This document shows, piece by piece, positions 1 through 64,000 of a stretch of 64,000 nucleotides of DNA. The DNA lies in contig JACQEO010000084.1 in the NCBI GenBank assembly GCA_016200545.1, positions 5,528 to 69,527 on the forward strand. Direction: 5' to 3'. Both the position numbers and the translations under genes were made by a program. The notes beneath the pieces were generated by a model that was not told the origin of the DNA, searched no databases, and was given only the letters and a program-made list of their open reading frames with translations. The stretch comes from Deltaproteobacteria bacterium. Its GTDB lineage: Bacteria; Desulfobacterota; Binatia; UTPRO1. Positions within the stretch are counted from its first letter, which is position 1. Each line of letters begins with the position of its first letter.

Positions 1-919
1 GAAGGCGCGCGGCCTCGATCTCACCGAGATCCTACACCGACCCGAGGTGCCGGAGCGGATTCCGATCCGCTGCACGCAGCCGCAGGACCACGGTCTCGAG
101 AAGGCGCTCGACCGGGTGCTGATCGAGCGCTGTCGTCCGGCGCTCGAGCGTCGCGAGCCCGTCGAGGTGTCGCTGCCGATCCGTAACGTCAACCGCACCG
201 TCGGCACGCTGCTCTCCGCCGAGATCTCACGGCGCTACGGAGCCGACGGGCTGCCCCCGGAGACGATCACGCTGCGCTTCAACGGCTCCGCCGGACAAAG
301 CTTCGGCGCCTTCCTCGCGCCCGGCATCGCGATCACGCTCGAAGGCGATGCCAACGACTACTGCGGGAAAGGCCTCTCCGGCGGCCGCATGGTCGTTTAC
401 CCGCCGCGCGCGGCGACCTTCGTCCCCGAGGACAACATCATCGTCGGCAACGTCTCTCTCTACGGCGCCACCGGCGGCGAGGTCTTCTATCGCGGCATGG
501 CCGGCGAACGCTTCGCGGTGCGCAACAGCGGCGTCACCGCCGTCGTCGAGGGCGTCGGCGATCACGGCTGCGAATACATGACGAAGGGCCTCGTCCTCGT
601 GCTCGGGAAGACCGGCCGCAACTTCGCCGCCGGCATGAGCGGTGGCGTCGCCTACGTCCTCGACGTCGACGGCGACTTCAAGGGCCACTGCAACCTGAGC
701 ATGGTCGAACTCGACCCGCTCGAGGAGCACGACCTCGCGACCGTCAAAGACCTGCTCCGTCGCCACTACGAGTACACCGCGAGCACGGTGGCGTGGCGCA
801 TCTTGTCGGGCTGGCAGGAGTTCGCGCGCCAATTCGTGAAGGTGATGCCGGTCGAGTACCGCAAAGTGCTGGCGGCGGCGCACCTCGACACCGACGCCGC
901 CCGCGTCGCCGCGGTCTAG
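1..919 (+). CDS. gltB: Glutamate synthase large subunit, C-terminal (GXGXG) domain; 5' end lies outside the window
   Basis: The reading frame is open from the window edge. The translation ('[41 protein letters not shown]…[20 protein letters not shown]') is the conserved C-terminal beta-helix of GltB. gltD follows 12 nt downstream. Confidence 0.9.
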
Positions 920-931
920 ACCGGGGCGACG

Positions 932-2383
932 ATGGGAAAGATCACCGGGTTCCTCGAGATCGGGAGAGAGTTGCCGGCGCGCCGGCCGGTCGCGGAGCGC
1001 TTGCGTGACTGGCGCGAGCTCGAAGGGAAGCTCCCCGAGGACAAGCTCCAGGCGCAGGGCGCGCGCTGCATGGATTGCGGCATCCCCTTCTGTCACAAGG
1101 GCTGCCCGCTCGGAAACATCATCCCCGATTGGAACGATTTGGTGTATCGCGGCCGCTGGAAGGACGCGATCGACCGCCTTCACTCGACGAACAACTTCCC
1201 GGAATTCACCGGGCGCATTTGCCCGGCGCCGTGCGAGGAGGCCTGCGTTCTCGCCATCAACGACGACGCGGTCACGATCAAGCAGATCGAGAAGCAAATC
1301 ATCGATCACGCGTTCAAGGAGGGCTGGATCGCGCCGGTGCCGCCGTCGCAACGCAGCGGTAAGCGGGTCGCGATCGTCGGTTCGGGTCCCGCGGGTCTCG
1401 CCGCCGCCGCGCAGCTGAACCGCGCCGGCCACACCGTCGAGGTGTTCGAGCGCGCCGATCGGATCGGCGGGCTTCTCACCTACGGCATCCCCGACTTCAA
1501 GCTCGAGAAGTCGATCGTCGAGCGGCGCCTGCAGCAGATGCGTGCGGAAGGCGTCGTCTTTCGCGTCAACGCGAACGTCAGCGTGAACGTGCCCGTCAGC
1601 GAGCTGCGCGCCAACTACGACGCGATCGTCCTCGCCGGCGGCGCGACCTGGGCACGCGACCTGCCGATTCCCGGCCGTGAGCTCAAGGGCATCCACTTCG
1701 CGATGGATTTCCTGCCGCAGCAAAACCGCAAGGTCGCCGGCGACGCCGTGCACGAGCAGCTCGTCGCGACCGGCAAGAACGTCGTCATCCTCGGCGGCGG
1801 CGACACCGGCTCCGACTGCCTCGGCACGTCGAACCGCCAGGGTGCAAAGCGCGTCCACCAGTTCGAGCTGCTGCCGAAGCCGCCCGAGTCACGGACGGAG
1901 GAGGTCGCACCGTGGCCGTACTGGCCGATGATCCTCCGCAGCTCGAGCTCGCACGAGGAAGGCGTGCAGCGCGACTGGAGCGTCAACACCAAGGCATTCT
2001 CCGGAGATGCCGACGGGAACGTCCGCAAGCTGCACGGCGTCCGCCTGGAGTGGACCAAGGACGCGAGCGAGCGGCCGCAGATGACGGAAGTGCCGGGGAG
2101 CGACTTCGAGATCGACTGCGAGCTCGTGCTCCTGGCGATGGGATTCCTCGGCCCCGAACGCACCGGCATGCTCGAGGAGCTCGCGGTGCGCCTCGACCAA
2201 CGCGGCAACGTCGCCGTCGGCCCCGACTATCAGGCGAGCGTACCCGGCGTCTTCGCCTGCGGCGACATGCGGCGCGGACAGTCCCTCGTCGTCTGGGCGA
2301 TCTGGGAGGGGCGTGAAGCGGCGCGTGGCGTCGACGCGTTCCTCATGGGCCACACCTACCTGCCGTCGAGCCCCGAGCTGTAG
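932..2383 (+). CDS. gltD: Glutamate synthase small (NADPH) subunit
   Basis: 483-aa ORF with the Fe-S Cys cluster ('[17 protein letters not shown]', 'CPAPCEEAC'), an FAD/NAD Rossmann motif ('[14 protein letters not shown]'), and a position directly after gltB. Confidence 0.9.
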
Positions 2384-2509
2384 ACGACGCGCCCGGGTCG
2401 CCCCGTCGCACGATGCACGCGCGCGGGGGCGCTTGCCGGGATCCGCCGTGCGCGCGAAGATACGCGCGTGGTGCACGTCGATCGCGCTTCCCGCCGGTCT
2501 CGGTTGGCC

Positions 2510-3586
2510 ATGCGCACGCTCGGTCGCGGCGCTGCGGCGCTCCTCGTATCGACAACGCTGGTGACGCCGCGGATCGCCGCGAGCGCAACCGTCACTTGCG
2601 GCATGGTCGTCGAGGATCAGATCGTGCTCGACCGCGATCTTCGCTGTGCGGGCCCGGCGCTCGTTATCCGCAACCCTCGCACCGTCGTGCAGCTGAACGG
2701 TCACGTCCTCGAGTCGTCGCGTCCCTGTCACGACGCGGGGTCGACCGTCGGCATCGTCGTCGAGCCGACCGCGGACCGCGCCAACATCCTCGGGCCCGGC
2801 ATCGTGCGCGGCTTTGCGACCGGCATCACGATCGACTGGGCGCCGCAGGTGCAGCTCCGCGATCTCCGCGTCACCGACAGCTGCGCCTTCGGCATCGCCG
2901 TCCGCAGCACGACCGCCACCCGCGCCCGCGACCTCGTCCTCGATCGTAACGGCGACGGCGGCGACAGCGCCGGCGCGATTCGCGTCGAGCACGCGCGACG
3001 CTTCGCGCTCGTCGACAGCGACGTGCTCCTGAACGACGCTGGCGCGAACGGAGCGGCGATCGACCTCCGCAGCTGCGAGAACTGTCGCATCGGCGGCAAC
3101 CGCGTCGTCGCCAACCACGGCGCCGGCATCCGCCTCGACGTCGAGTCGCAAGCAAACGAGGTCGAGCGCAACCTCATCCTCGGGCAGCGCCCGAGCGACG
3201 TCGTCGATCAAGGCTCCGACAATCTCATTACCCTGAACGGCTTCGACCGCGGCGACGGCGTCGACCCGCCGCCGCTGTGGCCGCTCCTCAGCGTTCCCGC
3301 GTCGCCCGCGCCCGGCATCGCCGGTTGCGGCACGATGCACGACACGGTGGGACCGCGGGCCACGGTGACGATCACGTGCCCGCAGGACGTCGGACTGCGC
3401 GCCGTCCGGAACAGCGTCGTCACCTATCGGCTGCTGAACCCATTCAACACCTCGCAACTCTTCCGCGGAACCTGCAATCCCGGCATCGTCCACCCGGCGG
3501 CGGGGAGCACCGGGGGCAGCGTGAGGTGCACCAACGGCGATTCGCTGTGGCCGGCCGTGCTCGAGGTCACCTGCTGTTTGAATTGA
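2510..3586 (+). CDS. Secreted right-handed parallel beta-helix repeat protein (pectin-lyase fold, NosD-like), function unknown
   Basis: Signal peptide 'MRTLGRGAAALLVSTTLVTPRIAASA'. Repetitive beta-helix rungs ('…NGDGGDSAGAIRVEHARRFALVDSDVLLNDAGANGAAIDLRSCENCRIGGNRVVANHGAGIRLD…'). The start is taken at the Met that begins the signal peptide. Confidence 0.6.
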   Translation: MRTLGRGAAALLVSTTLVTPRIAASATVTCGMVVEDQIVLDRDLRCAGPALVIRNPRTVVQLNGHVLESSRPCHDAGSTVGIVVEPTADRANILGPGIVRGFATGITIDWAPQVQLRDLRVTDSCAFGIAVRSTTATRARDLVLDRNGDGGDSAGAIRVEHARRFALVDSDVLLNDAGANGAAIDLRSCENCRIGGNRVVANHGAGIRLDVESQANEVERNLILGQRPSDVVDQGSDNLITLNGFDRGDGVDPPPLWPLLSVPASPAPGIAGCGTMHDTVGPRATVTITCPQDVGLRAVRNSVVTYRLLNPFNTSQLFRGTCNPGIVHPAAGSTGGSVRCTNGDSLWPAVLEVTCCLN

Positions 3587-3617
3587 AGCCGCCTACGGCT
3601 GCGTTCGTGACACGTTC

Positions 3618-3637
3618 GGCGCGCGCCCCGGCGCGCC
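3618..3637. terminator. GC-rich hairpin between convergent genes (candidate bidirectional terminator; no U-tract)
   Basis: GGCGCGC–gccccg–GCGCGCC perfect 7-bp stem between the stop of the beta-helix gene (3586) and the stop of bfd (3642). Confidence 0.25.
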
Positions 3638-3641
3638 GGCG

Positions 3642-3875
3642 TCAGGCGGGCGCCAGCACCGGCGTCTCGGAAACCGCGAGCTCCATCATCACCTGCGTCA
3701 CCTGCGCGCGTGTCTCCCGGCTCTCGCGCAGGCATTCGCGAACCAGCGCGCGGCATGCGCCGCACCCTGCCCCGGCACCGCAACGACGCTCGACCGCTCG
3801 CATCGTGGCCGCGCCGTCGGCAACGACGGCGCGCAGTTTCCGGTCGGAGACGTTGGCGCAGATGCAGATGATCAT
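3642..3875 (-). CDS. bfd: Bacterioferritin-associated ferredoxin ([2Fe-2S] Bfd)
   Basis: 'MIICICANVSDRKLRAVV…CGAGAGCGACRAL' matches the Bfd pattern (CxC…CxxC; compare E. coli 'MYVCLCNGVSDKKIR'). The start is placed at the Met preceding 'IICICANV'; the track's upstream Met lies inside a palindromic operator. Confidence 0.7.
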   Translation of the reverse strand: MIICICANVSDRKLRAVVADGAATMRAVERRCGAGAGCGACRALVRECLRESRETRAQVTQVMMELAVSETPVLAPA

Positions 3876-3894
3876 GGGCACTTCACTACCGACT

Positions 3895-3911
3895 TTGAAA
3901 ATCATTTTCAA
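3895..3911. promoter_or_regulatory. Perfect 17-bp palindrome TTGAAAATcATTTTCAA immediately upstream of bfd; Fur-box-like operator candidate
   Basis: Seen directly: 8-1-8 inverted repeat with a central AATCATT like the core of Fur boxes. bfd is a classic Fur-regulated gene in other bacteria. Confidence 0.45.
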
Positions 3912-3949
3912 TAGGAATTCGCCCGAGCCCGTGAAATCGGGGGCTTAGA

Positions 3950-5347
3950 TCAAATGTTGATCGACCGCTTGGCGACCGCCAGCGCCGCCTCCTTCAACGC
4001 CTCGGGGAGCGTCGGATGGGCGTGCGGCGTGCGTGCGACGTCCTCGGCGCTGGCGCCGTACTCGATCGCGAGCGCGGCCTCGGCAATGAGATCGGAGGCG
4101 CGCGGTCCGAGGACGTGCACGCCGAGGATGCGGTCGGTGCGCGCATCGGCGAGCATCTTCACTCCGCCCTCGGTCGCGCCCAGGCACTTGGCGCGCGCGT
4201 TCGCCATGAACGGAAAGCTGCCGACGTTGATCGCGAGGCCGCGCTGCGCGGCGTCCTCCTCCGAGAGGCCGACGCTGGCGAGCTCGGGCCAGGTGTACAC
4301 GACGTTGGGGATGGCATCGTAGTTCACGTGGCTTGCCTGCCCCGCCATGCGCTCGACGGCCACGACACCTTCCTCTTCCGCCTTGTGCGCCAGCATCGGC
4401 CCGGGCACGACGTCGCCGATCGCGAACACACCCGCGACGCTGGTCTCGAAGTGCTCGCCCACCAGGATCCGACCGCGGTCGTCGAAGGCGACGCCGAGCT
4501 CACGGGCGCCGAGGCCCTCGGCGTACGGACAGCGGCCGATCGCGACCAGGACGACGGCGGCATCTTCGGTGAACGACTCTCCTTTCGACTCGAGCGTCAC
4601 CCGCACGCCGTGCTCGGTTCGCTCGGCCCTGGCCGCCGACGTCTCGAGGCGGAAGGTCATCCCTTGCTTTTTGAGCGCCGCCTGCAGTTGCCGCCCCATG
4701 CCGCGATCCATGAGCGGCACGATGCGGTCGAGGAACTCGACGACGGTCACCTGCGCGCCGAGGCGCGCCCACACCGAGCCGATCTCGAGCCCGACCGCGC
4801 CGGCACCGACGACGAGGAGCCGCTCCGGAACGGCCGGCAGCGCCAGCGCCTCGGTCGAGCTGACGATACGCTCGCCGTCGAACGGCAACGTCGGGAGCGA
4901 GCTCGGCTTGCTCCCGGTCGCGATCAGCACGCGCGCGGTCTCGAGCGTCCGTTCGGCCGCTCCGCTCACCACCACACGCTGCGCGGAGGCGAGCCGCGCG
5001 CTGCCCACGACCCGCTCGATCTTGTTCTTCTTGAAGAGCGAAGCGACACCCTGCGTGAGACCGCGCACCACCTTGTCCTTGCGCGCCATCATCGCCCCGA
5101 GGTCGAGCGCGACCTTCTCGACGGCGATGCCGTGCACGCCGAGCCCGTGCCGCGTCTCCTCGTAGCGTTCGCTCGAATCGAGCAGCGCCTTGCTCGGGAT
5201 GCAGCCGACGTTGAGGCAGGTGCCGCCGAGCCGGTCGTACCTCTCGACGCACGCGACACGCATCCCGAGCTGCGCGGCGCGGATCGCCGCCGTGTAGCCG
5301 CCCGGTCCGGAGCCGATGACGACGAGGTCGAAGCGGTCGTCGGCCAT
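3950..5347 (-). CDS. lpdA: Dihydrolipoyl dehydrogenase (E3)
   Basis: '[56 protein letters not shown]' gives the FAD-binding GxGxxG motif and the redox-active CLNVGC disulfide; 465 aa. The start overlaps the sucB stop (ATGA). Confidence 0.9.
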   Translation of the reverse strand: MADDRFDLVVIGSGPGGYTAAIRAAQLGMRVACVERYDRLGGTCLNVGCIPSKALLDSSERYEETRHGLGVHGIAVEKVALDLGAMMARKDKVVRGLTQGVASLFKKNKIERVVGSARLASAQRVVVSGAAERTLETARVLIATGSKPSSLPTLPFDGERIVSSTEALALPAVPERLLVVGAGAVGLEIGSVWARLGAQVTVVEFLDRIVPLMDRGMGRQLQAALKKQGMTFRLETSAARAERTEHGVRVTLESKGESFTEDAAVVLVAIGRCPYAEGLGARELGVAFDDRGRILVGEHFETSVAGVFAIGDVVPGPMLAHKAEEEGVVAVERMAGQASHVNYDAIPNVVYTWPELASVGLSEEDAAQRGLAINVGSFPFMANARAKCLGATEGGVKMLADARTDRILGVHVLGPRASDLIAEAALAIEYGASAEDVARTPHAHPTLPEALKEAALAVAKRSINI

Positions 5348-6687
5348 CAGACGTCGAGGAGGAGACGCGCCGGATCCTCGAGGCGCTCCTTCACGTGCAC
5401 CAGGAAGGTCACCGCCTGCGCGCCGTCGACGAGGCGGTGATCGTACGAGAGGGCCACGTACATCATCGGCCGGACGACCACCTGATCGTCGACGGCGACC
5501 GGGCGCTTCTCGATCTTGTGCATGCCGAGGATGCCGCTCTGCGGCGGGTTGAGGATCGGCGTCGACAGCAGCGAGTCGTAGACGCCGCCGTTGGAGATTG
5601 TGAACGTGCCGCCGGCGAGGTCGTCGATGGCGAGCTTGTTGTCGCGCGCCAGCTGCGCCAGGCGCGCGATCTCGCGCTCGAGATCGGCGAACGACATGCG
5701 CTCGGCGTGGTGCACGATCGGCACTACGAGGCCACGCTCGGTGCCGACGGCGATGCCGAGATGGACGAAGCGCTTGTAGACGACGGCGTCGCCACGGATC
5801 TCGGCATTGATCTCGCGGATCTCCCGCAAAGCCGCGATGCACGCGCGCGCGAAGAACGACATGAACCCGAGCGGAACGCCGTACGCCTTCTGGAAGCGTT
5901 CTTTCTGCGTCGCGCGCAGCGCCATGACGGCGCTCATGTCGATCTCGTTGAAGGTGGTGAGAATCGCGGCGGTGTGTTGCGCCTGGACGAGGCGCTCGGC
6001 GATGCGTTTGCGGAGCCGCGTCATCGGCACCGGTTCCTCGCCTTCGCTAGCTGCGCTCATCGCAGCGGGTGCGCTCATCGCCGCAGCTGCGCTCATCGGC
6101 GCGGGTGCGCTCATGGCGGGGGCGGCGGCGGTCGCGCTCGCGGCATCGTCAGCGCGTGGCGCGACGTCCGCAGGCGCCGCCGCCGACGCGCGCTCGAGGT
6201 ACGCCAGCACGTCCTCCTTCAACAGGCGTCCGCCCTTCCCCGACGCCGGGATCACGGCGGGATCGACCGCGTGCTCCTCGATCAGACGGCGCACGGCCGG
6301 ACTGAGTGGTCCGACGCCGCGTCCCGAGAGTCCGCCGACCATCTCCCGCGCCGACGCCGCCGCGAGACTCGGACTCGCGACGGACCCCGATCCCGGTACC
6401 GCGAGCAACGCCGCGGGCACGGGTGCCGGCGCCGAGCGGGACGCGCCGCCGCCGGCCTCGTCGATACGCGCGACGACGTCGCCGACGCGCACCGTCTCGC
6501 TCTCCTGCCGCACGATGCGCAATGTCCCCGCCGCCTCGGCGGGGATCTCCATGCTCGCTTTGTCGGTCTCGAGCTCGAGGAGGATGTCGTCCTTGGCGAC
6601 GATGTCACCGTCACGCTTCACCCAACGGACGATCACGCCCTCGGTCACCGACTCGCCAAGCGTGGGAATTCGGACCTCGACTGCCAT
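5347..6687 (-). CDS. sucB: Dihydrolipoyllysine-residue succinyltransferase (E2 of 2-oxoglutarate dehydrogenase)
   Basis: N-terminal lipoyl domain ('[13 protein letters not shown]'), Ala/Pro linker, and C-terminal catalytic domain ('…[17 protein letters not shown]'). It lies between sucA and lpdA. Confidence 0.85.
6050..6118. repeat. Tandem ~15-nt repeat (GCGCTCATCGCNGCN x4) inside the sucB linker, encoding (P/A)AMSA repeats
   Basis: Direct repeats are visible on the plus strand; the protein shows '[26 protein letters not shown]'. Confidence 0.5.
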
Positions 6688-6732
6688 GCCGCCTCACCCT
6701 CTCGGCGGCGCCCAGAACACGCCGGGCGCCGC

Positions 6733-9579
6733 TCAGCGCGCCGCCGCGACCGCCGCCGTGCCCTCGCTCGCGCGCTCGCGGGCGAACGCCCGATTGATCA
6801 GATCGGCCTCCTCGGCCTGATGGAGCTTGTACGAGCCCGTTGCCGGACTCGCCGCCTCCGGCCGGCCGACGTAGCTGAGCGCCCGCGAAGCGGGCACGAT
6901 GCGCCGCAGGCGATGGTACATGAAATGCCAGGCGCCCATGTTCCAGGGCTCCTCCTGAACCCAATAGATCTGTCGCGCCTGCGGGTACGCGGTGAAGACC
7001 GCCTCGAGCTCGCGCTGCGGAAACGGATACAGCTGCTCGACGCGCACGATCGCGGTGGTGTCGAGCTCGCGTTCACGCCGTCCGTCGAGGAGCGTGTAGT
7101 ACACCTTGCCGCTGCAGAGGACGATGCGTGTCGCCCGCGCCGGATCGATCCGCACGCCGGCTTCCGGCGCTCCCGCGACGGCGACGTCGTCGAGCACCGG
7201 GTGGAAGACGTCGTGCGTCAGTTCGCGCGCGCTCGAGACCGCGAGCTTGTGCCGCAGCAGGCTCTTCGGGCTCATGATAATGAGCGGCTTGCGGAACGAC
7301 CGATGCATCTGACGTCGCAGCGCGTGGAAGTATTGCGCCGGCGTCGTCAGGTTGCAGACCTGCAGGTTGTCGTCGGCGCAGAGCTGGAGATAGCGCTCGA
7401 GCCGTGCGCTCGAGTGCTCGGGCCCCTGCCCCTCGTAGCCGTGCGGCAGCAGCAGCACCAGGCCGCTCATACGCTGCCACTTCGACTCCGAGCACGCGAT
7501 GAACTGGTCGATGATCACCTGCGCGCCGTTGGCGAAATCCCCGAACTGCGCCTCCCAGACGACGAGCTTCCACGGATCCGCCGAGCTGAAGCCGAACTCG
7601 AACCCGAGGACCGCGTTCTCCGAAAGCATGCTGTCGAGGATGACAAACCGCGCCTGGCCCTCACGGACGTTGTCGAGGGGGATGTAGCGCGCGCCGTTTT
7701 TGTTGTCGTGCAGGACGGCGTGCCGGTGGCTGAAGGTGCCGCGGCCGCTGTCCTGCCCGCTCACCCGCACCGTCGTGCCTTCGATCACGAGGGATCCGAT
7801 CGCCAGCGCCTCACCGCATCCCCAATCGATCTTGCCGCCCTCGCGTACCATCGCAGCGCGCGTCTCCATGAGGCGCGCCACCCGCGGATGCGGCGTGAAG
7901 CCGTCCGGCACGCGCGTGAACGCCGCGGCGATTTCGTCGAGAACCGCCGGGTCGACGGCCGTGTCGGCGCCCCAGTCGTTGCCGGCCCACCCGAGCCCCT
8001 TCCACAGGCCACCGAACGCGAACACCGGCAGCCGCGGCATGAAGTCGCGGGCGTATCCTTGCGCGTCGTCGAGGAGCTCGCGGAACTCGGCCGTGCGGCG
8101 GTCGGCGTCCTCGCGCGTCAGCAGCCCCTCGGCGAGGAGGCGGGCGCGGTACTGCTCGAGCGGCGACGGATGCTGGGCGATCTGTTGGTACATGACCGGC
8201 TGGGTGAAGGTGGGGTCGTCGAGCTCGTTGTGCCCGTGCTTGCGGTAGCAGACGAGGTCGATGATGACGTCCTTCTTGAAGTGTTGCCGGAACCCGATCG
8301 CGAGCCGCGCCGCCTGCACCGCCGCTTCGGGGTCGTCACCGTTCACGTGGAAGACCGGCGCCTGGATGATCTTGGCGACGTCGCTCGGATAGGGCGTGAA
8401 GCGGAACGCCTCGGGCGGCGTCGTGAAACCGATCTGGTTGTTCACGATGATGTGGATCGTGCCGCCCGTCCGATAGCCCTCGAGCTCGGAGAGCCACAAC
8501 GTCTCGGCGACCATGCCCTGTCCGGTGAACGCCGCGTCGCCGTGCATGAGGATCGGCACCACGCGCTCGCGTTCGGTGTCGCCGAGCCGGCTCTGCTTCG
8601 CCCGCACCATGCCCTCGATCACCGGATCGACCGCCTCGAGGTGGCTCGGGTTCGGGCTCAGCGACAGGTGCACCTTGCGCCCGGCCCGTGTCGTATGGTC
8701 GCGCGAGTAGCCGAGGTGGTACTTGACGTCGCCGTCCCCCATCGACTCCCTGACGAGAAAGCTGCCCTCGAACTCGGCGAGAATCATCTCGTATGGCTTG
8801 CTGAGGACGTTGCCGAGGACGTTCAGACGCCCGCGATGCGGCATGCCGATGACCATTTCTTCGACGCCCTGCGTGCCGGCGTCCTCCACCAGCGTGTCGA
8901 GAAGCGGGATCAGCGACTCGGCGCCCTCGAGCGAGAAGCGCTTCGCGGTTGGGTAGCGGGTCTGTAGGAACTGCTCGAAATGCTCCGCGACCATCATGCG
9001 ATCGAAGATCCGCGTGCGCTCGTCGCGGCCGAGATCGGGGTGGTTGGAGCTGGGCTCCATGCGGTCCTGCAGCCAGACACGCTGCGCACGGTCTTGGATG
9101 TGCAGGTACTCGACTCCGAGCGTCTGGCAGTAGGTCGCCTGCAGGCGCTGGATCAGCTCGCGCAGGGTCGCCGTCGCGCACCCTTGGAAGCTACCGCACT
9201 CGATCACCCGATCCATGTCGGCCTCGCCGAAGCCGAACTCGGAAGGCTCGAGAAGCGGATGTCCCGCGGGCTTCGGCGCGAGCGGATTCAGGTGGGCGAC
9301 GAGGTGACCGAGCTCACGATACGAATGGACGAGATCGAAGACACCGATGACCGGCGCCGCGTCCGGTCTCGCCGTCGATGCGGCCGCGGCGCTCGCCTCA
9401 CGACCGTTCGGATGAGGAGTCGCCGGCGCGTCGGCACCGTTGCCGTCGGCGGCGAGTTCGAATCCGGCGAAAAAGAGCGCCCAATTGTCGTCGACCGAGC
9501 TCGGGTCTTGCCGATAACGACGATACTGCTCGTCCACGTACGACGCGTTGGCGCGGGTCACCAGATCCAGGCTGCGCAT
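6733..9579 (-). CDS. sucA: 2-oxoglutarate dehydrogenase E1 component
   Basis: 948 aa. The N-terminus ('…SYVDEQYRRYRQDPSSVDDNWALFFAGF') and ThDP-binding region are typical of SucA. It lies upstream of sucB and lpdA on the same strand. Confidence 0.9.
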   Translation of the reverse strand: MRSLDLVTRANASYVDEQYRRYRQDPSSVDDNWALFFAGFELAADGNGADAPATPHPNGREASAAAASTARPDAAPVIGVFDLVHSYRELGHLVAHLNPLAPKPAGHPLLEPSEFGFGEADMDRVIECGSFQGCATATLRELIQRLQATYCQTLGVEYLHIQDRAQRVWLQDRMEPSSNHPDLGRDERTRIFDRMMVAEHFEQFLQTRYPTAKRFSLEGAESLIPLLDTLVEDAGTQGVEEMVIGMPHRGRLNVLGNVLSKPYEMILAEFEGSFLVRESMGDGDVKYHLGYSRDHTTRAGRKVHLSLSPNPSHLEAVDPVIEGMVRAKQSRLGDTERERVVPILMHGDAAFTGQGMVAETLWLSELEGYRTGGTIHIIVNNQIGFTTPPEAFRFTPYPSDVAKIIQAPVFHVNGDDPEAAVQAARLAIGFRQHFKKDVIIDLVCYRKHGHNELDDPTFTQPVMYQQIAQHPSPLEQYRARLLAEGLLTREDADRRTAEFRELLDDAQGYARDFMPRLPVFAFGGLWKGLGWAGNDWGADTAVDPAVLDEIAAAFTRVPDGFTPHPRVARLMETRAAMVREGGKIDWGCGEALAIGSLVIEGTTVRVSGQDSGRGTFSHRHAVLHDNKNGARYIPLDNVREGQARFVILDSMLSENAVLGFEFGFSSADPWKLVVWEAQFGDFANGAQVIIDQFIACSESKWQRMSGLVLLLPHGYEGQGPEHSSARLERYLQLCADDNLQVCNLTTPAQYFHALRRQMHRSFRKPLIIMSPKSLLRHKLAVSSARELTHDVFHPVLDDVAVAGAPEAGVRIDPARATRIVLCSGKVYYTLLDGRRERELDTTAIVRVEQLYPFPQRELEAVFTAYPQARQIYWVQEEPWNMGAWHFMYHRLRRIVPASRALSYVGRPEAASPATGSYKLHQAEEADLINRAFARERASEGTAAVAAAR

Positions 9580-9695
9580 GCGTTCCTTTTAGCCTCTCGG
9601 CGCCGCGCCCGCCACAGGGCGCGATCTCCGCTCACCCGCGCGGCCGCGATCTGATACACTACGACGCGTGACCGCGACGGACCGCGAGCCTGGCG

Positions 9696-10928
9696 ATGGC
9701 TAGACCGCAACGCAGCGACGTCGTCGCCATGGTCCTCGCCGGCGGCGAGGGCAAACGGCTCTACCCGCTCACCCGCGACCGCGCCAAGCCGGCGGTGCCC
9801 TTCGGCGGCCGCTATCGCATCATCGACTTCGTGCTCTCCAACTTCGTCAACTCCGGCATCTTCAAGATCAGCGTGCTCACGCAGTACAAATCGGGATCGC
9901 TGGTGCAGCACCTGGCGCGCGGTTGGCAGCTCGCGCCGCAGATGGGCCACTACGTCACGCCGGTACCGGCAACGATGAACGTCGGCCGCGAGTGGTTCCG
10001 TGGCAGCGCCGACGCCGTCTATCAGAACCTCGACGTGGTCGCGAACGAGCGTCCCGCCTACGTCTGCGTCTTCGGTGCCGATCACATCTACCAGATGGAC
10101 ATCTGCCAGATGCTCGACTTCCACGCCGAACGCGGCGCCGACGCGACGGTCGCGACGATCCCCGTCCCGGCCGAGCAGACGGACGAGTTCGGGATCCTCG
10201 AGTGCGACGTCGAGCGTCGCGTGACCGCGTTCCGCGAGAAGCCCACGCCCGAGCCGGGCGCAACCGGTACCGCCCCGGCCTCGATGGGCCTCTACATCTT
10301 CAGCGCCGACGTCCTGGTGCGCGCCGTCACCGACGATGCCGAGCGCGTCGACTCGAGCCACGACTTCGGCCGCGACATTCTGCCACGCCTCGTCGAAGGG
10401 TCGCGCGTCTTCGCCTACGACTTCTCGACCAACGAGATCCCGCACATGCACCAGCAGCAGCGTGGTTACTGGCGCGACGTCGGAACGATCGACGCGTACT
10501 GGCAGACGTCCGAGGATCTGATCTCGGTGACGCCGATCCTCAACCTCTACAATCCGGCGTGGCCGATGATCTCCGCCTTCTACCCCAACCCTCCCGCGAA
10601 GTTCATCTTCGCCGATCCGGAGCACAACCGCGTCGGGCTCGCGACCAACTCGATGGTCTCGGAAGGCTGCATCATCAGCGGCGGCCACGTCGATCGCTCG
10701 ATCCTCGGCCCGCGCGTGCGCGTCAACAGCTTCTCGCTGGTGAGCGAGTCGATCCTCTTCGACGGCGTCGAGGTCGGCCGCCACGCCCGCATCAAGCGCG
10801 CGATCATCGACAAGGGCGTCGTCGTACCGCCGGGCACGACGATCGGCTACGACGACGTCGAGGATCGCCGGCGCTTCACCGTCAGCGAAAGCGGCGTCGT
10901 GGTGGTCCCGAAGGGCCTGGTGCTGTAG
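9696..10928 (+). CDS. glgC: Glucose-1-phosphate adenylyltransferase
   Basis: 'VLAGGEGKRLYPLTRDRAKPAVPFGGRYRIIDFVLSNFVNSGI…' gives the ADP-glucose pyrophosphorylase signature; 410 aa. Confidence 0.9.
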   Translation: MARPQRSDVVAMVLAGGEGKRLYPLTRDRAKPAVPFGGRYRIIDFVLSNFVNSGIFKISVLTQYKSGSLVQHLARGWQLAPQMGHYVTPVPATMNVGREWFRGSADAVYQNLDVVANERPAYVCVFGADHIYQMDICQMLDFHAERGADATVATIPVPAEQTDEFGILECDVERRVTAFREKPTPEPGATGTAPASMGLYIFSADVLVRAVTDDAERVDSSHDFGRDILPRLVEGSRVFAYDFSTNEIPHMHQQQRGYWRDVGTIDAYWQTSEDLISVTPILNLYNPAWPMISAFYPNPPAKFIFADPEHNRVGLATNSMVSEGCIISGGHVDRSILGPRVRVNSFSLVSESILFDGVEVGRHARIKRAIIDKGVVVPPGTTIGYDDVEDRRRFTVSESGVVVVPKGLVL

Positions 10929-11070
10929 CGCACCGCACTTCGCATGTGAGCGCCCCGCGCCGCGCTCTGCGACCCACCGCCACCCCTCTTTCGCGTTGAC
11001 ACGCTACGCACGGCACGCGTACCCTTCCGAAATGCCGGCGTCGTCTCGGGTCGTCGCCGGTTGCGGTCCC

Positions 11071-11721
11071 ATGATCGATCACGCCCCTTCGTGCTCCGCG
11101 ATTCGTCGGCTGCTCGCCCTTGCGAGCATCCTCGTCCTGCTCGCGCACGCGCGACCCGCGGCCGCGACCACGCTGCTGCTGCTCGACCTCGACGCGCTCA
11201 CCGCCGCCGCCGATCGCGTCTTCATGGGCCGCGTCCTCACCGTCCGCAGTGGTCGCGATTCGAAGGGCCTGCCGGTCACGTGGACGACCTTCGCCGTCGA
11301 CGCGGCACTCAAGGGAGCACCGCCGAAGACGATCGAGATCAAGCAGCTCGGCGTCGACGCGCCGTTGCCCGACGGCGGCATCTTCCACATCCCCGCACTG
11401 CCGAGCTATCGCGTCGGCGACGAGGTCATCCTCTTTCTGCATCCCGAGAGCCGCGAAGGCTTCACCAGCCCCGTCGGCTTCGGCCAGGGTCGGTTCCGCA
11501 TCCGCCGTGACGGCGGCACCCCGGTCGCCGAGAACGACGTCGGCAACTCCAACCTCACGGCCGCGAGCGCCGGTAGCGTGCCCGTCGGCTCTGCGGCGAT
11601 GCGCGCCGAGACGCTCGCCGCCGGCCCGCCGTCCGCGGCAGCCGTCCTCCGGGCGCCGGCGCCGATCGCCGTCGACGAGCTCCTGACGCGCATTCGAGCA
11701 GCGGCCGATGCGTCGCGCTGA
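11071..11721 (+). CDS. Hypothetical secreted protein, coupled to the downstream metalloprotease
   Basis: Signal peptide 'MIDHAPSCSAIRRLLALASILVLLAHARPAAA'. Its 3' end overlaps the protease start by 14 nt. No recognisable domain. Confidence 0.5.
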   Translation: MIDHAPSCSAIRRLLALASILVLLAHARPAAATTLLLLDLDALTAAADRVFMGRVLTVRSGRDSKGLPVTWTTFAVDAALKGAPPKTIEIKQLGVDAPLPDGGIFHIPALPSYRVGDEVILFLHPESREGFTSPVGFGQGRFRIRRDGGTPVAENDVGNSNLTAASAGSVPVGSAAMRAETLAAGPPSAAAVLRAPAPIAVDELLTRIRAAADASR

Positions 11722-13921
11722 CCGCCGTCTCCGCGGCGTGCGCGCCCTCGCCGCGCCGCTGTTGGCGCTCACCGCGCTGGTCACAGGTCACGCCGACGCC
11801 GCCGGCCCGCTGATCGTGAACGGCGCCGGGACGCCGCTGGTGTGGAGCGGCGGCGTCGTCTCGTGGAATCCCGATCGCGGCACGCTCGGCACCCTCTCGA
11901 ACGCCGAGACCGTGAGCCTCGCTAGCGACAACTTCGCGAAGTGGCAGGCGGTGCCGACCGCGGCGCTCGCGATCTCCAACACCGGGGCGCTTCCCGTCGA
12001 CGTCACCACCGCCAACGTGAACGCGTTCATCGGTATCTGCGGCGACGGTCTCAGCCCGATCGTTTTCGACACCGACGGTTCGATCACTGATTCGCTGTTC
12101 GGCGTCGGCGCCTCCAATTCCATTCTCGGTTTCGCCGGTCCGGAGTGCGGCTCGCTGGTGCCGCCGGTGATCACCGAGGCCTCCGCGGTCCTGAACGGCA
12201 AGTTCATCGACGGCATTGCGACCGCGGGCAATCCGGAGATCAGCATCACGAGCTTCGCCCCGGTCCTGCTGCATGAATTCGGTCACTACCTCAACCTCGA
12301 GCACTCGCAGATCAATCTCCTCGAGGCGTTCGATCACAACGCCGCCAATGACGACACCATCGCGACGATGTTCCCGTTTCTGGTGAACGGCACCGAGGAG
12401 TCGATCCTGTCTCGCGATGACGAGGTCGCGATCTCGACGCTCTATCCGACGGCGGCGTTCAGCACCGCGTTCGGACGCATCACCGGCTCCGTGCTCCGTA
12501 GTGACGGGGTGACGCCGTTCCAGGGTGCGTACGTGATCGCCCGCAACGTCGCCGATCCCCGTCACGACGCCATCGGCTACGCCTCGGGCGAGCGCTACGT
12601 CCCGAGCGCGGCCGGTGGTCCGCCGGCTCCCGCGCTGCAAGGATTCTACGAGTTCCCGGGCCTCACGCCGGGGGCGAGCTACACCGTCGAGATCGAGCAG
12701 ATCTATGCCGGCTTCACCGGCGGTTCGAGTGTCGGCCCGTTCAGCACACCCGTCGTCTTGCCGGGGCCGGCCGAGTTCTGGAGCGGAGCGAACGAGGCCG
12801 CCGCTGACCCGCCCGACGACCCCAACGCGCCGGGCACGCCGATCATGGCCGTCGCGGCTGCGACGACCAGCGGCGTCGACATCGTCTTGAACGCCCTCGT
12901 GCCGCCGCCGAACGACGCCTGCGCCGACGCCACCAGCATCGCCGCCTTCCCATATGGCGACGGCGAGAGTACCGCAGGCGCGACCAGCGCATCGGGCGAT
13001 CCGATCCAGAACTGCAGCCCGGGCACGACGACCGCGAACGCCAACAGCGTCTGGTACCGCTTCACGGCACCGGCGGACGGCACCGTGACCGTCTCCACGA
13101 CCGGGAGCGACTACGACACCGTGCTCTCCGCCCACACCGGCGCGTGTGGCACGCTCGCCACCGTCGCCTGCGACGACGACATGACCGCTACCAACTTGCA
13201 GTCGGCGATCGGGTTCGCGGTGTCGGGCGGCACCAGCTACCTCGTCGAGGTCACGCAGTACGGCGCGCCCGGCGGTGGCGCGCTGCAGATCGCGGCCACG
13301 TTCACCGCGGGAGCCGCGGCGGGCTGTAATATCCCCGCGCCGGGAGCGTGCATCCCCGGAAAGGGCAAGCCGAACAGCGATTGCGTGACCGAGTGGCTGC
13401 TCGAGCCAGTGCCGCCGATCGACCGCGCGAAGGTGCCGCGCCGTAACGTCCCGGCGGCACGTCTCGCCTGCCACGACGGCGATCCGAGCTGCGACTTCGA
13501 CGGCGGCATCAAGGACGGCGGCTGCACCTTCCACGTAGCGGTGTGCGTGAACAACGACGATCCGCGCGCCGCGGCGGCCGGCTGTGTGCCGACGTCGATC
13601 GCGAGCTACCTCGTCAAGAAGCCGAGCGCGACGCGACCGAAAGACGCCGCCGACGTCGCCAACGGCGCGGCGCTTCGCAACGCGATCGCGGCGCTCGCAC
13701 TCTCCGGCGGCACCGTCGCGGGCGGGCTGGTCTCGTTCGTGCCGGCGGAGTCGATCGCGAACACCTGCACGCCCTTCCAGAACATCCGCGTTCCGATCGG
13801 CGCGCGGACGCTGCGCACGCGCGCGGCGACCGGGGCCGGCGTCGTCGACACCGATGGGCTGTCGCTGCGGTGTCTCCCAGCCGCGGCGGCCGCGGCAGCG
13901 CCGCGCCGCGGGCATCACTAG
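11708..13921 (+). CDS. Secreted metzincin-type zinc metalloprotease (matrixin-like HEFGHxxxLEHS) with a pre-peptidase C-terminal (PPC-like) domain and a Cys-rich C-terminal module
   Basis: Signal peptide 'LAAPLLALTALVTGHADAAG'. Zinc motif 'VLLHEFGHYLNLEHSQ' (HExxHxxxxxH). A PPC-like beta domain ('…NSVWYRFTAPADGTVTVSTTGSDYDTVLSAHTGACGT…'). A C-terminal ~198-aa Cys-rich tail. Confidence 0.7.
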   Translation: MRRADRRLRGVRALAAPLLALTALVTGHADAAGPLIVNGAGTPLVWSGGVVSWNPDRGTLGTLSNAETVSLASDNFAKWQAVPTAALAISNTGALPVDVTTANVNAFIGICGDGLSPIVFDTDGSITDSLFGVGASNSILGFAGPECGSLVPPVITEASAVLNGKFIDGIATAGNPEISITSFAPVLLHEFGHYLNLEHSQINLLEAFDHNAANDDTIATMFPFLVNGTEESILSRDDEVAISTLYPTAAFSTAFGRITGSVLRSDGVTPFQGAYVIARNVADPRHDAIGYASGERYVPSAAGGPPAPALQGFYEFPGLTPGASYTVEIEQIYAGFTGGSSVGPFSTPVVLPGPAEFWSGANEAAADPPDDPNAPGTPIMAVAAATTSGVDIVLNALVPPPNDACADATSIAAFPYGDGESTAGATSASGDPIQNCSPGTTTANANSVWYRFTAPADGTVTVSTTGSDYDTVLSAHTGACGTLATVACDDDMTATNLQSAIGFAVSGGTSYLVEVTQYGAPGGGALQIAATFTAGAAAGCNIPAPGACIPGKGKPNSDCVTEWLLEPVPPIDRAKVPRRNVPAARLACHDGDPSCDFDGGIKDGGCTFHVAVCVNNDDPRAAAAGCVPTSIASYLVKKPSATRPKDAADVANGAALRNAIAALALSGGTVAGGLVSFVPAESIANTCTPFQNIRVPIGARTLRTRAATGAGVVDTDGLSLRCLPAAAAAAAPRRGHH

Positions 13922-13942
13922 GCGCCGTCGGACGCCCCTCGC

Positions 13943-15106
13943 TCAGCCGAGCAGCCGCCGCGTCGCGAGATCGGCGCCGGCGCGCAACGCCGCGAGCTTC
14001 TCCCACACGATCTCCTCCGCCACCTCGCCGAGTCCCGCGGCGGTCGCGAAGCCGCAATCGGTGCCCGCGAGGACGCGGCGCGGATCGCCGACGGCACGCG
14101 CGGCGAGCTCGATGCGGTCGGCCACCACCTCGGGGTGCTCGACGTAGTTCGTCGTCGTGTCGATCACCCCGGCGACCAGCAGCATGCCCGGTGGTAGCGG
14201 GTGGCGGGCGAAGCAGCGGTGCTCGTGGGCGTGGCGCGGGTTCGCCATCGAGATCACCAGCGCGCCGACCCGCGCCTCGTAGAGCCACGGCAGGAGCTCT
14301 TCGAGCGGCACGTCGAGCGTATGCGGGGCCTCGTAGTTGCCCCAACACACGTGCATCCGTACCCGCTCCGGCGCGATGCCGTCGAGCGCGCGATTGATCG
14401 CGCCGATGTTCAGCTCGACCCAGCGCAGGAATTCCGTCAGCGGCCGATCGGCGAAGAGCGTGTGGCGCTCCATCGCGAGATCGGGACAGTCGAGCTGGAG
14501 GACGAGGCCGTGATCGACGATCGCGCGATACTCGACCCGCAGCGCCGCGGCGAGCGCGAGCACGTACTCGTCGAGCGTCGCGTAGTGGGCGTTCGCCATC
14601 GCGGCGGCGACGATCCCCGGCGACGCCGCGGTCATGAATGTCTCCACGAAGCGTCCGGACGACTCCCGCAGGATGCGGGCGAGATCGGCGCACTCGCGCT
14701 CGACGTGGCTCGGATCGGTGTAGCGCACCGCCTCGATCGCTTGCGGCGCGTCCATCAGGCTCACCATGGTGCGTGACAACTCCGGCAGCTTGAGGGCGAG
14801 GAAGCTCTGGAACTGTACGATGTCGCGCATGATCGGTCGCGCGCTCGCGCCGCCGAAGCCGCTCATGCGGTGTTGCACGTAGGTGAAGAAGCTCTCGCGC
14901 GGCTGTTCGCCGTCGTTGCCGACGTCGACGCCGGCGGCGAGCTGGCGCGCGATCACGTGCCGCGTCGACGCCTCGACCTCGCGCACGAACGCATCGGCGT
15001 CGACCGGCTCGCGTCGGCTGACGCGCACCAGCATCTCCACCAGCGCCGGCGTCCGCGGCAAGCTTCCGGCGTGCGTCGTCAGTATGCGCTCGTCACTCCG
15101 CTTCAT
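13943..15106 (-). CDS. Cobalamin-independent methionine synthase (MetE) C-terminal-domain-like protein (UROD/MetE superfamily)
   Basis: 'MKRSDERILTTHAGSLPRTPALVEM…' gives the TTxxGSxPR motif of MetE-like catalytic domains (~387 aa). The upstream part of the track ORF is Arg/Ser-rich frame noise, so the start is placed at this Met. Confidence 0.75.
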   Translation of the reverse strand: MKRSDERILTTHAGSLPRTPALVEMLVRVSRREPVDADAFVREVEASTRHVIARQLAAGVDVGNDGEQPRESFFTYVQHRMSGFGGASARPIMRDIVQFQSFLALKLPELSRTMVSLMDAPQAIEAVRYTDPSHVERECADLARILRESSGRFVETFMTAASPGIVAAAMANAHYATLDEYVLALAAALRVEYRAIVDHGLVLQLDCPDLAMERHTLFADRPLTEFLRWVELNIGAINRALDGIAPERVRMHVCWGNYEAPHTLDVPLEELLPWLYEARVGALVISMANPRHAHEHRCFARHPLPPGMLLVAGVIDTTTNYVEHPEVVADRIELAARAVGDPRRVLAGTDCGFATAAGLGEVAEEIVWEKLAALRAGADLATRRLLG

Positions 15107-15374
15107 CGTCGCCCTCCATCCCGTCCCCGAGTCGCCGGCTGACGACGATCTCGATCTCGTCGAGTGGCGAGACGCCGCGATTGCGGATGCGCGCGCTCCA
15201 GGCCGGCACCGAGCGGAGGTGGGTGAACACGGCGCGAATGAGCCCGGGCTTGACGCCGATCTCCCACTCGTCGAGCCACGCGTCCTCCTCGAAGTCCTCC
15301 TGCTCCCAGAGCGCGTCTGGAATCTCCGCCTCGAGGGTGAAGCGCAAGAGAAACGTCTTGTCGCGGGTCTCCAT
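15093..15374 (-). CDS. Small acidic hypothetical protein (93 aa), coupled to the MetE-like gene
   Basis: Composition (E/D/W/F/I/K-rich: 'METRDKTFLLRFTLEAEIPDALWEQEDFEEDAWLDEWEIGVKPGLIRAVF…') is unlike GC-frame artefacts. It overlaps the MetE-like start by 14 nt. No strong RBS. Confidence 0.4.
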   Translation of the reverse strand: METRDKTFLLRFTLEAEIPDALWEQEDFEEDAWLDEWEIGVKPGLIRAVFTHLRSVPAWSARIRNRGVSPLDEIEIVVSRRLGDGMEGDDEAE

Positions 15375-15411
15375 GCCGCGTTCGTAGCAGCGGGCCGCCT
15401 CTCGGCCAAGC

Positions 15412-16085
15412 TTGATGTTTGCATTCGCCGCGCGACCGATTCAGAGTCCGCGCGTGCGGCGGGAAACGCAGAGCGCGGTCGCGCCGAGCGGCTGGCCGCT
15501 CGTCGGCTGGCTGGCGCTCGCCCTCGTCGTCATGGTCGCCCTCCTACTCGCGCGCTTCGGCGCCGCCGAGGCGGGGATCCGCGTCTCATCCGCGCCACCG
15601 CGCGCACGTCGTTCACGCTCTTCCTGCTGGCGTTCGTCGCCGGCGCGCTCCGCCGCGCATGGCGCGGGCGCGCGAGCGCGTGGATCCTCGCCAATCGCCG
15701 CTACCTCGGGGTCTCCTTCGCGGTCTCGCACCTGCTGCACCTGCTCGCGATCCTCGCGCTCTACGACTGGTCCATACGGCGCTTCTTCGTCGAGACCGGC
15801 GTCGCCGCGAGCGTGTTCGGCGGCACCGGCTATCTCTTCGTCCTGGCGATGACCGTCACCTCGTTCGATCGCACCGCGGCCTGGCTTGGCCCGCGTCGCT
15901 GGCGGCGTCTGCACACGCTCGGCGTGTACTATCTCTGGATGATCTTCGCGCTCAGCTACGTGCCGCGCGCGCTCGTGGGATCGCCGGCATACGCGCCGCT
16001 CGCCGCCGGCGTGATCGCCGCGCTCGTCCTGCGTCTCGTCTACCGCCCGGGCCGCGCGCGCCGGGCGAGCCTCGCCGCAGCTTGA
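15412..16085 (+). CDS. Ferric-reductase-like transmembrane protein (MsrQ/YedZ-like), reading frame interrupted by an apparent -1 frameshift near 15580-15590
   Basis: The N-terminal TM segment ('SGWPLVGWLALALVVMVALLLARFGAAEAGIRV') is in one frame. The rest ('IRATARTSFTLFLLAFVAGALRRAW…NRRYLGVSFAVSHLLHLLAIL…HTLGVYYLWMIFALSY') is in another. Restoring one C in 'gtctc' would join them into a ~200-aa 6-TM protein. Confidence 0.5.
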
Positions 16086-16113
16086 GACCGCCGCGCGGCG
16101 CGACACTGCCGCG

Positions 16114-17163
16114 TCAGCGCACGTCCGGACGCGCCGCCGCGAGCCGGGCGCGCGCGCGCCGCAGCGCCGCCTCGCCGGTCGTCACGCCCTCACGGGCGGC
16201 GTCCTCGAACACGGCGTCGAGACGGGCCTCGATCCGCTGCACCACATCCAGCGCGCGCGCGCCGCGCCCGGCGAAGGTCTCGAAGCCGACGATCACGGCG
16301 CCGGCGTTGGCGGCAAAATCAGGCGCGTACCAGACGCCGCGTTCCTGCAGTATGCGTCCCGCGGCGTCGCTCGCGAGCTGGTTGTTCGCCGCGCCGGCGA
16401 CGCCGCGCGCCCGCAGGCGTCGCGCCACCTCCTCGGTGATCACCTCACCGACGGCGCAGGGCGCGAGCACGTCGACGTCGGCGTCGAAGATCGCCGCCGC
16501 CGGCACGCGCGGGATGCCGAGCTCGCTCGCACAGCGTGCGGCGCGTACCTCGTCCACCTCGCTGAAGCTCACGCGCGCCCCGACCTCGACGAGCAGGCGG
16601 GTGAGCACGACGCCGACGTCGCCCACGCCTTGCACCAGCACGCGCGCACCGTCGAGCGATTCGCGCCCGGTGATGCGCCGCCACACCGCGCGGACGGCGA
16701 CCAGCACGCCGGTCGCGGTACCGAGGTCGAGGCCGCCGGCCGCGTCCTCGGCGAGTGCGAAGCGCGTCCGCGACGTGACCAGGGCGAGCTCGGCGGCCGT
16801 CGTGCCGTAGTCGCACGCCGTCACGTAGCGGCCGCCGAGGGCCTCGATCACCTCGCCGAGCGCGTGAAAGGCCGCCTCGCGCCGCATCGCCGGGTGGCGC
16901 AGCACCACGGCCTTCCCGCCGCCGAGATCGAGCTCAGCGAACGCGTTCTTGTAGGTCATCGCCCGCCCCAGCCTGAGGACGTCGCGTGCGCCCTCCTCGG
17001 GCGTCGCGTAGGCGCGCCAACGGATGCCGCCGGTCGCGGGACCGAGGCGGGTATCATCGATGGCGATGAACGCAGTGAGGCCGAGGTCGCGGCGGTGGAC
17101 TACGTGGAACTCCTCGGGGCGAAACTCGTCGAGGAGCGCGAAGAGTGAAGAATCGGACGCCAT
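16114..17163 (-). CDS. Glu/Leu/Phe/Val dehydrogenase family protein (leucine/phenylalanine dehydrogenase-like)
   Basis: '…FIAIDDTRLGPATGGIRWRAYATPEEGARDVLRLGRAMTYKNAFAELDLGGGKAVV…' together with a C-terminal NAD-binding domain ('VQGVGDVGVVL'). Confidence 0.7.
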   Translation of the reverse strand: MASDSSLFALLDEFRPEEFHVVHRRDLGLTAFIAIDDTRLGPATGGIRWRAYATPEEGARDVLRLGRAMTYKNAFAELDLGGGKAVVLRHPAMRREAAFHALGEVIEALGGRYVTACDYGTTAAELALVTSRTRFALAEDAAGGLDLGTATGVLVAVRAVWRRITGRESLDGARVLVQGVGDVGVVLTRLLVEVGARVSFSEVDEVRAARCASELGIPRVPAAAIFDADVDVLAPCAVGEVITEEVARRLRARGVAGAANNQLASDAAGRILQERGVWYAPDFAANAGAVIVGFETFAGRGARALDVVQRIEARLDAVFEDAAREGVTTGEAALRRARARLAAARPDVR

Positions 17164-17210
17164 GCACCCCGGTAGCGGCCGCGCCACGACCCGTCAACGG
17201 GGAGCGGCGC

Positions 17211-18473
17211 TCAGGACGCGAGCGCGATCTCGGAAGCGACTTGCACACGTACCGGCGGCGCCGGCGTGGGCGCGGCGCGCGGCATCGGCTCGCGCGGCAG
17301 CGTGAACTCGAAGGCTGCGCCCTCCTCGTCGATATACGGCGAGATGGCGCGGATGGCGCCGCCGTGGTGCTCGATGGCGAGCCGGCAGAACGTCAGCCCG
17401 AGGCCCCAGCCGTGGAGGCGATCGGCACCCTGCTGGTGCTTGCGGAACAAGTTCGACAGCAGTGCCGGCGGGATCACTGGGCCGCGGTTTCCGATGCGCA
17501 CGACCAAGGTCCCGTCGTTCCGCCGCTCGGTGTGCAGGTCGATGCGCGTGCCGCGCGGCGCCGCGCTGACGGCGTTGTCGAGGAGGTTCAGAAGCACGCG
17601 TTCGACGAGCTGCTGATCGCAGCGCACGATCACCTGCATCTCCCCGCTGGCGACGATCGTCAGCTCCTTGGCGCGCGCCATCGCCGCCGCGTCTTCCACC
17701 ATCGGCTCGCAGATCGACGACCACGGCACGTCGTTCAAGCGTAGCGGCATCCATCCGCTCTCCAGCCGGTTGACGTCGAGGATGGTGCCGACGAGCGTCG
17801 TAATGCTGCGCGTCGAGTGGCGCAGGATCGGGATCATCCTGTCGAGCGACGTCGCATCCAGCTCGAGCATCTCGACCGCCGACGTGGCGGCGTGGATCCA
17901 GTTCTTGATGTCGTGCACGGTGAGGTCGAGGAGGTCGTTCCGCTGGCGCTCGCTCTCGTGGAGCTGCGCCGTGCGCTCGCCGACGATGCGTTCGAGGTCG
18001 CGCGCGTACTCCCGCAGGCGCGCGTGCGCCGCCCGCAGGAGATCGGTCTGCGTCACGATGCCGCGGAGCTGTCCCGTCCGCGACACCACCGGCAACCGGC
18101 GGATACCGTGACGACCGATCTCGGCGATGGCGTCGGCGACGCTGGCCTCGGGCTCGACGACGACGAGCGGGCGGTGCGTCGTCTCCCGGACCGTGCGCGC
18201 CGCCCAGCCGCTCGGGTCGTGCGCGCATTCGCGCACCACGTCGCGCTCGGATACGACCCCGACCGGCCGGTCGCCGTCCATGACGACCGCGCAGCTGATC
18301 GTGTGCGTCGCGAGCAGCCCGGCGACGTCGCCAAGCGACGCGTCGACCGACACGTGCCACACCTGCTCCGACATGTGCTCGGCGACGGACACGCCCCGAA
18401 TATCGAACCGTGAGGCGCCGAACTTGAGCGCACGGCAGTTCGCATGGCGCACGTCGGGCGCGCCGTCGGTCAC
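17211..18473 (-). CDS. Sensor histidine kinase with an N-terminal CBS pair
   Basis: CBS-domain region ('…VGVVSERDVVRE…RGIVTQTDLLRA'), HisKA H-box ('LTVHDIKNWIHA'), and HATPase_c ('LLDNAVSA…GWGLGLTFCRLAIEHHGGAI'). No cognate response regulator is adjacent. Confidence 0.7.
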   Translation of the reverse strand: MTDGAPDVRHANCRALKFGASRFDIRGVSVAEHMSEQVWHVSVDASLGDVAGLLATHTISCAVVMDGDRPVGVVSERDVVRECAHDPSGWAARTVRETTHRPLVVVEPEASVADAIAEIGRHGIRRLPVVSRTGQLRGIVTQTDLLRAAHARLREYARDLERIVGERTAQLHESERQRNDLLDLTVHDIKNWIHAATSAVEMLELDATSLDRMIPILRHSTRSITTLVGTILDVNRLESGWMPLRLNDVPWSSICEPMVEDAAAMARAKELTIVASGEMQVIVRCDQQLVERVLLNLLDNAVSAAPRGTRIDLHTERRNDGTLVVRIGNRGPVIPPALLSNLFRKHQQGADRLHGWGLGLTFCRLAIEHHGGAIRAISPYIDEEGAAFEFTLPREPMPRAAPTPAPPVRVQVASEIALAS

Positions 18474-18485
18474 GCCGCGGTCCAG

Positions 18486-19274
18486 TCAGGAGCGCGCGGG
18501 CTCGGGCTTGAACCGCCGCCCGATGACCCCCGAGACGCGCCGCACGAGAGCGCGCGGTACGAGACCCGTGAGGCTCGTCGCCACCCGGTTGCCGGCGCCG
18601 GGCACGCACACGACGTCGCCGCGCCGCAATCCGTTGAGCGCGGCATCGACGACGGCCTCCGCCGACATCCAGAAGAAGGCCGGAATGTTCGCGACGTCGA
18701 TGCCCGCGCGTTCCTGGAACTCGGTGCGCGTGAACCCCGGACAGAGTGCCTGCACGCGCACGCCGCTGCCGCGCAGCTCCTCGGAGAGCGCCTCCGTGAA
18801 GCTGTTCACCCACGCTTTGGTGGCGCTGTACGTCGCGTTGAAGGCCCCCGGCTGAAAGGCGCCGACCGAGGAAACGTTGACGATCGCGCCCGCGTGGCGC
18901 GCCAACATGCCGGGCAGCGTTGCGCGCGTGAGGCGCATGAGCGCGATCACGTTCAGGCGGATCTCCTCTTCCTCACGCGTCGGGTCGAGCTCGGCGAAGG
19001 CGCCGACGGTGCCGAAGCCGGCATTGTTGACGAGCAGGTCGAGGGGCGCGGCGGTGACCGCCGCGACCGTGGCGTCGACGCCGCGCGGGTCGCTCAGGTC
19101 GGCCACCAGCACGTCGACCTTGCCGCCGGGCGCGCGCAGACGCGTCGCCAGCTCCTCGAGTCGGCCGCGCGTGCGTGCAACGACGGTGAGGTCGTAGCCG
19201 TCGCGGGCGAGGCGCGCCGCGAAGGCGGCGCCGATCCCCGACGACCCCCCGGTGACGAGCGCGCGCGGACGCAG
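18486..19274 (-). CDS. Short-chain dehydrogenase/reductase (SDR); 5' end lacks a canonical start codon
   Basis: '…RPRALVTGGSSGIGAAFAARLARDGYDLTVVARTRGRLEELA…NNAGFG…YSATKAWVNSF' gives the TGxxxGIG, NNAG and YxxxK motifs. The track ORF begins at an internal GTG (19112), but the Rossmann N-terminus is encoded upstream. No ATG/GTG/TTG precedes it before an in-frame TAG; CTG at 19272-19274 would give MRPRALVTGG. Confidence 0.7.
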   Translation of the reverse strand: MRPRALVTGGSSGIGAAFAARLARDGYDLTVVARTRGRLEELATRLRAPGGKVDVLVADLSDPRGVDATVAAVTAAPLDLLVNNAGFGTVGAFAELDPTREEEEIRLNVIALMRLTRATLPGMLARHAGAIVNVSSVGAFQPGAFNATYSATKAWVNSFTEALSEELRGSGVRVQALCPGFTRTEFQERAGIDVANIPAFFWMSAEAVVDAALNGLRRGDVVCVPGAGNRVATSLTGLVPRALVRRVSGVIGRRFKPEPARS

Positions 19275-19377
19275 GGTCGATCTCTTCTCGGCTGCGGATG
19301 ATTGTGCCTGCGTGTCCCTCCCGAACGTGGGCGGCTATCGCACGAGGACTCGTCCCTTTCAATGCGCGCCTGCGTGC

Positions 19378-20948
19378 GTGTGTGCGCGCGCGCTCCGCGC
19401 CCGCCTGCGCTCACACGCCGCGTGGATCGTCGCCCTCACCCTCGCGACGATCGGCCCGCTCCCCGACGTCGGCGCCGGCGACACCCTGGCGCACGTGCGC
19501 GCGGCGGGCGAGCTCCGCTGGGGCGCCGACGCCCAGGGCGGCGCACCCTACGTCTTCCAGGACCCGACAGATCCGAATCACCTGATCGGCTTCGAGGTCG
19601 ACCTCGTCGACGCGCTTGCACACGAGCTCGGCGTCCGTGCCCGGCCCGTCCAGGGTCAGTGGGAGACGCTCCTCGAGCTCCTCGCGCGCGGCGACTTCGA
19701 CGTCGCGCTGAACGGCATCGAGGTCGCGCCCGAGAAGGAGCGCGTCTGCCGCCTCTCGCGTCCCTACTACGCCGCCGCCGAGCGGCTCACCGTCCGGCGC
19801 GACGACGCGCACGCGCCGCGCACCCTCGCCGAGCTGCGTGACCGTCCGGTCGGAACCCTCCCCGGCTCGCTCGCCGAGCGCATCCTCGCCCGCGCCGATG
19901 CCGCCGTGCGGAGCTACGAAGGCGGGCAGAACGAGATCTACGCCGACCTCGCCCTCGGACGCACCGACGCCGTCCTCCTCGACGCGCCGATCACGCGCTA
20001 CTACGCCGAGATCGACCCGAAGCTGCGCGTCGTCGACGGCGCCTTCGGCGAGGTGCGCTACGCGCTCGCCGTGCGGCGCGACGACGCCGCGCTCGCCGCC
20101 GCGATCGACGACGCCCTCGGCGCCCTCGCCCGCGCCGGGACGTTACGGCACATCTACGAGCGCTGGGGCCTGTGGAACGCGGAGACGGCGGCGCTCCTCG
20201 GCGACCCCGTGCCGGCGTCGCACGCCGTCGCCGAGGCGTTCGAGACCTGGCGCGCCGCCGTCGGGGCGCTGCCGCCGTTTCTCACCCGCGTGCGTGAATG
20301 GTACCCGCGCAGCCAGGCGCTGTTCGCGCGCGCCGCGCTCCTGACGCTCGCGCTCTCGTTCGTCGCCATGGGCCTCGCGATTCCCCTCGGCGTGTTGCTG
20401 GCGCTGGCGCGCACGTACGGTCCTACGCCGCTGCGCTGACTCGCGACCGGATACATCGAGTTCATGCGCGGCACGCCGCTCTTGGTGCAGCTCGTGATGC
20501 TCTACTTCGGCCTTCCCGAGCTCGGCGTGACGCTCGATCCGTTCGTCGCCGGCGCGCTCGCCCTCGGCCTCAACTACGCCGCGGCCGAGGCCGAGAACTA
20601 CCGCGCCGGCCTCGAGAGCGTCCCCGCCGCGCAGCTCGAGGCCGCATGGGCGCTGCGGCTCTCGACGGCGCAGGCGTTGCGCTACGTCGTCGGCCCGCAG
20701 GCCCCGTGCGCGTCGCCATCCCGCCGGCGACGAACGACTTCATCGCGCTCCTCAAGGACAGCTCGTTGGTCTCGCTCGTCACGTTGACGGAGCTGACGAA
20801 GACCTACGTCAACCTCGCGAACGCGACGCGCGACCACCTCGGCCTCGGCCTCGTCGTCGCGCTGTGGTACCTCGCGATCGGGCTGCCGTTCGCGCGCCTC
20901 GCCCGCTACGCCGAGCGGCGCCTCGGCCGCCATCTGCGCACCACCTGA
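19378..20948 (+). pseudogene. Polar amino-acid ABC transporter: substrate-binding domain fused to permease (HisM/GlnP-like), disrupted by an in-frame TGA (20437-20439) and a +2/-1 frameshift (~20698-20708)
   Basis: The substrate-binding part ('…GELRWGADAQGGAPYVFQD…IYERWGLW') runs without a stop into permease TM1 ('…LALSFVAMGLAIPLGVLLALARTYGPTPLR'). TGA then sits where the conserved motif expects W ('LR[W]LATGYIEFMRGTPLLVQL'). The C-terminal part ('…VRVAIPPATNDFIALLKDSSLVSLVTLTELTKT…') is in a different frame after a C-run. Confidence 0.6.
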
Positions 20949-21637
20949 TGCTGCGCGTCCGCGACCTCGAGCACACGTATCCCGGTGCCGCGATGTCGAC
21001 GTTTCGCGCCGTCTCGTTCGACGTCGAGGCGGGCGCACTCGCGACCATCACCGGCGCCAGCGGTGCCGGGAAGACGACCTTGCTACGCTGCCTCGCCGGC
21101 CTCGAACCATTTCATCATGGGAGCGTCGAGCTGCCAGGCATGCGGGTCGTCGTCGACGCGCGGAACGGCCGCGGCGGCGGCGCACGCCTGCGCGGACACG
21201 TTGGGCTCGTGTTCCAGGCGCTCGAGCTGTTCCCGCATCTCACCGCGCTCGAGAACTGCGTCCTCGCACCGCTGCGTGTGCGCCGCGTCGCCCGCGTCGA
21301 CGCCGAGCGGAGCGGACGTGATCTCCTCGCAACGCTCGGCCTCGCCGACAAGGCGGACGCGTTCCCGGCACACCTCTCCGGCGGGCAGCGCCAGCGCGTC
21401 GCGATCGCGCGCGCGCTCGCGATGGAGCCACGCGTCATCCTCTACGACGAGCCGACGAGCGCCCTCGATCCGTCGCTGCGGGGCGAGTTCGTCGAGACCC
21501 TGCGCCGGGTGCGCGCAACGGGCGTCGCGCAGGTCGTCGTGACTCACGACCCGACGCTCGCCGACGGCACCGCCGACGCATGCTTCACGCTCGCGAACAG
21601 CACGTTGATTGCCGCAACACAACTGTCCGCGCACTGA
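20948..21637 (+). CDS. Amino-acid ABC transporter ATP-binding protein
   Basis: Walker A 'GASGAGKTTLL', signature 'LSGGQRQRVAIARAL', Walker B 'ILYDEPTSALD'. The start 'MLRVRDLEHTY' overlaps the permease stop (TGATG). Confidence 0.85.
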   Translation: MLRVRDLEHTYPGAAMSTFRAVSFDVEAGALATITGASGAGKTTLLRCLAGLEPFHHGSVELPGMRVVVDARNGRGGGARLRGHVGLVFQALELFPHLTALENCVLAPLRVRRVARVDAERSGRDLLATLGLADKADAFPAHLSGGQRQRVAIARALAMEPRVILYDEPTSALDPSLRGEFVETLRRVRATGVAQVVVTHDPTLADGTADACFTLANSTLIAATQLSAH

Positions 21638-21677
21638 CAGGCAAGCACCCCGTCCAACTCGACCGCGGCGACGCGGC

Positions 21678-22883
21678 CTACATGTACTTCTGAAACTCGA
21701 ACTTCGCGATCTGGTTGCGGTGCACCTCGTCGGGGCCGTCGGCGAGGCGGAGCGTGCGGATGCCCGCCCACGCGCCGGCGAGCGGGAAGTCCTGACAGAC
21801 GCCGGCGGCGCCGAAGGCCTGGATGGCGTCGTCGATGATCCGCAGCGCCATGTTCGGCGCCGCGACCTTGATCATCGCGATCTCGGCGCGCGCCGCCTTG
21901 TTGCCGACGGTGTCCATCATGTAGGCGGCCTTGAGCGTCAGCAGCCGGCACTGCTCGATCTCGATGCGTGCCTGCGCGACGCGCTGCTGCCAGACGTTGT
22001 GGCGCGCGATCTGCTTGCCGAACGCCTCGCGGCTCATGAGACGCTTGCACATCGCCTCGAGCGAGCGCTCGGCGATGCCGATCGTGCGCATGCAGTGGTG
22101 GATGCGCCCCGGTCCGAGCCGGCCTTGCGCGATCTCGAAGCCGCGTCCCTCACCGAGCAGAATGTTCGACGCCGGCACGCGCACGTTGTCGAAGCTCACC
22201 TCGGCGTGGCCGTGCGGCGCGTCGTCGTAGCCGAAGACGTTGAGCAGGCGCTCGACCTTCACTCCGGGCGCGTCCATCGGCACCAAGATCATCGACTGCT
22301 GGCGGTAGCGGTCGGGATTGTCGGGCGCCGACTTCCCCATGAAGATCATGACGCGACAGCGCGGGTCGCCGGCGCCCGACGTCCACCACTTGCGGCCGTT
22401 CAGCACGTAGGTGTCGCCGTCGCGGCGGATGCTCGCCTGGATGTTGGTCGCGTCCGACGACGCGACCGCCGGCTCGGTCATGGCGAACGCCGAGCGGATC
22501 TTGCCGTCGAGGAGCGGCGCCAGCCACTGCTTCTTGTGCTCGGCCGAGCCGTAGCGGACCAGCACCTCCATGTTACCGGTGTCGGGCGCCGAGCAGTTGA
22601 ACACCTCGGAGCCCATCGGCGAGCGCCCCATGATCTCGGCGAGCGGCGCGTACTCGAGGTTGGTGAGGCCGGCGCCGTGCTCGCTCTCGGGGAGGAAAAG
22701 GTTCCAGAGCCCCTGGACACGCGCCTCGGCTTTCAGCTCCTCGACGATCTGCGTCGGCTGCCAGCGGTCGCCCGTCGCGATCTGACGGACGAACGTCGCC
22801 TCGTTCGGATGGACGTGCTCGTCCATGAACGCGTGCACGCGACGCTGCAGCTCCTTGACCTTGTCGCTGTAGTCGAAGTTCAT
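21678..22883 (-). CDS. Acyl-CoA dehydrogenase family protein
   Basis: '[23 protein letters not shown]…[16 protein letters not shown]…' fits the ACAD N-terminal, middle and C-terminal domains; 402 aa from the first credible Met. Confidence 0.85.
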
Positions 22884-22911
22884 CACGTCTCCTCTCGGGT
22901 GGCTCGTGACG

Positions 22912-24345
22912 CTAGCGCATGTCGGCGGCGAGATCGAGCACGAGGCGATGCAGGAACTCCACGCCCGTCCGCAGGCTCGCGACCGGGATGCGCTCGTCGA
23001 CGCCGTGCGCGCGGCGCCCGTCCGCCTCCGTCGTCGTGATCGGACTGAGCCCGTAGGCGGCAACGCCGGCAGCGCGCAGAAAGCGCGAGTCGGTCGCCTC
23101 GCGTGACATGAAGGGAACGATCGGCACCTCCGGCCACATCGCGTCGAGCACACGCCGCAGTGCCGCCGGCCCCGGTCCATCGAGCGGCGACGGCTCGGCG
23201 TGTCCGAACTCGTCGGTCGCGCGCACCTCGAGGTGCGGGTCGGCGAGCACGTCCGCGAGCGTGCGCTGCACGTCGGCGACGGACTCGTCGGGCAGGATCC
23301 GGCAGTTGACGTTCGCCGTCGCCTCCGCCGGCAGCGCGTTCCGTCGCGTACCGCCGCCGAGCGTGGTCGCGACGCACGTGGTCCGCAACGACGCCGCGAG
23401 AATCGGATCGCGGTCGAGCACCGCGAGGGCGGCGCGCGGCGGCGCGCCCGGCGATGCGACGGCACGCATGGCGCGCGCCAGCGCCGGCTCCTCGACGGCG
23501 GCACGCGCGCCGAAGTAGGCGCGGGTCACCGGCTGCAGCCGCACCGGAAAGCGATGCCGACCGAGGCGGTCGAGACCGCCGGCGAGCTCGTAGATGGCGT
23601 TCGCGGCGAGCGGCACCGACGAGTGCCCGGTCGGCCCGCGCGCCGTCACCTCGAAATCTTGATACGTCTTCTCGGCGGTCTGCAGGCTCGCGAACTTCAC
23701 CCGACCGCCGTCGTCGAGGACGAGACCGCCGCCCTCGTTCAACGCCAGCGCGGCGCGGATCGTCTGCGGGCGATTGGCGAGGAGCCAGCGGATGCCGGCG
23801 CCGCCCGACTCCTCGTCGCCGGTCCAGGCGAGGATCACGTCGCGCCGCAGCGGTGTCCCCTCACGCGCGAGGAGGAGCACGACCTCAAGCGCCACCGTCG
23901 CCATGCCGAGATCGTCGTCGACGCCGCGCCCGATCAGATAGCCGTCGCGCTCGGTCATCACGTGCGGATCCGTCGCCCACGTCTGGCCGGTGGCGCTGAC
24001 GACGTCGGTATGCGCGAGCAGGAGGAGCGGCGGCTCGCGACCGTCGCCCGCGAGCCGCGCCACGAGGTTCTGCCGGCCGGGGGCGAAGTCCGTCACCTCG
24101 TAGGGGATTCCCGCCGCACGCAGGAGCGCGCCACCGAGCGCGACGGCACGCGCCTCGTTGCCGGGAGGATTCGAGGTGTCCGCCGCGATCAGCGCCGCGA
24201 GCAGCGCGCGCGTCTCGCCCGCGGCTTGGTCGTAATCGATCGCGCGCGCGCGTGACGGCTCGGCGGCGGGCGCGCCGCCCGCGCCCGATCGTGGCTGCGC
24301 GGCGCACGCGCAGAGGCCGACGAGCACGAGCGCGACGAGCTTCAC
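22912..24345 (-). CDS. Secreted M20-family metallopeptidase (ArgE/DapE/carboxypeptidase-like)
   Basis: GTG start preceded by TAAGGTG. Signal peptide '[18 protein letters not shown]'. M20 motifs 'LLLAHTDVV', 'GRGVDDDLG', 'GDEESGG'. Confidence 0.8.
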
Positions 24346-24442
24346 GGCCGCGCACCTTACGGTGGCTCCGAGACCGACACAAACGATGACCTTCCTCCAG
24401 ACCCGCCTGCGGCGTAGGATCGCGCCCTCGGAGGAGATGCCA

Positions 24443-24727
24443 ATGCCGAAAGCGACGTGGAACGGCGCGGTGCTCGCGGAGAGCGATCGCTGCGAGGTGG
24501 TGGAAGGGAACCAATACTTCCCACCGGACGCGCTCGCGCGCCAATACTTCCGAGAGAGCGCGACCCACACCATCTGCCCGTGGAAAGGGACGGCGAGCTA
24601 CTTCGACGTCGTCGTCGACGGCACGACGAACGCCGACGCCGCCTGGTACTATCCGGAGCCGAAGGAAGCGGCGCGGCAGATCACGGGTTACGTGGCGTTC
24701 TGGCGCGGCGTCCGCGTCGAGGGCTGA
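24443..24727 (+). CDS. DUF427 domain protein
   Basis: 'MPKATWNGAVLAESDRCEVVEGNQYFPPDAL…CPWKGTASYFDV…AWYYPEPK…' is typical of DUF427; a GGAGG RBS sits 8 nt upstream. Confidence 0.7.
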   Translation: MPKATWNGAVLAESDRCEVVEGNQYFPPDALARQYFRESATHTICPWKGTASYFDVVVDGTTNADAAWYYPEPKEAARQITGYVAFWRGVRVEG

Positions 24728-24842
24728 CCCGAGCGCGCGTTCATTCCTCGCCCGGGGTGTCACCTCTTTGTCGCTTGCCCACTGAACCGCTGCGGAAATG
24801 CGCGGTGCGGGCGCTGGCATGTGGGTTGCTGCTCGCCTCCAC

Positions 24843-25856
24843 ATGGACGCTGACCCGGGACAGATCATCCGCTCGCTCCGGCTGGCGCTCGAGATGAACC
24901 AGGCGGAGTTTGCGCGCGCGGCGGGCTGGTCGCCGTCGACGATCTCGAGCTGGGAGCGCGGACGGGCGAAACCGAGCCGTCTCGCGTTCAAGACGATTCT
25001 CGCGTTCGCCGAGGAGCGCGGCGTCCACTACCGGCCGCGCGCCGCGACGACGGCCTTGGTCCCGCTGGCGCGACCGGCCGTGAGCGAGGGCGTCGTCGCG
25101 GTCACGCCGCCCGGAGCGCGCGCTGCGCTTCGTCCCCTCCTCTATCCCGATCGCTCGGAGTCCTCGCGGGCGGCACGTGGCGTCGAACCCGCGCCTCCTG
25201 AGCATGCTGTGCCGGACGTTGCCGCTCGCTGGACGAGCGCGCGCGGAGCCGAGTCGCGCCCACGCCTCACCGAGACGCCGCGCTGGCACGCGGAGGCGAA
25301 CTTTCGGCTGACCCTCGGCGCGCGCCACGACCGATCGAGTACGCTCGCACGCCGACTGATCGAGGTCGCGATCGTCGCGCTCGGGTTCTGCGCCGCGATC
25401 GGACTACGCGAGCCGGTGCAGCGATTGTTGCACGGCGCGACGCCGCCGCGAGAGGCGTCGACCGTCGCTGCTCCGCCGACCGAGTCGGCGTCGATCGTCT
25501 CAGCTCCGTCGGCCGAGTCGGCGCTGATCGTCTCCGCTCCGTCGGCCGAGTCGGTGCCGGCGGCACCACGCACCACCGTCGCGACGGCATCGTCCGTGGC
25601 CGCGTCCGTCGCCGCAACGACGCATGAAGCGGCACCACGTGAAGAGCCGACGGCGGCGCGCCTCGAAAGCGTGATGGCGATCGGCGGCGCCGGCCGAGCG
25701 ACGTTTCGGACCGCGAACGACGCGGTGACGGTGACCCCGGGCGAATGGCTCGGCGGTCAGCGTGTCGTCGCGATCGACAACAACGCCGTCACGCTCGTCG
25801 ATCGCACCGGCGGGCGTCACCGCGTCCAGGTCGGCCAGCACACTCCGTTCGACTAG
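24843..25856 (+). CDS. RodZ-like protein: N-terminal XRE-type HTH, single TM segment, Ser/Ala/Pro-rich repeat linker, periplasmic C-terminal domain
   Basis: HTH 'IRSLRLALEMNQAEFARAAGWSPSTISSWERGRAKPS'. TM 'LIEVAIVALGFCAAIGL'. C-terminal 'VTVTPGEWLGGQRVVAIDNNAVTLVDRTGGRHRVQVGQ', which resembles DUF4115. Confidence 0.5.
   Translation: MDADPGQIIRSLRLALEMNQAEFARAAGWSPSTISSWERGRAKPSRLAFKTILAFAEERGVHYRPRAATTALVPLARPAVSEGVVAVTPPGARAALRPLLYPDRSESSRAARGVEPAPPEHAVPDVAARWTSARGAESRPRLTETPRWHAEANFRLTLGARHDRSSTLARRLIEVAIVALGFCAAIGLREPVQRLLHGATPPREASTVAAPPTESASIVSAPSAESALIVSAPSAESVPAAPRTTVATASSVAASVAATTHEAAPREEPTAARLESVMAIGGAGRATFRTANDAVTVTPGEWLGGQRVVAIDNNAVTLVDRTGGRHRVQVGQHTPFD
25481..25560. repeat. Tandem 33-nt repeat (2.4 copies) encoding ESA(S/L)IVSAPSA in the RodZ-like linker
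   Basis: The 33-nt unit 'cgagtcggcg(t/c)(c/t)gatcgtctc(a/c)gctccgtcggc' is repeated directly. Confidence 0.45.
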
Positions 25857-25861
25857 CCCGC

Positions 25862-26158
25862 TCAGAACATATTCCAACGATCGTTCTGCTGATTGGGAGT
25901 GCCGAGTTCGGTCTGCATCTGGTTCTGACGGCTATCCGCGGCGGACTTCTTCGCGTCCCGCGCCTCCGCTCCCTGCACGTCGTTCTGCTCGCGCCGTTTG
26001 GCTCTGTGCTCCTCGTTGCGTTTGCGCTGAGTCTCCGCTTGCACGAACGGGTCGCGGGAGCGGCCGTGCGCACCGACCGCGCTCGGCCCCGCCGTTCCGA
26101 CCGCACTTGCCACCACCAAAACAACGCCTACTCGCTTCCAGAGCTTGATTGCCGGCAT
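25862..26158 (-). CDS. Small secreted charged (K/R/E/Q-rich) hypothetical protein
   Basis: Signal peptide 'MPAIKLWKRVGVVLVVASAVGTAGPSAVGAHG' followed by a low-complexity charged region; divergent from the OmpA-family gene. Confidence 0.45.
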   Translation of the reverse strand: MPAIKLWKRVGVVLVVASAVGTAGPSAVGAHGRSRDPFVQAETQRKRNEEHRAKRREQNDVQGAEARDAKKSAADSRQNQMQTELGTPNQQNDRWNMF

Positions 26159-26370
26159 ATCTCTCTTCTCCGATCGACTCTTTTGGGATACGCCGCCGCT
26201 CAGCGCGAGTCGACCCCCAATGCTAGACGCGTGTATTCGTCGCCCCGGGGGATCTTGCGACATCGAAGTCATTCTATACTATGTCGAGCCGCATGTTCGG
26301 TCGACCGCGGCGACGCGAGGTCGATCGGAACGGCGTCCCAAGACGCCTCCCAAAGACGAAGGAGGAAGAT

Positions 26371-27360
26371 ATGCGTAGAGGAATGCTGTGGGGGCTTTCT
26401 GCCCTCGCCATCGGCATGTGTCTGATGCGCGGTGTGCCCGCGCGCGCCGACGGTCCGGAGGTGGGCGTCGACGTCGGTGCGGCGATCCCGCTCGACAAAT
26501 ACCGCCACGTAGTCGACGGCGGCGTCGGCGGAACCTTCGGGTTCTGGAGCGGCTACCGCTTCGATCTCACCGACAATCTCGCGTTGTCGCTCATCGGCCA
26601 GCCACAGTTCACCTTCTTCCCCACCGACCCTGGTTGTTGCCGAGGCAAGAACGATCACGAAACGTCGAGCCTTTTCAGCATCACCGGCGGGCCGAAGTTC
26701 TCGTTGCTCACGGGCATCGTCGAAACCTACATCGGCGCGCAGGGCGGCTACTACCGCGACATGAGCGGTCCGATCAGTGACGACGGCGTCGGATTCAACA
26801 GCGGCGGCGGCGTCAATCTTGAGATCGCGGACAACACCCACCTCGGATTCTTCGGCCGCTACGACTACATGAACCTCGTCGCCGAGCCGCATTCCGACGT
26901 CGCCCGGCAGATGGTCCTCGCCGGCCTCACCCTCCAGCACGTCTTCGAGCCGCCACCGCCCCCGCCGCAGGTGGTCCAAGCGCCGCCTCCCCCGGCGCCT
27001 CCCGCGCCGCGCGTCACCCGCAAAATCGTGCTGCGCGGCGTGAACTTCGACTTCAACAAATCGAACATCCGCGCCGACGCGCGGCCGATCCTCGACGAGG
27101 CGATCCACGCCCTCCACGAGGAGCGTGAGGTCGATCTCTCGGTCGAGGGACACACCGACGCGATCGGCAGCGACGCCTACAACCAAGGCCTCTCGGAGCG
27201 CCGCGCCCATGCGGTCGCGGACTATCTCGCCGCGGGCGGCATCCGGCGAGGTCGCATGCGGATCGAGGGCGTCGGCGAGTCGAAGCCGGTCGCGACCAAC
27301 GCCACCGAGGACGGCCGCGCGCAGAATCGCCGCGTCGAGCTGCACATCGTCGGGCAGTGA
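26371..27360 (+). CDS. OmpA-family outer-membrane protein (N-terminal beta-barrel, Pro-rich hinge, C-terminal OmpA peptidoglycan-binding domain)
   Basis: RBS AAGGAGGAAGAT before the ATG. Signal peptide 'MRRGMLWGLSALAIGMCLMRGVPARA'. 'PPPPPPQVVQAPPPPAPPAP' hinge. OmpA_C motifs 'FDFNKSNIRADARPILDE…VEGHTDAIGSDAYNQGLSERRA'. Confidence 0.8.
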   Translation: MRRGMLWGLSALAIGMCLMRGVPARADGPEVGVDVGAAIPLDKYRHVVDGGVGGTFGFWSGYRFDLTDNLALSLIGQPQFTFFPTDPGCCRGKNDHETSSLFSITGGPKFSLLTGIVETYIGAQGGYYRDMSGPISDDGVGFNSGGGVNLEIADNTHLGFFGRYDYMNLVAEPHSDVARQMVLAGLTLQHVFEPPPPPPQVVQAPPPPAPPAPRVTRKIVLRGVNFDFNKSNIRADARPILDEAIHALHEEREVDLSVEGHTDAIGSDAYNQGLSERRAHAVADYLAAGGIRRGRMRIEGVGESKPVATNATEDGRAQNRRVELHIVGQ

Positions 27361-27462
27361 TGCCGGCGGCGCCCGCACGGGCGCCGCGTGATGCCAACGG
27401 CCGCGGGGCACCGGTCGCTCCGGCGCTCCGCGGCCGTGTTCATTCAGGATGCCGTTCGCGCG

Positions 27463-28560
27463 TCAGAAGTCGTCCGGCGGCACGCAGAAGAAGCTCCCGG
27501 GGAGCGTGCGATTCACCAGCGCCAAGAGCTCCTCGGCGCGCGGCGCCGTGAAGCGCATGATGTCGTCGCTGACGCACTCCGCGCGGCGATAGGTGCAGAT
27601 CGCGTAGTGCGGCACGGTGGCGATGTTCGACACTCCGAAGTCGACGCACGTCTCGTCGTCGATCAGCGCCTGGTAGTCGACGCCGGTATCGGCGGCGAGC
27701 TGATCGAACGGAATTGCTCCGCAGCTCTTCCCGATCGCCGGCTCGACCGTGCGCGCACTCTTCTCGACCGCCGCGAACGCCTGGTCGCAGGTCTTCTGCG
27801 CCTTCGCGAGACACGTGCCGTCATCGTGCGCCGCGAGCTGCACACACGTGAAGACGGCGCCGAGACAGCGCCCGACGCTCTTCAGCTTGGTGCCGACGAA
27901 CGCCCCGCCCGCATTCGTCACGCCCTGCTGGCACTGCGCGACTTGCCGCCCGAGCTTGACGTCGTCCACCCCCTCCCCCGGGCCGCCCAGGTCGTCGAGA
28001 CACGAGTCCGGGCCGAGATCCGCGTTGGTGAGGTCGAAGAGCTCACCGGAACGCGGGTGCTCGGCGAGATAGATCTGCTCGATCGCGCACTCGTGCTGCT
28101 GCACGATGCACTCGGCGACGCTCGCCGTGTCTCCGAGCGTCACCCCGAAATCGAGACAGTCGGGCGCGATCAGCTCGTAGCCGACGCCGTCGGCGCGCAG
28201 CAGATCCGCGGGGTCGAGCGCCGCGCAGCCCTTGGTGATGGCGTCGGTGAGCCGCTGCTCCTCGGCCGTGATGACGTCGGTCGCCTTCACGCAGCGGAGC
28301 GACGCTTTCTCCAGACAAGCATCGACCGGATCCACGTCGGCCTCGAAGTCGTGCGCGACGGTCTGGAGGCACTTGAAGACCGCGCCCGCGCACTTGTCGA
28401 GCTGCTTGAGCTTCTTTTGCGCGAACGGCGTGGTGGCGGCGATGAGCGCCGATTGGCAGTCGGTTGCGAGCTTCGGCTGGGCGAGAAACCGCTCGCCCGC
28501 CGCTGCGCTCCGCGGCACGACCACGCTCACGAACGTTGCGAGTATCCATGCGATCATCAT
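27463..28560 (-). CDS. Secreted Cys-rich protein made of two tandem ~120-aa modules (8 Cys each), function unknown
   Basis: RBS GGAGGAGG 7 nt before ATG. Signal peptide 'MMIAWILATFVSVVVPRSAAA'. The duplicated pattern is 'KLKQLDKCAGAVFKCLQTVAHD…' and 'KLKSVGRCLGAVFTCVQLAAHD…'. Confidence 0.6.
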   Translation of the reverse strand: MMIAWILATFVSVVVPRSAAAGERFLAQPKLATDCQSALIAATTPFAQKKLKQLDKCAGAVFKCLQTVAHDFEADVDPVDACLEKASLRCVKATDVITAEEQRLTDAITKGCAALDPADLLRADGVGYELIAPDCLDFGVTLGDTASVAECIVQQHECAIEQIYLAEHPRSGELFDLTNADLGPDSCLDDLGGPGEGVDDVKLGRQVAQCQQGVTNAGGAFVGTKLKSVGRCLGAVFTCVQLAAHDDGTCLAKAQKTCDQAFAAVEKSARTVEPAIGKSCGAIPFDQLAADTGVDYQALIDDETCVDFGVSNIATVPHYAICTYRRAECVSDDIMRFTAPRAEELLALVNRTLPGSFFCVPPDDF

Positions 28561-28900
28561 AGTCACGCCTCCTCCATGGGGTGCCGCCCGGCGGGCGGTG
28601 CAATGCGCGGTCCACCCGCGCGACATTGCGGCGCCGGCATAAGTTCTCGCCCGAGCGGTATGCTCCGGTAGCTCAGGAGTGCCGCGAGCGCACGGATTTT
28701 GCTTCCCGCGTCGATCCACTGACGCACGGGACCGGTTTCCGTCGCGGTGCGCCTGCGAACCGACATGGAGAACCGCATGCCCGGCGGCGTCGCTTGACCG
28801 TTTCCGAACTCGTTTGACTAACGCCCAGGAACACCAACGGCGATCGGAGTGGTCGCCACCTCATCGGCAGAGGTCCCAGGGCACAAGGAGGTCGTTCGCA

Positions 28901-29805
28901 ATGCGAGTTCACGCCACCACGTCTGTCATCGCGGTCGCACTGGTCGCGCTCAGCTTCGTCGCCGGCTGTGGCGATTCCACCAACACGGACATCACGCTCG
29001 GAGACGAACCGACGCCGACGCCCGCGACCGCCCGCACCGCGACGCCGGTTGTCGGGCGCACCGCGACCCCCGTCGCCACCGCGACGCCGGGTACCGTCGC
29101 GACGGCGACCACCGGCAGCAACCCGACGCCGACCGCGACCCCCGGCAGCAGCGTGGATGCCGACGTGCAGGCGGTCGTCTCCGACCTTCTCCCGTTCCTG
29201 ACAACCGGTCCGACCCTCCTCTCGGGCGGAAGCGCCAGCGCGCTCACGGCGGGCTCGGCCGCGATCATCACATCGGTGGAGGCGCTGAAGAACGACCCCT
29301 GCCCGGACGGTGGCAGCCGCGTCGACGACGAGGGGCTTCCGGTTCGGACGATCACCCTCACAACGTGCAGAGTCTCCGATCCGCAGCTCGGCTCGTTCGA
29401 GTTCGACGGCACCATCACGATCACGATCAGCCTCCAGGGCTGCAGCATCGACTTCGACTTCACCTCGAAGGATCTACTCAACAACGATCACACCGTCCAC
29501 TTCTCGGGATCCCTCACCGGCCCGCCGCAGCTGTCTGGTTTCGTCCTCGACGGGCAGGTGGTGGTCGCGACCCTGAAGGCAATTTTACACTGAATCTCCA
29601 CAGCATCACGATCAATTCCAACCACAAGCTGGTGTCGGGATCGGGAACCGCGAGCGACGATGATGACAACTCTACCATCGATACGATCGCGATGACCGTC
29701 GCCCAGGGCGGAGCGACGGCCGACTTCACCGTGACGTTCGACGACACCTCGGTCCACACCTACACCCTCGATCTATCGAGCGGGCAACTCACGCAAACGA
29801 GCTGA
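28901..29805 (+). CDS. Thr/Pro-rich lipoprotein; reading frame apparently shifted (-1) near 29569-29574
   Basis: RBS AGGAGG. Lipobox 'LSFVAGCGDS'. Low-complexity 'TPTPATARTATPVV…TPTATPGS'. The beta-rich C-terminus continues in the +1 frame ('…GNFTLNLHSITINSNHKLVSGSG…TVTFDDTSVHTYTLDLSSGQLTQTS') after a CCC run. Confidence 0.5.
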
Positions 29806-29850
29806 GGGCCTCGCGGTGGACGCGCACGCGGCGCGTCCACCGCCATCGCT

Positions 29851-30534
29851 TCACCCGGCGGCGAGCCGCCCGCGACCGCCGAGCCGTGGCCGACCGGCGA
29901 GCACGCGCCGGCCGGCGCGCGTGCCGACGCCGCGCATGAAGACGTCGACGACGGTCGCGACGAGACGCTCGAGACCGTCTTCACGGGTCCGATAGCGGTT
30001 CACGCCGCGCATCATCCCGAGGAGCATCTCGGCGGCGATCCGGCAGTCGATCGCGCGCACGTGACCGGCGGCCGTCGCCTGCTCGAGCGCCTCCTGGACG
30101 AGAGACGAGAGCTGGGCTCGTTGCCGCAACCATTCGCGCGCGTCACCGTCGGACTTGGACTCGTGGCCGTGGATGAGCGCGAAGAAGAATCGCCGGTCCC
30201 AGAAGAACGCCAGCGTGCCGCGCACGATGCGCTCGACCTGTCGCGCCGGCGCGTCGCCGGCCGCGAGCGCCGTCTCGAGCTCGGCCCGGAGGCGCGCGAT
30301 GCCGTCGAACATGATCGCCAGGTAGAGCTCGCGCTTGCTGCGAAAGTGGCGGTAGAGCGTCCCCTTGCCGACACCGCACGCCGCCGCGACCTCGTCCATC
30401 TGCACTTCGTGGTATTGGCGGCGCGTGAAGATGGCCTCGGCGGCCTGGAGGATGGTCTCGCGCAGGCGAGGGATCGGCGGGCGTCCGCGCCGCCGCGGCA
30501 GGCGTCGCGCCTGGATGGCGGGGCGCGGCGTCAT
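29851..30534 (-). CDS. TetR/AcrR-family transcriptional regulator
   Basis: HTH '[47 protein letters not shown]'. ATGA overlap with the upstream RND gene. Confidence 0.8.
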
Positions 30535-33500
30535 GCGCGCGACCCCGCGGCCGCCGCGACCGGTCCGCGCAGTCGTCGCCGGACGTGCACGCACCACAGC
30601 CGGAAGCGGTCGAGGTACAGGTAGACGACGGGGGTGGTGTAGAGCGTGAGCAGCTGGCTCACCAGCAGGCCGCCGACGATGGTGATCCCGAGCGGCTGGC
30701 GCAGCTCGGCTCCCGTTCCGCCGCCGAGCGCCAGCGGCAATCCCGCGAGCAGCGCCGCCATCGTCGTCATCATGATCGGCCGAAACCGCAGGAGACACGC
30801 CTCGTAGATCGCCGCCTCCGGCGTCTTCCCCTCGCCCCGCTCCGCCTCGAGCGCGAAGTCGATCATCATGATCGCGTTCTTCTTCACGATCCCGATCAGC
30901 AAGATGATCCCGATCAGCGCGATCACGCTCAGATCCGTCCGACAGAGCAGCAATGCCACCAGCGCCCCCACTCCCGCCGACGGCAGCGTCGACAAGATCG
31001 TGAGCGGATGGATGTAGCTCTCGTAGAGCACGCCGAGCACGATGTAGACGGTCACCAGCGCCGCCGCGATCAACCACGGCTCGTTTGCCAGCGACGCCTG
31101 AAACGCCTGCGCCGTCCCCTGAAAGCTCGCGCGGATGCTCGCCGGCAACTCGATCTCCCGCGCTGCCGCCGTGATCGCCGTGACGGCCTCGCCGAGGGCC
31201 ACCCCCGGCGCCAGATCGAACGACAACGTCACCGCCGGGAACTGCCCCTGGTGATTCACCGCCAACGCCGTCGTCGCCGACGCCACGTGCGTGAAGGAGC
31301 CGAGCGGTACCGGCGTGCCATTCGCCGGTCGGACGTACACGTCGCGCAGCGCCGCGGGACTCTGCCCGTACTGCGGCGCCACCTCCATTACGACGTGGTA
31401 CTGATTGAGCTGGGTGTACATGGTCGACACCTGCCGCTGCCCGAAGGCGTCATAGAGCGCGTCGTCGATCTGCTGTGGCGTGATCCCGAGCCGCGCCGCC
31501 GTGTCGCGGTCGATCACCACCGACGCCTCGAGACCGCCGTTTTGCGCGTCGCTCGCGACGTCGCGCAACTCCGGCAGCGCGCGCAGCCGGTCGACGAGGC
31601 GCGCCGACCACGCGTGCAGCTCGTCCGCGTTCGGCGACTCGAGTGTGTACTGGTACTGCGTACGGCTGACGCGGTCCTCGACCGTCAGGTCCTGGACGGG
31701 CTGCATGAACAGCGTGATGCTGTCGACGCTGGTGAGCCGCGACTGCAAGCGCCGGATGACGTCGGTCGCGCTCACCTGTCGCGCCGCGAGCGGCTGCAGA
31801 TTGATCTGGATGCGGCCGCTGTTCATCGTCGTGTTGGTGCCGTCGATGCCGATGAACGACGACAGACTCTCCACCGCGGGATCCTCGAGGATCACTCCCG
31901 CCAGCGCCTGCTGACGCGTCGCCATGGCCGCGAACGAGACCGTCTGCGGCGCCTCCGAGATGCCGAGGATGACGCCGGTATCCTGCACCGGGAAGAAGCC
32001 CTTCGGCACCACGACGTAGAGAACCAGGGTCGCGATCAAGGTGGCGATCGCGACCACGAGCGTCGCCGTCTGGTGTCGCAGCACGACCCGCAGCGAGCGC
32101 GCATAGCGCGCGATCACCGCGGCGAAGAAGCGCTCCGAGGCACGGTAGAGCCGGCCCTGCGCCGCCGCCGGCGTATGCTGCAGGAGGCGCGCGCACATCA
32201 TCGGGGTGAGCGTCAGCGACACCACGGCCGAGATCAAGATGGTGACGCTGAGCGTGACCGCGAACTCGCGGAAGAGCCGCCCGACGATGTCGCCCATGAA
32301 GAGAAGTGGGATCAGCACCGCGATCAGTGATACGGTGAGCGACACGATCGTGAAGCCGATCTGCTCCGATCCCTTGAGGGCGGCGCGTAGCGGCGTCTCG
32401 CCCGCCTCGATGTAGCGCGCGATGTTCTCGATCATGACGATCGCATCGTCGACGACGAAGCCCGTCGAGATGGTGAGCGCCATGAGCGAGAGGTTGTCGA
32501 GGCTGTACCCGAGCAGGTACATCACGCCGAAGGTGCCGACGAGCGACAGCGGCACCGCGACACTCGGGATGATCGTCGCCGCGAAGGTGCGGAGAAAGAG
32601 GAAGATCACCAGCACCACCAGCGCGACGGTGAGCATGAGCTCGAACTGCACGTCTTTGACCGAGGCGCGGATGGTCGTCGTGCGGTCGGTGAGGATCGAG
32701 ACCTGGACGGCGGCGGGCAGCGCGCTCGTGAGCTGCGGCAGGAGGCGATGGATGCGGTCGACGACGCCGATGATGTTCGCGCCCGGCTGCCGCTGTACGT
32801 TGAGGATGACGGCCGGGGTGTCGTTCGCCCACGCTGCCTGCTTCACGTTTTCGACGTCGTCGATCACCTCGGCGACGTCGTCGACGCGCACCGGCGCGTC
32901 GTTCCGGTAGCCGACGACGACGGGACGGTAGTCGGCGCTCGTGAGCAGCTGATCGTTGGCCCCGATCGTGTACACGTGGTGCGCGCCATCGAAGTTTCCC
33001 TTGGCTTGGTTGACGCTCGCCTGCGCCACCGCCGCGCGCAGGTCCTCGAGGCCGAGGCCGTAGCCCGCGAGCGCCGTCGGGTTGGCGCGGATGCGGACCG
33101 CGGGCTTCTGCCCACCACTGATGCTGACCAGCCCGACGCCGGGGAGCTGCGAGATCTTCTGTGCCAGCCGCGTGTCGGCGAGGTCCTGGACCTTCCAGAG
33201 CGGCAACGTCGCCGAGGTGAGCGCCAACGTCAGCACTGGAGCGTCGGCGGGATTGGTCTTGCTGTAGATCGGCGGGTTGGGAAGATCGCGCGGCAGGTAG
33301 GTGGAGCCGGCGTTGATCGCCGCCTGCACCTCCTGCTCGGCGACGTCGATGTCGAGGTCGAGCGCGAACTGGAGCGTGATCACCGAGCTGCCGAAGGAGC
33401 TCGTCGACATCATCTGGTTCAGGCCGGGGACCTGCCCGAACTGTCGCTCGAGCGGCGCCGTCACCGAGGAGGCCATCACGTCGGGGCTCGCCCCGGGGTA

Positions 33501-33650
33501 GAAGGTCAGCACCTCGATCGTCGGGTAGTCGACCTGCGGCAACGCCGACACCGGCAGTTGGCGATAGGCGATGGCGCCGGCGAGGAGGATCGCCGCCATC
33601 AGCAGCGAGGTCGCGACCGGCCGCAGGATGAACGTGCGCGAGGGATTCAT
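30531..33650 (-). CDS. RND-family multidrug efflux transporter (AcrB/HAE1-like)
   Basis: 1039 aa from '[47 protein letters not shown]…' with 12 TM helices and large periplasmic loops. Confidence 0.9.
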
Positions 33651-34873
33651 GCGCGCGGCGCGCCGGGCGACGGCGCGCCGCCCGGCATCGTGACGTTCAC
33701 CGCGCTGCCCGCACGCAGCTTGTCGACGCCGTCGACGACGACCGTCTCGCCGGCCGCGATGCCGCTGTCGATCGCGGCGTCGGCGCCCACCGTCGGCCCG
33801 ACGGTCACCGGACGCACCTCGACGGTGCGGTCCGCCCGCACCGCGTAGACGAAGGTGCCCTGCGGGCCGCGCTGGATCGCCGCCGTCGGCACGATGATCG
33901 CTTCTTTGCGGACGTCGAGAAGCAGGCGCACGTTCACGAACTGCTTCGGGAAGAGTACGTCGTCGTCGTTCGAGAACTCGGCTTTCAAGCGCGTCGTGCC
34001 GGTGTTCCGATCGATCTGATTGTCGACGGTGAGCAGCGCGCCGGTCGCGATCTGCATCGTGCCGGCGCGGTCGTACGCCTCGACCGGGAGGCGCGCGCCG
34101 CCGCGCAGCTTCGCGAGCACGGCGGGCAGGTCGTCCTCCGGCAGCGTGAACACGACGGCGATCGGTTGCACTTGCGTGATGACGACCAGCCCGGTGTCGT
34201 CCGTGGCATGGACGATGTTGCCGACGTCGACGAGCCGCAGGCCGACGTGACCGCTGATCGGCGCGGTGATGCGGCAATACGTGAGCTGCAGCCTGGCATT
34301 GTCGATCAGGCCCTGGTCGAGCTTGATCGCACCCTCGAACTGCCCGGCCGCGGCGAGCCTGTCGTCGTAGTCCTGCTTGGCGACGATCCCCTGCGCGAGG
34401 AGGTCGTGAAACCGCGCCAGCGTGGCGCGGGCGTCCCGCAGCTGCGCGAGATCGCGCGCCATCTGCCCTTCCGCCTGCGTCAGCTGCACCGCGAACGGAC
34501 GCGGATCGATTTCGGCGAGCAGGTCGCCTTCGTGCACGAACTGCCCTTCCCGAAACGCGACGTTGACGAGCCGGCCATCGACGCGGCTCTTCACCGTGAC
34601 GGTGTTGAACGCCGTCACCGAGCCGAGTCCGGTCAGGTAGACCGGCACGTCACCCTGCCGCGCCGGCGCGCCGACGACGGGGACGCTCGCCGCCGCCGTC
34701 GTCACCGCCGCGGCGGGACCGGCATCGGGCCTACGCGCGCCGAGCGACCAATAGCCGCCGGTCGCGACGACCGCGAGCACGGCGAGGCCCAGCCACCAGC
34801 GGCGCGCCCGTGGCGCGTCCGGCGCCGCGGCGGCGACGGACGGGGGAATCAAGGGGGGCGGGGTTGGCATCAT
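33647..34873 (-). CDS. RND efflux periplasmic adaptor (membrane fusion protein)
   Basis: HlyD/AcrA-like coiled-coil and beta-barrel ('…[45 protein letters not shown]…'). Overlaps the RND start. Confidence 0.85.
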
Positions 34874-34906
34874 CGCGACGTCGCATTAACGGACTGATCG
34901 GTCATT
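34874..34906. promoter_or_regulatory. Candidate operator upstream of the MFP-RND-TetR operon (direct CATTAA-N1-2-GGAC repeat flanking an imperfect GAC-tgatcg-GTC palindrome)
   Basis: Seen in sequence: 'CATTAACGGACTGATCGGTCATTAAATGGAC' lies immediately 5' of the MFP start codon in the divergent intergenic region. Confidence 0.2.
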
Positions 34907-34997
34907 AAATGGACGGCACCCGCGCCAAGTCAAGGCGGGTCGTCGCTCGCCTTGGGAGCTTGCTCCACCCCGCGCCCCGCAGCATGATGCGATCCTG

Positions 34998-35570
34998 ATG
35001 ACCCTCCGCATCCTCGGTATTGCGGGCAGCCTGCGCGCCGCCTCGTTCAATCGCGCTCTCCTGCACGCCGCGATCGAGGTCGCTCCGGAAGGTGTCGCGA
35101 TCGACATCTTCGACGGCCTCGGCGCGATCCCTCCCTACAACGCCGACGTCGAGGCGCAAGGCGACCCCGCGGCCGTCGTCGCGCTGAAGACGGCGATCGG
35201 CGACGCCGACGCGCTGCTGATCGCGACGCCCGAGTACAACTATGGCGTTCCCGGCGTGCTGAAGAACGCGATCGACTGGGCGTCGCGGCCGCCGGGCAAG
35301 TGCGTCCTGAACGGCAAGCCCGCGGCGCTCATGGGCGCGACGCCGGGCGGGACGGGCACCGCACGCGCCCAGCTCGCGCTTCGCCAGAGCTTCGTCTTCA
35401 CCGATACGTGCGCGCTCCTCCGCCCGGAGGTCCTGATCGCGCGCGCCCACGAGAAGATCGATGCCGCGGGGCGTGTCACCGACGCGACGACGCGCGAGCT
35501 CATCCGGCGGCTCCTCGACGCGCTCGTCGATTGGACCCGCCGCGTCGGCGCCCCGCGCCCGCCCGCGTGA
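34998..35570 (+). CDS. NADPH-dependent FMN reductase (FMN_red family; ChrR/YieF/ArsH-like)
   Basis: 'MTLRILGIAGSLRAASFNRALL…LIATPEYNYGVPGVLKNAIDWASR' is a flavodoxin-like fold NAD(P)H:FMN oxidoreductase. Confidence 0.8.
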   Translation: MTLRILGIAGSLRAASFNRALLHAAIEVAPEGVAIDIFDGLGAIPPYNADVEAQGDPAAVVALKTAIGDADALLIATPEYNYGVPGVLKNAIDWASRPPGKCVLNGKPAALMGATPGGTGTARAQLALRQSFVFTDTCALLRPEVLIARAHEKIDAAGRVTDATTRELIRRLLDALVDWTRRVGAPRPPA

Positions 35571-35577
35571 CGCCGCC

Positions 35578-36240
35578 ATGACCGATCGCACACGCGCGCG
35601 GACGCTCGCCCGGCAGTCGCTCGACGCCGGTGACGCGGTCGGGTGGTTCGAACGGCTCTACTCCGAGGCGGCGCGCGGCGAGGCGCTCGTACCCTGGGCC
35701 GACCTGGCGCCGAATCCCCGCGTCGTCGCATGGCTCGATCGCGCCCGTCCGACGCGCGGTCGCGTGCTCGACGTCGGCTGCGGGCTCGGCGACACCGCCG
35801 AGGAGCTGGCGCGCCGCGGCCTCACGGTCGTCGCCGTCGACGTCTCGCCGACCGCGGTCGCGCAGGCGCGGGCGCGCTTTCCGTCGAGCCGCGTCGACTA
35901 TCGCGTGCTCGATCTCCTGCGGCTCCCCGTGGAGCTCGCCGGCGCCTTCGATCTCGTCGTCGAGTGCTACACCCTGCAGGTGCTGCCGCCGGACGCGCGC
36001 GCCGATGACGGCGCGGCGCTGCGCCGCGCCGTCACACCGGGCGGCACGCTTCTCGTCGTCGCGCGCGCCCGCGAGTCGAACGAGCCGGAAGGACAGATGC
36101 CCTGGCCGCTCACGCGCAGCGAGATCGAGGCGATCGCGGACGACACTCTCCGCCTCGCCACCTGCGACGACTTCGTCGATCGCGAGCAGCCGCCGGTGCG
36201 GCGCTTCCGCGCGACGTTCCGCCGCGACGCCCGGTCGTGA
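35578..36240 (+). CDS. Class I SAM-dependent methyltransferase
   Basis: Motif I 'RVLDVGCGLGDTAEELARRG' and motif II 'FDLVVECYTLQVL'; 8 nt after the FMN reductase. Confidence 0.75.
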   Translation: MTDRTRARTLARQSLDAGDAVGWFERLYSEAARGEALVPWADLAPNPRVVAWLDRARPTRGRVLDVGCGLGDTAEELARRGLTVVAVDVSPTAVAQARARFPSSRVDYRVLDLLRLPVELAGAFDLVVECYTLQVLPPDARADDGAALRRAVTPGGTLLVVARARESNEPEGQMPWPLTRSEIEAIADDTLRLATCDDFVDREQPPVRRFRATFRRDARS

Positions 36241-36262
36241 CGTCGGCCGTCGGGGAGGATGG

Positions 36263-36721
36263 ATGGCTGCGGTCCTGATCGGTTGCGGCGGATTCCTGCT
36301 CGCCGTCCTGTGGATGGATCTGCTGTTCGACGTACAGGTGCGCCGCCTGGCGGGTGCGGATGCCGCCGCGTCGACCGCGGCCCTGGCGTCGATCGTGGCG
36401 TACTATCGGCGGGCGACGATCGAAGCGTTTCCGATGAATCGCCTGATCGGCGCCGTCATGCTGGTGCAGCTCTTCGGCATCGCGCACGAGCTGCTGACGC
36501 GGACGGTCGCCGGCGCGCGTGCGCTTGCGGTCCTCGTCCTCGGGGTCGCACCGATCGCGCTCGCATTCGCGCGCATCGTCCCGGACGCGATGCGCCTCGG
36601 CGCCGCCACCGACGCAGCCGCGGTCCAGGCGGACCTCGCTCGCCGCATCTACCACGCCCACCTCGTCTGCGCGGTCGCGATCGCGGCGTTCACCGCGATC
36701 CAGATTCAGCTCGCGCGTTGA
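36263..36721 (+). CDS. Hypothetical 4-TM membrane protein
   Basis: RBS GGGGAGGATGG before ATG. 'MAAVLIGCGGFLLAVLWMDLLFDVQ…' is hydrophobic with four predicted helices. Probably third gene of the FMN-reductase/methyltransferase operon. Confidence 0.55.
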   Translation: MAAVLIGCGGFLLAVLWMDLLFDVQVRRLAGADAAASTAALASIVAYYRRATIEAFPMNRLIGAVMLVQLFGIAHELLTRTVAGARALAVLVLGVAPIALAFARIVPDAMRLGAATDAAAVQADLARRIYHAHLVCAVAIAAFTAIQIQLAR

Positions 36722-36730
36722 GCGCACGCG

Positions 36731-38689
36731 TCAGCGCGCAGGCAAACGTTGCTCGGCCTCCGCAAGCGCCGCACGGGCGCGCTCGAAGGTGGGATCGCGG
36801 CGGAGCAGATCGCGCCACTCGATCGTCGCCTGCGCGGGACGACCCGCCGACCACTGTGCCACGCCGAGCGTGAAGCGCGTCTGCGAGACGTCCGGGTCGA
36901 TCGCGAGCGCGCGCGCGTACGCCTCGGCCGCTTCGTCAGCGGCACCGATCGTCATCAGGAAATCGCCGTAGGCGGTGTCGCGCCGGAGCGCGGCGACGGG
37001 CACGCTGAGCGCGCGCCAGAGGCCGCTCGTCGGCGGTGACGGACTGTTGCGAGCGTGGCGCGCCGCGAACTCCCGCTCCGCCCGCTCGCGCACCGCGCGG
37101 TGGGCGTCGTCGGTCGGGAGATACAGCGATGCCGTCTCGTCGTAGTAGACGAGCTCCCACCCGTGCCCCGCGAGCAGGTAGCGCACCAGCGGAAAGCGAT
37201 TCGACCACACGTGATAGAGGAGCGCGTAGTCGGGTGCATAGCGCGTCACGACAGTCGGCCAGGTTCTCGGATCGTCGAGGGCGGCGAAGTAGAATCGGAA
37301 GAACTCCTCCGGGTACACCTCGAGCCGTCCGTCGACGAAGACACGCTCCGCGGGGAAGCGGCGCCACGCGAGGTAGCCGCCGGTCGCGAGGCAGTTGAAC
37401 GGACGGCCGCCGATCCCGACGTCGCGCGCGAACTCCTCCGCCGCGATCGGGAAGTGGAGCGACGACACCCCGAGGCCGAACTCGCGTTCGATGTCGAGAG
37501 AGCGCGAGAACCGATTGGTGACGACGCTCGCGACGAGGAGCGCGAGCACGACGATGACACCGCCGGTCGCCACGGGCGCGAGCGCCGCCGCGAGACGGCC
37601 GGATGCCGCCGGCGCGCGCGCGCGCGCGTCGCGCCGCTTTTCGCCGCGCGCCGTGGGCGACGGGTCCGCCGAGCGGGTGCAGAGCGGGCCGAGGTTGGCG
37701 GCGATCGCGGGCACGGCGACCCAGGCGAAGAGCGCCACGTTGCGGAGGGCCTGCGTCGACAGCGCCGCCAGCAGCGCGGTGACGAAGAGACGGCCGAGGT
37801 GCCAGCGCCTGATGCTCACGATGAACGACACCGCCACGAAGATGATCGTCGCCACCCACGTGTACGCGAGCGGTACGCCGTATCCCGATTGGAACGGCGG
37901 CCGGAACTCGCCGATCCGTGCCGAGAGGAGCGAGCTGCCGGTCACTCTCGGCAAGAGCTCGAGCGGAAAGAGCACGCCGCGTAGGCCGTAGGGATTGAGG
38001 AAGCAGGCGGCGGTCGCCAGCACCAGGACCAGCGTCAGCCGGCGCCATTCGCCCGGGCTCGCGCCGCTCGCCGCGCGCCACCCCCGCGGCAGGGGGAGGA
38101 ACGCGAGCGTCGCGCCCGCCCAGTAGCATCCGATCACGACCAGGCCGACGGCGAAGATTCCTTGCGAGTTCGTCCACACGACCTGTAGCGGGACGAGCCA
38201 GTAGAGCGCGCGACCGTTGCGTGGAAAACCGTCGAGGAGCCACAGATACGTCGCGAGGAGCACGAACGACAGCAGCTCGGGCCGCGGCACGAACCGCGGA
38301 CTGGCGACGACGAGCGCGATCGCGATCAGTAGCGCGACGAGCACGTCGGGCGCGAACCGTCGCGCCGACGCATGGAGAATCGTCACGGTCGCGAGCACCA
38401 GGACGACGGCGAGAATGATGCAGCCGTCGGCGCCGCCGAGCGCGTACGCGGCGTAGAGCACGAGCTGAAACACCCAGTGCAAGTCGATCCACGGGTGGTC
38501 CGGCGTCGTGTACGCGAAGGTGTTGCTGACCGGCCAGCGCCAGGTCGTCATCATCAAGCGGCCGGCCGCGAGGTGGTACCAGACGTCGTAGTCGTCGATC
38601 GGCCGCAGCGTGAAGACGATCCCGAGGAGGGCCGTGAGCCCGACCGCGACCTGCGACCAACGCCGACCGAGTGGAGACGTCCGCGGCAT
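36731..38689 (-). CDS. Polytopic GT-C-type glycosyltransferase-like membrane protein (PMT_2/ArnT/TMTC-like) with C-terminal TPR repeats
   Basis: About 11 TM helices with an acidic first-loop motif ('LRPIDDYDVWYHLAAGRLMMTTWRW'). The C-terminus carries TPR-like repeats ('…AEAYARALAIDPDVSQTRFTLGVAQWSAGRPAQATIEWRDLLRRDPTFERARAALAEA'). Confidence 0.55.
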   Translation of the reverse strand: MPRTSPLGRRWSQVAVGLTALLGIVFTLRPIDDYDVWYHLAAGRLMMTTWRWPVSNTFAYTTPDHPWIDLHWVFQLVLYAAYALGGADGCIILAVVLVLATVTILHASARRFAPDVLVALLIAIALVVASPRFVPRPELLSFVLLATYLWLLDGFPRNGRALYWLVPLQVVWTNSQGIFAVGLVVIGCYWAGATLAFLPLPRGWRAASGASPGEWRRLTLVLVLATAACFLNPYGLRGVLFPLELLPRVTGSSLLSARIGEFRPPFQSGYGVPLAYTWVATIIFVAVSFIVSIRRWHLGRLFVTALLAALSTQALRNVALFAWVAVPAIAANLGPLCTRSADPSPTARGEKRRDARARAPAASGRLAAALAPVATGGVIVVLALLVASVVTNRFSRSLDIEREFGLGVSSLHFPIAAEEFARDVGIGGRPFNCLATGGYLAWRRFPAERVFVDGRLEVYPEEFFRFYFAALDDPRTWPTVVTRYAPDYALLYHVWSNRFPLVRYLLAGHGWELVYYDETASLYLPTDDAHRAVRERAEREFAARHARNSPSPPTSGLWRALSVPVAALRRDTAYGDFLMTIGAADEAAEAYARALAIDPDVSQTRFTLGVAQWSAGRPAQATIEWRDLLRRDPTFERARAALAEAEQRLPAR

Positions 38690-38698
38690 GGCCCGCGA

Positions 38699-39673
38699 TC
38701 AGCGTAGAACGCGATAGCCGCCGAACACCGCAACCCAGAGGACGGCGACGATCAGCGCGTACTTGAGGGCATAGTACACCTGCCGATTCGCCTTCTTGAA
38801 GCGCTTCAGCGGTGCCCGCGTCCGATAGACATGCTCGAAGACGCGATTCGCGAGACCGACTTCCTCGCCATCGACGTTCTTCGACGCGGTGAGGCCGACG
38901 ATGTGGCGGATCACGAAGCCGTTGAGGGCGCGCATGACGGCGGTACGCAACGGCCGTTCGACGTCGCAGAAGAGGATGATGCGCGTCTGATCGGTGCGGT
39001 TCTCGAAGCGATGCACGTAGGTCTCGTCGAAGACCAGGTCCTGACCGTCTCGCCAGGAGTAGGATTGACCGTCGACGAAAATCCGGCACTCGTCGCGGTT
39101 GGGCGTGATCAATCCGAGATGGTAGCGGATCGAACCCGCGAACGGATCGCGGTGCTCGCCGACCGCGGCCTGCGGTCCGAGGAGCGCGAACATCGCCCCG
39201 TGGACGGTCGGAATCGACTCCACGAGCGCGACCGTCCGCGGGCAGAGCGCCCGCGCCGAGGGCAGCGGCGCGCCGTACCACTTCAGGTAGAACCGCTTCC
39301 ATCCCTTGCGAAAGAAGGTATTGAACCCGAGGTCGTCGTGGCGCTCGGAGGCGCGGATGTGACCCGCCTCGCAGAGACGCAGCGCCTCCTCGCGGATCGT
39401 CCGCCAGTTGGCACGCAACGACGCGACCTCGGGGAACCGCTCGACGTCGAGCATCGGCGTCGTCGGGACGCGCGAGAAGAGGTAGACGAGCACGTTGTAA
39501 GGCGCGAGGAACGTCGAGTGATCGGTGAGCTGGCGTCGGAAACTCAGGCGTACCCGACCGCGGTAGTGCACGTAGAGCGCGGACGCGAGGAAGCCCGCAA
39601 AGAGGACGAGCCGCGTGAGGGCGAGGGCGCTCATCCGACGCGCACGGTCGTCTGTCGTTCCATGACGCGCCAT
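38699..39673 (-). CDS. Aspartyl/asparaginyl beta-hydroxylase family Fe(II)/2-oxoglutarate dioxygenase (AspH/LpxO-like) with N- and C-terminal TM anchors
   Basis: '…FFRKGWKRFYLKWYG…HGAMFALLGPQAAVGEHRDPFAGSIRYHLGLITPN…CRIFVDGQSYSWRDGQDLVFDETYVHRFENRTDQTRIILFCDVERP' is the AspH cupin core. TM helices at both termini. The stop lies 10 nt from the downstream glycosyltransferase-like gene. Confidence 0.7.
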   Translation of the reverse strand: MARHGTTDDRARRMSALALTRLVLFAGFLASALYVHYRGRVRLSFRRQLTDHSTFLAPYNVLVYLFSRVPTTPMLDVERFPEVASLRANWRTIREEALRLCEAGHIRASERHDDLGFNTFFRKGWKRFYLKWYGAPLPSARALCPRTVALVESIPTVHGAMFALLGPQAAVGEHRDPFAGSIRYHLGLITPNRDECRIFVDGQSYSWRDGQDLVFDETYVHRFENRTDQTRIILFCDVERPLRTAVMRALNGFVIRHIVGLTASKNVDGEEVGLANRVFEHVYRTRAPLKRFKKANRQVYYALKYALIVAVLWVAVFGGYRVLR

Positions 39674-39826
39674 CTCTGACGATGCGCGGCGTTTTTGGCA
39701 AGTCCCGTCGCGCGGACGCGGGCAGGCGCGCACGGCTCTCCCGTCCTGGTTGCATTTCGACGACCGACTGATCCACAATCCGCGCCTGCGCCCCTGAAGG
39801 CGCGATCGTCACGCACGGAGGACCCC

Positions 39827-41263
39827 ATGGCCCAGACAGCGCAGCTTCGGCAGTTCGACGTCGTCGAGAACGAGGCGCAGCGGGTGTTCGCGGCGCAGCG
39901 CGCGGCATACCTGCGCGAGCCCTACCCCAGCATCGAGGAGCGCACCCAGAACCTCACCAAGCTCGAGCGCATCCTCGTCGACAACGTCGACGCGATCGCC
40001 GAGGCGATCAACGCCGACTTCGGCTGCCGGTGCGCGGAAGAGTCCAAGCTCCTCGAGATCTTCACCTCCGTCGACGGCATCCGGCACACACGGCGGAAGC
40101 TCCGCGCGTGGATGAAGCCGCAGCGTCGGCACGTCTCGATGCTGTTCGCGACCGGATCGAACCGCGTCATCCCGCAGCCGAAGGGCGTCGTCGGCATCGT
40201 CTCGCCGTGGAACTACCCGCTCTTCCTCACCGTCAGCCCACTCACCAGCGCGCTCGCCGCGGGCAACCGTTGCATGATCAAGATGGCGACCAACTCGAGC
40301 ACGCTCTGCCGGCTGCTCGCCGAGAAGTTCACGGAGCAGTTTCCCGAGGAAACCGTCACGATCCTTCCCGGCGTTCGCGCCCAGGACTTCTCCACCCTCC
40401 CCTTCGACCACATCATCTTCACCGGCTCGGCCGACGCCGGCCGCACCGTGATGCGCTCGGCGTCCGAGAACCTCACCCCGGTGACGCTCGAGCTCGGCGG
40501 CAAGTCGCCGACGATCGTCTGCGACGACTTCGACGTCGACGCCGCGGCCGCGCGTATCCTCTACGGCAAGTTCGTCAACGCCGGCCAGACCTGTCTCGCA
40601 CCCGACTACGTCTTCGTACCCGAGGCCAAGCGCGAGCAGTTCGTCGCCGCGGCGCGCCGCATCCTCACCGAGCGTTACCCCGATCCGAACGCCGGCGGCT
40701 ACACGTCGATCATCGACGAGAAGTCGTACCGCCGGCTGCGCGCGACGCTCGAGGACGCGGAAAAGAAGGGCGCGCAAGTCGTGTCGCTCGTCCCCGGCGC
40801 GACCTTCAACGACGCAATGCGGAAGATCCCGCAGCACATCGTCCTCGACCCGACCGACGACATGACGATCATGCGCGAGGAGATCTTCGGGCCGCTCCTC
40901 CCGGTGAAGACCTTCCGCCACATCGACGAGGTCATCACCTACGTGAACAGCAAAGACCGCCCGCTCGGCCTGTACTTCTTCACCAACGACAAGGAGCTCG
41001 AGCGCACGCTCCTCTACCGCACGATCTCCGGCGGCGTGACGATCAACAACTGCGTCTTCCACGTGGCGCAGCACGACCTGCCCTTCGGCGGCGTCGGCGC
41101 GAGCGGCATGGGCCACTACCACGGGCACGAGGGCTTCGTGGAATTCAGCAAGATGCGGCCGGTGTTCACCAACCCGAAGTTCTCGGCGATGCACCTCTTC
41201 TATCCGCCGTACACCAAGCTGCACTCGCGGCTCTTCGCCTTGCTGCTGAAGTTCAAGCGCTAG
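39827..41263 (+). CDS. NAD(P)-dependent aldehyde dehydrogenase (coniferyl-aldehyde-dehydrogenase-like subfamily)
   Basis: RBS GGAGG. Catalytic 'ELGGKSP' and 'NAGQTCLAPDYVFV' (Cys nucleophile); 478 aa. Confidence 0.85.
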   Translation: MAQTAQLRQFDVVENEAQRVFAAQRAAYLREPYPSIEERTQNLTKLERILVDNVDAIAEAINADFGCRCAEESKLLEIFTSVDGIRHTRRKLRAWMKPQRRHVSMLFATGSNRVIPQPKGVVGIVSPWNYPLFLTVSPLTSALAAGNRCMIKMATNSSTLCRLLAEKFTEQFPEETVTILPGVRAQDFSTLPFDHIIFTGSADAGRTVMRSASENLTPVTLELGGKSPTIVCDDFDVDAAAARILYGKFVNAGQTCLAPDYVFVPEAKREQFVAAARRILTERYPDPNAGGYTSIIDEKSYRRLRATLEDAEKKGAQVVSLVPGATFNDAMRKIPQHIVLDPTDDMTIMREEIFGPLLPVKTFRHIDEVITYVNSKDRPLGLYFFTNDKELERTLLYRTISGGVTINNCVFHVAQHDLPFGGVGASGMGHYHGHEGFVEFSKMRPVFTNPKFSAMHLFYPPYTKLHSRLFALLLKFKR

Positions 41264-41297
41264 CGACGTCGCGCCACGGGAGCGTGAGCGCCGCGGG

Positions 41298-41621
41298 TCA
41301 CACGTCGCCGAGGAGGCGGCCGATCTCGCGCACGGCGACCACGAGTTCCCATGCAACGTAGCCGCACACGGCGACGACGGCGATGGACGCGAGCCACTTG
41401 CCCTTCCGATCGAGGTGCGGCGTCCGCCACACGAGCGGCAACGCGAACGGTCCGAGCATCGTGAGCGCGAGCAGCACGATCCACAGCGGCCGGTAGTACC
41501 AGGCGATGAACGCGCCCTGCCCTTGCCCGCATCGCCGGCAGTAACGATCGTCGGCGTCGATGGCGAGGCCGCAGCTCCAACAGTGTCCGGGTGACGGAAC
41601 GACACCCGCGGGCGTCGCCAT
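41298..41621 (-). CDS. Small zinc-ribbon membrane protein (CxxC…CxxC followed by 2 TM segments), hypothetical
   Basis: '…SPGHCWSCGLAIDADDRYCRRCGQ…WIVLLALTMLGPFALPLVW…WLASIAVVAVCGYVAWELVV'. The start is uncertain (Met36 or Met46 of the track ORF). Confidence 0.45.
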   Translation of the reverse strand: MATPAGVVPSPGHCWSCGLAIDADDRYCRRCGQGQGAFIAWYYRPLWIVLLALTMLGPFALPLVWRTPHLDRKGKWLASIAVVAVCGYVAWELVVAVREIGRLLGDV

Positions 41622-41701
41622 GCGACGGCCCTCGTCAGCGACGTCGGACATCGACAGCGAGTCTCTCACGAAACCGCGACGACGGGGATGGGGCCGACAT
41701 C

Positions 41702-42898
41702 TCAGTCCGCGGTCGCCTCGGAATACACCGGCCGCGTCGCCGCCGAATACGGCCACGGCTCCGCGTCCGTCACGGCGATCAGCGCGCGCACGAAGGCGTC
41801 CTGGCGCGCGCGCGCGTCTGGCACGGGAACCCCGTGGTGCAGGACCGCGAAGCGCACGACCCCGAAGCGCCGGGTGCGGAGCGCGCCGGCGAGGGCGGAG
41901 GCACCGACCGAGCCGAAGGTGCCGGTCTTGCCGACGACGATCCCGGGACGTTCGGTCACCCGATCCTCGAGTGTCCCGTGATCGATGCCCGACACCGGGA
42001 GCGCCGCGGTGAGGTCGTTGCCGTGACGCGCGAGCTCGTCCATGAGCGCGCCGAGGAGCGCGACCGCAGCGCGTGGGCTCATCCTGTTGGTCTCGCCCGC
42101 GCCGGCGCCGTTGTCGATCACGATCTCGTCCCGCATCGCTTCGGGTACGTGCGCGCGGGCGTTCTCTTGAACGGCGGCCGCACCGCCGACCGCGTCGGCC
42201 GCAAAGTGGAAGACGTTGTTCGAGTAGCAGTTGAGCGCCTTGACGACGTGGAGGAGCGGCGGCGAGTGGAGCGCGGCGAGCGCTCGCCCGGGGCCCGACT
42301 TCGATCGCCGGCCGAGAAAGACGAGCGCGGTCTCGCGCAAACCCTCCGACGTCCCGTCGAGGTCGGTGACCAGCGCGCGCGCCTCGCCCCCGGCCTTGCC
42401 TGCGAGCACGGCGCCGAATCGCCGCCCACCCGGGTCCGGCTGCCAGTCGAACAGCAGCGGCCCGCGCACGACGAGTCGCCCCTCGACGACCCGCAGCCCG
42501 CGCGTGTGTAGCCGTCGGAGCAGCAGCAACGCGCTCTCGTCGACCAGGAACGGGTCGCCTCCGCCCTCGACGACGAGGTCTCCCGCGAGACGTCCCGCGC
42601 GTAGCGGACCGGCGCCGCGCAGGCGCGTCTCGAAGCGATGCGTCGGACCGAGACGCGCGAGCAACGCGAGCGACGTCGCGATCTTGGTGACCGATGCGGG
42701 ATGCACGGCGTGATCGGCGGCTTGCGCGACGAGGATCGTACCGTCGCCGGCGACGGCATACACCCCCTGTCCCTCGCCGACGGTCGATCGCGCCAGCCCT
42801 TGCAGTGCCGGCTCGGCAGCGGCGAGGGTCGCGTACAGCACGAGAGCGAGCGCTCCCATCGTCCTCGTCGCGGGCGACTCGGGTGGCATGGCGAGCAT
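41702..42898 (-). CDS. D-alanyl-D-alanine carboxypeptidase/endopeptidase, PBP4 (S13, DacB-like)
   Basis: Ordered SxxK 'ASVTK', SxN 'YSNN' and KTG 'GKTGT' motifs, plus a signal peptide. Confidence 0.7.
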   Translation of the reverse strand: MLAMPPESPATRTMGALALVLYATLAAAEPALQGLARSTVGEGQGVYAVAGDGTILVAQAADHAVHPASVTKIATSLALLARLGPTHRFETRLRGAGPLRAGRLAGDLVVEGGGDPFLVDESALLLLRRLHTRGLRVVEGRLVVRGPLLFDWQPDPGGRRFGAVLAGKAGGEARALVTDLDGTSEGLRETALVFLGRRSKSGPGRALAALHSPPLLHVVKALNCYSNNVFHFAADAVGGAAAVQENARAHVPEAMRDEIVIDNGAGAGETNRMSPRAAVALLGALMDELARHGNDLTAALPVSGIDHGTLEDRVTERPGIVVGKTGTFGSVGASALAGALRTRRFGVVRFAVLHHGVPVPDARARQDAFVRALIAVTDAEPWPYSAATRPVYSEATAD

Positions 42899-43044
42899 TG
42901 TGCGGACGACTGCCCGGCCGTCAACGAGCGGCCAAACCGTCGCGCCATCCGTCGCGTTCTTCCGCATCATTCCTAGTTGACCGCGCGATCGCGATGTCTC
43001 ACAGTTCGGCAGCAGACGATCCGTTCCATCTCATGAGGTACCGC

Positions 43045-44583
43045 ATGCGAAGGACGACGCGCGCACCGATGAACCCCGAGCCTTCCAACCTGACGCGCGC
43101 ACGCTGCAGTGCGCTGCTCGCGGCGCTGCTGATCGTGGCGCCGGTCGCTCCGTCCGCGCACGCCGCGCCGCGTGGCAAGCGCCACCCGCGCGACGTCGCC
43201 CTCGGTCTCAGCGTGCAACCGGGGCCGCAATGTCACCTCGGTCGTCACACGCTGACGTATCACGGCGGCGACCTCGTCCAGAACGTCGCCGTGTTCATCC
43301 TGTTTTGGGGTCCCGAGTGGCAAACCGATGCCGAGCATCAGGCGGCCGCCGCCTCCCTGCGCACGATGTACCACCAACTCGGCGGCAGTGAGTACGGCTG
43401 CTCGTGGCAGGAATTCGCGTTGCCGGGCAGTCCGATCGGCGGCGGATCGTATGCCGGCGACGAGATCATCCCGACGCCGCCCGTCTCCCCGGGCCAGCAG
43501 CTCGACGACGCCGACATCCAGGCGCGGATCCTGACGGAGGTACAGGCCCACCGCGCGCCGGACGCGACCGACGACACGTTCTATGTCGTCGTGCCGCCCA
43601 AAGGCGTGCCGGTGATCGCCGGTGGCGAGACGGGCTGCGGCGGGACGAACTTCACCTTCTGCGGCTATCACGACAGCTTCGCGAGCGGCGGGAAGCGCCT
43701 CCGCTACACGGTCCTGCCGTACCCGTGCAGCTCGGGCGGCGCGACTTGCTTCGTCGATTTCCAAGAGAGTGTCGTACCCTCCTTCCAGGCCGTCGGCTCG
43801 CACGAGCTCTCGGAGACGGTGACCGATCCCGATCAGCCCCCGGTCGGTGGGAGCGGCTGGTTCGACGACCACAGCGGCGACGAGGACGCCGACATTTGTG
43901 CGAGCGACACTTGCCTCGTCGACCTCCCCGTGGGCGTGGACGCGTTCACCGTCAACTCGCTGTGGTCGAACCTCGGCGGCGACTGTGTCGCCAGCGCTCC
44001 CTGCGCGGTGCCACCGGCCGCGTGCACCGATCCCGCGCCGGGCGCCTGCGTCACCAACACCCGCAGTCCGCAGGCCTGCGACCTCGAGTGGCACGTCGAG
44101 CCGAACCTCACCCGCGACCGCAATGGCTTCGCCGGCGGGGTGGTCTCTTGCGCCGACGGCCAGCCGTTCTGCGACGTCGATGCCACGGCGGACGGCCGGT
44201 GCACGTTCCACGTCGCGGTCTGCCTGAATAGCACCGACCCGCGCTTCGCCTGCACCGCGAGCGCCGTCGATTCCGTGCAGCTGCGCGGCAAGCTCGCCCG
44301 CAGCTCGGACCCGACCGATAACGCGAATGCCGCCGCGCTCCTCCCGGCGCTCGAGAATGCCGACCCCGGCAGCGCCGGCGCCGCGACGGGGAGCGTCGTC
44401 ACGTACACCCCGGCCGCCGCCACCAGCGACGCGTGCAGCAGCTATGTCGACGTCGTCGTCCCGGTGAAGTCGCGCAACGGGCGCATCACACCGGGAAAGC
44501 GTACGCTACAGGTGGCGACGCGAACCGCGACCAGTAAGGTGAGCGAGAAGCTGACGCTGATCTGTACGCCGACGTTCCTCTGA
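43045..44583 (+). CDS. Secreted protein with an N-terminal PHI-1/EXORDIUM-like domain and the same Cys-rich C-terminal module as the metalloprotease at 11708..13921
   Basis: AGGT-N6-ATG. Signal peptide '…CSALLAALLIVAPVAPSAHA'. 'LTYHGGDLVQNVAVFILFWGPEW' resembles the Phi_1 (PF04674) N-motif. The C-terminal 178 aa align with the C-terminal 198 aa of the metalloprotease. Confidence 0.6.
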   Translation: MRRTTRAPMNPEPSNLTRARCSALLAALLIVAPVAPSAHAAPRGKRHPRDVALGLSVQPGPQCHLGRHTLTYHGGDLVQNVAVFILFWGPEWQTDAEHQAAAASLRTMYHQLGGSEYGCSWQEFALPGSPIGGGSYAGDEIIPTPPVSPGQQLDDADIQARILTEVQAHRAPDATDDTFYVVVPPKGVPVIAGGETGCGGTNFTFCGYHDSFASGGKRLRYTVLPYPCSSGGATCFVDFQESVVPSFQAVGSHELSETVTDPDQPPVGGSGWFDDHSGDEDADICASDTCLVDLPVGVDAFTVNSLWSNLGGDCVASAPCAVPPAACTDPAPGACVTNTRSPQACDLEWHVEPNLTRDRNGFAGGVVSCADGQPFCDVDATADGRCTFHVAVCLNSTDPRFACTASAVDSVQLRGKLARSSDPTDNANAAALLPALENADPGSAGAATGSVVTYTPAAATSDACSSYVDVVVPVKSRNGRITPGKRTLQVATRTATSKVSEKLTLICTPTFL

Positions 44584-44611
44584 GACGCACCGCGCCGGTG
44601 CGGGGCGCACG

Positions 44612-44944
44612 TTGACCGCACGCGATATTGGGGTGTACGAATCGCGCCACGTGAAGCCGCGCGCGACGTCACTGCTGTTGCTCGTCCTCCTTTCTCTGAG
44701 CGGTCGCGCCGCGCTCGCCCACCCCGATACGCTCGGCGAAGCGGATCCCTATTGGCAGCAGAGCGCGAATGCCGCGCGCGACGAGAGCGCCAAAGCGACA
44801 CGGGGCGACACCCCTTCGGGACAGTCGACGGCGGTATCCCGGCTGCTCAAAGGCTTCGCCTACGCGTCGGGCGGCGTGTCCCTGCTGTTCGTGCTCTCGT
44901 TGGTGCGCTCGATGCGGGGCTCGCAACGGCGGGCGCGAGCCTGA
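44612..44944 (+). CDS. Small hypothetical protein with a signal peptide and C-terminal TM segment, immediately upstream of the Zn/Mn ABC ATPase
   Basis: '…RATSLLLLVLLSLSGRAALAHP…GFAYASGGVSLLFVLSLV'. The start is ambiguous (ATG at 44612 or GTG at 44651). Confidence 0.4.
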   Translation: MTARDIGVYESRHVKPRATSLLLLVLLSLSGRAALAHPDTLGEADPYWQQSANAARDESAKATRGDTPSGQSTAVSRLLKGFAYASGGVSLLFVLSLVRSMRGSQRRARA

Positions 44945-44970
44945 GCGCTGAGCACGGGACGACCGATTCC

Positions 44971-45690
44971 GTGAGCGCGGACGCCCTGCCCCTCGTCGAG
45001 GTGTGCGACGTCACCGTCCGGCGCGAGCGCGAGCTGCTGTTGGATGCGGTCTCGCTCGCCCTCGCGCCGGGATCGATCACCGTGCTCGTCGGTGCCAACG
45101 GCGCCGGCAAGAGCACGCTCATCGCCGCGATCCTCGGACAGATCGAGTTCAGCGGGCGTATCCTCCTTCACTGGCGCGGGAGCGGACGGATCGGCCTCGT
45201 GCCGCAACGCTTCGCGGTCGACGCGACGCTGCCACTCACCGCCGGCGAGTTTCTCGCTCTGTCGCGCCAGCGCCGCCCGGTCTGCCTCGGGATCTCCAGA
45301 GCCACGCGCGCACGCGTCGACGCGTTGCTCGCCGGAGCCGGCCTTTCCGCGGCTGCATCACGACCACTCGGCTCGCTGTCGGGTGGTGAAATTCAGCGGC
45401 TGCTGCTCGCGAACGCCATGGATCCGATCCCGGAGCTGTTGGTGCTCGATGAGCCCGCGACCGGCCTCGACGACGGCGCGGTCCGGCAGTTCGAGGCGCG
45501 ACTGCTCGCGGCGCGCGCGCAGTCCGGCGTGACGGTGCTCATGGTCTCCCACGATCTCGCGCAGGCGCGCCGTCTCGCCGATCTCGCGGTCATCCTCGAC
45601 CACCGCGTGGCGCGCAGCGGCCGGCCGGCGGAAACGCTCGCGACCGCCATCGAACCGACACTCGCGGCACTCGTCGCACCGCCGGTATGA
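44971..45690 (+). CDS. Metal (Zn/Mn) ABC transporter ATP-binding protein (ZnuC/MntA-like)
   Basis: Walker A 'GANGAGKSTL', signature 'LSGGEIQRLLLANAM', Walker B 'LLVLDEPATGLD'. GTG start inferred; no in-frame ATG. Confidence 0.75.
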   Translation: MSADALPLVEVCDVTVRRERELLLDAVSLALAPGSITVLVGANGAGKSTLIAAILGQIEFSGRILLHWRGSGRIGLVPQRFAVDATLPLTAGEFLALSRQRRPVCLGISRATRARVDALLAGAGLSAAASRPLGSLSGGEIQRLLLANAMDPIPELLVLDEPATGLDDGAVRQFEARLLAARAQSGVTVLMVSHDLAQARRLADLAVILDHRVARSGRPAETLATAIEPTLAALVAPPV

Positions 45691-46565
45691 GCGTGCTCTA
45701 CGAATGGTTGGCTGGACTGGCGCAGGACGGCCGCATTCCCGCGAGCCTTGGCTACGCCTTCGTCGTACGCGGCGCGATCGCCGTGCTGCTCCTCGCGCCG
45801 CTGCTCGGCGGCATCAGCCACCTCGTCGTCGCGCGCCGCCTGGCGTTCTTGAGCACGGCGCTCGGACAAGCGGCGCTCACCGGGTTGACGATCGGCCTCG
45901 TGCTCGGCGAGCCCTTGAACGCACCGTACGGCGGCATCTTCGGATTCTGTCTGCTGTCCGCGATCGGCATGGTGTAGGTGAAGCGTCGCGCGTCATTGCC
46001 GTCGGACACGCTCATCGGCGTCTTCCTCTCGATGACGCTCGGCCTCGGGATCTGCCTTCTCGTGGCCGTGACCAAGCGGTTCAACATTCATCAGATCGAG
46101 GCCGTCATGTTCGGGAGCATCCTCACCGTGACCGACGCGGATCTGGGCTTGCTCCTCGCCGCCGGGATCGTCGTCGCCGGCGTGCTCGCGTGGCACTACA
46201 ACGCGCTGCTCCTCGACAGCGTGAGCCCGCCCCTCGCGCGGGTATCGGGCGTCTCCGCGGCGGCGCTCGAATACCTCTTCGTCGTGCTTCTCACCGTGGC
46301 GATCGTCATTTCGCTCAAAGTGATCGGCGCGTTGTTGGTCGAGGCGCTGGTCATCGTTCCCGCGGCGTCCGGTCGAAACCTCGCCCGCAGCACGGTTAGC
46401 TATCTGGTGTGGAGCGTGCTCACGGCGTTGGCGGCGGGTCTCGGAGGTCTTGCCCTCTCCACCCGTCTCCTGGTGCCGAGCGGCGGTGCCATCGTCCTGG
46501 CGCTCGCCGCGCTCTTCTTCGCCACGCTCGCGATCCACGGGTTGCGGGCGCGCGTCGCGGGCTAA
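45687..46565 (+). pseudogene. ABC-3 family metal permease (ZnuB/MntB-like) interrupted by an in-frame TAG at 45975-45977
   Basis: Two same-frame ORFs (96 aa and 195 aa) sum to a normal ~291-aa ZnuB. The junction 'LLSAIGMV*VKRRASLPSDTLIGVF' aligns with E. coli ZnuB '…[21 protein letters not shown]', putting TAG where TGG (Trp) is expected. Confidence 0.7.
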
Positions 46566-46577
46566 GTGGAGACTGCG

Positions 46578-47732
46578 ATGGGCCGCCATCCGAACCTCTT
46601 GCGTCTCGCGGAGCGTCTGCTCGCTCACATCAAGGCGGACACGCTCGAGATGGCGCCGGATCAGTGGACGTTGCCGGTGAGCCACTACTGCTCCGACGAG
46701 CGGCTGGCGCGCGAGCGGGAGACGCTCTTCCGGCGCTATCCGATCGTGGTCGCGCACGCCTCCGAGCTCGACGCACCCGGGAGCTGTCTTCGCCATGACG
46801 CGCTCGGGGTTCCTCTCCTCCTCGTGCGCGGCGAAGACAGCCGGGTCCGCTGCTTCCTCAACGTGTGCCGGCACCGCGGCATGCGGCTGGTGAGCGAGGA
46901 CGGCGCATGCCGGCGGAAGGCGCTCGTCTGTCCGTACCACGGATGGACGTACGGACTCGACGGCACGCTCCTGCACGTCCCCCATGCCGAGGCGTTTCCC
47001 GAGCTACGGCCGGAGACGCGCGGGCTCGTGTCGGTGGCGCTCGAGAGCCGTCACGGCCTGCTCTGGGTGCGCCCGACACCGGGCCCGGCGCTGGACTTGG
47101 ACACGTTTCTCGGTCCCATCGCCGACGACCTCGAGTCGTTCGCGCTGTCGACGCACGTCGTCTATCGACGCATCGACACCGTCCGGCGCGCCAACTGGAA
47201 GCTCGTGATCGATGCCTTCCTCGAGGCCTACCACATCCGCGTGTTGCACCGCGACACGATCTACCGTTTCTTCCTCGATGCGCGCGCCGTGTCCGACTTC
47301 GTCGGACCCCACGTGCGCTCGCTCGCGGCCCGACGCGCGGCGAAGGCGCTGGTGGGAACGCCGCCGTCGGCATGGGATCTGCGCGAGCATTTCACCTTCA
47401 CCCACTTCGTGTTCCCGAATTCGGTCTTCATCTTTCATCCCGACTACGTGAGCCACATCACGGTCTTTCCGGTCGACGCGGATCACGTGCGCTGGGTGCA
47501 CGCGATGCTCGTCCCGTCCGCGGTCGCAACCGAGGACAGGCGCCCGCACTGGGACCGAACGCTCGCGCTCATCGAGGAGACCGTCTTCCAACGCGAGGAC
47601 CTCTTCGCCGCCGAGGGCATTCAGACGGGGCTGCGATCGGGAGCGAACCAGAGCGTCACGTTCGGGCGGCTCGAGAGCGCGCTCCATCACTTCCACGCGA
47701 CGATCGAGCGCTCGCTCGCGCCGGAGCCATAG
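46578..47732 (+). CDS. Rieske [2Fe-2S] non-heme-iron oxygenase alpha-subunit-like protein
   Basis: Rieske motifs 'CRHRGMRL' and 'CPYHGW'. C-terminal catalytic-domain His/Asp region. GGAG RBS. The start lies 12 nt after the permease stop. Confidence 0.75.
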   Translation: MGRHPNLLRLAERLLAHIKADTLEMAPDQWTLPVSHYCSDERLARERETLFRRYPIVVAHASELDAPGSCLRHDALGVPLLLVRGEDSRVRCFLNVCRHRGMRLVSEDGACRRKALVCPYHGWTYGLDGTLLHVPHAEAFPELRPETRGLVSVALESRHGLLWVRPTPGPALDLDTFLGPIADDLESFALSTHVVYRRIDTVRRANWKLVIDAFLEAYHIRVLHRDTIYRFFLDARAVSDFVGPHVRSLAARRAAKALVGTPPSAWDLREHFTFTHFVFPNSVFIFHPDYVSHITVFPVDADHVRWVHAMLVPSAVATEDRRPHWDRTLALIEETVFQREDLFAAEGIQTGLRSGANQSVTFGRLESALHHFHATIERSLAPEP

Positions 47733-47757
47733 CCCGCTCGTCAGCATGCTCGCGCGC

Positions 47758-48117
47758 CTATTGCTTGCAGAGACTGCGCACGTACGACACGAGAGCGTGG
47801 ATCTCGTCGTCCTCCATCCCGTCTTTCCATGCCGGCATGTCCTTGCTCAGATTGACTGACTCCCCGCCTTCCTTGATTGCGCGAAAGAGGGTTTCCTCCT
47901 TGACGTCCTTCATCCGTTTGCAGTCGGTCAGATCACGCGGCTTGGTGGACAAGGTCGCCGCCGACGCGCCGTTCCCCTTGCCATCCGCGCCGTGACACTT
48001 CGCGCAGAATATCCCGAAGCTCTTCTTGGCGGCGGCAAGGTCGGCGGCGCCGGCGGGAGCGGTCGCGACGGCAACCGAGAGGCCGGCAAGCAAGACGCCG
48101 AGTACGTGCATGCGCAT
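47758..48117 (-). CDS. Monoheme cytochrome c (class I), periplasmic
   Basis: Signal peptide 'MRMHVLGVLLAGLSVAVATAPAGA'. Heme-binding 'CAKCHG' with a distal Met ('DMPAW'). Confidence 0.7.
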   Translation of the reverse strand: MRMHVLGVLLAGLSVAVATAPAGAADLAAAKKSFGIFCAKCHGADGKGNGASAATLSTKPRDLTDCKRMKDVKEETLFRAIKEGGESVNLSKDMPAWKDGMEDDEIHALVSYVRSLCKQ

Positions 48118-48135
48118 GCGTCGCCCCCGATCCGC

Positions 48136-48414
48136 TCAGTGCGACCGCAGGAACGCGTGAATCGCGCTCGCGTTGTCCGCCGGCAGGTTCGCGATCGTGC
48201 GCATATGGAGCATGATCGTGTCCCACTCGGCGGCGCTACGCTCCCCACCCGGCCGCGCCTTGTGGCAGCCGCCGCAGTATTGCGGCCAGAGCTCGGCGCC
48301 GCGACGAAAAAGCGCCTTGTCATCTCCCCGGTCGTCCGCACGCGCCGCCGAGGCGCCCAGCAAAAGGGCCGCCCCCAGCAGAACCACCAGCCATCGAATC
48401 GGTCTCGCGCTCAT
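48136..48414 (-). CDS. Small monoheme c-type cytochrome
   Basis: Signal peptide 'MSARPIRWLVVLLGAALLLGASAARA'. Heme-binding 'CGGCH' with a downstream Met ('IMLHM'). Confidence 0.65.
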   Translation of the reverse strand: MSARPIRWLVVLLGAALLLGASAARADDRGDDKALFRRGAELWPQYCGGCHKARPGGERSAAEWDTIMLHMRTIANLPADNASAIHAFLRSH

Positions 48415-48426
48415 CGTCAGCCCTCC

Positions 48427-49716
48427 TCAAAACCCGACCGCCAATTCGGACAGGAACTCGTGGTTGTTCGGCGCGTCACGCGGGATGTCGCGGTCGTACT
48501 CGAGCTTCCACACGACCGACGGCGTGATCCAGTAGTCGACGCCGAGCGATACCTGCCGCGGGTGCGGCAACTGCCCTTCCGGCGCTTGTCGCTGATTCTG
48601 ACCGGAGTAGCGCGCGACGAGCTCGACGCGATCCCACGGAGACGGCGCGATCTGGCTCAGCATGTAGCTCCCCTGGATGTAGTACCCTTCACGCTCGTCG
48701 CGCACCGCTCCCGGGAGGTCCCGCCGGGTCGAGATGTACTCTCCACGCAGCTCCGCGTCGCCGTACTGATAGACCGAATCGATGCCCCATGCCGTGAACC
48801 ACTTGCCGCCCTTCGCGTCCCACTCTCCGTCGTACGTCGACGCCCCGATCCGCAGGCGACCGGCATTCCATTCGAACGGCAGCGGGCGGAAGCCGACGCG
48901 CGCCCCGAATCCCTTGCTACGGTTCAAGTCGTCGTTGTTGAACGTCAGCGGGTCGCCGATCGCGCCGTCCCCGTCACCGGTGTCGAAGCGTGGCCCGTTG
49001 CCGACGTATGCGGTGTAGTCGACGTCCGCACCCAGGCCGTATCCGAGCCCGGCGCCGCCGTGAAGCTGCACGCCGAGATCGGTGAACGGCATGATGCCGC
49101 CCTCGTCGCCCTCGCGGAACGGCAACGGATGCGTCACCAGCTTGTTGATCCACGGCGGATGCAGCCGCTCGATGAACTCGCCGAAGGGCAGGAGAAACTT
49201 TCCCGCTGTAACCGTCAGATAGTCGTTCACCAGATAGTCGGCCTGCGCGAACTCGAGGTTCACCTCGGTCTCCGCGTCCTCCGGTAGTTTCACCTCGAGC
49301 TCGCCCGAGAACAGCAGACGATCGTTCAGCCGAAACAAGAAGATCGGATTGAAACCGCCGCTGAAGGTGTTGTGATTGGCGTTGTCGTCCCAGTGGTACT
49401 GAGCGAAGCCATATCCGGTGATCAGGAAGCGGTGTTCGCCGTAGTACGTGTCGAGCGCCCGTCGCAGTATGTCCGGCCGCAATCCGCTCGTCGCCGCTTG
49501 TTCCGCCTTCGGCTGTTCCGCTTGCCGCGCCTTCAGCTGTCCGACCGTCTCCTCGAGCTCTTTGATGCGCTGCTGGTTCCGCTCGTTCTCGTTTCGAAGT
49601 GCCTGGATCTCCGACTCGACGTCAGTCAGCGATCCTGCCGCCGGCACCGGGGCGGGCATCATGATGAAAGACGCAATCAGGAACGTGGCAAGCGTGTATC
49701 GACGTTGGATACGCAT
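48427..49716 (-). CDS. Outer-membrane porin-like beta-barrel protein with an N-terminal coiled coil
   Basis: Signal peptide 'MRIQRRYTLATFLIASFIMMPAPVPAAG'. Coiled coil 'ESEIQALRNENERNQQRIKELEETVGQLKAR'. Alternating amphipathic beta-strands ending in C-terminal 'ELAVGF' (aromatic terminus). Confidence 0.55.
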   Translation of the reverse strand: MRIQRRYTLATFLIASFIMMPAPVPAAGSLTDVESEIQALRNENERNQQRIKELEETVGQLKARQAEQPKAEQAATSGLRPDILRRALDTYYGEHRFLITGYGFAQYHWDDNANHNTFSGGFNPIFLFRLNDRLLFSGELEVKLPEDAETEVNLEFAQADYLVNDYLTVTAGKFLLPFGEFIERLHPPWINKLVTHPLPFREGDEGGIMPFTDLGVQLHGGAGLGYGLGADVDYTAYVGNGPRFDTGDGDGAIGDPLTFNNDDLNRSKGFGARVGFRPLPFEWNAGRLRIGASTYDGEWDAKGGKWFTAWGIDSVYQYGDAELRGEYISTRRDLPGAVRDEREGYYIQGSYMLSQIAPSPWDRVELVARYSGQNQRQAPEGQLPHPRQVSLGVDYWITPSVVWKLEYDRDIPRDAPNNHEFLSELAVGF

Positions 49717-50157
49717 CCCCAACCCTCCTCCGGTCCGCTGCGTTGTCACCGAGGAAAGCCCGGCTCCCGTCTAGCACCGGCCGTACCATCTCGACGCGTC
49801 CCGGAAAGAGCGATTTGCCGTGCGATCCTCCGATATTCGAGAAAATTCTGCGACGTATTCTCGACGCCGGGAACGCCGCGTCTGCCGTTCCTCTGTTCAT
49901 CCACCTTCGCTAGATTGCGATCGTGGCCGACGTCACCGGCCGCATGCTCCTTTCACATCGTGCCGGCCTGCCCGCGATCGGCCGCCCGCTTCCACGTCTT
50001 GCGCGGACGGAGACGATCGCGCACGCGATCGCCGAGGCATCATCAGCCCGGTCCGCGCTGGCAGAACCCGCGCAATCGGGCGCTCATCGCCGCGGTCTAC
50101 GCGTCCCTCCGATACGCCCCGTCCCGCCGTCGTCGCGACCTGCTCGTCGCTTCTCGG

Positions 50158-50925
50158 TCAGTCGAACGTGCCGTGGCGCCCGGCGCCGCGTGCGAAGCGC
50201 GTGGCGCCGGCGAGCGTCTCGCCCGATCGCAGCACCTCCATCCCGCGGCGGGTTTCCGCGCGCAACGCCTCCGGCAAACCGAGATGCCACTGCTCGTAGG
50301 CAGAGAGCCGGTCGCTGCGCAGACATTGCTGCGGAAACTTCCCCAGTTCCTTGGCAAGCGCGATCGCCGCCTCCACCGCCGTCCCCGGCGCGACGAGACG
50401 GTTCGCCAGTCCCATGCGCAGCGCTTCCGCGCCCGCAACCGGCCTGCCGGTCAGGATCATGTCGAGCGCGTGACTCTGGCCGATGAGCCGTGGCAGCCGA
50501 ATCGTGCCGCCGTCCATGAGCGGCACCCCCCATCGCCGGCAGAACACCCCGAACACCGCGTCCTCGGCGGCGACGCGCAGATCGCACCACAGCGCGAGCT
50601 CGAGCCCGCCCGCGACGGCGTACCCTTCGACGGCCGCGATCGTCGGCTTCGAGAGCAGTAGTCGCGTCGGACCCATCGGCGCGTCGCCGTCTTCGGCGAT
50701 GCGATTGCCGCGGCCCTCGGTGATGCCCTTCAGGTCGGCGCCCGCGCAGAACGTGCCGCCGGCGCCGGTCAACACCGCCGCGCTCGAGGAATCGTCGGCG
50801 TCGAAGCGACGGAACGCATCCGCGAGCGCCGCAGCCGTCGGTCCGTCGACGGCGTTCCGGGCTTCGGGCCTGTCGATCGTGATGACGGCGATGCCGCCGT
50901 CGGTGCCGTAGCGTACGCTGCCCAT
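50158..50925 (-). CDS. Enoyl-CoA hydratase/isomerase (crotonase) family protein
   Basis: '…AVLTGAGGTFCAGADLK…AAVEGYAVAGGLELALWCDLRVA' is the crotonase oxyanion-hole region. Confidence 0.8.
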   Translation of the reverse strand: MGSVRYGTDGGIAVITIDRPEARNAVDGPTAAALADAFRRFDADDSSSAAVLTGAGGTFCAGADLKGITEGRGNRIAEDGDAPMGPTRLLLSKPTIAAVEGYAVAGGLELALWCDLRVAAEDAVFGVFCRRWGVPLMDGGTIRLPRLIGQSHALDMILTGRPVAGAEALRMGLANRLVAPGTAVEAAIALAKELGKFPQQCLRSDRLSAYEQWHLGLPEALRAETRRGMEVLRSGETLAGATRFARGAGRHGTFD

Positions 50926-50944
50926 CGTTCCCTCCCGAACCGAA

Positions 50945-51991
50945 TCAACTCGTCGCGTGCGGCCGAAGCAGCTGTCCACAGGCGGCTGCGATGTCCGTCC
51001 CCAGCGAGAAGCGCGTCGTCACGACGAACCCCGCCGCCTTGAGCGTGGCGGAGAATGTCGCCTGGCGCGCTTGTGTCGACGGCCGCAGCCACGGTGCTTG
51101 GTCGATGGTGTTGAACGGGATCAGATTGAGATGCACGCGCAGCTCTCGGCAGTAGTCGATCAGCGCCTCGAGGTCGGCATCCGTGTCGTTGATACCGTCG
51201 AGCAGAAGATACTCGATCATGAGCGGCCGCGCGCGCAGTGCTTGGATCTCGCGCAGGGCGCGGTGCATCTCCCGGAGCGGAGTCTGTTTCGCGAGCGGCA
51301 TGAGGCGCTCGCGCACCTCTTGTCGTGCGGCGTGGAGGCTGAGCGCGAGATTGACCTCTGGAAAGCGCGCGACGAAGCGCCGCAGCTCGTCGATGATCCC
51401 GATCGTCGAGACCATGACGTGACGCGGACTGAGAGCGAACCATTGTGGATCGATCAGCCGCGCCACCGCCTCCTCGACGGCGGCGCGATTGTGCATCGGC
51501 TCGCCCATCCCCATGAACACGACGTTCCGCAGCCGCCGTCCCTCTGTTTGCAAGATCCTCCCCGCCATGGCGACTTGCTCCACGATCTCTTCCACGGCGA
51601 GGCTGCGCGCCATGCCCATGTGACCGGTTGCGCAAAACTGACAATGCGCCGCGCACCCGACTTGGGACGAGACGCAGACCGAGCTGCGTCCGCTCAGGAT
51701 TCGCAGAATCACGCTTTCGAGCGCCAGGCCGGCTCTGGTCTTCAGCACCAACTTCGTGGCGCCGTCGCGCGCGGAATCCCGGCGCAGCACTTCCTGCAGA
51801 CCATCGACCGCCACGTGCTCCGCGAGCTTGGACCCCGTCGCCGGGGACAGCAGCGCGACGGCTTCTTCCGGCGTGAGCCCGCGCTTGTAGATCGCGTTCC
51901 GCAGGGTCCGAAGATCCTCCCGACGCAGACCCGTGGTCGCGCGGACGGCTTCCAGCACTCCGGGCCGATGGATGGATGGCCGATCGGGCAT
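50945..51991 (-). CDS. rlmN: Radical-SAM 23S rRNA/tRNA adenine-C2 methyltransferase (RlmN/Cfr family)
   Basis: 'VCVSSQVGCAAHCQFCATG' (CxxxCxxC), 'FMGMGEP', and the conserved C-terminal Cys ('DIAAACGQL'). Confidence 0.8.
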   Translation of the reverse strand: MPDRPSIHRPGVLEAVRATTGLRREDLRTLRNAIYKRGLTPEEAVALLSPATGSKLAEHVAVDGLQEVLRRDSARDGATKLVLKTRAGLALESVILRILSGRSSVCVSSQVGCAAHCQFCATGHMGMARSLAVEEIVEQVAMAGRILQTEGRRLRNVVFMGMGEPMHNRAAVEEAVARLIDPQWFALSPRHVMVSTIGIIDELRRFVARFPEVNLALSLHAARQEVRERLMPLAKQTPLREMHRALREIQALRARPLMIEYLLLDGINDTDADLEALIDYCRELRVHLNLIPFNTIDQAPWLRPSTQARQATFSATLKAAGFVVTTRFSLGTDIAAACGQLLRPHATS

Positions 51992-52168
51992 CGACCCTTC
52001 CATAGCGTCCCGCCGCATCGAAGGGGAACCCGCTTCGAGGGCGCCGCACGTCGACGGCGGGCGGCGGCGCAGCGCTCCGCAGCCGGCCCTCGACGACGGC
52101 TTCTGTCCGGATCGCTACTGACAGGCCGGCAATTGCCCGGGGAACTGGGTCCCAGCGGCATTGTGCTT

Positions 52169-53259
52169 TCAGCAGTTGCCCGTACCCGTCGTATCCCACG
52201 CGAGATCGACCGCGAATACCGGATTGATCAAAGGCGAGGGAGCGGTTCCGTTCCCGAATGCCGCATTGAAACGAACCTGGTCGAAGTCCGAGTTCGGCTC
52301 GATGTCCAGAGACGCGCACTGATCCGGCGTGAGGTTGTTCGCGACGCAGTAGTTCGCCACGGCGATGCCGAACGAGTCGTTGCCGAGCACGATGTTGTGG
52401 TCGACCAGGTTGCTGTCCGCGGCGAGGACGAGGAGCCCCCCGCCCTGCGGCACGGCGCAGACCTCGTCGGCCGGATCCAGACAGGTATTGGGTTTGTTGT
52501 TGTCATGTACGAAGTTGTGATCGATTCGATCGTTCGCGTTCTGCTTCACGTCGAGAAAGATGTTCGTGAACGTCAGGAGGCCCGCGGTATTCCCCTTCGC
52601 CTCGTTGTGGTCGACCCGACTGTTGCTCGTGTTTTCGAGCTCGAAGCCGCTGACGTTCCCGGAGGCGAGATTCAGCTTCACACGGACGTCGTGCGACTGA
52701 CCGACGTAGATGCCGGTGTCGTTCGAGCCCGTCGCGACGTTGCCTACGACCTCCCCTGCCCCGCAGTGGGAAGGAAAATGCCGTACTCGGCGTTGTCGTG
52801 CACCGAGTTTCCCGCGACACGCCAATGGTCGACGCAAAAGAGAAAGATGCCGTCGCCGTCGAAGCCATCGACGGTGAATCCTCGAACCAGAGCGCCGTTG
52901 ATCCGCTGGCTCTGATCGGTCAGGCAGTCCGGTCCCGCCGCCCCGGCCTTGGCGACGGCGATGCCTTGCTCCTGACCGCCGGCATTCTCGAGGATCACTG
53001 GCCTCGGACCCGCAAGGGCGACGAGCGAAATGTGATCCTTCGTGATCACGACGGCGCAGCTATTGCCGGGCTCGGTCGGACATGGCCGGCCCGCTTCGTG
53101 ATAGGTCCCGGGTCGAACGGCCGCTGTGTCTCCCGGCGCGGCTTGGTCGACCGCCGCCTGGATCGAGTCGTGAGGGCCGACGATGATCGTCCGACCGCTC
53201 GCAACCGGAACGTGGATGGCAAGCATAGCCGCGATCACGAACCACAGAGTCACACGCAT
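52169..53259 (-). CDS. Secreted parallel beta-helix repeat protein (NosD/pectin-lyase-like); frame interrupted by an apparent -1 frameshift near 52768-52775
   Basis: Signal peptide 'MRVTLWFVIAAMLAIHVPVASG'. The N-terminal half ('…GNSVHDNAEYGIFLP…') and the C-terminal half ('…SHCGAGEVVGNVATGSNDTGIYVGQSHDVRVKLNLASGNVSGFELENTSNSRVDHNEAKGN…') are in adjacent frames, joined if one C is restored in 'ttcc'. Confidence 0.5.
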
Positions 53260-53576
53260 GGGTCACCTCCTAGGTTGAGGTGGGGTTGACGCTGGAGTCG
53301 CGGGAAAGTTTCCTCCCGCGATCAATCCGTAGTCAAGTTGTACGGCTCCCTGGGAGAACTCACGGCGTATGGCGCACGTTTTCAAGCGCTTGCGCTCGGA
53401 AGGCAAGCCGCGCACGCAAGTGCTTGTCCTCGCGCGCCAAGCCCTGTAGAAGCTCAGGGCAGTCGTGAGGTGATGGTAGTATTCCGTTTTGGGCTGCGGG
53501 TTCCTGCCGCGGTCCTGATTTCAATGGCAGAGCACCTTCCCTCGAAGACGAGTCCAACGAAAGGAGGGAACCGCTC

Positions 53577-53780
53577 ATGCCAATTGGCACAGTGAAATGG
53601 TTCAACCCCGAGAAGGGGTTTGGCTTCATCACACAGACCGGCGGCGAAGACGTTTTCGTACACTTCAAAGCCATCGCGAGCGACGGCTTCAAGTCGCTCG
53701 ACGAAGGCCAGAAGGTCGAGTTCGAGATCGTCAAGGGCCCGAAGGGCCTGCAGGCCGCGAACGTCGTCAAAGTTTCCTAA
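53577..53780 (+). CDS. cspA: Cold-shock protein (CspA family)
   Basis: '[33 protein letters not shown]' gives the RNP1/RNP2 motifs. A ~300-nt leader precedes it, as is typical for csp genes. Confidence 0.9.
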
Positions 53781-53789
53781 GTGAGTCGA

Positions 53790-53828
53790 CCGGCACCTCG
53801 GATACGTCCGGGGTGCCGGTAGCTTTTC
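53790..53828 (+). terminator. Rho-independent terminator after cspA
   Basis: CCGGCACC–(14-nt loop)–GGTGCCGG perfect 8-bp stem followed by TAGCTTTTCC. Confidence 0.6.
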
Positions 53829-53900
53829 CAGCCCACGACCGGCGAACCTCCCGCCTCGAAGCACGCAACGCCCTCTGCATTGACAACCTCGCGACGGTGA

Positions 53901-54308
<408 letters not shown>

Positions 54309-54356
54309 CGCCTGCCTGCGACACGCTTTCCCACGCCTTTCCAAGGAGGAGCAGCC

Positions 54357-56045
54357 ATGAGCGCGCGTCTTTCTCTCCAGTCGTCGCGATTCCGCGTCCT
54401 GCCGATGGTCGCGGGTCTCGTCTTGGGCACGATGATTGTCGCAACGTTCATCTCCGTCTGTCGGGCCGACGACGAACCCAAGCCGGATCCCGCGGGCATC
54501 GTCACAGGTGACCGGACGAGCGTCTTCGACGCCGGCGGGACGAGTTTCGTCGTCTCCGAGCCGACGGATAAGTCGGTGCCAGACTACGCCCAGAAGCAGA
54601 AGGACTACGACGAGTTCCAAGGGCAGGCCGCCAAGGAGCCACTGGCGATGAAGCTCGCCGACGGCGTCGGACACGTACGGCTCGCGACCAACTTCGGCTG
54701 GACCCTGAATACGGGCTATCTCGTCCTCTTCATGCAGGCCGGGTTCGCGCTCCTCACCTGCGGACTGATGCGCAAGAAGAACGCCGCTCACTTGATGATG
54801 CTGAACTTCGCAGCCTACGTCTTCGCCTTCCTCGCGTACTACGCCGTGGGCTTCGCGTTTCAGTTCGGCGCGGTCGCCGTCAACGCGGCGCCGTTGAACC
54901 TGGGCGGGACACCGACCCTGAACTCATTCCTGATCGGGAACGGATCGTGGGGGTGGCTTGGCGGCAAGGGGTTCTTCTTGAGCGGTCCGGCCTATGACGC
55001 GGGCGCCAACGCGTTGACGCTGTTCGAGGTGGTCTTCATGGAGACCGCCGGCTACATCATCGTCGGGGCCATCTGCGAGCGCATCACCTTCGGCGCTTTC
55101 CTGCTCTGCGAGATGTTCGTCGGCGCCATCCTCTATCCGATCTTCGGCTGCTGGGTCTGGGGCGGCGGATGGCTGTCCCAGCTCGGGACGAGCATGGGCC
55201 TCGGCCACGGCTACGTCGATTTCGCCGGGTCGACCGTCGTCCACGCCGTCGGCGGGTTCTGCGCCATGGCGCTGGCGGTCGTCCTCGGACCGCGGCTCGG
55301 CAAGTACGGGCCGGACGGGAAGGCGCGGGCGTTCCCGGCGCACAACATTCCGTTCGTGGTCACGGGGACGTTCATCTTGCTGTTCGGGTGGATGGGCTTC
55401 AACCCGGGGTCGACCCTCGGCGCGACCGACCTCCGCATTTCCGTCATCGCCGTCAACACGAATCTCGCGGCGGTCGCCGGCGCCGCCTCCGCCATGGTCT
55501 TCTGGTACATGAGGTTCGGGAAACCGGACATCACCATGGCGTGCAACGGCATGCTCGCCGGCCTGGTCGCGATCACCGCTCCCTGCGCCTTCGTCAGTGC
55601 GAACTCGGCGGTCGTCATTGGCATCTTGGCCGGAATCGTCGTGTGCGTGGGCGTACTCTTCAACGAAAACGTCCTCAAGGTCGACGACCCGTGCGGCGCG
55701 ATCTCAGTGCACGGCTACGGCGGATTGCTCGGCGGCATCTCTCTCGGACTCTTTGCCGATGGGACTTATGGCGCCGGCTGGAACGGCGTCGGCGCCGCGA
55801 GCTATCTGGGAACGGCGGGCCAGGGCGTGACCGGTCTGCTCTACGGGGACACGAGTCAGTTCCTTTGCCAGGTGATCGGCGCCAGTACGTCGGCGCTGTG
55901 GGCGTTCGGCGCGACGTTCGTGGTCTTCAAGACCGTGAACGCGATCCGGAGCATGCGTCCGACGATGGACAACGAGCGCGAAGGACTCGATGTGCCGCAG
56001 TTCGGACTCCTCGCGTATCCCGAGGACGCGGTCGTGTCCGACTAG
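54357..56045 (+). CDS. amtB: Ammonium transporter (Amt family) with a long N-terminal periplasmic extension
   Basis: RBS AAGGAGG; 11 TM helices; Amt signature region ('…DFAGSTVVHAVGGFCAMALAVVLGPRLGKY…'). Confidence 0.9.
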   Translation: MSARLSLQSSRFRVLPMVAGLVLGTMIVATFISVCRADDEPKPDPAGIVTGDRTSVFDAGGTSFVVSEPTDKSVPDYAQKQKDYDEFQGQAAKEPLAMKLADGVGHVRLATNFGWTLNTGYLVLFMQAGFALLTCGLMRKKNAAHLMMLNFAAYVFAFLAYYAVGFAFQFGAVAVNAAPLNLGGTPTLNSFLIGNGSWGWLGGKGFFLSGPAYDAGANALTLFEVVFMETAGYIIVGAICERITFGAFLLCEMFVGAILYPIFGCWVWGGGWLSQLGTSMGLGHGYVDFAGSTVVHAVGGFCAMALAVVLGPRLGKYGPDGKARAFPAHNIPFVVTGTFILLFGWMGFNPGSTLGATDLRISVIAVNTNLAAVAGAASAMVFWYMRFGKPDITMACNGMLAGLVAITAPCAFVSANSAVVIGILAGIVVCVGVLFNENVLKVDDPCGAISVHGYGGLLGGISLGLFADGTYGAGWNGVGAASYLGTAGQGVTGLLYGDTSQFLCQVIGASTSALWAFGATFVVFKTVNAIRSMRPTMDNEREGLDVPQFGLLAYPEDAVVSD

Positions 56046-56130
56046 AAACGGCCTGGTCGCCTGGCGGAGCGAGCGGCTCAGTTTCGCGCAAGGTTCATCT
56101 TCCGTGGCCGGCGGCAACCCAATCAGAACG

Positions 56131-56736
56131 GTGGAGGTCTTGCCGCCGTCGGCGAGCGGCGAGACGCGCCTCGTCCTTCAGGCCATCGCAGCGATCGTGT
56201 TCGGATCGTTCTTCGTGATCGGGTTTCACGCGAGCGATGGTGGTCTCGACGGCGGACCCCGCGCGGGTGACCTCGCCCCCTTCCAGATCTTCTTCCGGGA
56301 TGCCACGCCGACCGTGCAACGCACGATGCGCGAGCTGCAGGAAGGAGTGACCGAAGCCGAGAACGCGCGCAGCGCGAGCAAGCGCTGGCCGACAGTCGAG
56401 ACGCTCGCGGCGCAGGGAATCCCGCCCTTCACGAATGCCTCGGACCGCTGGCGCCTCGTCCAATCCGGCCTTTACGTGACCTACGTCGGCACGTCGGCGG
56501 TCGGACCTGACGCCCCCGCCTTCCTCGCGCTCATCCAGGAACCCGAGCTGGGCTACGTCGAGACCGTCATGCCGGCGGCGCCGTCCGATGAGCTCCACCA
56601 TCGGCTCTCCGACGGTACGTTGCTCCACGTATCCTTTTGGTTCCATCGCGAGAGCGTCGTTGCGGACGATCAAGTGATCGCGCGGCCGTTCGCCACGGGG
56701 TGGACGCAGGTGCTCGTCGGTCGGCAACGCCCGTAG
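56131..56736 (+). CDS. Hypothetical single-TM protein downstream of amtB
   Basis: GTG start inferred. TM 'LVLQAIAAIVFGSFFVIGF'. No recognisable domain. Weak RBS. Confidence 0.3.
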   Translation: MEVLPPSASGETRLVLQAIAAIVFGSFFVIGFHASDGGLDGGPRAGDLAPFQIFFRDATPTVQRTMRELQEGVTEAENARSASKRWPTVETLAAQGIPPFTNASDRWRLVQSGLYVTYVGTSAVGPDAPAFLALIQEPELGYVETVMPAAPSDELHHRLSDGTLLHVSFWFHRESVVADDQVIARPFATGWTQVLVGRQRP

Positions 56737-56795
56737 CGACATGCCATCCGGGCGCACGCGTTGACACCGACAGCGAAGACGTACTACCGACACAC

Positions 56796-57395
56796 ATGAA
56801 CCGTCACGCGCGTCGTCTGCAATTTTTCCAGTCCTCCCTCCTCGCTCTGATCGTGCTCCTCCCTTCGTTGGCGCACGCCCACGTCGGGATCGGGCTTACC
56901 AGCGGCTGGGCTCACGGGTTCGCGCATCCGATCAGCGGACTCGATCACGTGTGTGCCATGGTCGCGATCGGACTCTTGGCGGCGGAGCGCGGCGAACGCG
57001 CCGTGTGGGTCGTGCCGCTGACGTTCCTCACCTCGATGGCGTTCGGCGCGCTGCTCGGCATGACGGCGGTCTCCGTTCCCTTCGTCGAGCAAGGCGTCGT
57101 GATGTCGGTCCTCGTCTTGGGTGTGCTCGTCGCCGCGGCGGTGCGACTTCCGCTCGTCGCCGACGTCGTCATCGTGATGCTGTTTGCGGTGTGTCATGGG
57201 CACGTCCACGGCACGGAGATGACGACGACGGCCTTGGGCGTAGCCTACGGCGCCGGGTTCCTCGCCGGCACGGCGCTCCTTCATGCCGTCGGCATCGGCA
57301 TCGCGCTTCTTCCACGCAAGATCGGCGAAGTGAGAGCTGCCCGCTTTGCGGGAGCGGTGATCGCCGTCTGCGGAGTCTACCTGTATCTCCCGTAG
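56796..57395 (+). CDS. HupE/UreJ-family metal (Ni/Co) transporter
   Basis: Signal peptide plus 'HVGIGLTSGWAHGFAHPISGLDHVCAMVAIGL…AVCHGHVHGTEM' gives the His-rich N-terminus and 6 TM segments typical of HupE/UreJ. Confidence 0.75.
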   Translation: MNRHARRLQFFQSSLLALIVLLPSLAHAHVGIGLTSGWAHGFAHPISGLDHVCAMVAIGLLAAERGERAVWVVPLTFLTSMAFGALLGMTAVSVPFVEQGVVMSVLVLGVLVAAAVRLPLVADVVIVMLFAVCHGHVHGTEMTTTALGVAYGAGFLAGTALLHAVGIGIALLPRKIGEVRAARFAGAVIAVCGVYLYLP

Positions 57396-57438
57396 CCCTC
57401 GGGAGTGGACTCTCCTTGCGCTCGAGCACGAAGGCAGC

Positions 57439-58413
57439 ATGAACCGGCGGCTTCGTGTGCTGTTCCTCACGTGCCACCTGATCGGATCGGCGGCCATGGC
57501 GCCCGCGGCCGGCGCGGCGTCGAGTGATCCTGCCGCCCCGCCACCGCTCAAGGTCGGCGTCACCCTGCACCCCTACTACTCGTGGACGAAAAACATCGTC
57601 GGCGCGACCGGTGTCGAGGTACGTCCGGTGATCGCCGGTGAGATCGACGCCGGGAACTACCAGCCCTCACCCGACGACATCGTCAAGCTGAAGGACCTCG
57701 ACGCGATCGTGGTGAACGGCGTCGGGCACGACGACTTCATCTTCGACATGATCAAGGCATCCGGAAACGACCGGATCACCATCATCCGTCCCAATGACGT
57801 CGTCCCGCTGTTGCGCGCCACCAACGGCGAGGGGGTGAACTCGCATACGTTCATCTCCTTCAGCAACGCGATCCAACAAACCTACGCGATCGCGCGCGCG
57901 CTCGCGACCCTACGACCGGCGCTGGCCACGACCTTTCAAGAGAACGCCGCCGACTACGCTCGCCGTCTGCGCACGATCAAAGCGAACGCCGCACGGGCGC
58001 TCGCGGACGCGCGCACCACCCGCGTCGTGACGGTCCACGACGGCTACACGTATCTCATGCAGGAGTTCGGCATCGAGATCGCGGGCGTCGTCGAGCCGGC
58101 GCACGGCCTCGTACCGTCGGCCGCCGAGCTCGAGCGGATGGTCGATCTGATGAAGCGCGAGAAGATCGTCGTCGTGTTCAGCGAGGAGGGCTTCCCGAAA
58201 CCGCTGCTGAACGTCCTTCGCGAGTCGACGGGCGCGCGTGTGTACATCATCAGCCACATCGCCCGTGGCGCGTATACCGCCGAGGAGTTCGAGCGCACGA
58301 TGCAGGGCAACGTCGACGTCATGATCCAGGCGTTGGTGCGGGACGCGAGCGCGACCGTCGCCGAGCGCTACAGAGTAGCGACGCTCGATGCCGCCAATAC
58401 GCTCGTGCGATAG
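57439..58413 (+). CDS. Metal ABC transporter substrate-binding protein (ZnuA/TroA cluster-9 family); orphan with no adjacent ATPase or permease
   Basis: '…KVGVTLHPYYSWTKNIVG…VVNGVGHDDFIFDM…NSHTFISFSNA…VHDGYTYLMQEFG…' fits the TroA-like fold. Confidence 0.8.
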   Translation: MNRRLRVLFLTCHLIGSAAMAPAAGAASSDPAAPPPLKVGVTLHPYYSWTKNIVGATGVEVRPVIAGEIDAGNYQPSPDDIVKLKDLDAIVVNGVGHDDFIFDMIKASGNDRITIIRPNDVVPLLRATNGEGVNSHTFISFSNAIQQTYAIARALATLRPALATTFQENAADYARRLRTIKANAARALADARTTRVVTVHDGYTYLMQEFGIEIAGVVEPAHGLVPSAAELERMVDLMKREKIVVVFSEEGFPKPLLNVLRESTGARVYIISHIARGAYTAEEFERTMQGNVDVMIQALVRDASATVAERYRVATLDAANTLVR

Positions 58414-58513
58414 ATCCGCATTGCGACGCGGTGAATGAAAGGCTGCTGCCAGTGGACGTCAAGTCGCGACCAACGGGCACCGTGACCTTTGCTCGCGCAC
58501 GCGCTACACAAGC

Positions 58514-59089
58514 GTGATGATCACGGCGAACGAGTTCAAACGCGGTCTGCGAATCGAGATCGACGGCGATCCGTATCTGGTCATGGCCGTGCAGGTGCAA
58601 TCCCCCTCGGCGCGTGGCGCCAGCACCCTGGTGAAGGCGAAGGTGCGCAACCTGCGCAGCGGCAACGTCTTCGATCGCACCTTCAAAGCCAGCGACAAGG
58701 TCATCGAGGCGCAGCTCGAGTTGCGTCCGGTGCAGTATCTCTACCGCGACGACGACGGCTACCATTTCATGGACACCGCCTCCTACGAGCAGTTCGCGCT
58801 CAGCGCCGATGCGCTAGGTGACGACGCCGGTTACCTCATCGAAGGCCTCGCCGGCACGCGCTCGGTGGTGTTCAAAGGGAGCGTCATGAACATCGAGCTG
58901 CCGCAATCCGTCGTGCTGAGGATTCGCGAAACCGATCCGGCGGTGAAGGGCGCGACGGCGCACGCCCAGACAAAGCCCGCGACGCTCGAGACGGGCCTGG
59001 TGATCCAGGTCCCCGCATATCTCGAAAGCGGCGACGTCGTGCAGGTCGACACCGCGGAAGCCCGCTTCATGGCGCGCGCGAAAGCCTGA
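58514..59089 (+). CDS. efp: Translation elongation factor P
   Basis: '…ANEFKRGLRIEIDGDPYLVMAVQVQSPSARGASTLVKAKVRNLRSGNV…' gives the KOW-like domain with the conserved Lys loop and OB domains. Confidence 0.9.
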   Translation: MMITANEFKRGLRIEIDGDPYLVMAVQVQSPSARGASTLVKAKVRNLRSGNVFDRTFKASDKVIEAQLELRPVQYLYRDDDGYHFMDTASYEQFALSADALGDDAGYLIEGLAGTRSVVFKGSVMNIELPQSVVLRIRETDPAVKGATAHAQTKPATLETGLVIQVPAYLESGDVVQVDTAEARFMARAKA

Positions 59090-59193
59090 CGCGCTACCTG
59101 CGTCGGCTCCGACGACCCAGACCCTAACGGCTCACCGTTGCGGACGAACTCGCGCCAGGCGGCGAAGATTTCGGCGCGCCTCGAGTGCTCGCG

Positions 59194-59394
59194 CTACCGA
59201 GCGGCGCCGACCTCACGGAGGACGGCGCGCACCCCCATCCAGTACGTGAGGCTCGCGGCCGCAACCGTGGTGGCAAAGCCGACGGTGAGCTCGTTCACGC
59301 CGGCGATGTAGCTTCGCGGGATGACGAAGCCGTAGCCGATGATGAGGGTCGGCAGCACGAAGCCGAGAAGCGGGGTCCAATGGCGAAGTTTCAT
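59194..59394 (-). CDS. Small 2-TM membrane protein, hypothetical (66 aa)
   Basis: GGAG-N8-ATG; 'MKLRHWTPLLGFVLPTLIIGYGFVIPRSYIAGVNELTVGFATTVAAASLTYWMGV'. Confidence 0.4.
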   Translation of the reverse strand: MKLRHWTPLLGFVLPTLIIGYGFVIPRSYIAGVNELTVGFATTVAAASLTYWMGVRAVLREVGAAR

Positions 59395-59431
59395 GGATGG
59401 TTCTCCTGCGCAGTGGTCGTCATCGTACACG

Positions 59432-59572
59432 CTACCTTTTGTCCTTTGCCGCGGGACGCTGGTACTGGCTTTGCGTATCCTGTTTCGATTTCGCCGCCGT
59501 CGCTTCCTTGGCGGTCGCCGCGTCCCTCTTCTTTTGGTCCCGCTGTTTCGACTTCGGTGACTTGTCTCCCAT
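59432..59572 (-). CDS. Unlisted small ORF: 46-aa Lys/Gln-rich basic protein (MGDKSPKSKQRDQKKRDAATAKEATAAKSKQDTQSQYQRPAAKDKR)
   Basis: It is below the ORF-track size cutoff. A strong RBS (GGAGG-N6-ATG) sits in a locally AT-richer intergenic region divergent from copA. Confidence 0.35.
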   Translation of the reverse strand: MGDKSPKSKQRDQKKRDAATAKEATAAKSKQDTQSQYQRPAAKDKR

Positions 59573-59744
59573 ATTCGCCTCCCTTCATCGATAGTGACGC
59601 CATGCTTCCGTATCACGTACACCGTCGCACTTGGATCCCTCGGGACGGCTGGCGGGCCTCGAACCCGGGCTGGTACGACTACCCAATCGACACGGTGGCG
59701 AGCCTGGCAACCGCGGACGAGCTTCGAGCGGACGGAATCACGTT

Positions 59745-61892
59745 GTGACAACTAGCCCCGATACGCGCGTATACACCTGCCCCATGCACCCCGAGGTCCG
59801 TCAGGTCGGGCCCGGGTCCTGTCCCATCTGCGGCATGGCGCTCGAACCTGCGGAGGTGACGCTCGAAGACGAAGAACCGGATCCCGAGCTCGTGGACATG
59901 TCCCGCCGGCTCTGGGTCAGCTTCGTCCCGACGCTCCTCCTCTTTGTGGGGGCGATGTCGGAGATGCTACCCGGCGCCGCTTCGTTCTCGCACGTCTTCT
60001 CGATCCGCACGCGGACGTGGCTCGAGGTTGTCCTTGCGACGCCGGTGGTCCTCTGGGGCGGTGCACCGTTTTTCCAGCGTGCGTGGATGTCTCTCAAGAC
60101 CAGGCGGCTGAACATGTTCACGCTGATCGCCCTCGGCACGGGTGCCGCATACTTCAGCAGCGCCGTTGCCGTCTTTTTCCCGGATGCGTTCCCGGCGTCG
60201 TTTCGCGGCCACAATGGTGAAGTACCCCTCTACTTCGAAGCGGCGGCGGTGATTACGCTCCTTGTCCTTCTCGGCCAAGTGCTCGAGCTCCGCGCGCGCC
60301 GTCAAACGAGTGGCGCGATCAAGGGTCTCTTGGGGCTAGCCCCAAAGACTGCTCGGCTCGTCCGCGCCGACGGCGCGGAGCAAGACGTGCCGCTCGAATC
60401 GGTCAAAATCGGGGACCACCTTCGCATCCGACCGGGAGAGAAAGTGCCGGTCGACGGCATCGTTCTCGGCGGTCGAAGCTCGGTCGACGAATCGATGGTG
60501 ACTGGAGAATCGATCCCGGTCGAGAAGGGTCCCGGGGACACGGTGACGGGAGGCACCGTGAACGGCACCGGGAGCGTCATCATGGAGGCCCGACGAGTTG
60601 GGCGAGACACCCTCCTCTCACAAATCGTCGCAATGGTGAGCGAGGCTCAGCGGAGTCGCGCTCCCATCCAGCGTCTTGCGGATGTCGTCTCCGGCTACTT
60701 CGTTCCCGGCGTCGTGTTGGTCGCGTTTCTCACGTCTGCTGCGTGGATAGTGTTCGGGCCTGAGCCGCGCCTGGCCCACGCCTTCGTGAGTGCCGTGGCG
60801 GTTCTCATCATCGCTTGCCCGTGCGCTCTCGGACTCGCGACGCCGATGTCCATCATGGTCGGCGTCGGGCGCGGCGCGCATGCAGGCGTCCTCGTGAAGA
60901 ACGCCGAGGCACTCGAGACGCTCGAGCGGGTGGATACCCTCGTCGTCGACAAAACGGGGACGCTCACCGAAGGGAAACCCAAGCTCGTCCAGGTCGTATC
61001 GCTCGACGGAACGACCAACGAGGGCACGCTCCTTGTCCTGGGTGCAAGTCTGGAGCGCGCAAGCGAGCATCCTCTCGCAGCGGCCATCGTCTCCGGAGCA
61101 GCGGAACGAAAGCTCGCACTCTTGCCGGTCGAGAGATTCGAGTCGGTGACCGGGAAAGGAGTGCGCGGCACGGTACAAGGTGTGAACGTTGCCCTGGGTA
61201 ACGCTCGACTGCTTCAGACACTGGAGCTCGATAGCACCGCTGTGGAGAGCCGGGCTCTGGCCCTTCGAGAGGATGGCCAGACCGTGATGTACCTCGTCGC
61301 AGATGGGAAGATCGTCGCGCTCCTCGGCGTCGCCGATCCGGTCAAGCCGACGACCGCGGAAGCAGTCCGGGCGCTCGAGCTCGAGGGAGTCTCGGTCGTG
61401 ATGCTTACAGGCGACAACCGCAAGACCGCTCTGGCGGTAGCTCGCAAGGTCGGCATCAAAGACATCGAGGCCGAGGTGCTTCCGGATCAGAAAGCGGCCG
61501 TCGTTCGCCGCGAGCAGGAGCGCGGTCGCGTGGTGGCGATGGCTGGAGACGGCATCAACGACGCGCCGGCGCTCGCACAAGCCCATGTCGGAATCGCGAT
61601 GGGCACCGGCACGGATGTGGCGATTGCGAGCGCCGGGGTGACGCTCATCAAAGGCGACCTGCGCGGCATCGTCCGTGCACGGAAGCTCAGCCGCGCGACG
61701 ATGCGAAATATTCGACAGAACCTCTTCTTCGCGTTCATCTACAACGCGCTCGGGATTCCCATCGCGGCAGGTCTCCTCTACCCGACGTTCGGAGTCGTCC
61801 TGAGCCCGATGCTCGCGAGCGTCGCGATGAGCCTGAGCTCCGTGTCTGTTATCGCGAACGCGCTCCGACTGCAGCGCGTAACCCTCGAGTGA
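59745..61892 (+). CDS. copA: Copper-translocating P1B-type ATPase
   Basis: N-terminal 'YTCPMHPEV…[12 protein letters not shown]' metal-binding domain, TM CPC motif '[13 protein letters not shown]', phosphorylation 'DKTGTLT', '[10 protein letters not shown]'. GTG start inferred. Confidence 0.85.
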
Positions 61893-62103
61893 AGAGCGCG
61901 AGGCAGCGCCGGACTCAACAAGCGAAAGCGCACCGTCGCCACGACGGCGTAACGACGATTGTGTAATTCTTACGCGCAACGTTTCCCATTTTCCCGGCTC
62001 GCGTGCGGTTTTGCTCCAGTGAGGAACGTTCACGGATTCTCGGAACGCTCCAGGATCATTGATGATTCATTCTGATGGCATCCGAGTTGCTTGATAGTCT
62101 CGG

Positions 62104-62877
62104 ATGCGAACGCTTTCGCGTACACGGGCAACGCTCGAGAAGCGATCCCGCACAATCCAGATCGTCGTCACGCCGGGATCCGGCAATGGTCGTGCGCTGA
62201 ATACGGCGCGCCGGCTGGACGAGGAGCTTCGGGCTCGCGGACATCCGGCCGGGCTCGAAGTGTTTTCCGACCGCGAATGCCTGCGCCGCTGGGCAACAAA
62301 GGGCGACGCGAAATTCTCCCTGTTGGTTTCCGTGGGCGGCGACGGGACGCAGGACACTGCCGCGGTCGCGGCCGTCCGGCGGTCGGTGCCATTTCTCTCG
62401 GTGCCCTACGGTTTCGGCAATCTCTTTGCGCGCGCCCTCGGGCATTCGCATCGTGTCGATGAGGTAGTCGATGCGCTCGAGTACGGCGAGCTCGTCAGCA
62501 TCGACGTCGGCGTGCGAAACGGTGAGCTCTTCCTCTGCCAAAAGAGCTACGGGTTGTTGGCGCAGATCGAAAACGAGGTGGGAATCGTCGGTCGGCCTCG
62601 TGTGCGACGGCGCCGCGACCTCGCGTACTACCGGATGGCGGTGCAGGTGGTGCGTCCGCGCTCGCGACCGATGCGACGCGACGTGGGCGGGCCCTTCCTG
62701 TTTTCGCCAACCGCCGGCGGCGCTGAACGTCAGCTGCTGCCTGACCGAACGGCCCTGCCAGGTCCCGGCCGCACCGACTCACACGATGCAACTCCGACGC
62801 GCGACAGCTTAGTATTGTCCAGATGGGCTTACGACCGACAGACAGGCACGCGGATGCGGTGCTCGGCCGCGACGTGA
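62104..62877 (+). CDS. Diacylglycerol-kinase catalytic-domain lipid kinase (DAGK_cat/YegS-like); C-terminal ~80 aa atypical (Arg/Pro-rich)
   Basis: 'IVVTPGSGNGRA…LLVSVGGDGTQ…SVPYGFGNLFARALG' are the DAGK_cat motifs. After '…AYYRMAVQVV' the sequence becomes low-complexity, which may indicate a frameshift or a degenerate accessory domain. Confidence 0.55.
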   Translation: MRTLSRTRATLEKRSRTIQIVVTPGSGNGRALNTARRLDEELRARGHPAGLEVFSDRECLRRWATKGDAKFSLLVSVGGDGTQDTAAVAAVRRSVPFLSVPYGFGNLFARALGHSHRVDEVVDALEYGELVSIDVGVRNGELFLCQKSYGLLAQIENEVGIVGRPRVRRRRDLAYYRMAVQVVRPRSRPMRRDVGGPFLFSPTAGGAERQLLPDRTALPGPGRTDSHDATPTRDSLVLSRWAYDRQTGTRMRCSAAT

Positions 62878-62938
62878 CCGTCCGCCTCGAGGTGGTGGTC
62901 ACGTCGGCATACGACGGCACCGACTGGGAGCGGGACAA

Positions 62939-64000
62939 GTGCCGTCAATGACGAGCGCGATCGAGATCCTGGGCGCCGACACGCTCCAGCGTTTGCCGCA
63001 GGTGACATCGGGAGCGGAGCGGTCCGTCCGCTATACGCGAGCGATCGTTCAGGACGGCGCGCGGTCGTACGTCGACAACGCCGACGTCGAGATGAAGGCG
63101 CTGGTCGTCGATGGAAAGGTGTTGCCACTCGTGCTCGCCAAGGCGGGCGGGGAGAACTCGAATGTTTGCTCGCCGTATTCGCACTATGTGCGGTACCTCG
63201 CCGCCGAACGCGCCATGCGCCATCCGCGGATCCCGCCGTTTCTGTTCGACGCCGCCGGACTGCCCGCCGGTCTGACGCTCAAGCTCGGGGGCATCGAGCG
63301 CGTCGTCTACGTAAACAACTGGCTCCTCGGCACCAACCCGAGCCCGGGGCTGTCGTCGGATCAGATCACCCGACTCACCGCCACGCTCGCGACCACCTAT
63401 CCACGCTCGGCGATCGTGTTCCGGTCGGTCAACCCGCGCCTTGACCCATCCGGTTTCGTTGCCCTGCAGCGAAACGGCTACCGGCTCGTCCGCAGTCGGT
63501 GGGTTTACGTGCTCGATCCCACGAGCGGCCGTCACCTGGCCCGCACGAACGTTCGCATGGATCTCGAGCTCTTGCGGCGCACCTCGTACGACGTCGTGGG
63601 CAGCTCCAAGGACCTCGAGCCGCATGTCGCTCGCATCACGACGCTGTACCGCGACCTGTACGTGCGCAAGTATCCCGACCTGAATCCCCAGTTCAATACG
63701 CGATTCTTCGCGCTCACGCTCCGAGACGAGGTCTTCACCTATCGCGCCCTCACGAACGACGGCCGCCTCGACGCCTTCACATCGTACTTCATCGAGGGCG
63801 GCGTTCTCACCGGTGTCGTCATCGGGCACGATCGGCAATTGCCGCGCACGCTCGGTCTCTATCGCATGGTCGTCGCAATCTTGATCGCGGAGGCCGCCGC
63901 CCGCGGGCTCCTGTTGAATATCAGTGCGGGCGCCGATCAGTACAAGATGCTGCGTGGTGCTCGCCCGGTGGATGAGTTCGATGCGGTGTACGAACGGCAT
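62939..64000 (+). CDS. FemAB/GNAT-like acyltransferase family protein (Acetyltransf_6-like), 3' end outside the window
   Basis: Not in the ORF track because no stop falls inside the window. An open frame from GTG at 62939 (GGGAG 8 nt upstream) or ATG at 62948 gives 'MTSAIEILGADTLQRLPQV…FTSYFIEGGVLTGVVIGHD…LYRMVVAILIAEAAARGLLLNISAGADQYKMLRGA…'. This is real-protein composition and a GNAT-like C-terminal motif. The listed 351-aa minus ORF is its antisense. Confidence 0.5.
   Translation, partial: MPSMTSAIEILGADTLQRLPQVTSGAERSVRYTRAIVQDGARSYVDNADVEMKALVVDGKVLPLVLAKAGGENSNVCSPYSHYVRYLAAERAMRHPRIPPFLFDAAGLPAGLTLKLGGIERVVYVNNWLLGTNPSPGLSSDQITRLTATLATTYPRSAIVFRSVNPRLDPSGFVALQRNGYRLVRSRWVYVLDPTSGRHLARTNVRMDLELLRRTSYDVVGSSKDLEPHVARITTLYRDLYVRKYPDLNPQFNTRFFALTLRDEVFTYRALTNDGRLDAFTSYFIEGGVLTGVVIGHDRQLPRTLGLYRMVVAILIAEAAARGLLLNISAGADQYKMLRGARPVDEFDAVYERH

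Follow-up and report, generated by a model that had tools for sequence, protein, structure and literature searches.

The C-terminal ~185 residues of two secreted proteins, A and B, encoded in the 64,000-nucleotide window (the whole stretch of DNA analysed here) are confirmed by sequence comparison to be a homologous cysteine-rich domain, which belongs to a large family restricted almost entirely to the uncultured Binatia (Binatota) and greatly expanded there. The reading that we favor, giving it about an even chance of being right, is that these tails are an autonomously folding extracytoplasmic domain that would act as a position-independent binding or docking module rather than as a sortase-type signal. 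The features on which this account rests are the following.

11708..13921, + strand: protein A, 737 aa, a secreted zinc-metallopeptidase-like protein (ORF, GC3 0.89)
11708..11800, + strand: putative Sec signal peptide of protein A (MRRADRRLRGVRALAAPLLALTALVTGHADA, then AGP; sequence reading)
12272..12304, + strand: zinc-binding motif HEFGHYLNLEH (HExxHxxNxxH; regular expression on the translation)
12362..12379, + strand: possible Met-turn ATMFPF of protein A (translation)
12911..13252, + strand: GBD_T9SS_assoc/PPC-like β-sandwich accessory domain of protein A (Pfam)
13325..13888, + strand: copy 1 of the Cys-rich domain, aa 540-727 of protein A (BLASTP, outside-family HMM, AF2)
13889..13921, + strand: ten-residue Ala-rich C-terminal extension (AAAAAAPRRGHH region) and stop codon (sequence, HMM end)
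43045..44583, + strand: protein B, about 505-512 aa, secreted (ORF, candidate starts, orthologues)
44023..44577, + strand: copy 2 of the Cys-rich domain, 10 Cys (outside-family HMM, alignment)

The two tails align over 187 columns with 33% identity (69.7 bits, E=6e-20, BLASTP with composition-based statistics), and all 10 of the 10 cysteines are in register. The alignment recovers the motif quoted in the preliminary description of this DNA, which had proposed a shared Cys-rich module on two secreted proteins, and the similarity thus held under proper E-value statistics. When each tail is searched against the whole window by tblastn, the sole match is the other tail (E~1e-20), with the next best at E>1. 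An HMM built from 132 outside members, neither window copy included, matches copy 1 with E=1.7e-52 (HMM positions 1-186) and copy 2 with E=1.5e-48 (positions 1-185), and finds nothing in the window beyond proteins A and B. The N-terminal parts of the two proteins have no relationship (best BLASTP E=2.6), as had also been proposed. Chance or biased composition as the source of the similarity between these Cys-rich tails, encoded in high-GC DNA, can be argued only from the GC content (68.5%) and the low pairwise identity; it has a negligible probability, being refuted by the BLASTP E-value, the registered cysteines, the more than 1300 clusters in the family and the independent HMM scores of ~1e-50 on both tails and on nothing else in the window.

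The tail starts first proposed, 13325 (codon 540 of the ORF 11708..13921) and 44047 (codon 452 of the ORF 42694..44583), are both in frame, but copy 2 begins eight codons earlier, at 44023, where its upstream extension CTDPAPGAC pairs with CNIPAPGAC of copy 1, and the copy 1 domain stops at ~13888. With the start moved, each copy therefore has exactly 10 cysteines at equivalent positions, where nine to ten had been counted; those of copy 1 lie at tail positions 1, 9, 20, 49, 56, 67, 74, 87, 148 and 183.

Protein A is an exact match to NCBI MBI3770688.1, annotated as "hypothetical protein" in a Deltaproteobacteria-labelled MAG. Its N-terminus reads as a basic n-region, a hydrophobic core and an A-x-A site, and is probably a Sec signal peptide. 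The earlier assignment of the protein to the metzincins is weakly supported: the zinc-binding motif is present, with Asn in place of the Gly expected by HExxHxxGxxH, and Pfam Peptidase_M10 matches aa 180-246 with E=6.5e-4 and 20 bits, which is below the gathering score of 24 bits. The accessory domain matches PF23759 (GBD_T9SS_assoc, E=1.8e-6, aa 402-498) and PF04151 (PPC, E=8.2e-4, aa 448-515), lies upstream of the tail and is separate from copy 1. The protein ends in ...LRCLPAAAAAAAPRRGHH*, and its Ala-rich extension, as read from the sequence, is not a transmembrane anchor.

The true start of protein B is probably 43045, which has GAGG at -10, or 43069, rather than 42694, as the 5' end of the ORF 42694..44583 overlaps an S13 peptidase gene on the opposite strand. 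The candidate signal peptide reads ...LLAALLIVAPVAPSAHA/APRGK, and the protein ends one residue past copy 2 (...LTLICTPTFL*). The label "PHI-1-like" initially given to protein B, for which only a motif-level resemblance (YHGG...WG) is left, is not upheld by Pfam, where neither PHI-1/EXORDIUM (PF04674) nor any other model matches protein B, its N-terminal region or its orthologues P0017, P0022 and P0028 at E<=1; the cargo also has no PDB sequence match. These three orthologues are 44-50% identical to protein B over the full length with the same architecture. The fusion of cargo and tail is thus kept in orthologues of both proteins, at 80% full-length identity between protein A and P0002, again with the same architecture, and at 50% between protein B and P0017.

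The tails belong to no named family, as first thought: the window copies and 35 diverse members have no match with E<=1 in Pfam-A (2025 copy), NCBIfam 20.0 or a profile search of PDB sequences, so the similarity is not that of a known widespread domain in Pfam-A or NCBIfam. No description of the domain was found in the literature on Cys-rich or secreted proteins of Binatia/Binatota or on DUF4215. An exhaustive HMMER scan identified at least 1347 representative clusters (50% identity) at E<=1e-3, with 766 at E<=1e-10. This exhaustive scan was needed because a word-indexed search is too coarse for so divergent a Cys-rich family (tail A retrieved one fragment and a 35-sequence profile 14 matches). 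A degenerate DNA pattern for CxDGDPxCDxD, which samples motif-bearing members only, gave at least 120 loci of 8 kb, and 115 of the 120 genome loci listed contain real domain copies. Every locus with the domain comes from a MAG of high GC content that bears the label Binatia, Deltaproteobacteria, Thermodesulfobacteriota, Myxococcales or UTPRO1; genomes with more than one locus are frequent, and tandem arrays occur in some cases. The domain makes a solid case for a new DUF, but not for a new mechanism.

The domain is ~180-185 aa long, with compact versions of about 115 aa. Eight cysteines together with G52, D57 and D59 are invariant in the 35 diverse members, and an N-terminal Cys pair is optional; the eight invariant cysteines probably form four disulfides. 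Further conserved polar residues are E23, W24, N76, D79 and R81 (57-132 members), and the acidic signature C-x-DGDP-x-CD-x-DG ... C-x-N-x-x-DPR is maintained. An AF2 run on 3 sequences was discarded (pLDDT 56.6) and replaced by a run on 35 sequences, which gave a confident prediction of a single domain (pLDDT 90.4, pTM 0.85), in line with the suggestion that the module be modelled; pLDDT drops to 68 in the last block, the Ala-rich extension of protein A. The predicted fold is a β-sandwich core with one inserted helix, which may belong to the Ig-like sandwich class. The role of the conserved acidic residues could be structural and nothing more.

The module had been read as a sorting or anchoring tail analogous to PEP-CTERM/MYXO-CTERM. 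Of the best 150 representatives, 118 carry the domain at the C-terminus, nine have only an N-terminal copy, which directly follows the signal peptide, and 23 an internal or other copy, with two copies present in 30. In 79% of these representatives, no more than about 10 residues separate the end of a copy from the stop codon, and the tails stop 1-10 residues past the last Cys. A C-terminal copy is missing from 32 of the 150 and, at the genome loci, from 70 of 117 domain ORFs whose 3' end is closed (47 of 117 have one), and the module is accordingly not specific to the C-terminus. The nearest non-orthologous relatives and paralogues of tail A are internal or N-terminal copies, and position is therefore not a property of a subfamily. 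A conserved ~330-aa family comprises complete proteins with an N-terminal copy only; we had guessed its C-terminal part to be a PSCyt1 cytochrome domain, an identity that Pfam did not confirm. N-terminal copies also occur in cupredoxin-like and CxxxxCH fusions, and two-copy proteins reach ~950 aa.

PEP-CTERM, MYXO-CTERM and GlyGly-CTERM signals, the substrates of exosortase and rhombosortase, are likewise conserved C-terminal features of diverse secreted proteins in one lineage, but they comprise about 25-30 aa in which a motif is followed by a transmembrane helix and then a basic cluster, whereas the Binatia module is a ~185-aa globular domain. In none of 150 family proteins do the last 40 residues contain a transmembrane-like stretch, and a basic tail is equally absent; the NCBIfam 20.0 sorting-signal models have no relevant match (E<=1) to either full protein or to the 35 domain members. 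A Pfam scan of ~30 window genes reveals no sortase-like gene, and clustering of neighbors in 115-121 of the 8-kb genome loci reveals no recurrent sortase- or translocon-like gene. The only recurring neighbors across 115 loci are DUF1800 and DUF1501, which are tied to one subfamily; the largest neighbor cluster is an artefact, made up of ORFs antisense to the Cys-rich genes. The domain does not look like a cleavable C-terminal signal of the sortase type. What remains of the anchoring proposal is a real disulfide-rich module on unrelated secreted cargo, while the PEP-CTERM/MYXO-CTERM analogy and the C-terminal specificity are not supported; a generic attachment or binding role is plausible for the domain.

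Another parallel is provided by the C-terminal domains (CTDs) of the T9SS in Bacteroidota (type A, TIGR04183/Por_Secre_tail; type B, TIGR04131), which are also folded β-sandwich modules and, within one lineage, usually occupy the extreme C-terminus of numerous secreted or surface proteins that are otherwise unrelated. The Binatia domain differs in being about twice as long, in its 8-10 cysteines, in its lineage and in occurring also in N-terminal, internal and tandem positions. By this parallel, the domain could be a folded C-terminal secretion or surface-sorting domain of a Binatia-specific outer-membrane pathway, which a machine in the outer membrane would recognize and which would subsequently be cleaved or exchanged for an anchor. 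The 118 C-terminal copies, the very diverse cargo, typical of secreted and surface proteins, the predicted β-sandwich and the restriction to a single lineage are in favor of this possibility, which we nevertheless consider unlikely. Complete proteins with only N-terminal or internal copies, including the ~330-aa family, the two-copy proteins and the non-C-terminal paralogues of tail A argue against it, as the obligatory C-terminal position of T9SS CTDs is not shared, and neither a recurrent translocon-like neighbor nor a match (E<=1) of the tails to Por_Secre_tail, TIGR04183 or TIGR04131 in Pfam and NCBIfam was obtained. The GBD_T9SS_assoc match in protein A lies outside the tail.

The cargo includes proteases, β-helix proteins, β-propellers, disintegrin-like and DUF4215 repeats, phosphoesterases and small cupredoxin- or cytochrome-like domains. 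An N-terminal hydrophobic signal-like region is present in 71 of 87 full-looking family proteins. In 57 full-length family proteins, Pfam detects DUF4215 adjoining the domain in the flanking regions of 24, and Beta_helix/NosD, Disintegrin, propellers, Sortilin/BNR, Peptidase_M10, Metallophos and CBM96 are among the other cargo. DUF4215, the Myxococcus cysteine-rich repeat (PF13948, TIGR02232), is also Cys-rich, extracellular and present in the same organisms, but is a ~40-aa repeat (CGNG..E.GE.CDDGN...C) and the Binatia domain a distinct ~180-aa unit; PF13948 matches none of 35 domain segments.

Accessory domains of the PPC, PKD and Big kind are common on secreted bacterial enzymes, and the Binatia domain could similarly be a passive stabilizer, spacer or intramolecular chaperone with no common ligand, as such domains are on secreted proteases. 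The position of copy 1 after the PPC/GBD-like domain of protein A and the generic Ig-like sandwich class suggested for the fold are consistent with such a role. It is improbable in our estimation, as numerous polar and acidic residues vary little or not at all whatever the type of cargo, beyond the conservation usual for a spacer, and as neither the terminal preference nor the fusions to small redox domains would be expected. The tails and the 35 members also have no sequence match to PPC (PF04151), PKD or Big models (Pfam-A, E<=1), and the Binatia domain differs from these in being disulfide-rich and larger, with an inserted helix and strongly conserved acidic motifs.

The occurrence of the same module at either terminus of many unrelated enzymes, together with the existence of two-copy proteins, is also compatible with a cohesin-dockerin-like docking module that would assemble secreted enzymes and redox proteins on a common scaffold or on each other, with the two-copy ~950-aa proteins as scaffolds. 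The acidic D-x-D-G-type motif, which we take to recall Ca2+-dependent docking loops, adds to this case. The motif departs from the canonical DxDxDG loop, no partner family was found, and the domain is unlike cohesin or dockerin in both sequence and structure, leaving this version of docking doubtful. SLH domains and dockerins likewise occur on highly varied cargo, at one terminus or the other, and a possible Ca2+ dependence and tethering to a common partner may be shared with them; the Binatia domain has no likeness to either in sequence or structure.

A position-independent binding or docking module, the reading we favor, would operate as follows. Proteins bearing the domain would be exported by Sec, and the domain would fold oxidatively in the periplasm to a stable module that functions irrespective of where in the protein it lies. 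It would then most likely bind or dock its cargo to a common ligand, which may be a partner protein or a constituent of the cell envelope or matrix, and the conserved Asp/Glu/Asn cluster may constitute a Ca2+ site or a ligand site. The strong C-terminal bias is odd for a plain binding module and could point to a role in secretion or processing. One more specific possibility, to which we assign a low probability, is that the domain is the recognition or docking handle of a Binatia-specific surface-display or secretion system and is captured by outer-membrane or matrix machinery; such a handle would have evolved independently in an uncultured phylum as a functional counterpart to the T9SS CTD or to cohesin-dockerin.

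The Binatia (Binatota) are not known to have cultured members. The domain marks a large set of their secreted and surface proteins (the at least 1347 clusters, often with several copies per genome) that escapes annotation based on Pfam, NCBIfam and the PDB, its carriers appearing there as "hypothetical" or "cysteine-rich repeat protein". A definition of the family would allow Binatia genomes to be annotated better and provide a simple marker for the exported proteins of the lineage and, if a common ligand or partner does exist, the domain would offer a handle on the organization of the Binatia exoproteome.

The C-terminal regions of two secreted proteins in the window, the metalloprotease-like protein A and protein B, are copies of one cysteine-rich domain on unrelated cargo, as the preliminary description had it.

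11708..13921, + strand: ORF of protein A, 737 aa, coding-type GC3 0.89
13325..13888, + strand: domain copy 1 (tail A), outside-member HMM E=1.7e-52
41702..42970, strand opposite to protein B: S13 D-Ala-D-Ala carboxypeptidase gene
42694..44583, + strand: long ORF of protein B, GC3 0.82, beginning inside the S13 gene
44023..44577, + strand: domain copy 2 (tail B), outside-member HMM E=1.5e-48

The tails align by BLASTP over 187 columns at 33% identity (69.7 bits, E=6e-20), and the alignment recovers the motif first quoted for them, C..EW..EP ... C.DG.P.CD.D ... DG.CTFHVAVC.N..DPR. The HMM, built from 132 family members from outside the window only, has no third match anywhere in the window (GC 68.5%), and in six-frame tblastn each tail has the other as its sole match there (E about 1e-20; all else E>1); chance or a compositional artefact is excluded as an explanation of the similarity. 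The N-terminal cargo regions of A and B show no relatedness (best E=2.6). Small corrections apply to the limits of the tails: copy 1 is 13325..13888, and the homology of copy 2 starts at 44023, eight codons 5′ of the position originally assigned, where CTDPAPGAC pairs with CNIPAPGAC at 13325, so that exactly ten cysteines are in register in both copies. From the sequence context, protein B itself probably starts at 43045 (GAGG at -10) or 43069 rather than 42694, which yields a normal signal peptide ending ...PSAHA/APRGK. Protein A, NCBI MBI3770688.1 ('hypothetical protein HY271_19640 [Deltaproteobacteria bacterium]'), is found on a metagenome contig from SRR12113411. Its assignment to the metzincins stays tentative, with the motif HEFGHYLNLEH present but the Peptidase_M10 match (E=6.5e-4) below the cut-off, and the PHI-1-like identity given to protein B is unsupported, with no Pfam match in B or its orthologues and no PDB sequence match.

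The domain family is genuine and of considerable size, confined to one lineage and as yet without a name. The tails of the two window proteins and of 35 diverse members have no match at E<=1 in Pfam-A (24,736 models, 2025 copy) or NCBIfam 20.0, and a profile search of PDB sequences gives zero matches, in line with the earlier impression that the tail lies outside named families. The literature searched holds no account of it, and carriers bear source names such as 'hypothetical protein', 'cysteine-rich repeat protein' and 'parallel beta-helix repeat protein'. A homologue search by word index misses almost all of the family (1 and 14 matches). When 1.84 billion representatives are scanned exhaustively with HMMER, 1347 clusters match at E<=1e-3; of these, 766 reach E<=1e-10 and 37 reach E<=1e-30. 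CxDGDPxCDxD, searched as a degenerate DNA pattern, matches at least 120 genome loci; among the matches listed, 115 of 120 contain the real domain by HMM, the remaining five being low-GC or unrelated chance matches. The true loci among these listed matches all lie in high-GC MAGs labelled Candidatus Binatia or Binatota, 'Deltaproteobacteria', 'Thermodesulfobacteriota', 'Myxococcales' or Polyangiaceae UTPRO1, with three to seven loci each from several genomes and tandem arrays at some (five paralogues at locus L011).

AF2 modelling from three sequences is poor (pLDDT 56.6), and from a 35-sequence alignment it predicts a single confident domain (pLDDT 90.4, pTM 0.85) with strands at 22-27, 46-50, 66-75, 92-99, 130-142, 152-157, 159-169 and 174-184 and with two helices, one short (80-84) and one long (108-122). 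The long helix segment is missing from compact versions of about 115 aa, which have all eight cysteines; this suggests that the helix is inserted into a sandwich core. The L011 array (1-7104, - strand) comprises at least five paralogous genes, each encoding such a compact domain first (no helix, eight core cysteines kept) and then about 350 aa of unknown Cys-rich sequence. Across 35 to 132 members, cysteines 20, 49, 56, 67, 74, 87, 148 and 183 (tail A numbering) are invariant or nearly so, as are G52, D57 and D59, and the motifs IPGGG....DC..EW, C.DGDP.CD.DG, C.N..DPR, AN..AL, VP and D.D.L.L.C.P are near-invariant; the polar or acidic residues E23, D53, D57, D59, N76, D79 and R81 are kept whatever the cargo. 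The domain belongs with the accessory beta-sandwich modules of secreted bacterial proteins. It is alike in general kind to T9SS CTDs and to PPC, PKD and Big domains, also appended to secreted cargo, yet every membership test run places it outside them and no Pfam-A or NCBIfam model matches; the DUF4215 repeat often flanks it but is distinct.

Conserved and folding autonomously, the domain has eight to ten cysteines and occurs at either end of proteins, internally or twice. A single C-terminal copy is the arrangement in 88 of the 150 best representatives; 30 carry two, the last of them C-terminal, nine have only an N-terminal copy straight after the signal peptide, and 23 have copies only at internal or other positions. 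Past its last cysteine, a C-terminal copy continues for 1-10 residues, most frequently 2 or 4. In the genome-locus sample the last copy is C-terminal in 47 ORFs versus 70 where it is not, the latter including partial and compact matches. Carriers have N-terminal signal-like regions (71 of 87 full-looking proteins by a crude test), and the module has no membrane-anchor tail, a transmembrane-like stretch being present in the last 40 residues of 0/150 proteins.

Partner domains are those usual in extracellular proteins. Cys-rich repeats of the DUF4215 type accompany the domain in 24 of 57 full-length proteins, in which TSP_3, Beta_helix/NosD, Disintegrin, Sortilin/BNR, Peptidase_M10, Metallophos, CBM96 and the beta-propellers DUF5122, FG-GAP and Lactonase also occur. 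One family of proteins about 950 aa long recurs in many Binatia MAGs (P0004, P0008 and some 30 representatives like them; L006, L032, L105, L109); it combines a beta-helix-like N-terminus with two domain copies, the first flanked on both sides by DUF4215 repeats and the second at the C-terminus. In P0159 and P0161 the signal peptide is followed by a divergent copy, which a poly-Thr linker joins to a cupredoxin-like domain at the C-terminus (JGI: 'plastocyanin'); the module is thus N-terminal to another small redox cargo. N-terminal copies are also fused to a domain of about 120 aa with C-x4-CH. These form a conserved family of about 320-350 aa with a signal peptide and C-terminal SCA.SGCHDS ... 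RMP ... WI..GAP (L013:3008-3985, + strand; similar ORFs in L004, L014, L021, L026, L038, L057, L095 and L113; P0154, P0157), for whose C-terminal part a PSCyt1-like identity found no Pfam match. Protein A is 80% identical to P0002, and protein B 44-50% identical to P0017, P0028 and P0022, over full length with identical cargo-plus-tail architecture; by these comparisons the fusions are old and stable. Apart from orthologues, the closest relatives of tail A lie internally or at the N-terminus of their proteins (P0048 298-491 of 1458, P0065, P0084, P0058, P0055 20-212 of 240, P0079), and position is therefore not a property of subfamilies.

These distributions bear on the suggestion of a sorting or attachment tail like PEP-CTERM/MYXO-CTERM. 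The tripartite architecture defining those signals is absent, and the reading as a specific sorting signal is not supported, with no transmembrane tail and no confinement to C-termini; a looser, putative attachment or docking role survives as the best guess. A folded secretion or sorting domain of T9SS-CTD type, the main rival, would account for the strong C-terminal bias but is unlikely: N-terminal-only (9/150), internal-only or other (23/150) and two-copy proteins exist, C-terminal position not being obligatory, positional classes are intermixed phylogenetically, and no machinery gene recurs nearby in the 115 loci among the matches listed. The sole recurring neighbours there, DUF1800 (18 loci) and TAT-signal DUF1501 (16 loci), go with the N-terminal-copy subfamily of about 330 aa. 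No exosortase- or sortase-like gene is seen among about 30 window genes scanned, which are housekeeping or metabolic (2-oxoglutarate dehydrogenase, GlmU-like, RND efflux system, OmpA-family, ZnuA, EF-P and others). Other genes nearby are as follows.

11071..11721, + strand: secreted-looking ORF, 216 aa, no Pfam match, 14-nt overlap with the protease gene start
38702..39808, - strand: aspartyl/asparaginyl beta-hydroxylase family gene (PF05118 E=1.7e-47), about 3 kb from protein B
14883..16082, + strand: sizeable ORF, coding-like GC3, no Pfam match at E<=1e-5
27466..28860, - strand: the same
36734..38698, - strand: the same
48430..49770, - strand: the same
62813..64000, + strand: the same

Given the overlap, the 216-aa ORF and the protease gene are probably co-transcribed; the pair is also called on metagenome contig L121. 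Eukaryotic homologues of the beta-hydroxylase act on Asp/Asn in Cys-rich EGF domains and bacterial ones are usually LpxO-like; a link to the Asp/Asn-rich Cys domains here would be pure speculation.

In the proposed sequence of events, Sec would export the carriers, periplasmic oxidative folding would form four conserved disulfides and, optionally, a further pair, and the domain would serve as a robust module functioning independently of position. A passive stabilising domain is improbable, and a common function is likelier than a passive spacer because polar and acidic residues are kept across cargo and the domain prefers termini; putative binding or docking to a common ligand or partner, possibly Ca2+-stabilised, is therefore favoured, at about an even chance. 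Docking of the cohesin-dockerin kind, a separate reading, is unlikely. No new mechanism is shown yet; the value of the domain lies in the annotation of an uncultured phylum and in a lead to its exoproteome biology.

Follow-up and report, generated by a model that had tools for sequence, protein, structure and literature searches.

The stretch of DNA analysed here (the window), from an uncultured bacterium of soil or groundwater type, is 64 kb long and has a GC content of about 70%. On its plus strand, at 19378–20948, lies what is most probably a pseudogene for a fused substrate-binding protein (SBP)/permease of a polar amino-acid ABC importer, identified by homology and alignment (PF00497, SBP_bac_3, and PF00528, BPD_transp_1). 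Intact orthologues are about 520 residues long, with SBP_bac_3 at the N-terminus and BPD_transp_1 at the C-terminus. The 120 homologues listed for this gene measure about 500–550 residues and contain both Pfam domains, the exception being the window's own truncated product. PF00528 is present in all the intact homologues listed, and PF00497 was detected by Pfam in the window reading frame itself. An intact protein of 520 residues (P0001) is 95% identical to the window gene on both sides of the stop codon described below; its 90% cluster contains only another 95%-identical sequence. The SBD of the gene matches GlnP in the PDB (6h30), and the permease half, once its lesions are repaired, matches ArtQ (4yms_D) with E=1e-37. 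The GTG at 19378 is also the start used in the Logan gene call. The syntenic sister locus was found on contigs L002 and L003. The sister genome, with assembly accession GCA_041476145.1, is a MAG named Candidatus Binatia bacterium OBJ_0618_7090110_177, and its nucleotide identity to the window is about 93.5%.

The original TGA terminator of the permease gene (20946–20948, plus strand) overlaps the ATG (20948–20950) of an ABC ATPase gene in a TGATG arrangement. This partner gene, located at 20948–21637 on the plus strand, appears intact: PF00005 is matched over its full length (E=1.8e-31), and its dN/dS against the sister genome is 0.26. The three elements of a fused SBP-permease importer (SBP_bac_3, BPD_transp_1 and an adjacent ABC ATPase) are therefore all found at 19378–21637. 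As in GlnPQ-type importers, which have the same permease fold as ArtQN (PDB 4yms), SBP_bac_3 precedes BPD_transp_1, the EAA loop region (LNYAAAEAENYRAG) is present and the ATPase gene overlaps the permease stop codon. Lactococcus GlnP has two SBDs, whereas the window gene has a single one and is most probably inactivated.

The gene is interrupted by a premature TGA at 20437–20439. The plus strand at 20434–20442 is CGC TGA CTC, and the frame runs, as described in a previous reading made from the sequence only (the sequence-only reading), ...ARTYGPTPLR*LATGYIEFMRGTPLLVQL... (in a shorter cut of the same frame, ...TYGPTPLR*LATGYIEFMRGTPLL...). The coding character persists on both sides of the codon, with a GC3 of 0.91 upstream and 0.86 downstream. 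Within the permease domain, the TGA follows transmembrane helix 1 and lies in a loop of the membrane domain; beyond it are the EAA loop and four transmembrane helices out of about five. By Pfam, the 353-residue N-terminal product matches SBP_bac_3 only; this domain is complete in the truncated reading frame, which also includes the first hydrophobic helix.

The position of the TGA had been presented as a conserved Trp, which holds within the clade but not across the family. Trp occupies the aligned site in 10 of the 12 close homologues of full length and, in the genome collection, in 24 of 34 close orthologous loci, whereas distant family members are variable at this position (L, I, F, C, K, G and others) and the solved ArtQ structure (4yms_D) has L. 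The proposed origin from TGG was borne out by the DNA of the relatives: eight of the 12 aligned have W at this site, and all eight encode it by TGG. The W-bearing relatives read CGC TGG CTC (some with CGT or CGA), as compared to CGC TGA CTC in the window, which places the change at 20439. No stop was found at this position in the 72 orthologous loci where the motif was located. Judged from these alignments, the TGA is a G-to-A change specific to the window lineage.

A further lesion, absent from the sequence-only reading, sits 265 bp downstream of the TGA. At 20702–20705 (plus strand) the window has a run of four C where relatives have CC, which corresponds to a +2 insertion by tandem duplication of CC and to a frameshift. 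Thirteen related DNAs read GGCC/GGCG-GTG here, as compared to GGCCCCGTG in the window, and homologous proteins read GPQA-VRVAIPP at the insertion site. In the window, the frame decays after ...VVGPQA and the conserved VRVAIPPATNDFIALLKDSS... resumes in another frame, so that the last 80 or so permease codons can be read only in the +2 frame. The relatives that have TGG and lack the CC insertion include outgroups at 77–97% nucleotide identity. Both lesions are contained within 1.57 kb. A programmed −1 frameshift at 20702–20705 was considered and rejected: the local sequence, G GCC CCG, does not have the canonical form of a slippery heptamer (X XXY YYZ), and none of the 13 relatives has the additional CC.

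Another permease gene is interrupted at 45687–46565 (plus strand). It encodes a ZnuB-like ABC-3 metal permease (PF00950), divided by one stop into pieces of 96 and 195 residues. The PF00950 profile (258 positions) is matched from 2 to 71 on the first piece and from 74 to 256 on the second, so that the two fragments jointly cover the profile. The pieces are colinear with intact homologues of 292 residues, at 90% identity, and E. coli ZnuB (PDB 9oko_B) is matched with E=3e-29. The stop had been reported in the sequence-only reading as a TAG at 45975–45977, which is confirmed; it is followed directly by GTG and is present in Logan contigs of two runs. It is also correct that E. coli ZnuB has W at the aligned position (9oko_B). 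The derivation of this TAG from TGG, in contrast, is contradicted by the close homologues, which have Tyr in 16 of 21 cases, Phe in three and Trp in two. An aromatic residue is also found at this position in the Mn permease (PDB 7kyo), where it is Y, as compared to W in E. coli ZnuB. Since the clade of the window gene has Tyr, unlike E. coli ZnuB, the stop is not a mutated Trp codon. The closest DNA reads GTC TAC GTG, as compared to GTG TAG GTG in the window, and the most parsimonious origin of the TAG would be a C-to-G transversion from TAC. The suggestion that both stops result from plus-strand G-to-A changes fails accordingly at the ZnuB-like gene. More generally, the alignment of a stop to a Trp of E. 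coli can mislead where Tyr is the residue found in the clade of the gene concerned. As a comparator for the 36–46 kb region, we tried a ZnuB homologue from a contig of 829 kb (L093), and no synteny was found beyond ZnuCB.

We surveyed the window for other lesions by combining a GC3-periodicity frame model, Pfam scans and a gene-by-gene comparison with the sister genome. Sister contigs covered 9.4–31 kb (L002) and 47.7–56.8 kb (L091) of the window; the survey of 1–9.4, 31–47.7 and 56.8–64 kb used Pfam coverage and the GC3 model only, with which small C-terminal truncations could escape. At 15454–16085 (plus strand), a gene for a polytopic membrane protein of 210 residues, of unassigned family, carries a 1-bp deletion between 15585 and 15586. 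By tblastn, the 210-residue sister protein is split between two window frames, and the G missing at 15585/15586 is present in three related contigs (L003, L008 and L009). At 28901–29802 (plus strand), a gene for a lipoprotein of 301 residues (lipobox LVAGCG) shows a 1-bp deletion at about 29571/29572, as judged by comparison with one genome, that of the sister; the deletion is also present in Logan contig L089.

The minus strand carries at 52115–53259 a gene identified by homology and affected by two lesions; its product, which measures 381 residues in relatives, is a secreted parallel beta-helix protein of NosD-like type. When the two frames are joined, the product aligns without gaps to 363 residues of the homologue P0242, of which 93% are identical, and the Pfam matches to Beta_helix and NosD cross the frame junction. 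The junction corresponds to a 1-bp deletion at 52766–52782 (minus strand), where the sister reads GGCATCTTCCCTTCC and the window GGCAT-TTTCCTTCC; the gene calls on Logan contig L090 accordingly give fragments of 171 and 170 residues. The other lesion is a premature TGA at 52169–52171 (minus strand), derived from a Trp TGG and located 18 codons before the normal TAG (52115–52117). The sister genome and a JGI contig (L092) read AAC TGC TGG AAG at this place, as compared to AAC TGC TGA AAG in the window. A NosD-like paralogue at 2384–3586 was discarded as a comparator for this gene, being too divergent (23% identity).

Gene tables and blastn break points also revealed a deletion scar at 49866–50042, where about 1.2 kb are replaced by 176 nt. 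The deleted stretch corresponds to a beta-lactamase-family gene of 394 residues, which adjoins an enoyl-CoA hydratase gene both in the sister genome and in the JGI contig; about 70 nt of its 3′ end are left in the scar. As a separate observation, the DAGK-like reading frame at 62104–62877 consists of the catalytic domain only, with a compositionally odd C-terminus, and may or may not be frameshifted.

In total, the window contains at least five decayed genes, with seven small lesions (three nonsense mutations and four frameshifts), in addition to the deletion scar. The nonsense codons comprise two TGG-to-TGA changes and one TAC-to-TAG change. Two genes, the one at 19378–20948 and the beta-helix gene, are hit twice. 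If seven lesions were distributed randomly over 58 genes, at most five genes would be affected with P=0.064. The products of these five genes are all exported or membrane proteins, and housekeeping genes are spared. The sister genome showed no frame-breaking lesion over about 29 kb, as compared to seven in the 64 kb of the window.

Every lesion is contained in one of five Logan contigs, retrieved by exact look-up of the truncated products and 100% identical to the window. Contigs L001 (window 9818–21419), L089 (22633–30775) and L088 (45089–50597) come from run SRR12113411, and contigs L087 (35687–47951) and L090 (50569–55127) from run SRR12113413; the TAG of the ZnuB-like gene is present in contigs of both runs. 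As the lesions recur in separate Logan contigs, they are not peculiar to one assembler. These contigs very likely derive from the window's own read sets, so that a systematic error at the level of the reads would be shared. We also polarised the single-base codon differences between the window and the sister, using more distant relatives as outgroups. The window lineage accumulated 140 synonymous and 47 nonsynonymous changes and the sister lineage 153 and 40, with near-identical spectra (C>T, 48 in the window versus 55 in the sister; G>A, 48 versus 45). No damage-type excess or skew relative to the sister was therefore detected among the polarised substitutions of the window lineage. The long conserved genes of the window are undamaged and covered by their Pfam domains in full (SucA, 951 residues; AcrB, 1049 residues; LpdA, SucB, GltD, Amt, a P-type ATPase and EF-P).

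Divergence between the window and the sister amounts to about 0.14 synonymous substitutions per site. With its lesions repaired, the 19378–20948 gene has an overall dN/dS of 0.25 against the sister orthologue, with 0.09 for the permease half and 0.33 for the SBP half including the signal peptide; 17 neighbouring genes range from 0.13 to 0.55. The low value indicates that purifying selection acted on the gene during almost all of this divergence, and therefore that its inactivation is recent. Among the three explanations offered by the sequence-only reading, the data favour authentic pseudogenes, with intact orthologues and derived lesions. We are fairly confident that 19378–20948 is an authentic recent pseudogene with a genuine, lineage-specific TGG-to-TGA nonsense mutation.

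Systematic error or damage, another of these explanations, found no support, given the recurrence of the lesions in Logan contigs and a number and spectrum of substitutions matching those of the sister. We regard it as unlikely that the gene is intact in the organism and that the TGA and the CC insertion are sequencing or consensus errors, or DNA damage, carried into the assembly. The absence of relaxation in dN/dS fits such an artefact, since a low value is equally expected if errors fall in a functional gene; lesions are dense in the window (seven in 64 kb) and absent from the roughly 29 kb examined in the sister, and the CC insertion extends a short C run. Nevertheless, the sequence is identical in separately built contigs, with the ZnuB-like TAG in both runs, and substitutions on the window lineage show neither excess nor skew. 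The seven lesions are confined to five accessory genes whose products are exported or lie in the membrane, and the long housekeeping genes have none; they cluster two per gene, and two of the four indels lie outside homopolymers. Their clustering and their restriction to envelope genes form the pattern of real mutations filtered by selection, not that of random errors. The probability that we leave to an artefact stems mainly from the fact that two disabling hits within a short neutral period are plausible, not compelling. Less probable still is a truncation with a new function, in which the 353-residue product, a binding domain with one transmembrane helix, would be kept as a membrane-anchored binding protein for another permease. 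SBP_bac_3 is indeed retained in full together with the first hydrophobic helix, and the SBP half is free of lesions. However, nothing points to a partner permease, the SBP half (dN/dS 0.33) is not more constrained than neighbouring genes, and the other four damaged envelope genes nearby are merely disrupted, as expected from general decay.

Translation of the UGA was also considered. The 51 intact complete genes of the window end with TGA (37) or TAG (14), and none with TAA; there are two in-frame TGAs in about 18,000 codons, as compared to 204 TGG codons. A reassignment of UGA to Trp was rejected on this ground, as TGA ends 37 of the 51 intact genes, with the 19378–20948 gene included, and is rare in frame. 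In genomes using table 4 codes (Mycoplasma and some reduced endosymbionts), as in the window, in-frame TGA is found where relatives have TGG. However, those genomes are AT-rich, do not use TGA as a terminator and have hundreds of genes with in-frame TGA, whereas the window has 70% GC and TGA as its main terminator. UGA is the leakiest of the stop codons and is misread by tRNA-Trp in E. coli. Functional recoding, with UGA read as Trp through near-cognate tRNA-Trp, a suppressor or a reassigned code to give a working permease, would agree with a stop lying exactly where relatives have Trp and with the second TGG-to-TGA change at 52169. We consider it highly improbable. The +2 frameshift located downstream removes the C-terminal 80 or so residues whatever the read-through, G GCC CCG being no canonical slippery heptamer, so that reading of the UGA could not rescue the permease; this blocks the read-through option of the sequence-only reading. 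In addition, TGA serves as the terminator of most intact genes and is rare in frame relative to TGG, no orthologue has TGA at the site, no tRNA or tmRNA was detected by ARAGORN in the 64-kb window, and the third stop is a TAG at a Tyr position.

Insertion of selenocysteine at this UGA is less probable again and is effectively refuted. An in-frame UGA within a conserved reading frame is the formal signature of selenocysteine, but homologues have Trp or another non-Cys residue at the site, with few distant Cys, and never a stop. The 74 nt starting from the UGA fold no better than shuffled sequences (z=0.21), no Rfam family, SECIS included, was found anywhere in the window, and the codon lies in a loop of the membrane domain, not in a redox centre. 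The idea of the sequence-only reading that the stops fall at Trp codons is partly revived, in so far as two of the three stops of the window (20437 and 52169) derive from TGG, but this remains within what is expected at 70% GC with transition-biased mutation. With the codon usage of the window, TGG ranks among the codons most prone to nonsense mutation: it gives rise to 10% of the single-step paths to a stop if rates are uniform, and to 16–23% if they are transition-biased or GC-to-AT-biased; at least two of three stops at TGG have P=0.03–0.13 under codon-usage models. Bacterial mutation is generally biased from GC to AT (PMC2936535, PMC2936529). Two stops at Trp positions out of three are within expectation and need no special explanation.

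Under the preferred reading, that of a recent pseudogene, the gene would once have encoded a periplasmic amino-acid-binding domain fused to a permease, working with the downstream ATPase. The G-to-A transition created a UGA after the first transmembrane helix, where translation would end at residue 353, and the CC duplication downstream disrupted the frame of the last 80 or so codons. The product would be at most a membrane-tethered binding domain. From the position of the two lesions, we infer that the transporter is non-functional and that the permease could not be made even with occasional misreading of UGA as Trp; the translationally coupled ATPase is probably under-expressed. No intact allele of the window strain was found in JGI metagenome contigs, either with a degenerate exact pattern (TGR) or with a second pattern that fits the sister as well; the best match to the gene is 95% identical. 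The window's own genome is absent from the GTDB species representatives scanned, and a full-text search with the two run accessions yielded no paper. The lesions may be fixed or near-fixed in the population, and the decay would be caused by relaxed selection on dispensable envelope functions.

The window resembles ordinary cases of bacterial pseudogenes, with intact orthologues, lineage-specific lesions, more than one lesion per gene, accessory transporter and surface genes affected and a neighbouring gene partly deleted. Pseudogenes typically make up roughly 1–5% of the genes in free-living bacteria. The window shows no essential difference from ordinary pseudogenes. Five in about 58 genes is a rather high local density for an organism that presumably lives freely, and the pseudogenes must have formed very recently, dN/dS not being raised. 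We regard the 19378–20948 gene as an ordinary young pseudogene in an ordinary transporter family, which does not represent a class of recoding.

The case is mainly a negative result, in that stop reassignment, selenocysteine and systematic deamination damage are unsupported here. For annotation, 19378–20948 should be described as one pseudogene with two lesions, neither as two reading frames nor as a case of recoding. The one mildly unusual trait is how many young pseudogenes are found among the envelope genes of this region, which may be a chance fluctuation or may reflect a bottlenecked or adaptively streamlining population. It is conceivable, if rather doubtful, that an uncultured Binatia-like population is undergoing an accelerated loss of exported and membrane proteins, with two TGG-to-TGA alleles possibly leaky via tRNA-Trp. 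If true, this loss could stem from a bottleneck or from selection, such as escape from phages or predators or a changed nutrient regime. The accumulation of young envelope pseudogenes thus provides a modest lead for the population genetics of this uncultured lineage.

All five disrupted genes of the window (15454-16085, 19378-20948, 28901-29802, 45687-46565 and 52115-53259) encode exported or membrane proteins, whereas a rough count by hand puts the share of this class among all genes of the window at only about 40%. No cytoplasmic housekeeping gene was found among the five.

Comparison with relatives revealed a 1-bp deletion at 15585/15586 in the gene of a conserved 210-aa polytopic membrane protein (15454-16085), and this lesion is not present in three relatives (contigs L003, L008 and L009). 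At the same locus, the gene caller applied to the Logan contigs, which are separate assemblies of the sequencing runs, reports, instead of the 210-aa protein, an ORF of 288 aa that follows the shifted frame. A 1-bp deletion at about 29571/29572 was also found in a lipoprotein gene (28901-29802; lipobox LVAGCG), for which the sister genome, a Binatia MAG, is the single comparator. The lipoprotein is 301 aa long in that genome, and the window product stops after ...ATLKAILH. The secreted NosD-like beta-helix gene (52115-53259, minus strand) is broken twice: a single base is deleted within 52766-52782, and at 52169-52171 TGG has become the stop TGA. It is the second double-lesion gene in the window, and its TGA is the second Trp-to-stop change.

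The window also differs from its relatives in gene content. In the sister genome (contig L091), the enoyl-CoA hydratase gene and a 427-aa gene flank a 394-aa beta-lactamase-family gene, and in the JGI contig L092 the 394-aa gene likewise adjoins the hydratase gene; the window has a deletion scar at 49866-50042, where this gene is absent apart from about 70 nt at the 3' end. A clean 3.1-kb presence/absence difference was located at 56087-56089, where the window lacks the 963-aa apiosidase-like/fn3 gene that separates amtB from the DUF6162 gene in the sister genome. Between the ZnuB-like and cytochrome c genes, the window has a 384-aa Rieske ring-hydroxylating oxygenase gene (46578-47745) where the related contigs L083-L085 have just a 70-aa ORF. 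Different genes (Fer4/pyridine-nucleotide oxidoreductase, Rieske, cytochrome b) come after the cytochrome c gene in the sister genome. These differences mark a rearrangement break point near 47745.

From about 52000 to 64000, GC is 0.62-0.66, down from about 0.70, and the GC3 signal is weaker. This region harbours cspA-like, glnB-amtB, DUF6162, hupE/ureJ, znuA, efp and heavy-metal P-type ATPase genes. It also contains a DAGK-like ORF (62104-62877) with the PF00781 catalytic domain alone (residues 20-136), followed by an Arg/Pro/Ser/Thr-rich C-terminus for which the domain search returned no match. This ORF may be a further frameshifted gene.

The ZnuA-like binding protein gene (57439-58413) is located about 11 kb from the ZnuC/ZnuB-like pair (44971-46565); it adjoins hupE/ureJ and shares no operon with the pair. 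In L093, the related 829-kb contig with a ZnuB homologue, the ZnuC-like gene (9348-9854) is called at just 168 aa, as opposed to 239 aa elsewhere, possibly due to a frameshift in that assembly. In the window, the TAG of the ZnuB-like gene is directly followed by GTG, the ancestral Val codon (45975-45980). It is conceivable that termination and reinitiation here would yield two half-permeases of 96 and 195 aa.

Follow-up and report, generated by a model that had tools for sequence, protein, structure and literature searches.

The DNA analyzed here, referred to as the window, is a stretch of 64,000 nt from an uncultured Binatia bacterium, and it carries on its minus strand an LpxO-like dioxygenase gene followed immediately by a gene for a membrane protein of predicted GT-C fold with a TPR tail (Table 1). 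An earlier sequence-only reading of this DNA had described the two genes as co-oriented and paired, and minus-strand ORFs for both proteins were indeed confirmed within 36731-39673, with a coding-like GC content at codon positions (GC3 of 0.89 and 0.84 for the two ORFs). The adjacency that it reported also holds, but not the 10 nt that it gave as the intergenic distance, since the membrane protein starts with an ATG at 38689, 9 nt after the LpxO stop codon (38699-38701). An in-frame ATG at 39673 would yield a dioxygenase of 324 aa (38699-39673); nevertheless, the start at 39634 appears more likely, because a database protein of 311 aa (P0121), 100% identical, begins at M14 of the longer ORF.

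Table 1. Features of the LpxO/GT-C locus and its surroundings, with positions in the 64-kb window.
Feature	Position	Strand	Description or basis
GT-C-fold membrane protein gene with TPR tail (predicted)	36731..38689	-	652 aa
C-terminal TPR region, residues 556-648	36746..37024	-	About 2-3 repeats; TPR_19, TPR_2 and TPR_11 matches
Periplasmic alpha/beta domain, residues 391-550	37040..37519	-	Predicted secondary structure, conservation
Membrane domain, residues 1-390	37520..38689	-	11 predicted TM helices; N-terminus in, C-terminus out
E261 codon	37907..37909	-	Glu, invariant; predicted TM7-TM8 loop (long, periplasmic)
D35 codon	38585..38587	-	Asp, invariant; the only EL1 helix (H35-49, first periplasmic loop) begins here
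Spacer, LpxO stop codon to GT-C-fold ATG	38690..38698	-	9 nt; sequence
LpxO-like Fe(II)/2-oxoglutarate dioxygenase gene	38699..39634	-	311 aa; PF05118, lipid_A_LpxO, identical to P0121
Divergent intergenic region, LpxO/aldehyde dehydrogenase genes	39635..39826	.	Sequence; inferred promoter location
Aldehyde dehydrogenase gene	39827-41263	+	Inverted; separates the S13 gene from LpxO in the window
S13 (PBP4-type) D-Ala-D-Ala carboxypeptidase gene	41702..42970	-	Pfam PF02113

The distance between the LpxO and GT-C genes ranges from 1 to 9 nt in all seven loci that bear the pair (the window plus L001, L014, L015, L061, L090 and L062). A spacer of 9 nt is too short to hold a terminator or an independent promoter, and a scan of positions 35400-43200 detected neither terminator-like nor promoter-like sites between the two genes. 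Because of these short gaps and the absence of intervening sites, the genes are very probably co-transcribed, and separate transcription is disfavored. The promoter of the pair should lie in the divergent intergenic region, where the same scan found no sigma-70-like match just upstream of the pair; no Rfam matches were obtained anywhere in the window. A minus-strand ORF considered in the 36240-36731 gap was rejected, as conservation was better in a plus-strand frame. Besides the aldehyde dehydrogenase and S13 peptidase genes, the neighbors in the window include methyltransferase, FMN reductase and RND efflux genes. In L014, L015, L061 and L090, the S13 gene lies directly upstream of the pair, giving the order S13-LpxO-GT-C on the same strand.

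The upstream protein matched PF05118, the profile that the sequence-only reading had suggested as a check, from position 2 to 157 of 157 (E 1.3e-47, 162 bits, with a gathering cut-off of 22.6), as well as the NCBIfam model lipid_A_LpxO (NF033391) over its full length (424.4 bits, model positions 2-294 of 297). TM helices are found at both its N- and C-terminus, and its putative iron ligands are provided by an H-R-D motif together with a His located further on; in a phmmer alignment with AspH (5apa), both iron-binding His of the latter are matched ('GEHRDP' and 'YVHRF' versus 'PHTGP' and 'FEHEV'). On these sequence grounds, the gene can be assigned to the LpxO/AspH family of dioxygenases with TM anchors, in full agreement with the membrane-anchored Fe(II)/2-oxoglutarate hydroxylase initially described. 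However, in spite of the full-length alignment, the score remains below the 500-bit equivalog cut-off of NF033391 and, therefore, the lipid substrate may be other than lipid A. The match to OlsC-type ornithine-lipid hydroxylases was lower (118 bits), which makes this a weaker alternative identity.

The AF2 model of the 652-aa protein (pLDDT 93.4) contains 11 TM-length helices, and the count of loop charges gives a positive-inside pattern. All the top Foldseek matches of this model were OST or ArnT structures. Among known structures, the closest are STT3/AglB/PglB and DPY19, and not TMTC or ArnT specifically. As modeled, the protein has a GT-C fold, of the GT-CA class, and a C-terminal TPR region. 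The sequence-only reading was, then, right in describing a polytopic protein of about 650 aa with GT-C architecture and C-terminal TPRs; its specific choice of TMTC/PMT_2/ArnT as the type is not supported. The TPR signal in the protein itself is weak (TPR_19, 25.6 bits, residues 573-646); the family profile strongly matches designed and natural TPR proteins, CTPR and OGT included, and longer C-terminal TPR arrays are present in 10 out of 10 long family members. Topology prediction places the C-terminus, and hence the TPR array, in the periplasm, which corresponds to a TMTC-type layout.

The membrane domain escaped detection by sequence models. Pfam and NCBIfam searches with the 652-aa protein yielded weak TPR matches only, and those of Pfam with the N-terminal domains of 26 diverse family members gave nothing meaningful. 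The proposed assignment to PF13231, PF02366 or DUF2723 failed, since none of these, nor PF08409, matched the 652-aa protein or the 26 members at E<=1. When the full-length family profile was compared with PDB sequences, the matches were swamped by TPR proteins, and a TPR-free profile gave 0 matches at E<=10. None of approximately 250 database homologs had a precomputed domain of these types, and a database search with the TPR-free profile gave no homolog with a membrane-domain Pfam assignment bridging to a known GT-C family.

The first periplasmic loop contains the 'DD…Y' stretch highlighted by the sequence-only reading (D32-D33-Y34-D35), but the doublet itself is not conserved: D32 and D33 both differ between family members, and it is the next Asp, D35, that is invariant (46/46, 26/26 and 15/15 sequences of three alignments). 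R136-P137, W172, P233, E261 and R316 are likewise invariant in the membrane domain, and R132 and N174 nearly so; the predicted topology places these conserved residues in periplasmic loops or on their borders. In the alpha/beta domain, the invariant residues are D453-x-R455, W511 and D517. GT-CA enzymes have their catalytic Asp at JM1 (PMC12041525), and D35 matches this Asp in sequence position and topology, which makes it a candidate catalytic base. The absence of sequence similarity to any characterized glycosyltransferase would suit a GT-C fold devoted to something else, for instance to scaffolding or substrate binding as a subunit (like PIGU in the GPI transamidase) or to a different chemistry. 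Such a role is, however, quite unlikely, given that charged residues without variation are grouped on the periplasmic side, both at the canonical position in EL1 and in loops further along, and that family members are repeatedly associated with polyprenyl-phosphate GT2 genes and other GT-C genes in several phyla.

The family to which the membrane protein belongs is enormous, with 41,164, 32,224 and 17,656 clusters at 50% identity for E<=1e-3, E<=1e-10 and E<=1e-30, respectively, and it spreads across Binatia, Omnitrophota, Acidobacteriota, Planctomycetota, Elusimicrobiota, Methylomirabilota and Chloroflexota. Its members are named in public records only as 'TPR repeat protein' or 'hypothetical', and a literature search on a bacterial TMTC-like family retrieved nothing relevant. 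The widespread context in Binatia is Lactamase_B followed by the family member, with a converging DegP gene. Distant members have a different type of neighbor: L059 has the order GT2-MTase-GT2 (238 aa)-DUF2304-family member, L060 has YfhO-GT2-GT87-family member, a divergent GT2-GT2-epimerase group is located near the family member in L053, and the small GT2 is encountered again at a distance of up to about 2.3 kb in L019, L021, L036, L094 and L107. This small GT2 best resembles the Dol-P-Man synthase 5mlz (2e-11) and ArnC 9bhc (1.8e-10). From these neighbors of distant members we infer the type of donor used by the membrane protein. In the 64-kb window, queries with GT2, DUF2304, GT87 and YfhO gave no matches, so no donor synthase or flippase was found there, nor any GT2 or ArnC-like gene that would indicate an ArnT-type linkage to donor synthesis; an adjacent GT2 or flippase gene was equally absent from every Binatia locus examined.

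The nature of the donor also bears on an OST-like model, in which a preassembled glycan would be transferred from undecaprenyl-pyrophosphate to periplasmic proteins, as by PglB and AglB, or to another polymer, with no monophosphate-linked single sugar involved. The invariant EL1 Asp, together with an invariant Glu further along in a long periplasmic loop and an invariant Arg, presumably resembles the D56/E319/R375 arrangement of PglB. Nevertheless, this model appears unlikely: a WWDYG-type motif (pattern WW[DE][YFW]G) occurs in 0/46 family members, PF02516 matched neither the 652-aa protein nor the 26 diverse members, the GT2 neighbors of distant members resemble synthases of polyprenyl-monophosphate sugars, and neither Wzx nor initiating-transferase genes were seen next to family members in the loci examined.

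As for the pairing itself, most of the family occurs without LpxO. An LpxO gene precedes the family member in five of the 88 loci whose upstream sequence reaches 1 kb or more, all with at least 66% identity, to which L062 can be added; it does so in 0/26 loci at 50-65% identity and in 0/54 below 50%. The six LpxO-linked proteins, near-full-length, fall on one branch of an NJ tree, and three LpxO homologs with 71-77% identity (P0132, P0143 and P0171) all have unrelated neighbors. The adjacency is limited to one small Binatia branch and fits a single origin, and neither recurrence across lineages nor more than one origin was observed for the pair (window plus six loci). The conservation of the pair across related genomes, which the sequence-only reading had named as a check of its proposal, did not hold beyond this branch. 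As an observation of its own, the tight and conserved operon of this clade, often with a PBP4-type peptidase upstream, denotes some selective or regulatory link between LpxO and GT-C, and a functional link between both may be compatible with it.

The sequence-only reading had gone further, proposing a two-step modification in which LpxO hydroxylates lipid A (or a protein) and the same molecule is subsequently glycosylated by the GT-C enzyme. The tightness of the pair in seven related loci and the fact that both products are inner-membrane envelope enzymes speak for this sequential scheme. Acyl hydroxyls of lipid A are not known to be glycosylated, and searches of the literature on an LpxO/glycosyltransferase operon or LpxO/GT-C system, and on the LPS of Binatota, found nothing relevant. 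There is, however, a precedent for the acyl-chain hydroxyl of lipid A as a handle, as AlmG of Vibrio cholerae adds glycine to such a hydroxyl (PMC4402001). Against the scheme, the adjacency is confined to one branch (0/80 loci below 65% identity with upstream sequence, 0/3 LpxO homologs) of a family that mostly lacks LpxO, and, to judge from the TPR tail, the acceptor may be a protein or polymer. Furthermore, LpxO works on the cytoplasmic face and its target acyl chain is buried in the membrane (PMC4402001), leaving the product hydroxyl within the acyl region, whereas the conserved GT-C residues are predicted to be periplasmic. The two-step proposal is left unsupported and must be regarded as highly improbable. 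A variant of it, in which the GT-C member of this clade has been recruited to act together with LpxO and works on the periplasmic face, glycosylating the 2-hydroxyacyl lipid A made by LpxO or a different lipid that depends on LpxO, can hardly be expected to apply; if true, it would represent a lipid A decoration known from no organism.

These observations are integrated, with some preference over the alternatives, by considering the pair as two independent envelope-modifying enzymes joined in a tight two-gene operon in one Candidatus Binatia sub-lineage; that is, they are probably co-expressed without being chemically coupled as two steps of one pathway. Briefly, the product of the first gene, an LpxO-type inner-membrane dioxygenase, would most likely 2-hydroxylate an acyl chain of lipid A or a related membrane lipid at the cytoplasmic face. 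The second, an 11-TM GT-CA protein, would most likely move a sugar from a polyprenyl-phosphate carrier, loaded by a Dol-P-Man-synthase/ArnC-like GT2, to a periplasmic acceptor. In such a reaction, D35 in the first periplasmic loop would act as the catalytic base, R136, E261 and R316 may assist phosphate, metal or donor binding, and the TPR and alpha/beta domains could recruit the acceptor, more likely a protein; these catalytic roles and this acceptor class are deduced from conservation, predicted topology and domain content.

The pairing, as a local operon of one uncultured lineage, adds little, and it is a poor reason to expect new lipid A chemistry. The chief result came as a by-product: a huge family of GT-C-fold proteins with invariant periplasmic residues, unseen by Pfam, NCBIfam and PDB-sequence models. 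If it is an active glycosyltransferase, the 652-aa protein would be the founding member of a new, very large GT-C family even without coupling to LpxO, and would point to a periplasmic glycosylation route that is widespread in environmental bacteria yet unrecognized. D35 and E261 are immediate targets for mutation, and the GT2-linked operons of L059 and L060 offer tractable entry points.

When compared with known systems, the dioxygenase is closest to the LpxO proteins of Salmonella, Pseudomonas and Burkholderia (NF033391, PF05118), with which it shares a match over the whole model (2-294/297), a size of about 310 aa, N- and C-terminal TM helices and the H-x-D plus later His iron ligands, and from which it differs in its score (424 bits, under the 500-bit cut-off) and its uncultured Binatia host. 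The membrane protein presents only 10-13% sequence identity to STT3/AglB/PglB (GT66), lacks the WWDYG motif and a PF02516 match, carries a TPR tail and has 11 predicted TM helices, versus 13 in those enzymes. With respect to DPY19 (GT98) and PMT/TMTC (GT39/GT105), there is no PMT, PMT_2 or DUF1736 match at E<=1, the DD doublet is replaced as the conserved element by the following D35, and the membrane part is separated from the TPR by an additional alpha/beta domain. ArnT (GT83), which transfers L-Ara4N to lipid A, is itself devoid of TPR; it gave no sequence-family match and a weaker match than OST, DPY19 and PMT, and no arnBCADTEF-like neighbors are present here. Finally, bacterial three-component glycosylation systems combine a polyprenyl-phosphate GT2 synthase, a small flippase and a GT-C transferase (PMC11127046). 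Judged by its sequence, the GT-C component described here fits none of the described families, and neither the window nor the Binatia loci examined have an adjacent GT2 or flippase gene, whereas distant members of the family are found in the same arrangement as those systems, as illustrated by the GT2 (238 aa)-DUF2304-family member order of L059 and the YfhO-GT2-GT87-family member order of L060.

Two adjoining minus-strand ORFs, an LpxO-like gene and, downstream of it, the gene of a 652-residue membrane protein, were recovered where the sequence-only reading had placed them, with small corrections: the spacer between the LpxO stop and the membrane-protein start is 9 nt long (38690-38698), and the LpxO ORF offers two in-frame ATGs, the second of which is the start of a public 311-aa protein of identical sequence, labelled as a 'Deltaproteobacteria bacterium' MAG protein. 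Many ORFs in the window are spurious because its G+C content is about 70%; both ORFs of the pair display coding-type codon-position GC (GC3 0.89 and 0.84), and their co-transcription is very likely. At 91-96% protein identity, the contig most closely related to this region is L001, from a Candidatus Binatia MAG, and the window itself probably derives from an uncultured member of Binatia.

Features of the window around the LpxO/membrane-protein pair
Feature	Position	Strand	Remarks
RND efflux unit	29851-34873	-	ordinary
TetR-family regulator (ORF)	29851-31077	-	downstream of RND genes; domain in last 200 residues
AcrB-type pump (ORF)	30531-34277	-	Pfam match from residue 213
Membrane-fusion protein of RND unit	33647-34873	-	
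Hydrophobic ORF	36263-36721	+	152 aa; no Pfam match
Membrane-protein ORF	36731-38689	-	652 aa; ATG start
LpxO ORF	38699-39778	-	in-frame ATGs at 39673 and 39634
Aldehyde dehydrogenase	39827-41263	+	PF00171
Large ORF	42694-44583	+	629 aa; no Pfam match
Overlapping ORF	42973-44211	-	412 aa

The upstream protein was correctly assigned to the LpxO family: it matches the entire PF05118 profile (1.3e-47) and aligns end to end with the NCBIfam LpxO model (positions 2-294 of 297) at 424 bits, short of the 500 bits set as equivalog cut-off, while its OlsC score is only 118 bits. Both iron-binding histidines of human AspH are kept in the alignment, the first within an H-R-D motif, and the hydrophobic stretches at the two termini (LTRLVLFAGFLASALYV and YALKYALIVAVLWVAVFGGY) are candidate membrane anchors. 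By homology, the protein is an LpxO-like putative lipid acyl 2-hydroxylase, most likely of lipid A or a related membrane lipid, and its gene adds one more ordinary member to a known family.

The membrane protein is a different matter, and its family is the part of the finding worth following up. Sequence models detect in it only a weak TPR signal (residues 573-646); the GT-C models put forward in the sequence-only reading matched neither the window protein nor 26 diverse homologues, none of some 250 homologues from the database has a Pfam annotation in the membrane domain, their public records are named 'TPR repeat protein' or 'hypothetical', and a TPR-free family profile retrieved nothing from PDB sequences at E<=10. 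A very confident AlphaFold2 model (46-sequence alignment; pLDDT 93.4, pTM 0.93) nevertheless matched AglB (7.9e-5), STT3 (2-5e-4) and ArnT (8.7e-3) in Foldseek. The GT-C assignment therefore holds at the level of the fold and derives from structure alone. With the first 545 residues as search profile, and counting 50%-identity cluster representatives, 41,164 were matched at E<=1e-3, 32,224 at E<=1e-10 and 17,656 at E<=1e-30, in Binatia, Nitrospirota, Omnitrophota, Elusimicrobiota, Planctomycetia, Acidobacteriota, Auribacterota, Methylomirabilia, Ardenticatenia and others. Judged from the modelled fold, the protein appears to belong to a new, very large family inside the known GT-C superfamily. 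C-terminal TPR arrays are the sole extra part of long members (10 of 10), and many distant members end shortly past the alpha/beta domain, which marks the TPR as a common add-on rather than a part of the core. Tandem pairs of family members were also seen on single contigs of an Acidobacteriota MAG (L040, 10001-11263 and 12016-13950) and a Polarisedimenticolia MAG (L043, 541-939 and 3098-3481), which indicates local duplication.

The model contains 11 helices of transmembrane length, and Lys/Arg residues are found at 15 of 61 short-loop positions on the predicted cytoplasmic side and at 1 of 11 on the periplasmic side. Such a pattern is consistent with a cytoplasmic N-terminus and a periplasmic C-terminus, which would put both the alpha/beta domain (391-550) and the TPR (556-648) in the periplasm. 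Polar positions that stay invariant or nearly so across many phyla are D35, R132, R136-P137-(E138), N174, N232-P233 and E261, joined by R316-N317, D453-x-R455, W511 and D517, and the predicted topology would place all of them on the periplasmic side. The 'DD' pair singled out earlier (D32-D33) proved variable; the conserved residue is D35, at the start of the sole helix of the first external loop, which by sequence order and predicted topology would correspond to the place of the catalytic Asp in GT-CA enzymes (PMC12041525). That the protein shares the GT-C fold without glycosyltransferase activity, like PIGU, is quite unlikely. An OST-like enzyme using pyrophosphate-linked glycans is also unlikely: a WWDYG-type motif occurs in none of 46 family members.

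The reading that we favor, and hold to be reasonably probable as a whole, is that of a hydroxylase and a transferase working independently. Salmonella LpxO does not depend on MsbA for its activity, so its active site is assigned to the cytoplasmic surface (PMC4402001); the window enzyme would likewise hydroxylate a lipid acyl chain at the cytoplasmic face. The GT-C-fold protein would take a sugar from a polyprenyl-phosphate donor at the periplasmic face for transfer to an acceptor. The alpha/beta and TPR domains would hold the acceptor, and D35 is the proposed base, with R136, E261 and R316 as proposed binders of phosphate, metal or donor.

The pairing had been taken to suggest hydroxylation followed by glycosylation, and this coupling was not supported. 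In a tblastn survey from the membrane-protein side (49 genome and 78 metagenome loci), and counting only loci that extend 1 kb or more upstream of the gene, LpxO lies directly upstream in 5 of the 8 with membrane-protein identity of 65% or more (L001, L014, L015, L061 and L090), in 0 of 26 at 50-65%, and in 0 of 54 below 50%. L062 carries the pair too, the 3' end of LpxO being present in its short upstream piece, and L084, L087 and L135 lack LpxO although they fall in the top band. Two close relatives with partial proteins, L135 and L084 (the latter 74% identical over residues 3-277), in which about 2 kb of upstream sequence was searched, may have lost the pairing or never acquired it. From the other side, three LpxO homologues on long contigs (P0132, P0143 and P0171; 71-77% identity) have unrelated neighbors. 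In a neighbor-joining tree of Binatia-type proteins of at least 50% identity, all six LpxO-linked sequences included share one branch, which also holds L063 and L076, both without upstream sequence; L090 was too short for inclusion. Within that branch the two genes remain neighbors, separated by 1-9 nt. Such a distribution is compatible with the adjacency having arisen once, and comparative genomics gives no support for chemical coupling; a true two-step pathway, for which the tight spacing might speak, is highly improbable.

In L014, L015, L061 and L090, LpxO is immediately preceded by a same-strand gene for a PBP4-type S13 peptidase; in the window and in L001 the opposite-strand aldehyde dehydrogenase gene separates the two. 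The remaining loci with the pair lack that gene and have S13, LpxO and the GT-C gene side by side on one strand; the dehydrogenase gene looks like a recent insertion splitting an older three-gene cluster. In sister groups and most Binatia, the family member is preceded by a co-directional Lactamase_B/ODP gene and faced by DegP and LPG_synthase_TM, often with an aryl-polyene-like cluster upstream. In L050-L052 and L005-L013, specifically, a DegP/HtrA protease gene faces the orthologue, with LPG_synthase_TM beyond it, and the upstream cluster reads KS-KS-ACP-KR-LolA-ApeP, with an AMP-ligase. In the window, the hydrophobic 152-aa ORF converges on the GT-C-fold gene, their stop codons 9 nt apart; its product is conserved in L001 (90%), L014 (49%) and L015 (54%), better than that of an overlapping minus-strand ORF, which was discarded. 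The 629-aa ORF is 88% conserved in L001, and its last 188 residues show 31% identity to window region 13343-13879; the overlapping 412-aa ORF is conserved in L001 too, so either strand may be the coding one. As the Pfam match of the AcrB-type pump begins inside its ORF, the true start lies close to 33640.

A Methylomirabilia contig carries GT2, methyltransferase, a 238-aa GT2, DUF2304 and a family member, all co-directional, with 4 nt at the last junction; an Ardenticatenia contig (L060) has YfhO, GT2, GT87 and a family member in that order; and a GT2-GT2-epimerase unit lies divergently to a third member. The L060 stretch (1354-7518), with three GT-C-type genes in a row (YfhO, GT87 and the orphan family member) and one polyprenyl-phosphate-type GT2, could serve to build a periplasmic glycan in several steps. 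The closest matches of the small GT2 are an archaeal Dol-P-Man synthase (2e-11) and ArnC (1.8e-10), and in L019, L021, L036, L094 and L107 its relatives lie no more than about 2.3 kb away from family members. This association, absent from the window, concerns a minority of loci (5 of 75 distant loci scanned, plus 3 of 5 looked up). In bacterial three-component systems (PMC11127046), a polyprenyl-phosphate sugar synthase is combined with a small flippase and a GT-C transferase; the distant loci share this gene layout and, by analogy, provide a consistent hint that family members may work in arrangements of this type.

Follow-up and report, generated by a model that had tools for sequence, protein, structure and literature searches.

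A C-terminal Cys-rich domain family, found mainly in Binatia, on a divergent bacterial EXORDIUM/PHI-1 homologue

A new domain family was found in a known niche, that of the C-terminal localisation or accessory module, on a divergent homologue of EXORDIUM/PHI-1. The focal gene, which is located in a 64,000-nucleotide stretch of DNA (the window, meaning the whole stretch that was analysed), would encode a Sec-exported, disulfide-rich protein of two domains. Domain 1 (residues 55–316) is related to the Phi_1/EXORDIUM family, and domain 2 (residues 327–504, hereafter the tail) would be a beta-sandwich of an uncatalogued family that forms the very end of hundreds of secreted proteins with no other relationship to one another, mainly in Candidatus Binatia. 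Judged from domain architecture, the tail has slightly better than an even chance of being a C-terminal domain for localisation or anchoring that is enriched in this lineage.

Focal gene, predicted protein, and neighbourhood

The focal open reading frame extends from 42694 to 44583 on the + strand (ORF list) and contains two candidate starts, ATG 43045 (512 aa) and ATG 43069 (504 aa, MNPEPS...). The former is NCBI's call for P0001, a 512-aa hypothetical protein that is 100% identical to the focal product and whose MAG carries the label Deltaproteobacteria bacterium. Residue numbers in this text are counted from ATG 43069 (504 aa), the last codon is at 44580, and the stop codon occupies 44581–44583. 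Besides P0001, 61 full-length orthologues were found, and those with names were Candidatus Binatia. A syntenic locus of a Binatia MAG (L001) was 90% identical to the focal gene, and the comparison of the two gave dN/dS values of 0.30 and 0.36 for the N-domain and the tail, respectively. The JGI label 'serine protease', which is attached to two orthologues, was without support in any domain search. The features of the two tail-bearing genes are collected in Table 1.

Table 1. Positions of the described features in the window
Feature	Position	Strand	Basis or remark
Phi_1-like tail-bearing secreted protein, CDS	43045..44583	+	ORF list
Predicted Sec signal peptide, residues 1–32 (...VAPSAHA/A)	43069..43164	+	basic n-region, then hydrophobic stretch
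A-P-R-G-x-x-x-P-R motif, mature N-terminus	43165..43191	+	conservation in 38 orthologues
Divergent Phi_1/EXORDIUM-family domain, residues 55–316, predicted zincin-like alpha/beta fold	43231..44016	+	
HELSETVTDPD motif, H245-E246-x-x-E249-x-x-T252-x-x-D255, candidate metal/catalytic site	43801..43833	+	
Cys/Pro-rich junction AACTDPAPGA	44017..44046	+	alignments
C-terminal Cys-rich beta-sandwich module, copy 2, residues 327–504	44047..44580	+	last 178 residues of focal protein
First copy of the module, C-terminus of ORF 11708..13921	13316..13921	+	homology to tail 2

The N-terminus of the focal protein was signal-peptide-like by a crude hydrophobicity rule, a heuristic that gave a Kyte-Doolittle maximum of 2.9 for this stretch, and the model contained a helix at residues 7–26 with low pLDDT. 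Many cysteines of the protein are conserved, and it is probably secreted and disulfide-rich. The A-P-R-G-x-x-x-P-R segment, with which the mature protein would begin once the signal peptide is cleaved, was predicted to be disordered (pLDDT <50). Within it, R35, G36, and P40 were invariant and A32 and P34 were at least 90% conserved among the 38 orthologues, and the motif could be a candidate processing or recognition site. AF2 modelled the full-length protein with confidence (pLDDT 85.4, pTM 0.83), and this pTM suggests that the tail is packed on the Phi_1 domain with no flexible tether in between.

The neighbours of the focal gene were housekeeping or metabolic genes. A gene for an S13 D-Ala-D-Ala carboxypeptidase is divergent from it, an aldehyde dehydrogenase gene is also nearby, and a Zn/Mn-type ABC transporter and a Rieske oxygenase are encoded downstream. 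This arrangement was retained only in the 90%-identical L001, and gene context was given no functional weight because it was conserved in the closest relative only. The adjacency of the ABC transporter was rejected as functional evidence because it was missing from orthologues further removed whose flanks were complete. A promoter and terminator scan around the focal gene was uninformative.

Two further observations concern the downstream region. The ABC-3 permease gene is split by an in-frame TAG at 45975–45977 (ORFs 45687–45977 and 45978–46565), and the matching codon in L001 is TAC (Tyr); the TAG is therefore either a nonsense mutation or the result of misassembly. ORF 44612–44944 (110 aa), which separates the focal gene from the ABC transporter genes, has a signal-peptide-like start, shows 86% identity to its counterpart in L001, and had no Pfam match.

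The tail family: homology, position, and partner domains

The preliminary description had taken the C-terminal part of the focal protein, 44047–44583, as a second copy of the conserved tail at 13325..13921, and the pairwise alignment bore this out. BLASTP of tail 2 against tail 1 gave 80.9 bits with E=4e-24 and 34% identity over 187 columns. The Smith-Waterman score was 262, as against 38.4 ± 7.0 in 1000 shuffles (z=32). Each of the ten cysteines was in register between the two tails. Position 44047 corresponds to Cys327 (CVTNTRS...), where the family-wide tail core starts. The similarity of the two copies runs about ten residues further upstream than the preliminary description had it, with C-x-x-P-A-P-G-x-C at 44023–44049 aligned with 13325–13351. 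The junction AACTDPAPGA was common to tail 1 and the orthologues, was absent from the wider tail family, and was modelled with low pLDDT. No third tail copy was found in the window by tblastn of both tails, the remaining matches all having E >1.

With a window G+C content of 68.5% and both tails rich in Ala, Gly, Thr, and Pro, the likeness of the tails could in principle be a compositional by-product of a GC-rich genome. This explanation can be discarded for practical purposes: the value of E=4e-24 was obtained with compositional adjustment (BLASTP), the alignment score stood 32 SD above composition-preserving shuffles with the ten cysteines in register, and more than 1,200 further clusters matched the tail profile at E<=1e-10.

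The other tail-bearing ORF of the window, 11708..13921, encodes a secreted metzincin-like protein with HEFGHYLNLEH at 12272–12304. It had weak M10/M43 Pfam matches and a galactose-binding/PPC-like middle domain, and its orthologues in L009 and L014 retain the adjoining nucleotidyl-transferase gene.

When a profile of 26 tails was searched against 1.84 billion cluster representatives, 1,918, 1,258, and 326 representatives were retrieved at E<=1e-3, E<=1e-10, and E<=1e-30, respectively. When both tails and 26 diverse members were compared with Pfam-A and NCBIfam at E<=1, no model was common to two members; six Pfam and three NCBIfam models gave single-member chance matches, with a best E of 0.005. 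A PDB sequence search with the tail-family profile retrieved nothing, and a literature search found no paper on the tail.

The AF2 model of the tail was confident and predicted a beta-sandwich of ~180 residues with a generic Ig-like fold. The sequence contains ten conserved cysteines, which presumably form five disulfides, and an acidic C-x-DGDP-x-CD-x-DG-x-x-DG-x-C loop. Cysteine counts in the family were mostly even (8, 10, 12, or 14), and a typical protein ends 2–5 residues past the last Cys (...L-x-L-x-C-x-P). One subfamily (e.g., P0066–P0074 and P0143–P0161) carries a Cys-rich insert of ~40 residues and has 14 Cys in total.

The module is strongly biased to the C-terminus. Among the 141 top-scoring new representatives, 131 (93%) had no more than 10 residues between its end and the C-terminus; 23 of the 141 had two copies, one internal and one terminal, and in eight (~6%) the module was internal or N-terminal. 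Proteins of ~950 aa were observed to bear two tails. In P0084 and P0085 the module is followed by a C-x-x-x-G-C-H domain resembling planctomycete-type cytochrome domains, and therefore the tail is not always terminal.

The domains upstream of the tail were diverse. Among 72 tail-bearing representatives, 46 Pfam families were found, including beta-helix/NosD, TSP3, subtilase, M28, penicillin amidase, NHL, sortilin, BNR, and PQQ dehydrogenase. DUF4215 was present in 32 and TIGR02232 repeats in 37 of the 72, and many proteins consisted of Cys-rich repeats and the tail alone; the TIGR02232/DUF4215 repeat had no match in either window protein or in the isolated tails. The NCBIfam partners included the 'choice-of-anchor' families choice_anch_Q and NxxGxxAF, together with MtsC-like and ScyF-like domains, the former tagged with MYXO-CTERM in Myxococcus and the latter with PEP-CTERM in other lineages. 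A signal-peptide-like N-terminus was found by the crude test in 72 of 101 representatives, compared with 3 of 18 control ORFs. A separate observation is that six of the 72 tail-bearing proteins (alignment A5) matched NF045500, 'Omp28-related selenoprotein' (NCBIfam), with a best E of 5e-33.

In the main rival explanation, the tail serves as an ordinary module for ligand binding or adhesion, much as carbohydrate-binding modules and Ig-like domains of adhesins do, and diverse enzymes would be tethered by it to one shared extracellular substrate, for example a polysaccharide, a matrix, or a prey surface, without any dedicated sorting or anchoring pathway. The generic Ig-like fold, the adhesin-like partner domains, and the two-copy and internal cases are in its favour, and the modules in two copies or in internal or N-terminal position fit such an ordinary module too. 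However, binding modules are usually not so confined to within 10 residues of the C-terminus as these tails, and the partners here include families defined by constant pairing with a C-terminal anchor. A binding module is accordingly regarded as possible, at odds clearly on the unfavourable side.

It is less probable still, and in our view improbable, that the tail is a removable C-terminal pro-domain or intramolecular chaperone, comparable to the PPC (pre-peptidase C-terminal) domain, that aids folding or export of the attached domain. Both tail proteins of the window are hydrolase-like (HEFGH in the metzincin-like protein and HExxE in the Phi_1 protein), and the fixed packing of tail and N-domain predicted by the full-length model (pTM 0.83) would suit such a role. 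Against it, most partner domains were non-peptidase, many proteins had nothing but Cys-rich repeats before the tail, and no conserved cleavage motif preceded the tail across the family.

A genome scan, in which patterns from alignment A2 (Binatia sequences) were applied to one genome per GTDB species, gave 45 tail loci, nearly all of them in Candidatus Binatia or "delta proteobacterium" MAGs with few other labels; this enrichment is partly built into the search, given the origin of the patterns. A single MAG contained as many as five loci in the pattern scan, and one tail hit came from a Dadabacteria MAG. A profile re-scan of the 45 loci gave 52 tail-bearing ORFs, most of which also had the module at the C-terminus, and in seven of the 45 loci (L011, L016, L019, L023, L026, L030, and L035) two tail genes were located within 4 kb.

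The N-terminal Phi_1/EXORDIUM domain and its HExxE motif

The N-domain of the focal protein is firmly placed by sequence comparison as a divergent bacterial member of the Phi_1/EXORDIUM family, because it shares the family motifs and matches the family in profile-profile comparison. With hhalign, the N-domain profile matched an alignment of bona fide bacterial Phi_1 proteins with a probability of 99.6% and E=1.8e-24 over 237 columns. The motifs YHGG, F/YCGY/WH, HELSETVTDP, ENxDxC, and a C-terminal WxN...C were invariant in the orthologues and present in bona fide Phi_1 proteins, HELSETVTDP being shared almost letter for letter. The resemblance to plant phosphate-induced protein 1 noticed in the preliminary description was thus confirmed, and the string quoted there, LTYHGGDLVQNVAVFILFWGPEW, was located at residues 62–84 of the focal protein. 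The Pfam search proposed with it came back empty: no Pfam model, PF04674 included, and no NCBIfam model matched the N-domain of the focal protein, in Pfam not even at E<=10, and two of 20 orthologues touched PF04674 at E ~1e-3.

The N-domain profile (A4) retrieved stand-alone bacterial relatives with 33–38% identity and, further out, 13 proteins already annotated as PF04674. Of ten such relatives that were re-scanned, six (P0125, P0137, P0141, and others) scored 72–111 bits on Pfam Phi_1, for which the gathering threshold is 25 bits. The focal N-domain is therefore homologous over its whole length (~240 columns) to PF04674 and to the plant PHI-1, EXORDIUM, and EXORDIUM-like proteins (IPR006766), whereas it is bacterial, too divergent for the Pfam model, and followed by an extra C-terminal domain. 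Plant EXO proteins are apoplastic and have no known biochemical activity, and one bacterial EXO homologue was known in 2009 (PMC2661892). The focal protein is likewise predicted to be extracellular. A literature search found no paper on bacterial Phi_1 proteins, and a PDB sequence search with the N-domain profile retrieved nothing.

Phi_1-like relatives of other lineages end in known C-terminal tags, PEP-CTERM in P0136 and P0138 and MYXO-CTERM in P0113, and these tags take the same position as the Cys-rich tail in Binatia. The fusion of a Phi_1 domain to a putative sorting module, which had been called unusual, is for this reason of a known kind, and it is the type of end-piece that is new.

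Residues H245, E246, E249, T252, D253, P254, and D255 of the HELSETVTDPD motif were invariant in 38 orthologues, and H-E-L-S-E-T-V-T-D-P was invariant in nine of nine bona fide Phi_1 proteins. In the model, the motif is located at the C-terminal end of the helix formed by residues 235–252. Its spacing appears to be that of the metzincin motif HExxHxxGxxH/D. The metzincin motif itself is not found in the focal protein, which has H-E-x-x-E-x-x-T-x-x-D instead; ligand positions 2 and 3 are His in metzincins, whereas they would be Glu and Asp in the focal Phi_1 domain. HExxE is, to our knowledge, no known zinc-binding motif. Plant EXO proteins, as far as we know, do not have the H, E, E, and D of the motif (about ...ATLLANTVTNP...).

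A Foldseek search of the full model against the PDB gave no significant match (best E=9e-3, TM ~0.35). In this search the likeness of the focal protein to the zincin/metzincin fold (archaemetzincin, ADAM17, and atrolysin) was below significance, and ADAM17 recurred among the matches at a similar level (E ~1e-2, TM ~0.35). A link in sequence between Phi_1 and metzincins was rejected, as the profile of the Phi_1-like domain was unrelated to that of the metzincin-like domain from ORF 11708..13921, and a literature search found no paper linking EXORDIUM to the zincin fold. Domain 1 is predicted to be zincin-like with the invariant H-E-x-x-E...D on its central helix, and the motif and the predicted fold together make a metal-dependent extracellular hydrolase its most likely function. 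By extension, the Phi_1 domains of bacteria may derive from zincins and act as metal hydrolases, a model-based suggestion that is a lead and not an established assignment.

Comparison with known C-terminal systems and implications

The tail resembles the CTD of the T9SS (Por_Secre_tail/TIGR04183) in several respects: both are Ig-like beta-sandwiches, the tail by prediction, both terminate a wide range of secreted enzymes and adhesins that are not related to one another, both are restricted to or enriched in a lineage, and both occur in many copies per genome. However, the tail is about twice the size of the T9SS CTD and is cysteine-rich, and neither of the two tails nor any of 26 family members matched Por_Secre_tail/TIGR04183 at E<=1. 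The lineage of the tail is not known to possess a T9SS, and no T9SS component (PorK/L/M/N, SprA, or PorU/V) was found among the 22 window ORFs scanned with Pfam, both tail-bearing ORFs included.

The PEP-CTERM/exosortase and MYXO-CTERM tags (Haft) occupy the same C-terminal slot as the tail. Phi_1-like, TIGR02232-repeat, MtsC-like, ScyF-like, and choice-of-anchor domains are followed by PEP-CTERM or MYXO-CTERM elsewhere and by the tail here. These tags are ~25–35 residues long, and in them a motif precedes a transmembrane helix and a basic cluster. The tail does not follow this layout, having no hydrophobic helix, and the focal protein ends in ...LTLICTPTFL. Dockerin, PPC, and carbohydrate-binding modules are, like the tail, C-terminal accessories on diverse secreted enzymes, and they have in common with it an acidic, possibly Ca2+-binding loop; the tail differs from them in that it matched none of them in sequence or in a specific fold, and no partner resembling cohesin was identified.

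The tail would specify the destination of the protein and not its activity, because its partner domains are unrelated, it is tied to the C-terminal position, and it occurs in many copies per genome. It could serve for retention or attachment at the cell surface or matrix, or for recognition by an export or display pathway, and in Binatia it would stand in for the short PEP-CTERM/MYXO-CTERM signals of homologous proteins in other lineages. Six counts point the same way: an independent, disulfide-rich globular domain, the almost obligatory C-terminal position, many paralogues per genome, varied cargo, partners that always pair with a C-terminal anchor in other lineages, and lineage enrichment. 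The term 'putative sorting module' of the preliminary description is compatible with these domain architectures and stands as an unproven proposal. A globular, disulfide-rich domain of 180 residues is unlike the classical short sorting signals. Its large size, the lack of a transmembrane helix, the predicted fixed packing, and the lack of a partner gene count against a classic sorting signal; when the flanking ORFs of the 45 loci were clustered, no recurrent neighbour gene was found, only antisense shadow ORFs and local synteny.

Binatia occur widely in soils but have not been cultured, and we know of no account of how they display or release extracellular proteins. The tail, with ~1,900 clusters and absent from Pfam and NCBIfam, would be a convenient marker of the proteins that they secrete or expose at the surface, and an entry point for locating the partner machinery by phylogenetic profiling. 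In addition, the invariant HELSETVTDP on a predicted zincin-like scaffold provides a testable biochemical hypothesis for EXORDIUM/PHI-1. A bolder combination, in which an undescribed display or secretion pathway of Binatia uses the tail for recognition or attachment, in the manner of the T9SS CTD or a dockerin, and the Phi_1 domain is a zincin-derived H-E-x-x-E...D metal hydrolase, is speculative and, taken as a whole, unlikely. If it were true, it would give the first biochemical lead for plant EXORDIUM proteins, which would possibly be catalytically dead descendants.

Follow-up and report, generated by a model that had tools for sequence, protein, structure and literature searches.

The permease gene of a metal ABC transporter is interrupted by an in-frame amber codon in the 64,000-nucleotide stretch of DNA analyzed here (referred to below as the window). 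We put at about 75% the probability that the interruption is a genuine, very recent nonsense mutation (Tyr97, TAC to TAG) in an FpvCDE/ZnuABC-type permease and likely a loss-of-function allele. The host is an uncultured, Candidatus Binatia-like groundwater bacterium that carries the label 'Deltaproteobacteria bacterium' at NCBI. The two pieces of the permease (MBI3770718.1, 96 aa, and MBI3770719.1, 195 aa) are both named 'metal ABC transporter permease' there and both lie on a 137-kb MAG contig. The nearest species-representative genome, referred to below as the sister, is the Candidatus Binatia MAG JBGOSW01, whose permease shows 98% amino-acid identity to that of the window; at the nucleotide level, the genes of the sister lineage and of the window are 95.8-95.9% identical.

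The interrupted gene and its ancestral codon

The window reads GGC ATG GTG TAG GTG AAG CGT around the site, with the TAG in frame with the ATG at 45687. The list of open reading frames (ORFs) contains 45687..45977 (96 aa) and 45978..46565 (195 aa) in one frame, the second of which opens with a GTG that abuts the TAG and is the conserved codon of Val98, and ends at the natural stop TAA (46563-46565). When the TAG was masked, the resulting 292-aa product matched Pfam PF00950 (ABC-3) continuously (residues 23-282 against profile positions 2-256 of 258), with an E value of 2.5e-44 and a score of 152 bits (cut-off 20.1), which places it in the ABC-3 family. Because this match is continuous across the stop, the two ORFs are one gene broken by one codon. 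Uninterrupted proteins of 292 aa exist that share 90-98% identity with the entire read-through product. A previous reading of the window from its sequence only had described a ZnuB-like permease split by this TAG; the description holds, and the alignment to E. coli ZnuB on which it drew was reproduced with PDB 9oko (query segment llsaigmvYvkrraslpsdtligv), which has Trp at the column of the stop. The features are summarized in Table 1.

Table 1. Coordinates and supporting data of the interrupted permease gene and the associated features of the window.
Feature	Position	Strand	Evidence
ABC transporter ATP-binding subunit, 239 aa, intact	44971..45690	+	Pfam ABC_tran, E 3e-21; 239-aa Logan gene call
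N-terminal 96 codons of the ABC-3 permease: N-terminal helix and predicted TM1-TM3, invariant His45	45687..45974	+	MBI3770718.1
Synonymous derived C->G that turns codon 96 from GTC into GTG, 3 nt 5' of the nonsense change	45974	+	C in 4/4 outgroups
In-frame amber TAG in place of Tyr97 (ancestral TAC)	45975..45977	+	C->G at 45977
C-terminal 195 codons of the permease: cytoplasmic KRR loop, predicted TM4-TM9, coupling helix	45978..46565	+	MBI3770719.1
DUF6162 protein, orthologous first cassette gene, displaced here	55990..56736	+	Pfam DUF6162, E 8.7e-7
HupE/UreJ-family membrane protein, between DUF6162 and the binding protein	56637..57395	+	Pfam HupE_UreJ, E 1.5e-50
Cluster A-I metal-binding protein (ZnuA family, FpvC-like), intact	57439..58413	+	Pfam ZnuA, E 4e-43

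Twelve orthologous loci were read directly at the site: the ten from other lineages all have TAC (Tyr), and the two with TAG represent the window's own strain. The 53 species-representative genomes examined have TAC (40), TTC (10), TGG (2) or TAT (1) here, corresponding to 41 Tyr, 10 Phe and 2 Trp, and a stop codon does not occur. The 120 best homologues (protein clusters) have Y (91), W (17), F (10) or A (2) at this position. Polarization with four outgroups places the change from TAC to TAG on the window's own branch, to which the synonymous change in the preceding codon was also assigned. The mutation is thus TAC to TAG, Tyr97 to amber, a premature in-frame stop where the orthologues have a sense codon. 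The loss of a 'conserved Trp', as originally proposed, was not borne out: the column is aromatic but mostly Tyr, and the ancestral codon is TAC, not TGG. Since the ancestral residue is Tyr, an error-free read would be expected to show TAC, and the TGG that had been named as the sign of an error was the wrong expectation. A search for a templated origin of the C->G pair (quasi-palindrome or direct repeat) yielded no direct or inverted copy of at least 7 nt within 1.5 kb.

No other split gene was found among the abutting same-frame pairs of high-GC3 ORFs in the window, all of which are distinct genes (examples are GXGXG subunit and GltD-like protein, histidine kinase and SDR, and TPR protein and Asp/Arg hydroxylase). 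A tblastn search for a second ABC-3 permease returned the gene itself only, so that an intact paralogous znuB, for which a search had been suggested, is absent from the 64 kb of the window. A separate observation concerns a short-chain dehydrogenase gene on the reverse strand (18486-19334), which has the Rossmann motif ALVTGGSSGIG in frame. No ATG, GTG or TTG lies between the upstream stop and this motif, and the first listed start (19112) is situated past the motif, which leaves an in-frame CTG at about 19264 (ACC CTG CGT CCG) as the sole plausible start. Either this is a rare CTG start or the start codon was lost; if lost, it would be another point-mutation lesion in the MAG.

Effect and age of the stop codon

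The topology of the permease was taken from an AF2 model of a 90%-identical orthologue (P0001), which is of low confidence (pLDDT 61.6), and from the structure paper on E. coli ZnuB, which describes nine TM helices, a channel lined by TM2 and TM4, and a coupling helix after TM5 (PMC12236471). A simple hydropathy scan for TM segments was discarded, as its output was overlapping and unusable. The helices of the model (24-50, 52-72, 82-101, then, after a loop at 102-109, 110-128, followed by six more) fit the ZnuB topology. This places residue 97 where TM3 is predicted to end on the cytoplasmic side, immediately ahead of the conserved KRR loop. With TM1-3 on one fragment and TM4-9 plus the coupling helix on the other, neither fragment alone would have the full transport pathway, and loss of function of the permease is therefore the most likely outcome expected from this topology. 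Mechanistically, the single C->G exchange at 45977 would make the Tyr97 codon amber, ribosomes would terminate at the predicted end of TM3, the N-terminal piece would lack TM4-TM9 and the coupling helix, and the remainder would lack a ribosome-binding site of its own. The transporter would then be non-functional or nearly so, with the ATPase, the binding protein and the DUF6162 partner still intact. Of the earlier proposal that the importer is inactivated, the part on the reading frame stands, as the frame is broken by a single TAG; inactivation itself is the most likely consequence, as judged from topology.

Relative to the sister, the dN/dS of the permease is 0.075, the lowest among 13 syntenic genes (range 0.075-0.79), of which it is also the only one with a stop, and no further stop or frameshift was found in it besides the TAG. 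Changes on the window branch comprise 6 nonsynonymous and 15 synonymous ones, compared with a neutral expectation of 72:28 (p = 5e-5); after the stop, 5 of 14 are nonsynonymous (p = 0.006 vs neutral), and dN/dS is 0.10. The low dN/dS and the non-neutral counts on the branch argue for strong constraint through nearly all of the recent history of the gene. Relaxed selection on the window branch (6:15) as compared with the sister branch (1:8) was considered and rejected (Fisher p = 0.39, both being far from neutral). On these counts the stop would be either very young or tolerated; purifying selection that stays strong up to the present is expected equally of a gene that is still functional, a point against a young loss.

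A tolerated split or leaky allele that keeps some transporter function is the likeliest of the alternatives, although we consider it improbable. Reinitiation at UAG-GUG could yield TM1-3 and TM4-9 as two co-assembling polypeptides, or low-level misreading of the UAG by near-cognate tRNA-Tyr could re-insert Tyr and give the wild-type protein. The stop falls at a helix-loop boundary (the predicted end of TM3 before the KRR loop), and NCBI annotates the two pieces as two proteins, but neither the 53 species genomes nor the 120 closest protein clusters contain a split version. The GTG at 45978 abuts the stop without a gap, but as the conserved codon of Val98 it is present in intact orthologues, too. 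The derived GTC->GTG change creates a GGTG three bases upstream of this GTG, at a distance of merely 3 nt; no canonical Shine-Dalgarno sequence precedes the GTG, and other genes of the window have GGAGG-type sites. The absence of further decay and the dN/dS of 0.10 after the stop would fit a tolerated split, but a mutation of very recent origin would account for the low dN/dS just as well, and the sister, at 96% nucleotide identity, is intact, so that the split form has not persisted in evolution. The most far-reaching version, a naturally split ABC-3 permease in which translation reinitiates at the GUG and the chains reassemble into a working, perhaps down-tuned importer, is highly improbable; if true, a split working permease would account for the absence of further decay.

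Returning to the young nonsense mutation, its features are those of ordinary bacterial nonsense pseudogenes, namely one point mutation, a gene constrained until recently, and intact partner genes. Nothing substantial sets it apart from them; some residual function is conceivable only because the stop and the GTG happen to adjoin at a helix-loop boundary.

Sequencing error and recoding

If the organism truly had TAC, the G at 45977, and perhaps also that at 45974, would be a systematic sequencing or assembly error. Two C->G differences 3 nt apart in a G-rich context (GGTGTAGGTG) are a pattern that sequence-specific errors could produce, and the remainder of the permease gene looks fully functional. 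The TAG sequence was, however, seen not only in the NCBI MAG contig but also in assemblies that Logan made independently, with a different assembler, from two runs (SRR12113413 and SRR12113411), and the same split gene is called there. Over 4974 and 4477 bases, respectively, the Logan contigs match the window at 100% identity, and they cross the site; moreover, consensus errors at covered positions are rare in short-read assemblies. Because the same allele is present in independent assemblies of two runs, a random base-call error, the alternative left open by the sequence-only reading, is very unlikely (note that the two runs may be libraries of one site or DNA pool, so that random error is excluded by their agreement and not every systematic error). 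No intact allele of the same strain was found in a collection of 15 billion proteins, and at the 90% clustering level the 195-aa piece shares its cluster with just one other member, the 98%-identical protein of the sister. An artefact is a distinctly unlikely explanation.

A recoded amber, decoded by a pyrrolysine or suppressor tRNA to give full-length permease by design, has as its sole points that the codon is TAG and that the gene is otherwise intact, and is effectively refuted for the window: among 51 high-GC3 ORFs (high GC3 being a signature of real genes) the terminators are TGA (33), TAG (17) and TAA (1), which makes TAG the terminator of roughly a third of the well-supported genes, it also ends the sister orthologue of the permease itself, and the site is Tyr, Phe or Trp in all 53 genomes. 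The genes ending in TAG include the Rieske oxygenase gene immediately downstream, the ammonium transporter gene and the gene of the binding protein; genome-wide reassignment of TAG was rejected given its frequent use as terminator in the window. No tRNA, including suppressor or Pyl tRNA, was found in the window, and the RNA surrounding and following the stop is no more stably folded than shuffled sequences (z = 0.28). Neither the marks of UAG recoding (TAG avoided as terminator, TAG in frame in conserved genes, a tRNA-CUA) within the window nor those of programmed read-through, given this z value and a stop that none of the 53 relatives has, were observed. The TAG is an ordinary, unrecoded stop.

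Cassette, metal and meaning of the gene break

The TGA of the ATPase gene overlaps the ATG of the permease gene (ATGA), making the ABC ATPase adjacent and translationally coupled. It is 92% identical to its counterpart in the sister genome, without a stop and with a dN/dS of 0.215. Both genes stand after those of two uncharacterized secreted proteins and before the Rieske oxygenase gene. The upstream pair (43045-44944, forward strand) is conserved directly upstream of ATPase and permease in the window and in the sister genome and is without a Pfam or NCBIfam match. Of the two products, one is secreted, rich in Cys and 512 aa long. The second, of 103 aa, evolves fast (dN/dS 0.79); it carries a signal peptide and a C-terminal hydrophobic segment that leads into an Arg-rich tail. 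On the other side, between the Rieske oxygenase gene and a cytochrome c gene, the sister genome (L007, 12180-17073) has about 5 kb that are absent from the window (47733-47757) and encode cytochrome c, cytochrome b and a Rieske protein (bc-complex-like) as well as an Fe-S flavoprotein; this difference is an indel between genomes that are 93% identical.

In 42 of 53 related genomes (cassette loci L014-L065, at positions of about 700-3870 of each) the gene order is DUF6162, ZnuA-family binding protein, ATPase and, last, permease; DUF6162 orthologues are located upstream of the binding protein in 45. The cassette binding proteins of these relatives are 57-89% identical to the window protein at 57439-58413, which with 324 aa has the same length. 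Since its orthologues adjoin ATPase and permease in the 42 relatives, this protein is, judged by gene order, the orthologous partner of the broken permease. In the window the cassette is split: DUF6162, an inserted HupE/UreJ gene and the binding protein are found 11 kb downstream of ATPase and permease. In the sister genome, too, the cassette is divided (HupE and the binding protein are on a separate contig), and the permease there is intact; the separation of the cassette therefore predates the mutation. What had been taken for an orphan ZnuA-like protein at 57439 thus belongs to the permease system, and it is not a leftover of decay. HupE occurs in the cassette flanks of none of the 53 relatives, and the HupE/UreJ gene is not part of the ancestral cassette.

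Several further observations were made on the cassette and its surroundings. The four-gene cassette is found across labels of several phyla, such as Binatia, Myxococcota, Thermoanaerobaculia, Gemmatimonadota and others. In two long-read MAGs, MFD09495.bin.2.10 (L063) and MFD10007.bin.2.165 (L065), the orthologous permease aligns in 2-3 separate pieces, which suggests frameshifts, either real or long-read indel errors. The true start of the DUF6162 gene is probably inside its ORF; no paper mentioning DUF6162 and no NCBIfam match to it were found, and its place in the cassette is that of fpvK, which precedes fpvC in P. aeruginosa. In the window lineage and in the sister (L066, 1187-1789) the HupE/UreJ gene (Ni/Co-type) is directly upstream of the gene of the FpvC-like binding protein, an insertion that pairs the latter with a secondary transporter. 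Downstream of the binding protein and EF-P is the gene of a heavy-metal P-type ATPase (59631-61892, forward strand) whose N terminus carries an HMBD domain, and several metal-handling genes are clustered in a 6-kb stretch around the binding protein and this ATPase.

Regarding the metal, the permease scored 111.9 bits against the NCBIfam equivalog ZnuB (NF007089, cut-off 284) and 113.6 bits against AztB (NF040871, cut-off 280). The best NCBIfam match of the ATPase was AztA with 141 bits (cut-off 220), and its scores are far below the cut-offs of ZnuC and AztA. The best PDB match of the binding protein was P. aeruginosa FpvC (6r3z; E value 5.8e-65, aligned residues 37-302). With these scores, the earlier name 'Zn/Mn importer' is a family-level label only; the metal need not be zinc.

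In the pyoverdine pathway of P. aeruginosa, FpvC binds Fe2+ in the periplasm and works together with the FpvDE importer (PMC6954188). The window system is FpvCDE-like in that its binding protein is nearest to FpvC and that 42 of the 53 relatives have the order binding protein, ATPase, permease, as in fpvC-fpvD-fpvE of FpvCDE(F). The cassette of the relatives is also preceded by the gene of a small membrane or uncharacterized protein, as in fpv. In contrast to fpv, neither an FpvF-type second, siderophore-binding protein nor fpvGHJ reductase genes (FpvGHJK complex) were recognized among the scanned ORFs of the window, a pyoverdine context is not known here, and in the window lineage the cassette is split over 11 kb. 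E. coli ZnuB (9oko) is likewise an ABC-3 protein (aligned residues 28-280, E value 1e-29) with nine TM helices, a coupling helix after TM5 and an aromatic residue (Trp) at the mutated position, whereas the window permease is not an equivalog of it (112 vs 284 bits), belongs to a clade with Tyr at this position, and is encoded by an interrupted gene. Unlike ZnuC, for which the NCBIfam model has 251 positions, the window ATPase has 239 aa and may be without the C-terminal zinc-sensing extension. The manganese permease PsaC of S. pneumoniae (PDB 7kyo and 7kyp), also of the ABC-3 family (residues 24-280, E value 5e-21), has Tyr at the equivalent position (IIITYIKGN) but is a more distant sequence relative with another operon context.

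The gene break is an ordinary event, most likely a young loss-of-function allele, and has no bearing on the genetic code, on recoding or on the mechanism of the transporter. For annotation it means that NCBI gives two permease proteins where one disrupted gene stands. For the organism it means that one metal-uptake route of the FpvCDE/ZnuABC type is probably off in the sampled groundwater population and, with ATPase, binding protein and DUF6162 partner intact, it would capture gene loss at its very first step.
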